47,740 nt of DNA from Sphaeroforma arctica JP610 (Eukaryota), in the NCBI RefSeq assembly GCF_001186125.1, contig NW_014039898.1:4483-52222 (forward strand), written 5' to 3'. Positions 1-47,740 of the stretch are shown here, piece after piece; the stretch's first letter is position 1, and each line of letters opens with the position of its first letter. The notes below the pieces were generated by a model. That model was not told the DNA's origin and did no database searches. It worked only from the letters and a program-made list of their open reading frames with translations. The translations under genes were made by a program, and so were the position numbers.

Positions 1-80
1 TGTATATGTATATATGTGTATATACATGTATATTTCTATATATATATATATATGTGTGTGTATGTATGTATGTATATATA
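1..80. repeat. TA/TG-rich microsatellite, probably inside an upstream intron of the MAPK gene
   Basis: Runs of tatata, tgtgtg and tatgtatg are directly visible. The overlapping 65-aa ORF is a repeat artefact. Confidence 0.85.
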
Positions 81-509
81 CATGAATACTTTCTTGTTAT
101 ATATTCACCCTTCCAAATCTGCAACAAAAAAATACATTTAGTTTTATGCAAATCTTCTGTTTATCTACAAAGTATTATTTTTATATCAATTTATCATGTG
201 TAACATATTTCATGCGAGTCTATTGTGGCGTTTCTGTTGATATATACTAACCTGCTTGTACACTATTTTTGTGGAATGCGTTCATGGTTGTTTTGAAACA
301 CTTGTGTATGTAAAACCGAATTAAGCCATGTATGAACGTATGTAAATATGGGTTTAAACATGTATGAGTTTACACATCATACCCTCATATAGGCACATAT
401 GTATGCAGCAATACCTACGTAGGTTTGCAATTTATCAGTGGCGGACCAGTATGATACATTCAGACCAGTAGACCATACGAATTGATTTTCACTTTCGTGT
501 GTTTTGCAG

Positions 510-3500
510 TTCTGCCACAGACGCGCTGACAGGCGAGAAGGTGGCGATCAAGAAAATTCTCAAAGGGTTCGAAACTGCCGTCCATGGCAAACGTACATGT
601 AGAGAGGTCCAGCTACTCAGTCAGCTGAAACATGAAAATGTGGGACATAGCCTGTGTATAAATACTCGTAGTCTCCTGCAAGTATATTATACCTACGCGT
701 GGTTGCGATATGCCATGTGTGCTCCAGTGTTCACAGTAATTATTTGAAAGAGTCGAGCTGACTTTATTTCTCACATAGGCGCTTCGGGCTGTCTTTTTCC
801 CTGCCCCACTTTTTATCTTTAACAATGAGTTCCGTTTCGAGACTTTCATTGAAAATTTTCTCTACGCAGAATTCTCATTTCTCATTTTCTTGCATCACAG
901 ATCATTTCGCTCAAGACTGTCTTCTCACCGTATGGACGGGAGGAATTTGACGACATGTAAGTTTTTACACTATTCCGATCCATGATAATCTTGGCAGTTT
1001 TAGGGTAACGATTGCATTGTTAAATATGTGTGTGACATACCAAGCATGATCACACACTTAGCACTGTCTCCGTCACCAACACATTGATTCCATACAAGTA
1101 TGCAATGTCGTTAGGCATATTACTTGGCATGGGTTGTTCGCTAAATCAATAGCTAAGTGAAAACCATGCTCATGGCCTAAGCGCGAACATTTTGGGATTC
1201 TATTCCCTCATAAATGCTTTTCTCGTTGAAATCTTTGCTCCGTTATTCGATACAATATATCTGTGTCGGTCGCAAAAAAAAACAATCGATGGCGATATGC
1301 GGAGGCGATATGCATATATTTATATTTATATAATTGACTTTTCACTTATCTTATATTCCGTCGGTCGAAAGTCAATCGTGTTTCGCGACATTCAGTTAAA
1401 TATAGTATCGTAGCGTCTATGAGCTGAATATTTTATGAAATTACAATCTTGCTGAGCATAGGTTTCTCATTCGCAATAACTACAACACTTCCGTTCACTA
1501 TATGAAAGCTTCCTTCTCGCGACAATACATCCTTTTTGAAGTACAATTGCACACATCAATGGCTGGGGTAGTTTCGATGTACTCGTTGTTCTTATGAAAT
1601 AGTCACTGTCAACTCCACGTACACGATTTATAAATAGATATCTCGTAATGGAACTGTTGGACGCTGATCTGCGGCGAGTCATCTACACGCAAGATCTGAC
1701 GGAAGAGCACACCAAGTTTTTTATATATCAAATATTAAGGGGTCTGAAGTACGTCCACTCGGCCGATATTGTGCACCGTGACTTAAAACCAGGTATGGTC
1801 AAATGTATGCCTAAGAATTTGCGTGACAACTGTATGGCTTGATGTTGAGGGAATCTCTTTTATCATAAAAGGTGTGAGTTGCGACCAATCTATCGATCTT
1901 GTGCGTCATAAATCGTACCAGGTTGCATCCACCATAAGCGTTAGGTATCCGTGTGTAGTTGTGTAATAATGCTGTCTCCGGATCAATATACAGCTCGTGT
2001 TGTAGCACTGCTTATACGACTTTCTCGTTATCCAACGGGGTGTGAAATAGGCCAATCAGTTGATCTTGTGCACTGCGATGTAAAGCGAGATACGGTCAAC
2101 AACACATCTCGATTACTCGCGTGTACTTTTATTAAAACGAAAGCGGACTACCAACAGCGCACTTGTATATTCGTCCATATTTGTTAATTATTCAGTTTTC
2201 ATGGCAAGGGGAATAGTGAATGTCCACTGAGCCGATGTTTCTATTTTCACCTCTACATTCTCTGCCCTCTCCCCCGCCTCCCACTGTTTCGCTCGCCACT
2301 TTGTTTGGGCTCTCAGGGCAATTCCGTATACACTCACCTTCTCCGATTTTGCAGGCAACATCGCCGTCAACGAAGACTGCGGTGTAAAGATCCTCGACTT
2401 CGGCTTAGCCAGACAATCTGACCCAGAAATGACTGGCTACGTAGCCACAAGGTACAAGTCGATGTCAATTTCTGCATACTTTGTCTCTGGCAATGTTTCC
2501 ACAAGATGTGCCAGTGTGATTTTAAAGCTCGGTGTTAATAACTGGTAGAATATGATACACCATGATTCATGCATAATAATTATTTGTATGGTTTTACGAG
2601 CAGAATGGTGCTTGGGCTATCGGTGCATACACTTGTTCTGGCGCTAATGAATATATCCATAAAGCTGTACTACATCCTAAGAAAAGGTCAGTAGGTTTTA
2701 CATGCGGGTCAGTCAGCAATATGACTGATATTGGGCTAGTAGAATCGCGTATATTCGCCTACAGTGGGAGCTCAAACCTACTTTGTCCTTCGAATGCAAG
2801 CTGTGACATCCACATGTACTCGGAGTGTTTGATTGATATATGTATATTATCTCATATTGTAGAGCTATCTTGATATACTCTTTTCTCAGACACTATCGTG
2901 CGCCTGAGATCATGTTGAACTGGAGGAGATACGACAAGGGAGTCGATATTTGGAGTGTGGGCTGTATTATGGCCGAGATTATCAATAAGAAGACTCTCTT
3001 TAATGCAGACGACTACGTAACACACATCACCACCATCTGCGAGGTGTGTGACGGTATTGTATTGCGGTATATATATATATATATATACGCTGTCGTCTAT
3101 GGATGGGACGTAAAGTAGTGTATGCAAATGTTTGAATTACTCGTGTATGGACGGTCCTAAAGTTGTGTACGTGTGATCCTTTGTAGTAAACCCTGAACCC
3201 ACTGAATCATGTGTACGGGCGGCTTGCCATCTGGCGTGCGTTTGAAATATGTATTGTGGTACCTTTTCTCGAATTCTCACCCAGCCTATTAGGACTGGGA
3301 TGTTGGCTGTTCGCTGCCAGTTGTATGATGATATCGTGTTCTCACATTGCCACAATGCTCAAGAGTATATAGTTACCGGGTTGAACTAGTCCTGTAGACA
3401 TACATCGCATCGATTGATCTGATATGCGTGATGGGCAATCGGAGGGCTTTTTCTTATTGTCAAGAATCTCATACTATGTTATTATATTCAAGTGGTTGTC

Positions 3501-4814
3501 ACCATAAGTCACACAACCTTAGTTTTATTATGTCCAATTATCTCCATACTCCTCACCAACAATTCTTACTGTTCATTCAGTTGTACAAACAATGTCTCAC
3601 GGTTAGTCCGTTTAGTCAATCAGAACTTTAGCTGACATTTTTAACTAAGTTGTATATCCGCATATTGTTCATTTTCCAACAGGTGGTGGGCACCCCAGAC
3701 GAAGACACCATCGCATCCATAGGCAGTTCAGACGCACAGCAATTCATCAGAGATTTGCCGAAACACCCTCCCAAGGGCTTTGATAAGATCTGCCCGGGCG
3801 CATCTCCTGAAGGTATATCGAGACTATGCCCTTCCAACATCTATGGCTAGTATACCTAGTATATTGTTTGCTTCTTTATCAGGAATTTGCTACGAGAGTT
3901 ACGTTAGAGTATATCTAAAAAGACGATACTCCTATGACCTCATGAAATTTCACATGCACTTTGCTCAGTTTGCAAGATTTGAACTCTCAGATGATTATTG
4001 CAGTGTATATTGACTGATATGTTGGAGGCGGACTTGTTTTCGGTCATGCGAAGTCGCCATTATAGCACCTATCTTTCTTACGCCATCTTGTGCGTACGCA
4101 CACTCTGACACCTCTCACGACACCATCTGTATTACTCTATTCATTTTCTCCCTTATATAGATTCACTTTCCTACACTGCACAAATATTCACACTATCCGC
4201 ACCTCTACATATTTTCTACGCCATCTCTATACATTCAGCCGTCGATTTCTTGTCGCGGTGTTTAGTCTTCGATGGAAAGCGTCGGATGAATGTACTGGAA
4301 GCTTTAGAGCATCCGTTTGTTGCAAGGTTTCACGACCCTGGAAACGAGCCCATCCTGCAATCGAAGTTTGATTTCAGCAAATATGAGGAGAAAGACTACA
4401 CGATAGAGGAATGGAAGCGTATGTCATAGACATTCTTGAATGCTTTTACTGTTTGCACACTGTATCTGCCATCTGTGTTAGTATCGTTGCATATCAATAG
4501 CCGAGGGCATACAGTCATTTGTCGTAAAAGAACCAATCTGATACGCATGTTTTCGCTAACCAAAAGTTGTAACGAACATATTGCAAGTTTTATGTAGACT
4601 GTGCTAGAATGTACGTATGCATATTAAACTCCATGTGAATGTTCAGTTGAATTTAACTAATATTGAGTCCAGACAGAATAGACCGGTATGTCGCAGGTGT
4701 ATGATTCTATTGTAGCGAAACAACTACTTCAACCTCTCAATCATGAATATTTCTTCCGAATGTTCAGAAATGGTCTGGGACGAAATTCAACAAGTACGGC
4801 AAGCCGAACAATGA
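510..4814 (+). CDS. p38: p38/HOG1-family MAP kinase, 5'-partial (first exon(s) lie upstream of the window), 8 exons visible
   Basis: GT-AG exons with consistent phase: 510-639 ([20 protein letters not shown]), 901-956 (IISLKTVF..), 1638-1792 (YLVMELL..HRDLKPG), 2355-2451 ([32 protein letters not shown]), 2890-3043 ([22 protein letters not shown]), 3683-3812 (VVGTPDE..), 4239-4418 ([20 protein letters not shown]) and 4768-4814 ([17 protein letters not shown]). The TGY activation loop and APEIMLNW are diagnostic of p38/Hog1. Confidence 0.95.
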
Positions 4815-5283
4815 TGAAAGAGGTCGAGGGCCCAGCTTACATACGCAAAGAACACCCTTTTTATTTTTGAATAAAAAAATCAAATCAAATGGAAATAAAC
4901 ACGGTCACTATGCACTTCTTATAAGAGTGGAAGGGGAACGGTGTATCTTGTGCAGCACTCATTAACAATGGAATGTGTAGCGCAACCAGATCAGAGTAAG
5001 CTGACAACCAAGCATAGTAGAGTCTTCTTGAGCTGTCCAGTAGAAATAACAGACGTGATGTAGTTTTTAATCTCGTGTATGCTAAGTATTTGCTGCATTT
5101 ATCTGTTGAATGAAGAACATCGCGCCAATGGCGCAAGCGATGCTGTCTGAACTTGTTAGGCCTCGTCGCGGACACTGTTCGAGGAATACCCCTCCTCTAT
5201 GAGCAGTAAATTAGTTGTTTTCGGTGGTTTCACCAGTCTTGCGTCCGTCCCGCACAAAGCTGTCAATTTGTCTACTCTGCACT

Positions 5284-6849
5284 TCAGTATGTCGCACACA
5301 GTCGGATTCTTCGAGAACATGCCCAGCACATTTGACTGATGTACCAGTATTGCTGTCTCCGCATATGCCATCCACAAGAGCTTGTGAATATCGACTTCCA
5401 CCTGGTGTAGAGCCACCAATGATTCAACGGCCTTGGTTTCCTCTTTTCACGTAATGGCTTCAGTATCCTCGAGGGCAAATTTACTGTGTGAGCCGCTCCT
5501 GACATGATATAGTTATCTATTACTTGCAATGTTAGTCTGCTAATTTTTCCAGCATAATTATCTCCAGCCCGGACTGTCAGCGAGTTGGCTTCTGTCCCCA
5601 CCATCCGCTTAAGCTGCCGAACATCTTTCATGAATCTGAAGTTTTCGTCCATATGCCGTCTGCCAGCGATAGCCAATAGTATGGGATAAAGTTCTTTGTC
5701 TTGCAATAGCAGATCAAGTCGCCCACGCGGATCTATCAAATCATATGCCTGACCGATTAAGGTCTTCTCGCTGACACGTAGATTATCGAATCCAAATGCA
5801 CCCGTGATCTCATTCCATACAAGAGCTCCAAACATTTCGAACACTAGCTGCCAGACGAGTACCATTGATGTTGTGAATCTATAAAACGCAAGACCCTTGC
5901 TTTCAATTCGAACCATGCACATGGATATCACCAATATCACTGCCTGCATAACCATCATGCGCACGACATTTTCATAGTCGACGAAAAACTTTACAAACCC
6001 CCCGCGTATTTTCACCGTATACCAACTCATCTCGATCAAGGTGAGCAATGCATATGAAACGACGGCCCACCCGATAATTTCGGTGTATTTAGGGAAGGAG
6101 ACGGACATAGCAACGATGTAAGGTATCACTTGGAACACAAGTGACATGATTATGGATTTGACGAAGAACATCTTGTAGCTTGGATTACAGATACCTTCTG
6201 CCAACAAAAAATACATGAGCGCCATCCTATTACTTAGTGCCGCCCATACTTGCCCGACCATCATCAGCTCCAATGCTTGTAGGAAGCGAACATAATTGCT
6301 TCTTGGCAAGTAATAAACCGTCAGCATGTTCGTGATATATGTGAGGGGAGGTATGACCAATATGCAAAAGCTAACATGAGCTATGAAAGAAGGCAGTTTG
6401 CTTAGTATGACCGGTGATTTTCTATGCTTATATATTGTCATGAGAGTGACACCACACAGCAGAAAGGTAAACCCTGTGACTACTGAAAAAAAGATAGCAC
6501 TATCGTTATTCCGCGGCACCCATCGCATGTAGGGTTTAGGTGGCGGGACTGCCAAATACTTGGAAAGATAGAACGAACCCCAAAAAAATCCGATGAGGGG
6601 CAGATAGAAAAAAAGCATGACTAGAACGTTCCTCCTCACCACAGCCCGCGTTCGATTGCGTGTTCCATCCCAGAAGGATATATCCTTCACAATCGCGCTA
6701 GCACTGCCTTTGCACAAAGTAGACTCGTGGTCATTTGGTGAAGAAAATTCTGAAGACGATTTCTGTGTCGTGGACATGTTTGGTCTCATTATCACCACAC
6801 CGGTAGAGACGACCGTAATCTGATCTGACATTCTCTCATCCATATTCAT
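5284..6849 (-). CDS. Multi-pass membrane protein with C-terminal RGS domain (7TM-RGS type); true end probably at 5156 via a frameshift
   Basis: 521-aa intronless ORF with about 8 hydrophobic segments. A KHRKSPVI loop follows the first core helix. RGS-like motifs follow: LDLLLQDKELY..HMDENFRFMKDV..VIDNYIMSGAAHTVNLPS. An RGS-like terminal helix (ALHQVEVDIHKLL) lies in the overlapping frame 5156-5419. Confidence 0.8.
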   Translation of the reverse strand: MNMDERMSDQITVVSTGVVIMRPNMSTTQKSSSEFSSPNDHESTLCKGSASAIVKDISFWDGTRNRTRAVVRRNVLVMLFFYLPLIGFFWGSFYLSKYLAVPPPKPYMRWVPRNNDSAIFFSVVTGFTFLLCGVTLMTIYKHRKSPVILSKLPSFIAHVSFCILVIPPLTYITNMLTVYYLPRSNYVRFLQALELMMVGQVWAALSNRMALMYFLLAEGICNPSYKMFFVKSIIMSLVFQVIPYIVAMSVSFPKYTEIIGWAVVSYALLTLIEMSWYTVKIRGGFVKFFVDYENVVRMMVMQAVILVISMCMVRIESKGLAFYRFTTSMVLVWQLVFEMFGALVWNEITGAFGFDNLRVSEKTLIGQAYDLIDPRGRLDLLLQDKELYPILLAIAGRRHMDENFRFMKDVRQLKRMVGTEANSLTVRAGDNYAGKISRLTLQVIDNYIMSGAAHTVNLPSRILKPLREKRKPRPLNHWWLYTRWKSIFTSSCGWHMRRQQYWYISQMCWACSRRIRLCATY

Positions 6850-8763
6850 TGTTTAATTTGAAAGTACTGTAGCTCTGTCAACCACGATGGTAAGCTGTTA
6901 TCATCCTTTGATCACTTATATGCTTGAATTTGGTAACAGACGTTTATGTATATAGTCAAATGCACAACACCAACGGTTTTGATCACGACTCGTCGTCACT
7001 CGAATCGTTTATGTATTTTGTTTTTATTAAAAAAAAGACCTTACATAGCCTTCTAAAATATTCAAGAGGGCTATGGAATTTATAAATTTCAATATTTCAT
7101 AGCCCTCTAATTTATATACAAATATTTGTTTTTTAAAAAACAAATATTTTACTCTGTTGGATTGGAATTTGAAATCTGTCGAGTAAAAACTAAAAACTAA
7201 AAGTTTAAAAAAAAACACTAAACAGCGACTAAAACAGCGATCATGTTTTTGAGTAAAATGTTCAATTTTCTCCTGTTCTGTGGTTTCATTTAAAAAAAAT
7301 GGTTATACATATCGACATCATGATGTGAAGAATTCCGAATTGTGGTTATTTACTGTCCGTAGTCCGACTACCGTATTGACGGTATTGTGGAATGTGGAGT
7401 TGTGTGTGGACAAGAAAGAGAAGCCAATATTTTGATTATTTTAAGGGAAAAACTAAAAAAAGGCCAATGTAGGACGCCGAATGGTACTCGGGGACTCGGG
7501 GTATTTGACGGAGTAAAAGGTTTACTCCGGCTAGGTTTTCGCTAGAGTATAAACTAATCGGGCTGGAAATATACTATGTAGCCCAATTGGGCTATTTTGA
7601 AAATATATAGTTTCGGATAGTTTTCTTTTTTTGAAACAATGCGACGTATTTTTAGCCAGTAAACACCTTGTATTGTTTTTGTAAGCAAATGTATGGTCTC
7701 CAAAGTTAAATTTTGATTTTTTTTTTAATTATTGTTTTGAAATTAGTATCTTTTTTTATGCTAAGCTTTCAATAACATGCTAAATCCCTTTGGACGAGCC
7801 CGCACTGTGAACAACCGACCGGGCAAATGTCCGGCAAAATCGGAGATTAGCTAAACTACTGGACATATTGAAAATCTGAGACCACGAGCGTGTTCAGCGT
7901 GGCCAAATTAGCTACGGGCATTAATTTAATTACATTATATCTGTAAGGATAGCATGTTCTTTTTTATATCGGGATAGCCACTGTAACCCGATTTTCTATA
8001 TAACACGATTTTCTAACCTGTATTAGTGTAATGCTGTTGGTCCTTATCTTGATCATCGGTGACTATTTTTATTCTTTTTGAGCTGGGAAAAACTTTTGGA
8101 GTAATATTAGATAGTATTTTGAAAATTAGCCAATTGTAATCGTATATAAATATAGAAAGAAGATATGTTTTATATAAAATGTTGAGCAACTTTAGAATTT
8201 GACACCTCTCGAGGCTCACCTCCTCCTCGTCCTTTGATTTTCTCATCACCTTCTTGTAGGGAATGTAGGCTGTTGTGATATTCACCTCCTCGCCCGTGGC
8301 AGCAAATTTGGCCCCACATAGTCTCCTTCACCTCGTGGCAGCACATCTTTTTTTCTTTTTTGGAGAAGTTCCAAAATTAAATTTGTCGCCACATCTTCTT
8401 CTACTCCTCCTGAGTATATAAGTTTTGGCATTTGTTGACGAATTGTAGAATATCTACATATACATTTATAGTTTTAGATTTTAAATTTGCCACTTTCTCG
8501 TCCTCTTCTCGTCCTAGTGATAGCATATATCTTTTTTAGAAACTGTATTGTTCTCCTCAGGCCAAAATTTGTATACAAAAATATAGAAAAGATGAACAGG
8601 GAGATAACAGATGGACAAAAAAATAGAAAATGTAGCAGAAGAACAGGTAACCGTAGGTTCAATAGAATTACTAGTATAAAGTGTGTGAACTGTGTAACAC
8701 ACCGTTTGTTGAATGAGATGAACGTGCAACGATGGGGGCAACATGCTGCATTACAAATGTAAA

Positions 8764-9234
8764 ATGAGGAGAGGTACAAAGTATATTCACTGCACAAATA
8801 GCGAGAATCGAGAAGTGGAGCTTTACTCGATGCGGCCGGAATGGCGATCTGTTTAGAAAGATCGCGTAAAAGTGGTTACCACAATGTTGGTTTGCTGTGC
8901 CCACTTTGATCTAGCTGATAAAAATAGTAGCAAAGGCAAACACAGACCCAAGCAGGGAGTATTACCCGTTTACTTTCAAGAAGAAGATATTTTGATCCCA
9001 TCAGGTGGTCATGCAACTATTACATCGAATAACGAAAGCTCACAAAATACTTTAGTTTTGAATTCGAATTCTGAAGCATCTTCAGATCCGTCAGGTTATA
9101 CTATAAACCATCTACCATCACAAGCGTCACAAGAAGGAATAGTGGAAGTAACGAGAAGTGATAGGAGGAGTAGGAGAAGTGATAGGAGGAGTAGGAGGAG
9201 TGGTGGGAGACATACTATCGTACACGTTTTATAG
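8764..9234 (+). pseudogene. Degenerate THAP zinc-finger ORF
   Basis: ATG at 8764 is in frame with ORF 8872-9234 across one TAG (8854): MRRGTKYIHCTNSENREVELYSMRPEWRSV*KDRVKVVTTMLVCCAHF..KQGVLP. The W, CxxHF and xVLP positions match THAP. The first Cys is absent. Confidence 0.5.
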
Positions 9235-9323
9235 ACGGTACAATCGCTGAATTGGCTTCAAACGCTTTCGGTAATCAAGACTATTTAAAAGCCATTAATC
9301 AAAAATGGCGTAAGCGCCTGCTG
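9207..9323 (+). pseudogene. Inverted fragment of Gypsy integrase C-terminal chromodomain-like region
   Basis: Translates ETYYRTRFIDGTIAELASNAFGNQDYLKAINQKWRKRLL. This is homologous to Gypsy-B YTYYTTEFADGVQYDLPPSAFDDPDVLKAFNKKFRKRLH but lies on the opposite strand to the rest of Gypsy-A. Confidence 0.75.
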
Positions 9324-9589
9324 CTTATCAATTTATTGAGCCATGGATCTTTACCACGTAATGGGCATCACAACGTGATGGTAGCTTTATGTATATGAAC
9401 ATAATTTAATAGCTGGGCAATTAACTGCCATGGTGGATTAGGGTTTTTATCTTGCAAAGGATGATTTAAAGTCCTGTGATTCGATAGTTGTGCATTATGA
9501 TGTGCAGCAAACATATCTATGGTATGTGGCCCAGATATTTTTTGAGCCAGTTCAAACCACCTGGAAATACACTTTCAGTCAATGGCTAG
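9324..9589 (-). pseudogene. DIRS/Dam-type DNA N6-adenine methyltransferase remnant of Gypsy-A
   Basis: Minus-strand translation: LAID*KCISRWFELAQKISGPHTIDMFAAHHNAQLS..NPPWQLIAQLLNYVHIHKATITL*CPLRGKDPWLNKLIS. NPPW is at 9428-9439. There are two in-frame stops. Clearly homologous to Gypsy-B 34130-34524. Confidence 0.85.
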
Positions 9590-9594
9590 TAACT

Positions 9595-10406
9595 ATAAGA
9601 TTCGGTCTAATAAAGGCGATACTAATGCCTTAGAATAAATAAACGCGTAGGTAAATTCTATATCGTGTAAACATCGATATAAATAAACAAAATGAGACGT
9701 TTAATACTTGCCTCGTGAAAACAGTAATACTCTGAGGGATTGTGAGGCTGAGACATTGCCTATATATAATCCTCTCAGTACTGTTTCCGCCGAAGGGATT
9801 TTATTTAGTGTTTCGTTGTCGCTCTATTCTGGGGCGAATCCGAGAGACTCATAAAATCCTATCTTTAGAGAAAAAAGAAATAAAAATAAAAATACTCTTG
9901 ACGTCTTTAGTTATTGTCTTAACCAATAGCTTGCCACTATCAAGAATTACCGACTTAACCTTCATCAGACTGGCACATCTGGTTGGCTTATCAAGGATCA
10001 ACTAGGTAACATTAATAGTCCCTAGAAACCTATATTCGGTTGAGCCATCTCGCTACCGAAGTATTCAGATATAAATAAAATTGGAAAGTAAATAAAGCTC
10101 TATTAATAGAACTAGACCATCTCGTTTATGTTTGGTATTTTACTGAGGCCTTTTAATGGCCTCATCTAAATATCTGATATGTTAAATGGAAAAGGTTTAA
10201 TTAATAAAACCATTAAAACCATTTTAGGAAACTTAAGTACCTCGTGCTATTAAGAGCACATTTAGGAGACTTAAGTTCCCCGTACTATTAAGAGTACATT
10301 TAGGAAACTTAAGTTCCTCGTACTATTAAGAGTACGTTTATAATTTGCGTACTGCTTAAGAGTACGTTTATACATAGAGTCTAATGTGGAGGCCCGGCTT
10401 ACTACA
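9595..10406 (-). mobile_element. Solo LTR of the Gypsy-A family inserted into Gypsy-A pol
   Basis: Aligns along its length with 13235-13970. Flanked by a 5-bp direct repeat TAACT (9590-9594, 10407-10411). Removing it rejoins RNase H (..KSVREL) in frame to the MTase (LAID..). Contains about 3 copies of a 38-bp repeat (about 10220-10340) present once in the other LTR. Confidence 0.85.
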
Positions 10407-12230
10407 TAACTCACGTACGGATTTATTAAAATCCGGTACAAAGTGTGATAACATATCCGATAAATGGTTATGTATTGCTGTCAGATGTTTTATATCAAAA
10501 TGAAACTTTGATATTGTATCATGCCAGCGACTCAGTAATTGTGAGTCGGGTTGCATTTCTTTCATATATTGAAGAGATTTCTGATCACACATCAGCGTAA
10601 ATGCTGTTCCGTATAAGTAATCTCGGAAGTGTGTTAAAGCTGCCACTATGGCTAATAGCTCTTGTTTAACAGTTGAATAATTCAACTGTGAAGCATTTAT
10701 TGCTCGACTAAAGAATTGTATATATCTAGGTTTGTCATCCATAACCTGATATAATACTCCTCCTAAGGCTGAGTCGGAGGCGTCCGTTGATATTTCAAAC
10801 GGCACGCCATCGACTGGTCCTTGTACAGCTGGGGCTTGTTGGACTACTTGTTTGAGCACTTTAAACGCGTCCTCACACTCTTTAGTCCACAGGTCTTCTA
10901 GTTTGCCTTTATGACATTTTAAGTGTCCAAAAGGTTTAAGGTAATCAGTTAAGTGTGGTACTCCATCTGAAAAGAAGTCTACAGACCCACACAAGCTGTT
11001 AACATCTTTTCCTGTAGTTGGTGTTCGCCAATCTAACAAGTGTGCTACCTTACCGGGGTCGATTTTAATACCTTCTCCAGATATTCGGTAGCCTAAGAGC
11101 TGTATTTCGCTCATGGCGAAGTGACATTTCTTCTCGTTCATCGTGAAGTTTTACTCGTTGAGTCTCTTAAAGACTCGTCTGACTAATGCGGCGTGTTTGG
11201 AAAAGATGACTATGTCATCTATGTAGACTTGCACGTTAGGCATGTCTGTAAACATTTCGTCCATTTCTTGTTGGAAGAATGCTGGTAAAGAGTGTAACCC
11301 GAAAGGTGCACCTCTGAACCTGTATTGTTTACCTTTCCACGTAAAACTAAAGTATTTAAGATGTGGTTCATATACCTGCATTTGATGGTATCCTTGTGTA
11401 AGGTCTATAGTTGTAAATACTGTAGCACCTTCCATCCTTCGCAGTAGCTCGTTAATATGAGGTAAGTGAAAGTTATGAGTCGGCAGTAATTTATCTATTG
11501 GATTCATATCTAAACATACTCTGACTTTCTTAAACGATCCGTCAGAGTTATGTTGGTGTACGGCTAGCACCGCCAAGTTAACTGGCGTCTGTTGATAGTT
11601 AATTTCTATCACTCCATTTGCTAGCCATTTCTCAACTTGTTCTTTTACCACAGCCTCGTGTCTCCAGGATACATAGCTCCTTGAGGGACACTTTAACTGT
11701 GTAAAATCTACCTTGGTTAAGTCAAGGCTGACATATCCGCCGTTAAAGCGGAATTTTGCCCAATCTGTGATCTTTATCTTCTTATTAACTAGAATCATAT
11801 TCATGATTTTGTTCGCAAAGTCAGGTATTAATGCCTTGACTGTGTCTGACGGGGGCTTATATGGATTCAGACAGTTATCGTCTGATTGATCCTTTAATGG
11901 ATCTATGTTATTTGGTAGACCAGTTACGGTTATACCTAGAGTGAGTAAATCGCTCATTCTGACTATAATGTCGTACTTCTGTGACATCTTAACTATCACA
12001 GCTTGGGTAGTGATATTCCTATCATCGGCCAGGGAGATTTTAATATCTGTGGCCATGGTATCACACTTAGCAATTTTATCATCAGCTAAAATGAGGTAAG
12101 TTGTTTGTGTTCTCCTTTCGATAGCAAAGCCATCGGATAGACATGAAATTTCTGAACCAGGATCAATCAACGCAAGGATTCTATTTACATTGCAGTATAC
12201 AGGGATTATTACACGCTCATCTCAAGAGTC
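10407..12230 (-). pseudogene. Gypsy-A pol: aspartic protease, reverse transcriptase, RNase H
   Basis: ORFs 11151-12170 and 10368-11141 are separated by one stop. Motifs: IDPGSEISC, RVCLDM, DLTQGYHQ, PFGL, YIDD, TDASDSALGGVLYQ, NHLSDMLS. Confidence 0.92.
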
Positions 12231-12269
12231 GTTGTACTGTCTGTGTATCTATTGTACCCGGTAGTACCG

Positions 12270-13050
12270 TCAGTCCAACTTAATGTCGGGTCTGACGTTA
12301 CACAATTTAGTGTGGTAGCCATTGGTCTTCTCACAATTATCGCATTTTGTAAGATAGTATTTACAAGATTGGGCATGCTTTCCGTTCCAGTAACCGTTAG
12401 GTGTTAACTGGTACATGTTATAACCACATTTCTCATCAGCACATTTCTTAACTTGCTTGTATGCAGGTCCCTTGTGCTCCGCACGCACCCTATTAATAGG
12501 GCGTGTAAATTGAGTAGATTCACGTGGACGCGTATGTTGGGGTCTCTCGTTTGAGGTCTGCCTGGATACGTACCCTTGATCAGTCTGCTCCCGCGGTTTC
12601 TTAACAACCGCATTCTCCTGCGAGGTCATTCGCTTCTTAAGAGCGGCTAACTGATTCTTAAGTTCAGTGTTCTCATCGATCAACTTACTTATGTGCGATG
12701 GCTGGTTTGATTCTGATTCGGATCGGCTCTCTGAGCTTTCCTTCTCATCCTTTCCCTTAAGCGGGTTGTCACCTCTCTCCGTAATTGGAGTTAGATCCTT
12801 CTGAGTGTTCTCATCAGGTTTAGTAGGGATCGTCTTAACCGATCCTTTTGCGTGGCTTCTTGGCTTCGTAAACGTAAGCTTCGAAGCAGACGCAATAGTT
12901 GGCCCGCGGGCTTTTACTTCAGGGGACTTCTCTCTTAATGGAGTGTCTTCACCCTTATCTGCTGTATTGTCCTGGGTTTTAATACCAGGAGCGGAATTGA
13001 TTGTCTTCTTCTGCGGTCGCGTTAAATGCGGCTGCAGTAGCGACGTCTCT
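12270..13050 (-). pseudogene. Gypsy-A gag remnant (internally deleted) with two atypical zinc knuckles
   Basis: CADEKC..HAQSC and CDNCEKTNGYHTKLC are homologous to Gypsy-B gag. The region is much shorter than the Gypsy-B gag. Confidence 0.7.
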
Positions 13051-13234
13051 CTCCATCCTCTTCTTTTCAGCTCTACACTTCTTAGAAGGAGTATTGTCTT
13101 TCTTGGTCATAATCTTAACTTATGACTGTTAGCTGATCTCTTAAGGACTCGCTTGGACACGAAAAATTTTATGGCAGTTATCTACCTTTACGTTTAAGTA
13201 GTCTAAGTAATTAATTCCTTTGCTAACTTTAAAA

Positions 13235-13970
13235 TGTGCAAGATTCGGCCTATTAAGGCAATATTAACGCCTTAGAGTAAATAAACGCGTAGGTAAATTC
13301 TAAGTATCGTGAAAATATCAAAGAAAATAAACGAAATGAGACTTTTAGTAAAGTTAGGTATGCCTCGTGAAAACAGCAATACTATGAGGTTGTGAGGCTG
13401 AGACATTGCCCCTATATAATCCTCTCAGTACTGTTTCCGCCGAAGGGATTTTATTTAGTGTTTCGTTGTCGCTCTATTAGAAACTATGGTATGTTTCATT
13501 AGGGCGAATCTGAGAGACTCATAAAATCCTATCTTTAGAAGAAGAAAAAGAAGAAGAAAAATACCTTTGATGTCCTTAGTTATTGTCTTAACCAATAACT
13601 TGCAACTTATCATGAATTATCGACTTAGCCTTCATCAAACTGGCATATCTGGTTGGCTGATCGGAGCATCAACTAGGTAACGTTAATTGTCCCTAGAAAC
13701 CTATATTCGGTTAAGCCATCTCGCTACCGAAATATTCAGATATAAATAAAGTTGGAAAGTAAATATAGTTCTATTAATAGAACTAGACCAACTCTTATGT
13801 TTGGTATTTTACTGAGGCCTTTTAATGGCCTCATCTAAATATCTGATATGTAAAATGGAAAAGGTATTTATTAATAAAACCATTAAACCCCATTTAAGAA
13901 ACTTAAGTTCCTCGTACTATTAAGAGTACGTTTATAACATAGAGTCTAATCTGGAGGCCCGGCTACTACA
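13235..13970 (-). repeat. 5' LTR of Gypsy-A
   Basis: TG...CA termini (TGTGCAAG...CTACTACA on +), homologous to 9595-10406, upstream of gag on the minus strand. Confidence 0.9.
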
Positions 13971-14704
13971 ACGCGTAGTACTACGACTACCACCAGTAGG
14001 TTGACTATGTCTCTTGGACAGCAGAAGTGGTAGCACTGTGCGCGGTAGTATAAGTAGTAGCAGCAGTAGTAGGGGCATCGGGTGATGATGTTGGCGATTG
14101 TGAGGGTGAGCCGGATATTGGTGTCTCTTGGTTTAATATAGGACGCTCCACTATACCTCCGGTAACAACCGCGAAGCTCTCAACCGTATTATAGTGTATG
14201 GTGTAAGTTGGTGACAACAAACCATCGTTCGCATCCTGGTATGATTGCTCCTCACACCGGGACTTTTAAAACCACGGCGTTGCGGTTCGAACATTGTTTG
14301 TTCTTAAACGACCGAATTTGTACGGTCGTTCACGACTACCGTCTCCTCCAGGAGATATGTGGAAGTCCTCTTTGTGGAAATGAATACAGCATGCATGGGG
14401 ATTTTGGACGCTCCTGAGATATGGCCCTATTCCATGAGTCTCTATGTGGCGCAGTATAAACTGCACCAGTCTGTTTCTGAAGAACTCGCCATGCTTCATG
14501 TACACAGCGTCGGATACAACAAAGCATTGACACACTCTACAGGTGTCCGGCAAATTGTATTTTGGGATGTTTTTAAAAAAGCTACAGTAATTTTATAAAC
14601 AAAAGTCAGAGTGATTGGAATTGTCAAACGTGTCCTATGTATATATATACTGTGAATTATTATACAAAATAGTAGTAGTAGTACCAGGTGTAATAGAAGC
14701 GTTG

Positions 14705-14945
14705 GGAGTAGCGCTAGTTTGACACCACAATATCGTTGGGTGTGGTAGGAGTAGTAGTATAATACATAGCTGGCCTTCTACAGAAGGTGGTAGGAGTAGC
14801 GCTAGTTTGACACTACAATGTCATTGGGTATGGTAGGAGTAGTAGTATAATACATAGCTGGCCTTCTACAGAAGGTGGTAGGAGTAGCGCTAGTTTGACA
14901 CCACAATATCGTTGGGCGTGGTAGGAGTAGTAGTATAATACATAG
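14705..14945. repeat. 88-bp tandem repeat (about 2.7 copies) running into an assembly gap
   Basis: GGAGTAGCGCTAGTTTGACA recurs at 14705, 14793 and 14881. Confidence 0.9.
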
Positions 14946-15172
14946 NNNNNNNNNNNNNNNNNNNNNNNNNNNNNNNNNNNNNNNNNNNNNNNNNNNNNNN
15001 NNNNNNNNNNNNNNNNNNNNNNNNNNNNNNNNNNNNNNNNNNNNNNNNNNNNNNNNNNNNNNNNNNNNNNNNNNNNNNNNNNNNNNNNNNNNNNNNNNNN
15101 NNNNNNNNNNNNNNNNNNNNNNNNNNNNNNNNNNNNNNNNNNNNNNNNNNNNNNNNNNNNNNNNNNNNNNNN
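14946..15172. other. Assembly gap (N run)
   Basis: Ns in sequence. Confidence 1.
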
Positions 15173-15341
15173 TATATATATTCTAAAGCGTAATTTTATT
15201 GGGACCTGTAGCAGGTATAATAGAACAGAGAATGTAATCAAGAATTTACCTTCATGGGGCCCAGGATTGTCGGAGGACTGTGTCTCATCTGGTCTTTGTC
15301 CTATTATATTTGATATAGGTCCCGGTGGGGACGACGTGTTT

Positions 15342-15530
15342 GTAGTAGTAGAAGAAGAACTCGAGGTAGCCGTAGAAGCAGTAGTAGAACTCGGGGTAGC
15401 CGTAGAAGCAGTAGTAGAATTCGGGGTAGCCGTAGAAGCAGTAGTAGAACTCGGGGTAGCCGTAGAAGTAGTAGTAGAACTCGGGGTAGCCGTAGAAGTA
15501 GTAGTAGAACTCGGGGTAGCCGTAGAAGTA
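15342..15530 (-). repeat. 30-bp coding tandem repeat (STATPSSTT[T/A]), about 6 copies
   Basis: GTAGTAGAACTCGGGGTAGCCGTAGAAG[C/T]A units. Confidence 0.9.
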
Positions 15531-16235
15531 GGTTTAGGCAACATGCCTTCCAATTTGATCTCATTAACACGTAGAAGTTCTGTCAGCTCGGTCTTGTCCG
15601 CTAATGGTCCATAAAATATGTTTTCTGAGTCCAGTCTACGTTTTAAATCTCCTATCGTCAGCTTTTTATACTGATTCTGCAATTTGGGCTTACCCCCAAA
15701 GAAGCCCTTGATTTTAGGACTGGTGATAATCATACGTTGATATCAATCGTATGTGATTACGTTTTGTCTTAAAATCTGCAGTGCTGCTCCTGAACTAACA
15801 CGCTTGCTAGTGTCGTCTACTCCCTGTACATAAAGTTGTACCAAACCTTTTCGTACCACGGCTGCAAAAGTTGCTTTCGGTTTTTGAAGGGGTTTCCTGG
15901 CCCATCGAGGTTGGACTATATTCAGCATCGTTTCGGGCTGTAATGGCTTCGTTTCTGATGAGACCTCATACAGTGTCGCCACCCCTTGTTGAAACCTATC
16001 CAGTGCGGAACTAATAGCATTAGCCTTTTCACCCACAATCTCCTTGTCTTTTATTACCGCTCCCTTACTTGATACAATCGGCTTCCACACTGCAGGTACT
16101 GGACTTTGATGGTGGTGTAATGACATTTTCCCTAAATCCGTGCGCGGTTGAAGACCTTCTGGCAAAGCCAATTCTTCAATCAATTCTGCCGGCGACTGGT
16201 GTTGAACGAGGTAGGAAATATATGATATGAGCGTT

Positions 16236-16378
16236 ACTTGTACTACTACTTGTATTTTTACTTCTAAAACTACTTGCACTTTTACTTCTACTACTACTTG
16301 CACTTTTGCTTCTACTACTACTTGCACTTTTGCTTCTACTACTACTTGCACTTTTGCTTCTACTACTACTTGCACTTT
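16236..16378. repeat. 24-bp tandem repeat, about 6 copies, possibly inside an intron
   Basis: TACTACTTGCACTTTTGCTTCTAC units. On the minus strand it is bracketed by GTATAT and a pyrimidine-rich CACCAG. Confidence 0.85.
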
Positions 16379-18504
16379 ATATACCCCGCTTTGTTCCGAT
16401 AGTTGTACATGTCGGAATCCATCCCATTCAATGTCATGAACGCGTGTCTTTCGCATAGCACTCTCGATCTGATATTTGTAGCTGTGATGTTCCGATAACG
16501 TGGTTCCAAAGTGAACAACCGGTTGTTCCACAAGTTTCCCCGGTATTCATTTTTCCCTATACAGTACAGTTTCTTGTTCTATCTCATGTTCCGACTTATA
16601 AACTTCAGACATAGATTTCTTAGCTTTTACCGTTACAAACCTTAAGGCCGAGGTAGTATCGTCAGAGCTCGGATCTTCGTGACCGCAGATCGCATGAATA
16701 GGACGAGCACAGCCTTTGCAGGTATGTTTTCCACCTTCGGGAACTACTAATGAATCACCAGGCTTTTCCCATTGTACCTGCTGCACAGTCTTCTCATCGC
16801 CAGTGCTAGAAGTATCTCCAGTGGCAGTATCTCCAGTGGCAGTATCTCCAATGGTAGTATCTTTAGTAGTTTGGACAACATAATTCACGATGGAATTGTC
16901 TCGCGGTCTAATAGCCACAGAGATATCAGTTATCCCTTCTTGGTCACATACTGCCCTGTATATATCTACAGGCGTACATATACTACCACCTTTGTTTGAT
17001 TTTACATCGTGGCCTTCTACAAATCGTTGTAGCACGATATTCACATACTCGAAATGTGTGTCAAGCGCTGTTTTCCCCGCTTGTGCCTCTGTAAAAATCC
17101 ATCGCGTTATCTTGAGCTTACCATCAGGTGATTGCATCTGAGGTGTAGTGGTGTAATGTAGGGAGTTGGAAAATGTGGATGTATTGTCTGACTGCATCAC
17201 TATACTGGTAATATTGGGCATCGTCTTCCGCACGTGGTAAAGTAGTGCTTCAATAGCGAGCACGACAGACGGTGCATCTTGTCCTCCGTTGTCGTCCGGT
17301 ATATAATAATAAAACAATGTCTGTAAGTGCTTGGTCGGTTCTTCGTCCCCAGATTGTACCTTGTATTCACCCCGCACGAGCATAAACCCTAGAAGAGACA
17401 TCCCTGATTTGCCAAAGTACTCACTTTGCCCTTCATTCTTTTTCATAGGAAGAATCTGCGAGTATGAATGGGATGGGTAGTATCAGAATTCACGACCGAT
17501 AAGGTGTGGGAGTGGAAGTAGTAAAACAGGTGTGAGGCTAGAAGTAGGATTGGAAGGTAAATATAAATACATTCCTTTTGTTTGTGATGTGTCAGGGTTG
17601 TCGGCTAGTCCAACTTCCAGTTTATCAATCGACCGTTGTTGTATCTCGGCCCGCATTTTGTGGCTCGCATTGTGTCTCGCAAAAGTAATAAATTCGATCT
17701 TCAACTGCTTACAGGCTTCCATCATACTTACAAATTCTTTAGGGTCGAAGTATTTTTCGAAGTTGTCCTTCAGTAATCCAGCGATTTTGCTGGGATAATC
17801 GTAGTACAATTCGCAAGCTATGCAAGATTTTGTGTGTTGATGTCCCCGTCCTGTGCACTCTCCGAATAATTGTTATGCCATGCAATGATGTATGCATTCG
17901 CTCTCTACTTCCTGGTGGTTTGCGAGTGTATATTTAACATGTTCCGCACTGCTATCCAATCCCAATCTCAGAATTTTGAGATCGGTCTTCAACTTCTTAA
18001 TCTTCTCGACGTTCTTCTCCTCACTATTAAGCATTTCGTGTACACATTCTACTACTGTACAAAATCCTGTGTAGTAGTAGGACAAGCCAGCGAGGCACGG
18101 TGATCTTCTCGTCAGCATATTTAACAGAAGATTAAAGGTATCTCTACCTATTTGGATGTCGCTCTTGATAGCACATTTATAGTGTTCATACAGACGGCAC
18201 AGACTATCCCCTCCTCTTAAGAACACAGATATATCTCTGAACAGATGTCCTCCCATTTTCATGTTCCGTAGTTGTCCGGGTCGGTGTTCTAGGTTAAAAT
18301 GTACCCAATACATGGCACCCATTAGTTTGTCCTGGGGAACCCTATATGAATACTTCTGCTGCGGCCTGTCCTTACCCCGTAAAGTGTATTTTTGGAAATC
18401 AGCTCGCAATCTCCGCCATTTGATAGGTCCAAGTTTCACCTTGTATTTGCGTTTCAAATCTAGACGCCTATCCTAATCATCAAACTCTTCTGCACCTCCC
18501 TCGT

Positions 18505-18715
18505 CATCGTTACCACTTCGACCCTTTGCGCCATCAGTAGAAGTTCTACTATTACCACTTCGACCATTTGCGCCGTCAGTAAAAGTTCTACTACTATCAC
18601 TTCGACTATTTGCGCCATCAGTAAAAGTTCTACTACTACCACTTCGACCATTAGCGCCATCAGTAAAAGTTCTACTACTATCACTTCGACCATTTGTGCC
18701 ATCAGTAGAAGTTGT
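18505..18715 (-). repeat. 42-bp coding tandem repeat (TFTDGANGRSGSSR), 5 copies
   Basis: Visible in ORF 18473-18787. Confidence 0.9.
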
Positions 18716-19491
18716 AGAAAAACGTCTCTTCCTCGAGTTTGTCGTATGTGTCGGGTCCATATGTAATAGACTCGACTCTGGGCACAAGAACTAATTCCGC
18801 TATCTTCAACCATTTGTGGTATTTCAACGTGTACTCGTACTGGTGTAGGAGCTATAAAATCCGCCCAACTTAGACTGCTACTCCTACTACTACTACTATC
18901 ACAACTATTTGATGGTAATTCAACGTGTACTCGTTTTGATCGTTGATTGTGCTTTCGCGTCTTGTTCTTGGTATTTCTATTCTGTGGCTTTGGAGTCTTA
19001 GTAAGTATCCCAGCGGTTTTTCGACTCTCCTTGTCCTTGTCCAGTGTCCGCTTCTCGTCCCTATTTATATCATCGCGCTTGGTTTCTACCATCTCCTTCG
19101 CCTCTTCCTGTTTTGTACAAGCAAAAATACTGCCAACCACATCTTTTTTATTCCTACCACCGACCACCATGACCTTCAGTGCTGCTTCTAAAAATAGCCT
19201 AGCCACATCATCCTTCCTATTCTGCTTCGTCATTTTCACTGCCTTCTGATCAATCACTTCACGCACACGATAAGGACTAGCATGGTTTATCGTATAGCAA
19301 AAACAATCTTTGACTGCGTTGTACTTTTGCACCACAAGTTTCTTGTGCGGTGTGTCTATGGCACCCTCTAAATGAGTTACTTTGCTGAATCTTGTAAGTG
19401 AAATATCAAGATTAGTCAGCATGTTCTTTACTCGCATATCTAAACATCGATTGTCATTTTTCGATAGATCTACCGGCTTTTCGCGTACACG

Positions 19492-19544
19492 TAGGGTTTT
19501 AGGGTTTAGGGTTTAGAACCCTAAACCCTAAACCCTAAAACCCT
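19492..19544. repeat. Head-to-head telomere-like repeat (TTTAGGG)n-(CCCTAAA)n
   Basis: Perfect 24-bp inverted arms 19493-19516 and 19521-19544 around a 4-nt AACC spacer. Confidence 0.9.
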
Positions 19545-19934
19545 TGCTCGTCTCCTAAACTTAAGTTTGGGCTCAGGGGTTTTTGCTTGTACTTCATCAA
19601 CTTCGTCAACTACAACATCTACTTCGTCTACTACAACATCTACTTCGTCTACTACAACATCTACTTCGTCCGGCGATTGCTGTCCCACTTCATCTACTAC
19701 CACTTCACGCGTAGGGTTGGCCTGCATTTCATCGTCAACTACTTTTTTTTAGATCACTGATCAGTTGCCGTGATTCATCGATAACTTCAACAATGTCCGC
19801 CAATGTAGGCGATGATAGGTAATTATCAGTCATTGTTTTGTATTTTATTCACTGTATATGTATACATTCGCTCGTCTAAGCAAGGTGTTCATTTATAATC
19901 AAAACAAGAATGAGATGTAAATTTTGTACATTAT

Positions 19935-20198
19935 TTACTACTACTACTTCTGGATTTGACTTCTACTACTTTTGCAATATGAATTCTACTACTACTTCTG
20001 CAATATGAATTCTACTACTACTTCTGCAATATGAATTCTACTACTACTTCTGCAATGTGAATTCTACTACTACTACTGCAATATGACTTCTACTACTACT
20101 GCAATATGACTTCTACTACTACTGCAATATGACTTCTACTACTACTGCAATATGACTTCTACTACTACTGCAATATGACTTCTACTACTACTTCTGCA
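19935..20198. repeat. 22/25-bp tandem repeat upstream of transposase A
   Basis: TGCAATATGA(A/C)TTCTACTACTAC(TTC), about 10 copies. Confidence 0.9.
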
Positions 20199-20865
20199 AA
20201 TATTTATATACTATTATTTTATATAAGTATCATTTGACACCTGTCGTCAGCCATCGATTTTTTTTTTGAAAAACAAGCCAGAAATGTAAAAATAGAATAA
20301 ATATTGATCTATGAAAATCAGTTAATGAAGTAGATATCAAAGCTCATTTATAACATTGTACTAATGAAAAGGCTAGTTAAAATAATAAATATTCTAAAAA
20401 TATCACGTATATTTTGTTATTCAATTAGACTGTGACAAAATTAAACATATTTATTTCTAAACCGATTTTTCTAGAATTTGTGTTTTTAACTACAATGAGC
20501 TAGCAATATTATTGGTTGTTAAATTTCCTTCGGATAGACATTAAATCGATATTCATTGGTCTAGATTTTGTTGAAAATCGCACAAATTATTCAAATTATT
20601 CATTGGTACCAAGTTCTGGTACAAATGTTTTGCCGGACCTTTTTGTTCAAAAACAGGTCGGTATTTCGCGGCGCGGGCTCTTAAAGAGCCCCTTTCATGA
20701 AAATCCTACTCCCAATCTCACTTTAGAGAATTACAGACTTAATGCGGCATCTCATTGGACACCGTCATTAATAGTATCAATCGAAAGAGGGGACTAATAC
20801 AAGCACGTCGGTACCTTTAAGTAGGTATAAAGATGACTGTAGCCGTGTCAGTGGGCGGTTGCAGT

Positions 20866-21172
20866 TGTTGGCATCGGCATGGGCGATTCTGGAGTAAACT
20901 GATAATGTTGGCATCAAATTGGTTTCATGTTGGCTGCGTATTGGAATATTTTGAAAATTGATTTTTCTGTCATCACTTTTGGTAGCAAATTGGTGTCATA
21001 TTGGCATCATATTGGCGTCACGTTGGCATCACATTAGCGAGAATGAATAGTCTATATAGGGATATTTTGAAATTTTATTTTTCTGTCATCACATTTGGCA
21101 TCATATAGGCATCATATTGGCATACATTGGTATCACAATGGCATCAGCTTGGTCTTGTTTTGGCATCATATT
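20866..21172. repeat. Array of short TTGGCATCA-like units
   Basis: More than 10 imperfect ttggcatca(ta) units, plus a duplicated attttgaaa..tttttctgtcatcac block. Confidence 0.7.
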
Positions 21173-21187
21173 GGTTCAAGAATGAAT

Positions 21188-21574
21188 TGTGGACAAAGTA
21201 CCCTAGGCGGATATTTAGGACCGGACGTGAGGACCGGATCAGGGGGAGGAATTTAGGACCGGACCAGAGGACCGGACCTAGGGGATTATTTGAGGTCCAG
21301 ACCAGAGGACCGGATCTAGGGGACTATTGGAGGACCGGACCAGAGGTCCGGACCGATTAGTGGAATAGAGAATTTAATGAGATAAAAGTGATGACTCATA
21401 CGAAACCATAGAGACGGGTATTTTCACATAACCCGATGGTAGAGAAAGTCTCGTTCCACATAGGATCGTGATTAATAAATATACCAGGCGCGCCATTCCC
21501 AATGGCACTTCTGACTGAGTTCACTTATTTCAGACTTAACACTCTTTACTAAGTGTTACTTGGTTTTGACCACA
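21188..21574 (+). repeat. 5' LTR of the non-coding LTR element
   Basis: Contains an array of GGACCGGA motifs and ATAAATATA. About a dozen substitutions relative to 29685-30071. Confidence 0.85.
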
Positions 21575-23469
21575 TTTTTAAGTGACCGAACTACTGTATT
21601 TATTACATTACGTTCCTCACGGGTTAAGCTAACTAAAATTAATTAGGTATGTAATTTTTGTTACACAATGAGTGAAGTCACTATGTGAACAAGAAAACCT
21701 GTGTTCGATTGTTGAAACGATTGCTTGGAATTCATCTGCAGTCGCCATTGCATACTGATGAGGTGGCGACATAATTATCCTCTGATTTATTACCGGATGA
21801 AATACCAAAGCAGAGGTCTACACTATGCTAGGCCATTTATTACGTCAGTTACAGGCCTTCCCCACTTTGGAATGATGTCAGTCAGTTACAGACCTTCCAA
21901 TCATTCGAAAGAGGAGTAAGGATACTCTCAGTCCTGCTTACACAATGTGCTAGCATATACGGCATGCAATCATCTGAGTGACAGTGGTTAATTATGCTGC
22001 AAGTGGCACGGCTGGTAGCATGGTTTACTATATATAATTCGATATCTATCGAAGATGCGGCACATACGTTTATGACTGCTTGGTAAATTGCTTGACTGGT
22101 GTCATAGACAATTGATGATGATTTGTTCGCGAACACAGCCTTGACAATACTAACAATCGGCTAGTCATTTATGCTGTGGATGGACCTGCTATGTATATTT
22201 CGCGGGGATGTACGATATATATTATGCATATTTTATATTTACAAAATAAGGCACACAAACATAGTACGAATGTTTCCAAAAATATATTCTAGTAGGGTGC
22301 AGCAATCTTTACAGAAAATGTCAAACACTCGCAAAAGGGTGATTTGTGAGTACCGGTGCATGACTGGGTAGAGAGGCCACGGTCGATCAACTGTGGTATA
22401 CTATGACCAGGAGACAAGTGGTAGGACAAGGTGTACGTACCGCACTGGGTGACGTTGTTGCACGTATATGTGTGGAAACAAGTTACTTAGAGTAGACACA
22501 ATCGACAAGGTCTATCACACATGACGGGGAAATGATATTGGGCAGATAATAAGTCTGCTATGGACCCCCGAGTATTCACTAACAAGTATATTTTACCCCG
22601 AGCGAATTTTACGCAAACAGAGCTCTTTACATGGTGCTGACGTCAATACAAGCGTATAACTTCATTTTAGGTGTCAGAGAGGAGACACACACGATAAGAT
22701 ATCCAGGAGCTATCGCTAGTGTTCTTATGCTGAGAAAACACTATGGGATTGTGTGTATTGTAATGCATAACTTGGTGCTGGAGACATCATTCAGTTACAA
22801 TCGACAATTTTGCTGTGCGCTGACGAGTATAACGCAAACAATTATGAGGCAGTGTGAAGGTGACCAGGACGTTTTTATAAGGTGATACACTTAAAGTTGG
22901 ACGACAACGTGATGTGGCTCGTCGATGGGTCGACAATCGACTGCCGAGCGGTGGCGTTCCCGTGGGAGGACTTGCTATGGCTCGATGAAGAATCGCTGTT
23001 CTGCTAAGGGATCTTGGTGCTGCCGCGGGAGAATCTGCTGTGGCCGGAAGAAGGATTGATACTGGGATACTACGCTGGAGAGTTACCGCTAGAGGAGTTG
23101 TCGAGACTGGCAGCGGATTACAACGGCGAGATGGTGTTGCGCATCGCCGAGGATAGGCCGGGTGACAATCAAACATGGAAATGAATGCTACTGTTGGTGA
23201 CACAAGCGAGCTACCAGTTGATTACGTCTTCAGGAATACACAGGGTACAGTCGATTACAAGGCAAGATAATTTAAGGTAAGAGCTGCCTTGGTCAGTTGT
23301 ATGGATGACCAAGGCGGCGATATTGCGCAAGCGCGTGTTTATGTTCACATACAAGCGTATTATGTATTAGTGCATGTAAATATAACTGACAGCACAGAAG
23401 CTGCGGGTGTGAATTACAGGTATGTGCGTGTCTAGAACAGGCAATTAGATAAACTGTATAGTATCAAGT

Positions 23470-25045
23470 ATTTAGGATATTTACATAAACACACACTCTC
23501 GGTAGATTTTCAAATCAACAGAACCAACACATACAATTATTATTACATTATTAAACAGAAGGCATTTATTTTGATTAAGTTACTATAGCAGAGACACAAC
23601 ATACATAACACATACACACTAGCTGACACACCGCGTGTAGACATATACAGAATATTATGCAAAGGCATGACTCATCGTAGCAAAACACTACGCGGTAATG
23701 CAAACAATATTAACATACACACAAGTATAAGGCGCTGTGCGTCACACATAGCATATTGCTACAAAATAATTGAAATCTATCAAACATTACAAGGCCGGCA
23801 CTATTGCCCAGCGCGGAAGGTTCAGAGAAAGCCGCCCATGAGTCGTGATCCCAGTGTGGAAGGTTCAGAGAACGCTACCTAGGAGTGGATCGTGCGGTCT
23901 AGTTACACGAGTGCTGGTTGTGTGTGGCAAGTATATCTATATGCTTAGAGTATAGGCGAGCACCCTGTTGACTCTAACTCAGTGGCGAGCAACCCTGAGG
24001 ACACGGCGCATTGAACTTTGCGTAGGCGTGTAGACATATGCAGAATATTATGCAAAGGCATGGCTCATCGGAGCAAAACACTACGCGGTAATGCAAACAA
24101 TATTAACATACACACAAGTATAAGGCGCTGTGCGTCACACATAGCATATTGCTACAAAATAATTGAAATCGATCAAACATTACAAGGCCGGCACTATTGC
24201 CCAGCGCGGAAGGTTCAGAGAAAGCCGCCCATGAGTGGTGATCACAGTGTGGAAGGTTCAGAGAACGCTACCTAGGAGTGGATCGTGCGGTCTAGTTACA
24301 CGAGTGCTGGTAATATTTAGAATATTTACATATACACACACCCTCGGTAGATTCTCAAATCAACAGAACAACACATACAATTATTATTACATTATTAAAC
24401 AGAAGGCATTTATTTTGATTTAGTTACTATAGCAGAGACACAACATACATAACACATACACACTAGCTTACACACCGCGTGTAGACATATACAGAACATC
24501 AATTATGCAAAGGCATGACTCATCGTAGCAAAGCACTACGCGGTAATGCAAATAGTATTAACAAAAACACAAGTATAAGGCGCTGTGCGTCACACATAGC
24601 ATATTGCTACAAACAAATTGAAATCGATCAAACATTACAAGGCCGGCACTATTGCCCAGCGCGGAAGGTTCAGAGAAAGCCGCCCATGATTGGTGATCCC
24701 AGTGTGGAAGGTTCAGAGAAAGCTACCTAGGAGTGGATCGTGCGGTCTAGTTACACGAGTGCTGGTTGTGTGTGGCAAGTATATCTATATGCTTAGAGTA
24801 TAGGCGAGCACCCTGTTGACTCTAACTCAGTGGCGAGCAACCCTGAGGACACGGCGCATTGAACTTTGCGTAGGCATTTTGAAGTCGGCGAGCAACCGCA
24901 GCCTTACTAGCGTGTTGCATGGCACCATCACAGTCGACAGAATAGAACGTATGTTTATTTAGATGCTGAGAGTACAGGCGAGCACCCTGTTGACTCTTAC
25001 TCGGAGGTGAGCAACCCTGAGGACACGCCGCATTGAACTTTGCGC
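23470..25045. repeat. Composite tandem duplication (A-B-C-B-A-B-C-C')
   Basis: The roughly 285-bp B block recurs at about 23633, 24027 and 24478, giving near-identical spurious ORFs at 23667, 24018 and 24515. The A and C blocks each recur. Confidence 0.9.
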
Positions 25046-25067
25046 GAAAACTCGAGAGTCGGTAGGA

Positions 25068-25867
25068 ATCCGCAGCCTCAAGAGTGTTGCATAGTCGCAT
25101 GAGTGGTGTTGAGTTGGATAACATTATTACGTAAAAGTCGGAACGTGCTACATTATTACGTAGAAGGCGGAACATGTGCAACATCATTACGCAAGACTCG
25201 GAACATGCAGGCAGTATTACGTAACAGGTCGGAACGTGTAGCACTATTACGTAGGTGGCTGACCATGTATAACATTATTACGCAAGAGTCGGAACATGTA
25301 ACACCATTACATAGAAATCGGAACGTGTTACATTATTACGTAGGAGGCGGAACATGTACAACATTATTACTCAAGAGTAGGAACATGTAATCATTATTAC
25401 TTAACAAGTCGGAACGTGTAGCATTATTACGTGGGAGGCGGACCATGCATAACATTATTACGCAAGAGTCGGAACATGTAATACCATTACGTAGAAGTCG
25501 GAACGTGTAAGGCGCTGTGACGGAGTCACCGAATACGCGCCCAACTCGAGTATGCTCATGAGGACAACATACCACACTCACACATTCAATAACATATCAT
25601 CCGCAGCCGAATCCGCAGCCTCAAGCGTGTTGCATAGTCGCATGAGTGGTGTTGAGTTGGATAACATTATTACGTAAAAGTCGGAACGTGCTACATTATT
25701 ACGTAGAAGGCGGAACATGTACAACATCATTACGCAAGAGTCGGAACATGCAGGCATTATTACGTAACAGGTCGGAACGTGTAGCACTATTACGTAGGTG
25801 GCGGACCATGTATAACATTATTACGCAAGAGTCGGAACATGTAACACCATTACGTAGAAGTCGGAAC
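25068..25867. repeat. 30-bp minisatellite (CATTATTACG...GTCGGAAC[A/G]TG) in two blocks offset by 543 bp
   Basis: More than 20 imperfect units. The leader AATCCGCAGCCTCAAG..GAGTTGGATAA appears at about 25068 and 25610. Confidence 0.9.
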
Positions 25868-27171
25868 AGTTTACGTATAGATTTACAGAAAACGGGGCCT
25901 AGAAATGGGCCTAATTTTTGAATTTTTTTGTAAACACGTTTTGAATAAAAGGTTTACGTTTAAGATAATCGGTGAACGTTTTGCCGTAATCGTTAGCACT
26001 TACATAACATGCAATAACCAACATATAACACGTACAAACACGGATATCTCAGCAACTAGGCATGCTACAGCGCTCACATTTACACACATAAGAGAACGCT
26101 GTTAGCAACACATTAACACTAATTAGATATAGGTATCATACATATATGATATCATAAAATAATACATTCACGCCATCTCGTGTATAACAAACAGCACACC
26201 TATATAATAGTTGAGAAATCTCAATACAATGGCACATAGACTGTTCATAGAAAGACAATAAGTTACATAGATACTCATAAATATTATAGTATATATTAGA
26301 ATGATAGTGGATGCCAATAACAGGACGTACAACATACGCTATAGTATAAGAGATTGCACGCACAATAGATTGAATTCCAGGTGATGGTACTATGATATAC
26401 ACCATACATATATACACCTACAATAACCAACAATAATAATCAAGACTTACAAGGATATAGGCAATAACATAATCCGAGTATATATCGGTATAACAAGTAC
26501 TAACATGTATATAGACATAAAATATATAATATACAATAATAATGCAAACGTTATATTAATAACTATTTTTAGTTAATGCTTGGTACAGATAGGTAGCTAT
26601 ACCACCAGTAATGGTCGTAGCAACATCATCCGATATGATTGTTCAGATTATAACAGCTATATATATATATTTATGTATATAACAGTTATTGACATAACAT
26701 TTTTAGATACTTACCATAATAGATCCTAACATTACATTGAATTTGACAACAATACGCATTTCGAGATTATATAAAGAATAAACATTCAGACATTCAAACG
26801 ATTAGATAGACCATGCAAACATAGGATGATATAATAATTGATACGGTTAGTATTAATAGGTCATAATCATACATGATACAAGTTATTCAGAAATTCTTTC
26901 CCATCAGATTGAAATTCACGATACAAACAGATAAAATACAACCAAGCAAATCACAAATATAAGAATATATTTAAGGACAGAATGCCATAATGTATAGGGC
27001 GATAAATATATAAAATGATAATGATACCATAGTATCATATGTTATACTTCACTTTGCATGTCTACAGTAATATTATAGAACATGTCATAGACGAATGCGT
27101 ATATACACTTGTTAACATGAATCGTCAATACAAATAAATACCAGTATTTTGATCGTAAGTTTTATGATATA

Positions 27172-27191
27172 NNNNNNNNNNNNNNNNNNNN
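27172..27191. other. Assembly gap (N run)
   Basis: Ns in sequence. Confidence 1.
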
Positions 27192-29684
27192 TTAGCGTAC
27201 AACACATAAGAGTTAGATTAGGCGACAATCATACTATACTCGGCACAGATCTGGTATAGTGCTGTTTAGATTTCGATTCATAATACAGGATACTGTACAA
27301 TACACGATGTTACACAATGCTTTTATGGGCTATTTATATGGGTAACCATTACCTTCACATGGCGGGCTATCCATCCACGCACACTTATCCACAATTACCA
27401 ATCCACAATAGAGGTCCAATATTCATCATATACAGCTAAACTAAATAATGAACACATACGCAGAGTTATATCACGAACATATCCTGGTAAACGTCGCGTG
27501 CACGTAAAATCATGCACCATTCTGGTAACTGATGGAAGACATTTTCATAAATACAAGAAGAAAAGGAGAAAATAGGAATTACAAAAAATCACGATCGGTA
27601 TTTACAATATGTTGTTTTATATATAATTGGTATGAAAAATAGCTGTTGTAGCTGTATCTATTAACATTTTGGTCCGTTAAACTAAACTCTAATTTAGATA
27701 ATCCGATATTTTGGAGACGAAAAAGGGAGAATCTGATAAATAATAGGGAACACGTAAATCCCAAAAATGACAGTTTTAGGGCTATACATATATAGATAAA
27801 TACACTTATGTATCTATAAGGCTATATATTTACATATACATAGCCTCTATTTTTAAGCCTCTATTTTTACTCATTTTTATACGCGTTACAGATACAACGA
27901 TTACGTTTACAATATCGAAGGTACTGCGCGTCATGGTAAACCCGATAGTTGTGCGAAAACTTAGTTACATATTTTAACTTAAGGGTCAGACTCGTTCGTA
28001 GTATGCCCAATCGGATTTTGAGTTATTTATAGAGGGATCTGGCAAGTTTACAACATTCATTTGAAAAATGAGCCAAAATCGCTGAGGAACGAGCAATTAC
28101 GAGGTTCAGAGACATCAGAATACTTACAAGATGATAGACTTCTTGTTGGCTACATGGCGGGAAGTCCGCCTACGCACAATTGTTAACATTATTGTGGAAG
28201 ACACGCTTGAAAAATGCACGTAAGCACACACTCACCACATAGCATTATAGTATTCTATATAGAATATACTACAGTTATAATCACATATAGATATAAACGT
28301 ATTGTATATAAACGTTAAAACGTACATTCCGTTACCCTACTATTGTGTATAGTATTACAAACATACGCATTGGATATATGAAACAAGTTAACAAAACGTT
28401 AAGTCTACCGCACACATGCGAAACAGGCCGAACAGTTGTGACAAATATAGCAACTAGTATTTACGTTGTCCATACAGCCAGGGGCATAAACCATATTTCC
28501 AATCCCAAATAAGTAATACACAATTTCACATATATTTTGGAATAATTAGTTTTTGGTTATATGTACTATAGCTAATCACATATTGATATATATAGAAAAG
28601 ATTATTGATGAATATTTGGAAGATGAATAAGAATATTGGAATATTTGACATAGGAATGGGTTATTCGACTAGATTTGGCACAAGAAAATAGGTATCGAGT
28701 ATATTAATTTTGGAACAACTTTCTAATTCCAATAGAAATACTAAAAGACACGACGTAAATCCATAGTTATTGGTTTCCACAATTATATATATATATATAT
28801 AATTGTATATATATTTAAGCCTAGCTATAGGTCTATTGATAGATATTTTCATTTTTATATACTGATACAAATAATACGTTTACGATATCAAAATGTTCTA
28901 TGCGTCATAGTAGACAGACAGTTATTCGAAAACGTAATTACGTATTCGAATCTTATCTATTTTTATTAGTTTTTACTAGGTCGAACGTACGATGAGTCGT
29001 AGTAAAATAGTTAGTGTTTGAAAGCGTAGTTACGTATTTTTCTTCTTCTTCTAAAAATAAATTTTTATTTGTTGTTGTACCATGAGGCATGAAGTGCGAG
29101 TCCCAGATTACCAGAGTCCCAGACTCATATTTTAGTGTTTTTAACAGTACAGAATCCCAGACTCATATTTTAGTGTTTTCACCGTATACATGTAGAAGTT
29201 TAACGTATACCATTACGTTCATACATTTCAGGCCACGAGGCATGAAGTGTGAGTCCCAGACTCGGTGCTTATTAACAATATATATAGGTAGAAGCTTAAC
29301 GTATACCATTATTCACGTCGTGTATTTCAGATAACTATGAGGAATACTAGGCAAACGGCTTTCCGAAAACGTATAAAGAACGATACTGACTGTTTTTCTA
29401 TTTTAATCGTTTATTGTACTTATTTCTATTTTTTAGAATATGTATTTAATACAAATGAGAGTACTTTTGTCTGTTTTTACAATTGAAGTGCGGGTCTTCC
29501 AAATGAATATTTTGTATTTTACGACTTCTCTGATAATTTTAAAAGCATATAAATTTTACGACGATGCAGTAACCCCACGATCCGTGTAGGTTACTTCCCT
29601 TGTATTTTATTTATATATTTTAAATTAGACATGTCGATATAATATACATATTCGTCGAAAGACCAGACTCCAACTTGGCGGGGC

Positions 29685-30071
29685 TATGGACAAAGTACCC
29701 TAGGCGGATATTTAAGACCGGATGTGAGGACCGGACCAGGGAGAGAAATTAAGGACCGGACCAGAGGACCGGACCTAGGGGATTATTTGAGGACCGGACC
29801 AGAGGACCGGATCTAGGGGACTATTGGAGGTCCGGACCAGAGGTCCGGACCGATTAGTGGAATAGAGAATTTAATGAGATAAAAGTGATGACTCATACGA
29901 AACCATAGAGACGGGTATTTTCACATAACCCGATGGTAGAGAAAGTCTCGTTCCACATAGGATCGTGGTTAATAAATATACCAGGCGCGCCATTCCCAAT
30001 GGCACTTCTGACTGAGTTCACTTATTTCAGACTTAATACTCTTTACTAAGTGTGACTTGGTTTTGACCACA
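29685..30071 (+). repeat. 3' LTR of the non-coding LTR element
   Basis: Direct repeat of 21188-21574, ends in CCACA, followed by GAAT. Confidence 0.85.
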
Positions 30072-30402
30072 GAATAGTTTGTGTGCAAATATATTCACAC
30101 CTTGTGTACGTTTCCTTTCGTGAAGGTATTAGTAGTTGAGTTAGTTAGTTTTCGTAGTTTTAGTTGTAGTGTAGAATGGCCTCATCTTGAGGTCGATGTT
30201 GTGTGCACTGAGTTCACTCTTTTCAGACTTAACACTCTTTACTAAGTGTTACTTGGTTTTGACCACAGAAAAGTTTGTGTGCAAATATATTCACACCTTG
30301 TGTACGTTTCCTTTCGTGAAGGTATTAGTAGTTGAGTTAGTTAGTCTTCGTAGTTTTAGTTGTAGTGTAAAATGGCCTCATCTGGAGATCGATGTTGTGT
30401 GC
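30011..30402. repeat. 196-bp tandem duplication spanning the LTR end and the THAP start codon
   Basis: 30011-30206 is repeated at 30207-30402. Confidence 0.9.
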
Positions 30403-30707
30403 TAGGATGTGGTTTACTAAATGGTGAAGAGGGTGTCACTCTGCATCGGTATAAACTGCAATGGGATTCAAGCCTGTCGGACCGTACGATGGTATATGCT
30501 TCGATGAGGGTATGTAGCAAACATCTCAGAGATGATCAAATGGATACTTTCAAGAAAGGAAAACGCCCGCGTATTAGGTGTGCTCCAGTTCTGCATCTAC
30601 CTGAACCTATTGTTGATCTAGTTGACGAAAAACCTTGCGATGTAAAAACGAACATGCAATCAGGGTTTACCTCATCCCGACAACCCGTTAGACACAGCCA
30701 ACACTGA
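30372..30707 (+). CDS. THAP zinc-finger domain protein (transposon-associated; may continue by frameshift to about 30888)
   Basis: MASSGDRCCVLGC..VTLHRY..W..MRVCSKHL..CAPVLHLP shows the C-x4-C, LH, W, CSxH and AP signature of THAP. Confidence 0.75.
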   Translation: MASSGDRCCVLGCGLLNGEEGVTLHRYKLQWDSSLSDRTMVYASMRVCSKHLRDDQMDTFKKGKRPRIRCAPVLHLPEPIVDLVDEKPCDVKTNMQSGFTSSRQPVRHSQH

Positions 30708-30888
30708 TAGGCATAGCAAACGTAAGTTGGAGACTTTTTCAACTATCATGAAAGGGAAAAACAAAACCTTCAAACACTCACCTAGCATATCAACTTCCGC
30801 ACAAGATAGTGACATCATGTCATTAGCTGCAATGGCTACACGGGGCCGAGGGCGAGCCCAGGATGACATAGACATAGTCAAAGTATTT

Positions 30889-32048
30889 AAGCTTACTAAA
30901 AACCCCTAACCCTAAAAACCCTAAAACTCTAAAATCCTAAAACCCTAAAGCTTCAGCCCTTGGTAATGAGCTAAAGATTAGAGGATGGAAGACTGAGACT
31001 ATTGTCGTTATGACTCCGCTCTAATCACTCAATACTTCGGTCCAGATTTATTTGGTGTCAGTAAATAAAATCAGATTTCATTTCATTGGATATATGATAT
31101 TTCATTCTATATCATTCTATGCCTCGAAACTACGTTCCAATCGCAATTACCAATAAAACAACTCTAAGTCCAACTTAAGAAAAATATAAATAAAATCAAA
31201 AACACCATGCTGGTACAGTTAAATTATCTGTACCTATACCCCATCACATGGTACCTAGCTCTCCATCCCATTGAAGGCATAGACGGGCACATCTAGTTGG
31301 CCGGCTAGGGGGGATCTTATTCATGCTGAGAGTATTTGGTAGTACAACATGTGTCATCAAGTGTCAGTATCACCTGAGACTCGCCCAGTGTTGTATCCCA
31401 ATATTCTGATGGAAAAAATAAACATGTAGAAAAACCAGCATATCAATATCGACAGAGTCTCATTTCTCTGTCGTATACAATTATCAACAGAGTCTCATTT
31501 CTCTGTCGTATACAATTATAGTTCCAAATATACAAATTAGATTATTTGTCAATTATCTACAATTGCGTTTCAACGTATACCAGTTTTCATAACCGTAATA
31601 ACATTTGAACGATAATACATCACATGGTACCTAGCTCTCCATCCCATTGAAGGCATAGACGGGCACATCTAGTTGGCCGGCTAGGGGGGATCTTATTGAT
31701 GCTGAGAGTATTTGCTAATACAACATGTGTCATCAAGTGTCAGTATCACGTGAGACTCGCCCAGTGTTGTATCCCAATATTCTGATGGAAAATATACATG
31801 AAGAAAAACCATCATATCAATATCGACAGAGTCTTATTTCTCTGTCGTATACAATTATCAACAGAGTCTCATTTCTCTGTCGTATACAATTATAGTTCCA
31901 AATATACAAATTAGATTATTTGTCAATTATCTACAATTACGTTTCAACGTATATCAGTTTTCATAACCATAATAACATTTGAACGATAATACGTTTATAA
32001 TATACGTTAACATGTGCATCTACTATAGGAACCCGCTGATTTTGCACA
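30889..32048 (-). repeat. 3' LTR of Gypsy-B with internal 376-bp tandem duplication and telomere-like insertion
   Basis: Matches 38329-39048. 31242-31617 is repeated at 31618-31992. Confidence 0.9.
30896..30949. repeat. Degenerate telomere-like (CCCTAA[A/AA])n tract
   Basis: CTAAAAACCCCTAACCCTAAAAACCCTAAAACTCTAAAATCCTAAAACCCTAAA, absent from the 5' LTR. Confidence 0.85.
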
Positions 32049-32064
32049 GCCCCCCCCCCTCCTC
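32049..32064 (-). promoter_or_regulatory. Polypurine tract of Gypsy-B
   Basis: GAGGAGGGGGGGGGGC on the minus strand directly abuts the TG of the 3' LTR. Confidence 0.85.
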
Positions 32065-32229
32065 AGCTTGAAAATTACAATGTTGGCTTATATATATTTT
32101 GAAGCACATGTACTCAAAAAGCTCACATGAATTGTACAAGCGAAAAGAAGAAACAGGTTTCTATCATATAAAATGGCCTCAATGCTCATATTATACTCTC
32201 TTAGACGAAGTATACTTAGACCTTATAAG

Positions 32230-33739
32230 TTACTCGGTTACTCTATTACGTTTGGGTTTAGGTCCTTGAAGTCCCCGACGGGGGATGGGATGTTTCTGAG
32301 TACCTTTAGGGGGTACATACATTCCATATTCTTTGAAACTTGGAATGAATGGTGTCTGTGAATAAACCTTGACTACATCAGGACGATTGTTTGTAGGTAA
32401 GATTCTGTCCGCGTCTGCCTTATTCTTATGCAGGCGCTTACGAAACTTCTTATTAAAAGCTTTCAATACATCTGGATCATCGAATGCCGATGGAGGTAGA
32501 TCGTATTGTACGCCATCTGCAAACTCCGTGGTGTAGTAAGTATATCCTCATGTTTGTACTTCCCCAGAATTTTCTTAAATTCAATTAAAAGCTTTCAATA
32601 CATCTGGATCATCGAATACCGATGGAGGTAGATCGTATTGTACGCCATCTGCAAACTCCGTGGTGTAGTAAGTATATCCTCATGTTTGTACTTCCCCAGA
32701 ATTTTCTTAAATTCATATGACAAAAGAGGTGTAGTAGCTTCACGTGTGCGACGAAGGATGATTTCAGTCGTTGGGAATTCGATGTGATCCGATATTAAGA
32801 GCACTTGAACCGTCAACATTGTTAACTTCATAAGTTCCGCTCTTCTTATCGGCCACTGAACTCTTGAATGGTTTAATGTATTTAGCCGTAAGCACAGTTG
32901 TATCGGAGTTGCATCGCTTTTGTCTCTTCTTGAGCGCGATATCTTTCATCTCTCTCAGACAAGAAAAGACGACGTTTCTAGTACGACGCATCTTCTCTAA
33001 CCATGGTAACACATGATCTTCTTGAGAATCCTTGTTGAAAGGTATTTGTAGTTCACTATAACGGCCCCTAAAATAGTCAGCGGGTGTTGTACCAGTGACT
33101 GAATCCGGTGTCTCGTTCATTTGTGTCTGTACCCAGTTAATTGAATACGGCCACAAGTCAGCATCGTCTAGCAACGCTCCACGCATGAACTCCTTCATCT
33201 TTCTGTGTCGTACCTCATTCGCACCTTGTGTCTGAGGCTTGTAAAGTACACCCATTTTGTGGCATGATCCCGCAACGAGTAACAGCGTCGTCATGACGTC
33301 TCCTGTAAACTCACTACCGTTGTCGGTACATACTATAGCTGGCCAGCCGAAATCTGCGAAACACTTATAAATGCACTCAGCCACCGTTTGAGTTGATTTG
33401 TCTTTCAGAGGATATAGTACACTATATCTTGAAGCAACATCAAAAACGTGGTAGACATACTTGCCTTTCGTGTGTTTAGACGTGGGCAGCTCAACCAGAT
33501 ACACTCCGCAATGGGGCATATCCATAGCGCTTGATTCGGTTAACTTCGCAGTTGTTACATTCGTGATACACCTGAAATATATATTGCTTGCGCTTTGGGT
33601 GTACAATCCCGTATCTCTTGCAATCTTTCTCAGTCCGAACCTTATCCATGTGCTTAAGTGCATAATTCTGCCTTAACCACTTGAATATGTCACCCTCCGT
33701 TGATCTTGCTATATCAAAATCTGGAGGTGAGGAGTCCAC
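32230..33739 (-). pseudogene. Gypsy-B DDE integrase with C-terminal chromodomain-like region
   Basis: ECNNC zinc-finger end, VFDVASRY, CTDNGSEF, YKPQTQGANE. Tail YEFKKILGKYKH/GYTYYTTEFADG..FDDPDVLKAF. Several frameshifts. Confidence 0.9.
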
Positions 33740-34129
33740 TACTACATCACCTGGACTCGAAGACTCTTCTCGTCCAGTCTCGCCTGAAAGGTCGGCCGTG
33801 TGAATTCTACTAATGTTCTCTGTCCATTAGTTGAATTACATGGTCGTATACATCTGGAAAATCGTTCATCAACTGTTTGAGTAGCCTGGTCTCGGCCTCG
33901 TATGCAGTTTCTCTATTAGAACGTATCCTTTTGTAAAATGCCTTCTCTAATGATGAGTTCCTCTTTCAATTTTGTAGGTTCAGATTGTACCTCAGCAACG
34001 CATATCGCAGGTGCGTGTGTCACCCCAGCCTCTCGTTGAGACCTAATTGTCAAGAGTGGAATCTTGGATTCTTCGACCTTACGTTGGAAGGTCTCGGATG
34101 GTGTCCATTTGGTTTTACCAACTGGACCT

Positions 34130-34524
34130 ATACGACATATTATTGTATATCGCCAAGGAGTCTTCTGGACTACACGAATACCCTGGTAGAGGAAAGTATC
34201 TACCTCTCTATCCACATATATGGGCTCACATTGAATCATCGATATCAACTGTGGTAGCCACTTATCTGAATGTCTTAGGGGACAACACAACGTGCTGGTA
34301 GCATCTTGTATATGAACATAATTTAGCAACTGTGGTATCAACAACCACGGTGGATTCGCCCAGGCATTCTCATCAGTTAAATCGATTTGAAGCCCATCAC
34401 CGTCTGGATGTTGCGTACGGTATCGCGGCAGTTGCGCATTATGGTGTGCTGCAAACATATCAATGGTATTTGGTCCATATATGTTGTCTGCAATTTTAAA
34501 CCACCTAGGATTGGCTTTCCAATC
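34130..34524 (-). CDS. DIRS/Dam-type DNA N6-adenine methyltransferase domain, in frame after RNase H (within ORF 33916-34716)
   Basis: NHLPDMLSR (RNase H end) is followed by DWKANPRWFKIADNIYGPNTIDMFAAHHNAQLPRY..NAWANPPWLLIPQLL..TLCCP..WLPQL. Contains a SAM-binding-like DMFA motif and catalytic NPPW (34345-34356). No stops within the domain. Confidence 0.88.
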
Positions 34525-34539
34525 CGTAGCTAGCAAGTC

Positions 34540-36310
34540 CCGAACCATCTTATTGAAGTCCGGTACGAAGCGTGACAGCATATCCGGTAAATGATTATGT
34601 ATGCCCGGTATATGTGTTATGCTAAAGAAAACTTTGCGATCGTATCGTGCCATCGACTGACCAATTGTGAATTCGGGTTCATGTCCTTTAAATGTTGCAC
34701 CGATTTCTGATCGCACAGTACATTAAAATGTGTGCAGTAAAGATAGTCCTTAAAATGAGTGAGTGCGGTTACAATAGCTAGTAACTCTTGTTGCACGGTC
34801 GGATAATTGATCTGTGACGAGTTCATAGCTCTGCTAAAGAACTGCACGTATCTCGGTTCTCCGTCAATCATTTGATACAGAACGGCTCCTAATGCCATGT
34901 CGGATGAGTCTGTAGCCACTATGAAGGGTATTCCATCTTTTGATGGCTGGACTACTGGGGCTTGTTGAACCACTGTTTTGAGCTGCTTAAAGGCATCATC
35001 ACAGTCTTTGGTCCACAACGCTCCTAATTTGCCCTTGTGACATCTTAAATGTCCGAAAGGCTTCAAGTAGCTTGCCAGGTGTGGAACTCCGTCTGACAGG
35101 AAGTTAACAAAACCGCACATGCTGTTCACGTCCTTGCCTGTAGTGGGGGTTCTTCAGTCTAGTAAGTGTTCTACTTTTCCGGGGTCGATTATAATGCCTT
35201 CCCCAGATATACGATAACCCAACAACTGTATCTCGTTAACACCAAAATGACATTTCTTGCTGTTGATCTTAAACTTGTGTTTTTTAGCCTTGCCAGTACC
35301 TCTCTTACAACCCTGTCATGCTCCTCTTTAGTTTTAGTAAACACGACAATGTCATCGATATATACCTGAACATTATTCAGGCCTTGCATGATTTGTTGAA
35401 AGAAGACTGGTAGCATATGTAAACCAAAAGGGACTCTTTTAAAAGAATACTGCTGTCCATCCCAAGTGAAGGTGAAATACTTCCGATGTGGTTTGTATAT
35501 CGTCATTTGGTGGTAGCCTTGCTTCAAATCGATAGTCGAAAATATTTTCGTACCTTCCGTTCTTCTCAGCAATTCATTAATTCTTGGTAAATGGAAATTA
35601 TGTGTGGGTATAAGAGTTTTTAGAGGACTCATATCCAAACACATGCGAACCTTCTTTAACGTGTCATCAGAGTTGAACTGGTCTACAGCCAAGTGTGTCA
35701 GGTTGACAGGAGTAGGTTCGTAGTTGACTGCGATTACTCCGTTTTCCAACCATGTCTTCTTATTCTCGTACCACCTGTTCATGACGCCACGTTACGTAAT
35801 TGCGCGTTGGATATTTCAACTTCGAAAAGTCTAGTTTTATCAAATCTAAGCTCACATTCCGTTATTGAATTTAAACTGATCCCAGTCGGTGATCTTTATC
35901 TTGCTGTTCACAAAAATAAGATCCTTTAGCTTATCTGTATATTGGGGTATCATTTCCTTCACAGTCTTAGAAGGCTGGTATACAGGCTTCAGCAGAATAT
36001 CGTCTGACTGATCTTTCTGTGGGTCAATGTTCGTTGGCAAACCGGCAATTGTTATACCTAACGATAACAGCTCTCCCATCCCCACTATTAAATCGTAATC
36101 TGGCGAATCAATGTGGTCCGTTGATCTGCAAGGGTAAACCTTAAATCTACGGCCATGTCACGGCATATAATCCCCTTTTCGTCAGCTAATTTTAACACAG
36201 TAGGTTAAATACAGAATCTTGATGATAAACATGAAATTTGTTAGCCCGGATCCAGTAACGCTTTTATTTCATGCCCATTAACTCGTACATCCAGAATGAC
36301 ACGCTCATCT
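34540..36310 (-). pseudogene. Gypsy-B protease, RT and RNase H (frameshifted)
   Basis: LLDPG, RMCLDM, DLKQGYHQ, PFGL, YIDD, TDSSDMALGAVLYQ, NYPTVQQELLAIV. High similarity to Gypsy-A pol. Confidence 0.92.
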
Positions 36311-36329
36311 TGCGGTGCATCCTTTTGCT

Positions 36330-38215
36330 TCAGTGCCAAGATCCGGTATGATTGTCACTTAACTTCTACCTTCGGTTGCACCTTACATATGTGTTTGTGG
36401 TAACCTCCAGTCCCTTCGCAGTCTGCACACTTCGCGATAAAATGTTTACATTTTTCTGCGTGCCTGCCATTCCAGCGTCCATTCGGCTCATGTTGGGTCA
36501 TGCGCCAGCTGCAATCTGTCTCAGCACAGTCCTTGGTCTCCCTATATTTTGGTTTAGGAGGATCGGCTGCCTGATTAGATCTATTGGCATGGGTCCCGCG
36601 AGTGTTGACATTGTTCTTAAGACCATCAGTACCTTGCTTGGCCTAATGGCCTCCTCTGTCACCAACTTTGTTCCCCTTGTTATTTCAGTCTCGACCGGTA
36701 CCTGATCCTCCATTCGTGTTGGGTACCGTCTTCTTAATAGACGATGTGAATTTCACCACAGAACTCGGACGGTTCGAAAACGTCTGGTCTGCTCTCGAAT
36801 AATTTCAGTCCTTGTCAAGTCGGCGAGTTTTATGATGCCGTCAGTTGGCCCTTCAGTTGAAATCTCGCGTACTTTGTCCGGGAAAGATTGGTGTATATCT
36901 GCGTACAATACATTCTTGGTCTTTTCTATGCAGAGCCGACCAGAAAATAGTTTTTACCCACAGCACACACATACTCAGCTTGTCTCGCGACATTTCTTGT
37001 GGCTGAGCACGTGTTATATGAGTGTCCAGTTCCAAAAGGTAATGTGACACTGGTGTTCCTTCGTCCGGTGGTACCATTATTGATACCAATAATTCCGGTC
37101 TAGGATTGGTTGAGAACAGATGGACTATCATCTCGCTTTGCTCCTTCATGTATTTAGCTTTGTTATAGTAGCTCTAGCCTTCCCCAACTTATTATACTTA
37201 TAAGATGACGGCTTAAAACTCTGTTGCGCAGCCTCGAACCATAAGTTCTTACGTAAATTTGCAGTGAGCATAGTTTGACCAAATTCTTTCAAAGATCGCG
37301 ACAATAAAGCTAAATCACTCGTATCGATAGGGTCCTTACGGACTTTTCGATCCGAACGATACGTAAGGGGTAACTTACCTATGTCCTTGACGAACTTCTT
37401 ACTGTCCACTGACTTCTCGGCGTGTATAATGCGTAGCTCCGTATCAATCTTATATTGAAAGTGCCTCGCCATTGTTATTCTCAAACTGGCTTGCTCTAAC
37501 TTTCCTTGATCCATTGCTAGCATCACATCCTCTTTTGCATTGAGCATTCGAGCAGTGAAATCACAATTTTCTTGTCACTCTCTGAAATCTCATCAAATGG
37601 CGTGTCCATCTCCTTCAGTCCATGTAGTCACTGAATGTCTCCATCGTCACCGTCATCCTTTCGTGCCTTCTTGCGAGTCGTCATCGTCTTCTGCGTCTTC
37701 GACTGCTTGGCTGATGGCGGCAAGTTATCTGGTCAGTCTGGTTTTTCAAATTCCGGCGATGACTGATCCTCGTCTCCGCTAGAACTCTTAGACTTCTTTT
37801 CCAGCGTAAATTTTCGTTTGCCGATCTTCTTCCGGTCTTTGTATTCCTGGAATTCAGCCGCCGACTTTCGCAATTCGCGCAGGGAATCATCTGTGTCTCG
37901 GCCATCTGAATCTTCTCGTCCAGAGTCTGCCCCCTGTTCTGATTCAGATTCTGAAGCCCCTTTACCTTGTGGTATTAGGTCTCCCGGTCCTGATTCTGTC
38001 TGCTTTTGCTTCGGCATCTCCTTGGATTTCTTAGATTTCTTGGGCTTGGTCTTGCCCTTTGTAACGTCATCAAAATAATCCGCAGGCAAAGCGTGTGCCA
38101 TCATATTTGTCACAGCTTCGTCCGCTTACGGGTCAGGCGTCAAAGAGTGTTCCAAAGGCGTAACCTTCGGCTGGTTCTATTATGCCATCGCTTTTTCTTT
38201 ACCCTTCGTCATATA
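36330..38215 (-). pseudogene. Gypsy-B gag (frameshifted)
   Basis: Chain of minus-strand ORFs (37733-38113, 37146-37547, 36853-37149) ending in CAETDC..HAEKC and CADCEGTGGYHKHIC, located between the 5' LTR and the protease. Confidence 0.75.
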
Positions 38216-38328
38216 CTTCCGATAGCGTCTAAACTTAAAAACATGTAAATGTCAGACTAACCAGGCTGACTATCGGTTTCAATGAATTAACGTAAAAGAA
38301 AAGTAAGATTTTAAAGTAAATTGCACAA

Positions 38329-39048
38329 TGTAATTTTAAGTTTAGCTTCAGCCCTTGGTAATGAGCTAAAGATTAGGGGATGTAAGACTGAGACTATTGT
38401 CTTTATGGCTCCGCTCTAATCACTCAATACTTCTGTCTAAAAAAAAATTGGTGTCAGTAAATAAAATCATATCTCATTTCATTGGATGTATGATATTTCA
38501 TTCTATATCATTCTATGCCTCGAAACTACGTTCCAATCGCAATTACCAATAAAACAACTCTAAGTCCAACTCAAGAAAAATATAAATAAAATCAAAAACT
38601 CCATGCTGGTACAGTTAAATGTCAGTACCTATACCCCATCACATGGTACCTAGCTCTCCATCCCATTGAAGGCATAGACGGGCACATCTAGTTGGCCGGC
38701 TAGGGGGGGATCTTATTCATGCTGAGAGTATTTGGTAATACAACATGTGTCATCAAGTGTCAGTATCACGTGAGACTCGCCCAGTGTTGTATCCCAATAT
38801 TCTGATGGAAATTATACATGTAGAAAAACCATCATATCAATATCGACAGAGTCTCATTTCTCTGTCGTATACAATTATCAACAGAGTCTCATTTCTCTGT
38901 CGTATACAATTATAGTTCCAAATATACAAATTAGATTATTTGTCAATTATCTACAATTGCGTTTCAACGTATACCAGTTTTCATAACCGTAATAACGTTT
39001 GAACGATAATACGTTTATAATACTATAGGAACCCGCTGATTTTACACA
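38329..39048 (-). repeat. 5' LTR of Gypsy-B
   Basis: TGTAATTT...TTTACACA, homologous to 30889-32048. Confidence 0.9.
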
Positions 39049-40560
39049 TATTTATCTGCCCAGTTATTGCCGATGTCACAAACCAGTCGCTGCATGGCAA
39101 TTTCAGATGAGCCGATTCCTTGTTTGTACCAAGCGACACACTTGGCTGCAGCTTTAGTTCCTAATCGCATAATGTCTCTTCTCCCACGTTGTCGTTTCTT
39201 GCAATAGCTGGGCTTAAGTATAAGATGGAAGGCAGCATCTATCTGCCCGACGTTAGAAAAACTTGGTAAAGGTGCTTGAGTATCGTTATGCGCAGCTGCT
39301 GAAACGACATTCAAACCGTTACAGAAGCTGATCACGGCTTCTACTATCACATTCCCTTGTGCAGAGCCTGTATCGTTTTTGAAGAAGTGCTTTGTTCCTG
39401 TGCGTCTAGTCTTCGTCGCATTATCTGGGTTGATGAATTCACTGATGAACGGTTGCAACTCTTTGTCATCTGCATATACACCATCGTACGGCTCAACCAC
39501 AGGTAGGATATCCGTTTGGGTATAGACAATCAAGCCAGTGTGAGTGATTATAATATCGTGAAACTCTGTTGCGCCGTGTCTAATTGCTTTCTTGATCCAT
39601 GTTAACTTCTGTTTCGTCGGATATGTTCGGCCTACCACAGCAACTGCCGTGTTCAAGATCGTTCTCGTTCGCCTTTTTCGTTCGTGATCCCAGCACACCA
39701 ATGCTTCAAATATATCATTCGGACAAGTGATGTCGTGTATGGATATTATCCAGTTGTTGATAAATTATTGTACGTACGAAAAGTGAGCGTCCAGTACGGA
39801 TTTACTTGAAGAAATCAAAAGTTAGTATTGGTTAACTGATGACGTTTCGTGTCATATTATGTAGCAAGAATTAGTAATAAGTACACATACATTGAGAAAC
39901 TACAGGTCTCAGGCCAGATTTTACAGCAAGAAACCATCTTTGATTTATGGAAGTCATCAGAGTTAGCTCACTCCCGAGAGCTAATCAAGTTGCACAAATT
40001 ACTCTCAAGAGTTGAGTTATTACTTAACCGACTTCCGAGAGCAGATTTAGTTTCTCAACCGATTCCCGAGAGTGGATTAAGCCTATCAACCACAACATAT
40101 TAATAATAGCTGCGGTTCTATGTGAGTCACAACCTATGCGGAATGGCATCATGTGATCAGCGTGAGTTTTAGTTGCAGAGAAGTTGAAAATGAAAAGCAT
40201 CGAAGTGTTAAAGTGTTCCGCATAAGGTTTCTCATACTGACCATATGAGTTTTTACCCTGGCCAGCCCAAGTGGCTGAACACTAGCACAAACATCTTAGG
40301 TATAAAACCAAAGGTGAGGTCAGAAATAAATATATACATTTGCACTTTATTTAAAGTCTACTGCATTGTACTCTGACATACATACCCACCTGGGCTTCGA
40401 TAAAGTTCCATCGTTTGATCTGCAAGTCAATGCCCATAGTCTTGAGTTTCCGATTGATCCGCACACATTCTATAAAATTGTCTGGCGATGAAAATGATCC
40501 AGCGTTGTCACTTTGTAGGATGATCGCTTTTTTACTTGGAAACTGCTTCTTTATACGTAG
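39049..40560 (-). pseudogene. Sola3-like transposase B, C-terminal part
   Basis: LRIKKQFPSKKAIILQSDNAGSFSS..WNFIEAQV (about 40390-40560), an intron, then GKSVLDAHFSYV..TCPNDIFEAL and ORF 39042-39701. Parallels copy A (QSDNTSTFS, EAQAGKTALDTHF, CTPVDIYRAV). Confidence 0.75.
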
Positions 40561-43500
40561 GAATAATAATAAATTATTTCAAAAAAAGAAAAGTTACAAT
40601 GTATGTATATTACAATGAACATATGGTATGGATCTCATAGCCGTTGCAGTGGTTCGGGAAAGATCAATGGGAAAAAAGTGGTCAGTAAATTCCCGTTTGA
40701 AGCTTGGGCCAATTGAGTCGACGATAGAGGATATGCGCTGAGTCAATTCGGGCCGGTGCTGACAAAACACTGATACCATCGAATGTGCCATGTATTCGCT
40801 TGTTGACCTACTAGGTAGCGTACCACCTCTGTGATACGGATCGGGTCTGCGCCGTGTTATGCCGTGTGCTGGCTGGCCTGGATCGGAAGTATCATAGGCG
40901 GGACAGGACCAACAAGCGCGATGATTGGGTTGAACTGACATTTGGAAGTAGTACTTCAACGGCGTGATTGGCCGGGGTATGGGGAACATCTGTTGATGTG
41001 TCAGAGACGGGTGAGGGTACGGTGGTGCTTCTACATGTTGGAGAAAATATCCAAGGTGTTCGTGGAGGGTCCAGATACCGTGGAAGTCGTGGCACTCCTG
41101 TAACTGCTGAAGGAGGTAAGGGCCTATGGGCGGCAGTTTCGGGCCTACCAGGATGCGTCGAATCAGTTGTTGGATGCAGGTAAAGTGGCTAGTGGTGAAC
41201 TTGTGGCTACCGGGGCAGACAGGGCAGAGACAGCCGTCGGTGCGGTAGTCAAGCAATGTGAACATGTACGTATTCGTTGCAATCATAGCACAGAGCCGGA
41301 TTGATGTAGGCTCGAGGCAGCGGTTGAAGCTGTCGTGTCTGGCTTTGTCTCGGTTTGAGGTTGGCGGTTTACCCATAACCAGTTGGTAGTAGTATTGACG
41401 CCGAACCTTTGCCGCGATCTCCTTGTTGGACCAGCGGTTTGTTGAGTTCTTCCTGATGTCGTCACGGCGTTGGAGGAGGGCTACATGGCCAGGTGTACGC
41501 CCGCACGTGGTTTTGTGTACAGTTTTCAGGTGAGCATAAATACTGTACGGGAAGCGCAGTGAAGGTTTGTCGTGGGCCCAGGCGGGTTGCGTCAGAGGGG
41601 TGAGTGGATTTGTGCTGGCCATTGAGTCGAGTTATATTCCCAGGCAACCTCTGAGGTAGTCCGCGAATGGTCGCGCGGGAAGCAGGCCACAAAAGTGGAG
41701 TAAGTTTAATTGATGTTTGGGAAACCGAGGGTATTTAGCGCCCGTGATGATGGCTGATGCTTGGATGCGTACTGAGTTAAAGCGCTCGAACAGGGAGTCC
41801 AACGCATCCTTCCATATAGGCGGAGCCCAGGCGATAATGTTCAGGCCATATGTAGCCGTGGAAAGGATGAATGCTTTGAACAGCACCAGTCGGTTGCGGG
41901 GGTGTCGCCAGCTGAAGCCATGGGAGCCATAAGCGCGGAAAAGGGCGATACCCAGAGACAATGCTGCAACCAGGGATTGCATATGTCTGGCGAGGTTTAT
42001 CCCTGGTATTCCGTGAGAGAGTGGGAACCCTGGATATTTGGAGTGTTTCGGTTTGGCATGTGTGGGCGTCATCTTCAGGGGGAGAAAACGTCTGTTCCAA
42101 GGTGCGTCTGCAAGCGTCGGCGTGATAAGCTCACCATTTAAACGGAGGGTTGGCGCCGCGTGTCGCAAGTCGGTAGATCGCACTCGGGGTTTAATGACAC
42201 TTTGTTCGAGGCCGTCATCTAAGAAGGGCTGGAGCGGAACCGATTGAGGGGCTTGGATTCGTGTGTCATCGACAAATAAATAAGATCGGAGGAGCTTGGG
42301 CCGAAATTGTGCTAACTTGACAGCTAAGGAATCCATGTAGATAGTAAAGAGCTGGGGCCCGACGATTGAGCCTTGTAGGATTCCATTCGTTCTATGGAAT
42401 AGAGGCGAGAGCGTGCAGCGGTATGTCACTCGGGTAGGGACCCTCTCAAATAGCGCGCGGAGGCAGTTGATCCAGTTTTCGGGCATTCCAGCGTGGCGCA
42501 GGAGTACCCATAGTTGGGTATGACAGGAGTACCGTGATTTGAAGCCAGCTTGGGTAGCGTAGGTAGCAGTTTTCAAAGTTGCGTCTGACTATTTGCGTAA
42601 GCGTGATGGGGCGGAAGTCGGTGGGGGAGGTGATATCTGCATCGGCTATCTTTGGGTGCGCTGTCAGGAGGCTGCAGGGAAGGGCTGCAGGGAAGGTACC
42701 CGCCTTCAGTACCTCAGTGAATGCTTCGGCAAGGAGTATAAGCAGTGGGCTTGTGGCATCGGGGCGTCCAAATGTCCGGCGTTCGGTGGAGCGCTCCACT
42801 GCGGCCTTCAGGAGGAGGATGTGGATCCCGTCGGGATAACTTCCATTACATCGTCGGGGCATATGGTGGAAGTGACATCGGGAGAGGGTTCAGTATCCGG
42901 CGGAACCACGTACGGGTTTGTAGAGTTGAATAGGTCCTCAGAGTAGCCAGCGAGAGTGGCGCCTGTGTCACCGGTACCCGGTATGCAGGGTTGGCGCGGC
43001 GACCGTCGTTGGTACGCAATATCTTTGAACATTTGAGCATTGCTTTGGGCGGTCAGACGTGGGCGGAACGAGTGGTTTGGCAGCCGCTGAACCCAGGGTC
43101 TGTTTAAGTCATAGTAGAATCCTCCGAAGATTTGTGGGTTAGCGGCATAGCGCCAGATGCGGTCGAAGATCCGTAGCAGCCCTTCCGCTGGTCCGTACAA
43201 AGAGAGATACGACCGTAGTAGGTTCTGATGACCCCGGATTTCGGCTTGGAATAGTCGCGCGCGGGATTTGTTGCGTAGGTGAACAGTCGATGGCGATATC
43301 GGTTATATCCATGGGAGGGGAGACGTTGGTCCGGAGGCGGCGGCATTGCTGGCATTTGTTGGGGCCGATGGATTTGATTCGTAGAAATTATCTGGAGATC
43401 GAGTCCAAAGGTGTGGTCACCACAGATACCGTAGTCCGTCAGCTTATAAGTTTGGAGGGAGGCGGGGGTGGTAGGTCGATGATACGCATGTTCAGTACCA

Positions 43501-45480
43501 GTTGAGCCGCCAGCATAAAGGTAGTCCAAGTGCCACTTATTATGCAGAGTAGTCTCAATCGTTTTCATACGTAGTCCGTGATTTGTAGATGCGTGGCCAT
43601 ACTTCCGGGCTTTTAAGATGAAATCTCCCCACACGACATCTGGTTGGAAACCGCCAATCTCGGGGGGATTCATGTATCGCCTGACGTCTTCTTCAGTAAG
43701 CGATTTGAGTGGAAAGTAGAACACGGCCATATGAACGCCAAAGCACACAAAGAACACTGCGTACGGTGAAGAGTGTACAAGTTGAAAATTCGATGGGTGG
43801 TCTTTGGAAACGATGCCAATACCACAGTGTGAAGGGTGTAAGGTCTTATGCCGTGTAGTGTGATGTAGAATATGGTAGTGTGTGTTCGAGCGTACATGAT
43901 TAAGAAATGTGGCGTTATGCCAGAATTCAACCACACACATAACATCAACCTGACTTAAAATCGATACAACGTTCAAACACTTGTCTGTATGTACTGCGTT
44001 GTCCATGTTGAGTCCTTGTGGGTTGAAGAGCGTCATCCTCATTGGTCCTAACATTGTTCATCCTCGGTCAATACTACTGGGCTCTCTTCTTTAACGATGT
44101 CAGCCATTTCTATATCGTTGCCTGTCGACGAAGAGTCTGTCGTGGAAGGTTGAGGCAGCGTATTGGTAACCATCGTGTCGGATGGTTGTGTCGGGAAGAC
44201 CGTTGGTATATGAAGTCGTCCGGGTTCCGCACGCGCTGGTTCTTTAGCGTTTGCTGGGATTCGCGGGTTAGGTGAGAATAGTTTTGCATCATGTTTTGCT
44301 TGGCAAGCCTTCTGGACACGGTCCGTGGTAGATCGGAGGATGTCTGCGTTAGTAGAGTTTGCAAGGGGGCTCAGTAGTGCATCCATGCTGCGGGCAAGAA
44401 TTTTTGGCGCTCGTTCATGTGTGCAGCGGGCCTCCCACTTGGTGCGGAGATAGTGGATTAAGACTGCTTTCATAGCGTCGGGATGTTGTTGGGAGTGGGG
44501 GTCGATATTTTCCACGTAAGTGCTGCATGTCGTTTCACCTGGGCGACAGACAAAGGCGGACGAAACTGATGGAGCTTCCGCGATTTTTCAAATACTGAAT
44601 GGGATGGGGGCTTGCCGTTAGGGAAAATTGCTCGGAAGAAGAGCCATACCAGAGTTATGTCATCCATTTCATAAAGAGTTTTGTCCGGCATCGGGCGGAC
44701 CACCACTTTCGTCAAAAGGTGTTCGGGTACTGGCGGCTGCGGTAGGGACTGAGAAACTGGTGGGGTCGGGTGTTTTTAGGGCTCGGGTTTTCAGGTTTGT
44801 CCACTTTTGAGCGGTAGCTGGGAGGCTCACTGCTGCTATTGGGCGCCTGTGACCGTGGTCGTTTTGCTGGCCGAGCAGACGGGCTTGTGGAGCCAAATCG
44901 GAAAGTGTCGGGTGTGTCTTCATCTATTGGTGCACGGGTTTGGGATTTAAGGTCCTGGAGTTCGGATTCGAGGTTGTTTACTTTTGCACAGAGGTTAGTG
45001 AGCATTTGGTGCATGGTTGATTTCCATTGGTCATCAGTCAAAGGCTTCTTGAAGATGTGTTCATCATTGTTCGGGGTTGGTAGAGGCGGTCCCAAAATTT
45101 GATTGAGATTGGCCTGTAGTGTATTGACCTGGGCAGAGACGTCTATGATAGATTTTGTAAGTCCAATTTCCATTGGTCATTGGGCAAGGAGTCCTTGAGG
45201 ATGAACGCCTCAGTTGAGGATTCGGCCTGGCCGACATTTTTCACGGCTGTGGGACTGTGGGACCCCAGGCTCCCTACTAGATTTTTTGTTTTTTTTGTTT
45301 GAAAATACAAATTTCAAGTCTGGTATTTATGCGAATTTTGGTGGGGTCCGTGGGATTTTAGAAAAAACCCTCTACACTGGTAACCTGCTGGTCACCGAGA
45401 TTTACGTTTCGGAGACGAGAATTTGAATCAAAGGTCCGTCGTGAAAAAATATATTTGGGGGAGTGAAAAATAAATATCGG
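40561..45480 (-). mobile_element. Non-LTR retrotransposon (LINE; ORF1 plus APE-RT-Zn ORF2), full length but inactivated, nested in transposase B
   Basis: ORF1 fragments 44048-45173. APE motifs FNPQGL, CVVEFW, WGDF, GDH. RT motifs DFRPITLT, QAGF, GILQGS..P, LFVDD. CPVC..H..C. TTA-rich 3' tail. The flanks rejoin transposase B (ALEGVVL|RIKKQFP). No clear TSD. Confidence 0.88.
40594..44054 (-). pseudogene. LINE ORF2 (APE endonuclease, RT, zinc finger)
   Basis: ORFs 43104-44054, 42808-43200, 42446-42862, 41632-42576 and 40594-41622. The RT segment carrying the first catalytic Asp (D..KAFD) is missing between QAGF and LWVLL. Confidence 0.88.
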
Positions 45481-47740
45481 GAAGTACCACACCCTCGAGA
45501 GCCGTCTGAACACTTTCGGCGTTCTGGTTATGATCTGTATTGATCATTTCTTAGTACCTACATTTTATAAAAAGAAAGAAATATATAATTTTGGTGCAGT
45601 GCACGTGATATTTTGAAATATAACCAACAAATGGATACATACTCTGTTTTTATGGGACCTCCCACCTCGTCCCTATATGAAATTGCCGCGCCGAGAAGAC
45701 TATGTCCCTTCTTCCCGAAATACTTTGTCATATCTTCGTAATGCCATTGACTTAAGATTTTCTGTTTGTGGTCTATAATAATGTGTAGTGTCTCCGTGTC
45801 AAGAGTCTCTTTAACTTTCTCAATGTGGTGATCCTGCCAGCTTCCCCTCGCGGTGTGGTTTTGGAAACGAAGGATTTCGCTCGATATGATCGTTAGAACC
45901 GGCAGTATTGATGCAAGGTCCACGAATGATAGTTCCTTCCCGCAGTCAGTTGTAATTGGCTCTATACCTTCTGGAGGTGATACGAAAGATTGGAAGTCTA
46001 GACTACGTCCAGATCTGGCATGTCTGTACTTACTGGATCGGTAGTAGCTGCCTCATGCTGCGTCCTGATGCGATCTACCACAATCTCCGCAGCCCTTGTA
46101 GTAAGACTTCCACGGATATGTTTCCCGATACGTGGTATCAATGATAGCATTTGTAAACACCTTCTACACTTAAATTTATGCGTTTTAGTGCACTTGTCAC
46201 CACCCATGGCTCGTTCAAGGCAGTGGAATAAGTCCCCATCGCATTTGGTATGGTCGTGTGTACAATGTTTTGCATAATCCCGCTTTATGAAGGTCTGCAA
46301 CACCTTTACCTCCTTTTCAAATAGTCCTCATTATTTACAAAATAGCAACAAGAAGTCTGTGTTATTCATAAATGTGGTGAAATAGTGCGATAGTCCCACA
46401 TGTTGTTTTGCCTCCTTTGTGACCATGTCCAACATGACATAAAAGGAACTCTTGCCTATCTGTTTGTACGCATTAGTTGATGTAGGCGTAGTGAGAGTGA
46501 GGGTTTGGTTGGCTGTGGTGGACAGATGTGCACGAGGTGTGTGCTCGCCGAAATACTTATCATATGCTCTTCACATAACGTCCTTACTATATTTACGTAA
46601 CATGTAAGGTATGTCTTTCAGACGAGCGTCCAGATAGCGTGGGTTTCGTAATTGTCCTGCTATAAATCCAGTAATCATGTCTGATGTGGTATGTATCCAA
46701 TTCAATGTGTATAGAAAACTCACAGACTCCTTCTAATTGTAACGAATAGGGGGTGAGATTGATTGTGTCAGAGCTCCAGATAAATAGTACAATATCCAAG
46801 CGCATAGTTAGAAATCTTTATAAATAGAAATAACTTCTTACCCTGGCTTTATATGTTCCTCGCTCAGACAAATTCTCCCCTCGAAGAGATCTTCCGTATC
46901 ATTCTCCAAATTTCGAGCTCGGTGTTGACACTTTATTTTCTGGTTGATCTCCTGATTCTGTTGCTCGCGGCGTAGTGCGCGACGGGCTCGACTCAAAGCG
47001 GGCTGTCGCATCTGAAAGTGTGTCTTTCACTTTGTTCGTGATATCAAGTTTGGTTTGAGCTCCATCATTCAAAAACTCATAAAGAGTGCATACTCGACAT
47101 ATAGAACTACATCCAGTGCGAACAGCTAAATCCGCAACCGTGTTTATATGCCTCATATCTTACTCTTTCTCGGATTGATTCAGAACGAGCCTATACAATA
47201 GATCACTCGCTTGTGTATCTTTGAACGATATAATTTTCACCACTTGCTCACTAGCCCGCGTATGTTACTAATCAACGAGTCTCTTTTGGGCGTTTTTGTC
47301 TCCATTGCTGCATATGAAACCTGATAGACGAAAGGACGTACTGTGTCACCAAGAAATTCGTACAATTTATCTATCTTAGCATTACAGATGCCATCATCAT
47401 CTTTTGCTTTGTCTCGTTCTGCTGCGGCCAGAATATCGACGTCACTAAAATGAATCAGTTCCTGTTCACGTAGCGAGCGTCGGACCGGTCCTTGATTCTG
47501 AGCGCACTAACCTCTTCTTCGTTTGTTATTCTTTTGACCTTTCTGGTTTGTTGTTTGACAACAGCATTGACTATCTAAACACAAGTATGTTTCGTCGTTA
47601 ACGCTCGGCGTTTCGCATCCAAGACATCGTTTACACTCATCACACTGGCCCCGATCGTGACGGTGGGTTGCAACAGGACATGGCCAATATGGATCATCCT
47701 GCTGTTGTAGTAAACACATCAAAATACGATACTAAACCTA
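45481..47740 (-). pseudogene. Sola3-like transposase B, N-terminal and central part (continues beyond the window)
   Basis: IIIDHKQKILSQWHYEDMTKYFGKKGHSLLG, DHNQNAESVQTALE, and Cys/His-rich HCTHDHTKC..HKFKCRRC parallel copy A. Several introns and frameshifts. Confidence 0.75.

What the first reader, a model, noticed from the sequence alone, without database searches (positions are those of the whole stretch)
30889..39048. Ty3/Gypsy LTR retrotransposon encoding its own DNA N6-adenine methyltransferase between RNase H and a DDE integrase
Seen: the element has TG..CA LTRs, a PPT, Gypsy-type RT/RNase H, a DDE integrase and a chromodomain-like tail. Right after the RNase H end (NHLPDMLSR) the same frame carries DW..GPNTIDMFAAHHNAQL..NPPW..CP..W (34130-34524) with no stops. 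Established: this Dam-like MTase in exactly this post-RNase H position is a hallmark of DIRS1-group tyrosine-recombinase retroelements and is not part of the canonical Gypsy PR-RT-RH-IN order. NPP(Y/W/F) is the amino-methyltransferase catalytic motif. Inference: a Gypsy lineage acquired the module, probably from a DIRS element by exchange at the RNase H end. It may methylate its own cDNA or integration site, for example to mimic host 6mA activity marks or evade silencing, while the chromodomain steers targeting. I cannot confirm from the sequence that this architecture is undescribed.
Basis: partly seen in the sequence, partly recalled or inferred. Interest (0 to 1): 0.92.

Follow-up and report, generated by a model that had tools for sequence, protein, structure and literature searches.

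The report
Broken Gypsy retrotransposon carrying adenine methyltransferase
This is a broken copy of a Gypsy-type jumping gene, likely from the single-celled animal relative Sphaeroforma, that carries an adenine-methyltransferase-like domain which may mark new copies as active; the design is real but a 2026 preprint already described it, and the only addition here is a likely worn-down chromodomain at the integrase tail.

Summary
The observation largely holds. A minus-strand LTR element has the order PR-RT-RNase H-Dam-integrase. The Dam domain hits Pfam PF05869 (E 1.7e-6) and keeps NPPW. This copy is dead (frameshifts, stops), and its 3' LTR lacks the CA end. Two intact relatives carry the same order in one ORF, with the methyltransferase as conserved as RT (66% against 63%). 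RT is Gypsy-type. RT and methyltransferase both group with Abeoforma whisleri elements, and the methyltransferase's wider kin are DIRS domains. Sphaeroforma arctica holds the same family.

This is the 'Ichthyosporean DAM-LTR' lineage of bioRxiv 10.64898/2026.05.21.726589, so the architecture is known. The scan has noted Dam-bearing Gypsy elements 23 times on other DNA.

One addition: the preprint says this lineage lacks chromodomains, but a divergent one with an eroded aromatic cage is likely present. Direct tests on this family alone were not significant.

The likeliest mechanism, inferred only, is seeding 6mA on the element's own cDNA. No activity has been shown, and the preprint's E. coli assay was negative.

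The parts
38329..39048 (-). 5' LTR, 720 bp, TGTGT...TTACA
   Evidence: contigs of other loci join at 38329 (table 8); an identical 977-nt contig bridges the outer junction in 3 of 4 runs
36355..38125 (-). decayed gag-like region, ending in a Cys/His cluster also seen in the second element
   Evidence: translations; no Pfam hit at E<0.1 in the 3 ORFs scanned; the gag label is inferred from position
36214..36387 (-). aspartic protease remnant
   Evidence: tblastn of P0002 residues 20-50 and P0124 residues 13-72; those regions hit protease families
35267..35800 (-). reverse transcriptase core (YIDD 35351-35362), frameshifted near 35290
   Evidence: PF00078 E 1.4e-18
34570..35015 (-). Gypsy-type RNase H; frameshift near 34620-34635, last residues in the methyltransferase frame
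   Evidence: PF17919 E 2.1e-30, PF17917 E 1.2e-27
34130..34524 (-). Dam-like (PF05869) N6-adenine methyltransferase domain, open frame; IDMFAAHHN 34438-34464, NPPW 34345-34356
33497..33730 (-). integrase zinc-binding (H2C2) region, separate frame
   Evidence: tblastn of P0001/P0002; weak PF17921 in those relatives
33000..33504 (-). DDE integrase core; second Asp (CTDNG) and Glu (GANE) present, first Asp reads Tyr in this copy
   Evidence: PF00665 E 2.6e-10
32767..32960 (-). SH3-like barrel of the integrase C-terminus, partly deleted
32422..32717 (-). degenerate chromodomain-like tail, split by a frameshift and a 132-bp tandem duplication (32452-32583 / 32584-32715)
   Evidence: direct profile tests on this family not significant
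32050..32064 (-). polypurine tract
   Evidence: sequence
30949..32048 (-). 3' LTR with a 376-bp internal duplication; about 4% diverged from the 5' LTR (K2P 0.041 over 704 columns); last ~15 nt including CA absent
30896..30948 (-). degenerate TTTAGGG-like tract in place of the LTR end
   Evidence: sequence; covered by a 767-nt contig in 3 of 4 runs

Best explanation
This is a dead copy of a Ty3/Gypsy LTR retrotransposon of the ichthyosporean DAM-LTR lineage, whose intact relatives encode a Dam-like domain between RNase H and integrase that likely came from a DIRS element and would put N6-methyladenine on the element's own new DNA, so that fresh insertions would be read as active chromatin.

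Shown here: the anatomy, the decay of this copy, the single-ORF order in relatives, constraint on the domain, and its grouping with Abeoforma elements (identity of the element: about 0.9). From the preprint: DAM-LTR insertions of S. arctica and A. whisleri carry more 6mA and more transcripts than other LTRs.

Inferred: the domain rides into the particle as part of Pol, methylates adenines on the cDNA or the RNA-DNA intermediate, and host AMT1 maintains the mark after integration (about 0.5). The tail is likely a chromodomain remnant (about 0.85). Its cage is incomplete, so binding of methylated H3K9 is unlikely.
For: Architecture: P0001 and P0002 are single ORFs of 1376 and 1400 aa with RT-RH-Dam-IN (P0002 also PR).

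Constraint: identity between them is RT 63%, RH 72%, methyltransferase 66%, integrase core 57%, linker 24%. Between the two elements of this window the methyltransferase remnant gives dN 0.25 and dS about 1.8 over 87 codons; RT has dN 0.25 with dS saturated.

Catalytic motif: NPP(W/F/Y) in 119 of 159 stored proteins that match the domain, redundant cluster members included.

Trees: RT puts the family (4 rows, SH-aLRT 98) in a 13-row clade with Abeoforma P0123/P0124 (95), apart from 8 DIRS-type RTs (99). The methyltransferase tree recovers the matching set (15 rows, 94) beside DIRS-type domains. The best solved relative of P0001 is Ty3 Pol, E 3.4e-71.

Host: S. arctica protein SARC_02119 matches the window's non-conserved linker at 74-92%.

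Preprint: 6mA and expression enrichment, and co-occurrence with AMT1 in 9 of 13 species.
Against: No methylation activity has been shown. The preprint's DAM-LTR, DIRS and adintovirus proteins did not raise 6mA in dam-deficient E. coli. The enrichment is a correlation and could follow from transcription. One of the two intact relatives (P0002) has CPPW in place of NPPW, yet is equally conserved. Iyer et al. place the DIRS domain in the PCIF1 clade and call it likely inactive. The Pfam match of the window domain only just passes the cut-off and covers profile positions 7-72 of 169. Both trees are quick LG+G4 searches with SH-aLRT only. The RT tree is rooted on DIRS alone, so it shows the clade on the Gypsy side but not nested among other Gypsy lineages. 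The host was inferred from named homologues, not read from a record.
Confidence: 0.5

Rival explanations
1. Same element, but the domain is a non-catalytic or weakly catalytic module. It binds nucleic acid, SAM or a host factor (for example by mimicking PCIF1 at RNA polymerase II), or it supports Pol folding and processing. The 6mA on DAM-LTRs is laid by host AMT1 because the elements are transcribed.
For: CPPW in the intact, equally conserved P0002. 40 of 159 matching proteins lack NPP(W/F/Y). Negative E. coli assay. Iyer et al. judge DIRS domains likely inactive.
Against: NPPW is kept in the window copy, in the remnant of the second element, in P0001 and in the three Abeoforma proteins. The DxFA motif is nearly invariant in 29 aligned relatives.
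Confidence: 0.27
2. Same element, but the enzyme methylates RNA, as PCIF1 does at the cap-adjacent adenosine (recalled). It would mark the element's own genomic RNA or primer region for stability, translation or packaging, not DNA.
For: Iyer et al. group the DIRS domain with PCIF1. The third Atlas hit for the window domain is a cluster named PCIF1 (0.93). Relative P0140 has a weak PCIF1_WW hit over its methyltransferase region, E 5e-4. An RNA substrate would explain the negative DNA assay.
Against: The preprint's tree nests eukaryotic retroelement domains among prokaryotic DAM sequences and reports DNA 6mA enrichment. The window domain's family hits are DNA methyltransferases.
Confidence: 0.2
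3. The order is an accident: a DIRS fragment nested in an ordinary Gypsy copy, or a mis-assembly.
For: The window is full of nested, broken elements. One S. arctica gene model (P0003) joins this family's methyltransferase end to a DIRS-type RT fragment.
Against: The same in-frame order occurs in P0001, P0002 and Abeoforma P0124 and in further clade members. A second, diverged element of this window has the same junction. RT and methyltransferase trees recover the same clade. No tyrosine recombinase family hit in the element's 10 scanned ORFs.
Confidence: 0.02

Closest known systems
Ichthyosporean DAM-LTR lineage (Pirum gemmata, Abeoforma whisleri, Sphaeroforma arctica); Fernandez-Moreno et al., bioRxiv 10.64898/2026.05.21.726589
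   Same: Gypsy RT with a DIRS-derived Dam domain; groups with Abeoforma proteins in both trees; the same family is in S. arctica.
   Different: The preprint's text says the lineage lacks chromodomains. Here a divergent chromodomain is likely in this family and clearer in Abeoforma P0124 (26.5 bits against a profile of 14 canonical retroelement chromodomains). The text does not give the Dam position for this lineage; figures and supplements were not visible.
DIRS1-like retrotransposons (RT-RH-MT pol plus tyrosine recombinase); Piednoel et al., PMC3266345
   Same: Methyltransferase directly after RNase H, with the same motif series.
   Different: Direct LTRs, PPT, protease and DDE integrase in place of inverted repeats and a recombinase; RT only 20% identical to the DIRS locus L001 over 177 residues.
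Chromoviruses (Ty3/Gypsy with an integrase C-terminal chromodomain), in particular group II chromodomains; Novikov et al., PMC3350952
   Same: Domain in the same place (289-290 residues after the rve start, against 265-315 in 14 relatives), with a predicted three-strand-plus-helix pattern. Cage residues 1 and 3 are eroded, as in group II.
   Different: No Pfam Chromo hit; the loop after the central Trp is 3 residues shorter, and the Trp reads Phe in this family. The paper says group II was known only from plant elements. Descent from plant group II is not claimed.
PCIF1 clade of N6A methyltransferases; Iyer et al., PMC4738411
   Same: That paper places DIRS1 methyltransferase domains in this clade; weak PCIF1 signals here.
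   Different: No WW domain; embedded in a Gypsy Pol; substrate unknown.

Membership tests
Ty3/Gypsy LTR retrotransposon | pol order PR-RT-RH-IN | tested here: met
Ty3/Gypsy LTR retrotransposon | RT on the Gypsy side, not DIRS | tested here: met
   tree; profile scores 219.5 (Gypsy) against 82.8 (DIRS) for P0001; Ty3 Pol E 3.4e-71
Ty3/Gypsy LTR retrotransposon | direct LTRs starting TG, 5' LTR ending CA | tested here: met
   the 3' LTR end is damaged in this copy; the second element's outer LTR is TG..CA
Ty3/Gypsy LTR retrotransposon | polypurine tract | tested here: met
   32050-32064
Ty3/Gypsy LTR retrotransposon | primer-binding site | tested here: inconclusive
   no TGG directly after the 5' LTR, and no 7-nt or longer complement in the LTR for self-priming; host tRNAs not available
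Ty3/Gypsy LTR retrotransposon | target-site duplication | tested here: inconclusive
   TATTT on both sides, chance rate 25%; a 4-bp GTTA duplication flanks the solo LTR of the related second element
Ty3/Gypsy LTR retrotransposon | DDE integrase | tested here: met
   PF00665; triad intact in P0001/P0002, first Asp altered in this copy
Ichthyosporean DAM-LTR | Dam (PF05869) domain in an LTR element with Gypsy RT | tested here: met
Ichthyosporean DAM-LTR | Dam domain groups with Abeoforma/Sphaeroforma/Pirum elements | tested here: met
   the next three hits after P0001 are Abeoforma whisleri proteins; 15-row clade, SH-aLRT 94; Pirum not sampled
Ichthyosporean DAM-LTR | ichthyosporean host | tested here: inconclusive
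   no genome held; S. arctica proteins match the family, 74-92% in the linker; likely S. arctica or a close relative
Ichthyosporean DAM-LTR | no chromodomain detectable at Pfam level (descriptive feature in the preprint) | tested here: met
   no PF00385 hit at E<=1 in the window ORFs, P0001, P0002, P0123-P0125; a degenerate one shows by more sensitive comparison, also in Abeoforma
Ichthyosporean DAM-LTR | 6mA enrichment and raised expression | not testable with these tools
   needs long-read modification calls; no run on record as RNA
DIRS1-like retrotransposon | methyltransferase after RNase H | tested here: met
DIRS1-like retrotransposon | tyrosine recombinase in place of integrase | tested here: not met
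   rve integrase present; no recombinase family hit in 10 element ORFs or in P0001/P0002
DIRS1-like retrotransposon | inverted terminal repeats | tested here: not met
   termini are direct repeats
Chromovirus | chromodomain homologue at the integrase C-terminus | tested here: inconclusive
   for; direct tests not significant; judged likely (about 0.85)
Chromovirus, group I chromodomain | three-residue aromatic cage | tested here: not met
   position 1 is His/Ser in P0001/P0002 (Tyr in the window copy), position 2 Phe, position 3 falls in a 3-residue deletion (cage as defined)
N6-adenine methyltransferase (PF05869 type) | DxFA motif and NPP(Y/W/F) catalytic motif | tested here: met
N6-adenine methyltransferase (PF05869 type) | Rossmann-like methyltransferase fold | tested here: inconclusive
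N6-adenine methyltransferase (PF05869 type) | methyl transfer to DNA adenine | not testable with these tools
   the preprint's heterologous assay was negative

The most novel reading that the evidence does not exclude
The ichthyosporean DAM-LTRs are cryptic chromoviruses. Their chromodomain lost its H3K9-methyl cage, independently of plant group II, in the clade that took up the Dam domain, and now steers integration to active, 6mA-marked chromatin. Writer and reader would then work as one 'insert into active chromatin and mark it active' module, not the chromodomain-free element of the preprint.
Probability: 0.15. Interest if true: 0.6.

Novelty: already known. Interest (0 to 1): 0.25.

Why it matters
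As a kind of element it is striking, but the credit lies with the May 2026 preprint, which named this lineage and profiled 6mA in S. arctica. What the domain methylates, if anything, is still open. This work adds natural single-ORF members for that test, one with NPPW (P0001) and one with CPPW (P0002). It also adds a likely correction: the lineage keeps a cage-eroded chromodomain that Pfam misses. That would bear on how the preprint counts chromodomain-bearing against chromodomain-free DAM-LTRs and on its targeting model. The window copy itself is dead and ordinary.

Tried and rejected
- Whole-genome copy search and copy-level dN/dS: no genome is held.
- Fold of the methyltransferase: pLDDT 45 and no meaningful structural match. 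Sequence searches of solved structures with 3-row and 29-row profiles found nothing at E<=10.
- Chromodomain by direct methods: Pfam none; a profile of 14 canonical chromodomains gave at most 2.7 bits on the family, against 6.3 as the best of 1000 shuffles; hhalign 0.3%, although only the two windows on the tail aligned over more than 14 columns; PDB sequence search no relevant hit. The three fold searches were filled by the upstream SH3-like barrel and did not test the chromodomain part.
- Expression: no RNA holder listed; this says nothing either way.
- Summed contig depth was not used as a copy number.
- ApT content shows no excess in the element: observed/expected 1.0 internal, 1.13 in the LTR, 1.21 in a host ORF. 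Uninformative.
- Self-priming or tRNA-type primer site: not found.
- Metagenome contig scan: 1 of 250 pattern matches was a relative, a DIRS element.
- Earlier scan notes: none on this genome and none by sequence.


Full report
OBSERVATION. The element lies on the minus strand. The frame 33916-34722 is free of stops and carries the RNase H end (HIPGIHNHLPDMLSR), then DWKANPRWF, IDMFAAHHNAQL, NPPW, CCPLR and TPWRYT. Pfam gives Dam PF05869 at E 1.7e-6, just over the cut-off, with RT, RNase H and integrase hits in neighbouring ORFs in Gypsy order. PHROG 111 (DNA methyltransferase) matches 3 of 3 aligned members. The Atlas' first and third hits (0.95, 0.93) are clusters in which 11% and 27% of members carry PF05869. 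The core observation is real and not chance.

ANATOMY AND STATE OF THIS COPY. The 5' LTR is 38329-39048 and runs TG..CA. Contigs with long unrelated flanks join the LTR at 38329. The 3' LTR (30949-32048) is about 4% diverged, holds a 376-bp duplication and lacks its last ~15 nt, which are replaced by a TTTAGGG-like tract. A purine tract precedes it. The proposed target-site duplication is a 5-mer found in 25% of random 100-nt stretches, and no primer site was found. Pol is broken: protease, RT, RNase H core, methyltransferase, zinc region, integrase core and tail fall in different frames with stops, and the first integrase Asp reads Tyr. Contig depth was not read as copy number.

INTACT RELATIVES AND CONSTRAINT. 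P0001 and P0002 are single ORFs with RT-RH-Dam-IN, P0002 also with protease. Between them the methyltransferase is 66% identical, RT 63%, RNase H 72%, integrase core 57% and the linker 24%. A second, diverged element in this window has the same junction, interrupted by a solo LTR. Its methyltransferase remnant gives dN 0.25 and dS about 1.8 over 87 codons against the first element. So the domain has been under purifying selection. P0002 has CPPW in place of NPPW.

PHYLOGENY. The profile search found 2850 representatives at E<=0.001. Of the best 150, 16 have a Gypsy-type RT (2 of them marginal), 55 a DIRS-type RT (one is the chimeric model P0003) and 79 no RT in the record. The next three hits after P0001 are Abeoforma whisleri proteins. 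The RT tree used 49 rows that I chose: 4 of this family, 13 other Dam-bearing Gypsy-type proteins, 24 Dam-less relatives and 8 DIRS-type. It gives a 13-row clade of this family plus 9 Dam-bearing elements, including both Abeoforma RTs (SH-aLRT 95), apart from DIRS (99). The methyltransferase tree used 62 rows, with the first 40 DIRS-type hits only. It recovers the matching set (15 rows, 94), while other Gypsy-borne domains fall elsewhere among DIRS-type ones, as expected from several captures. Both are quick searches with weak deep branches. They do not name a donor, and the RT tree has no outgroup beyond DIRS. The one metagenome locus found is a textbook DIRS element by its RT-RH-MT frame and an overlapping frame with recombinase-like motifs (motifs recalled, not scanned). 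It aligns to P0001 across the RNase H end and methyltransferase at 28%, and across RT at 20%.

HOST. No genome is held. Two S. arctica proteins match the family, one of them at 74-92% in the non-conserved linker. The host is likely S. arctica or a close relative; this is an inference.

THE TAIL. Against a chromodomain: no Pfam hit, and direct profile tests on the family are not significant. For one: (i) it lies 289-290 residues after the integrase core start, against 265-315 in 14 relatives with a Pfam chromodomain; (ii) the model of P0001 shows an SH3-like barrel and then three strands and a helix, at pLDDT 54-70 over that part; (iii) 21 of 30 Atlas hits are Chromo clusters, best 0.92 with 184 shared features, a measure not calibrated for parts of proteins; (iv) clade members bridge the gap. 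Abeoforma P0124 scores 26.5 bits on the canonical profile, and 4 of 10 clade proteins have sub-threshold Pfam Chromo hits. A profile of 8 clade tails matches the canonical set at 98.7% by hhalign and scores P0002 15.6 and P0001 9.3 bits, against 5.4 as the best of 1000 shuffles; the broken window fragment reaches only 5.6. Seven of those 8 tails were picked because they aligned to the family's tail profile, so the last test is partly circular. The cage is eroded: position 1 His/Ser/Tyr, position 2 Phe, position 3 deleted. This resembles plant group II chromodomains, which lack residues 1 and usually 3 (PMC3350952, passages seen).

HOW IT LIKELY WORKS. Shown: a conserved methyltransferase-type domain inside Pol. 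From established retroelement biology (my knowledge): Pol is packaged with the RNA and stays with the cDNA until integration, so the domain is placed to act on the element's own nucleic acid. From the preprint: DAM-LTRs occur mostly in AMT1-encoding species, and in S. arctica and A. whisleri their insertions carry more 6mA and more transcripts than other LTRs. Inferred: the domain seeds 6mA on cDNA or hybrid, and AMT1 maintains it (0.5). Rivals are a non-catalytic module (0.27) and a PCIF1-like RNA methylase (0.2). Both draw on the negative E. coli assay, on CPPW in P0002, and on Iyer et al., who group DIRS domains with PCIF1 and call them likely inactive (PMC4738411, passages seen). An artefact is excluded (0.02).

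WHAT IS KNOWN. bioRxiv 10.64898/2026.05.21.726589 (seen: parts 1-4 of 5 of the text, section 20 and passages; figures and supplements not visible) claims the first report of Dam domains in non-DIRS LTR elements. It names an ichthyosporean lineage in Pirum, Abeoforma and S. arctica, derives the domain from DIRS and proposes the same 6mA model. The DIRS order RT-RH-MT is in PMC3266345 (passages seen). Searches for earlier or other reports of the Gypsy form listed no other paper on it by title or abstract; the library lacks most subscription journals. PMC5890265 (cytosine methyltransferases in retrotransposons) was seen as a listing only. The scan's own notes hold 23 findings with these words in at least 3 other genomes, and the 8 shown reach the same preprint; I had found it before that look-up.

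VERDICT. What is left is a likely cage-eroded chromodomain that the preprint's text denies for this lineage, and a natural NPPW/CPPW pair for testing activity.

Noticed in passing
window 9210-13970 (-): A second, diverged family of the same kind: outer LTR 13237-13970 (TG..CA), gag-like ORF and a nearly intact PR-RT-RH. A solo LTR of its own family (9594-10406, 86% alike) sits in the RNase H-methyltransferase linker with a 4-bp GTTA duplication. A methyltransferase remnant with NPPW follows (9323-9592), then an inverted piece of the tail (9210-9320, +).
   Followed up: yes
window 30896-30948: Degenerate TTTAGGG-like repeats replace the last ~15 nt of the 3' LTR; possibly telomerase-type healing of a break or of the cDNA end (untested).
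   Followed up: partly
P0139 and P0195: Polyproteins of 2144 and 2382 aa with an endonuclease/exonuclease/phosphatase domain, a Dam-like domain placed before RT, then RT, RNase H and an integrase zinc region: a different and odd architecture.
   Followed up: no
P0214: A 776-aa protein with dUTPase directly before a Dam-like domain.
   Followed up: no
P0002: Intact relative with CPPW in place of NPPW but undiminished conservation of the domain.
   Followed up: partly
window 40594-45176 (-): Decayed LINE-like element (endonuclease E 0.002, RT E 8e-4).
   Followed up: partly
window 5284-6852 (-): 522-aa host-like ORF with several hydrophobic segments and a weak RGS hit at its end (E 0.05); resembles a 7TM-RGS protein (recalled).
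   Followed up: partly
window 30366-30707 (+), with repeats at 29687-30402 and 21190-21574: THAP-like fragment (E 0.005) next to the element, within a repeat that recurs at 21190; probably a DNA transposon remnant.
   Followed up: no
window 15743-19512 (-) and 45558-46327 (-): Broken ORFs of an unidentified transposon-like kind with acidic motifs and tandem repeats; only a weak SCAND3-like zinc finger hit.
   Followed up: no
P0003 (S. arctica SARC_08637): Gene model joining this family's methyltransferase end to a DIRS-type RT fragment; probably a nested-insertion artefact.
   Followed up: partly
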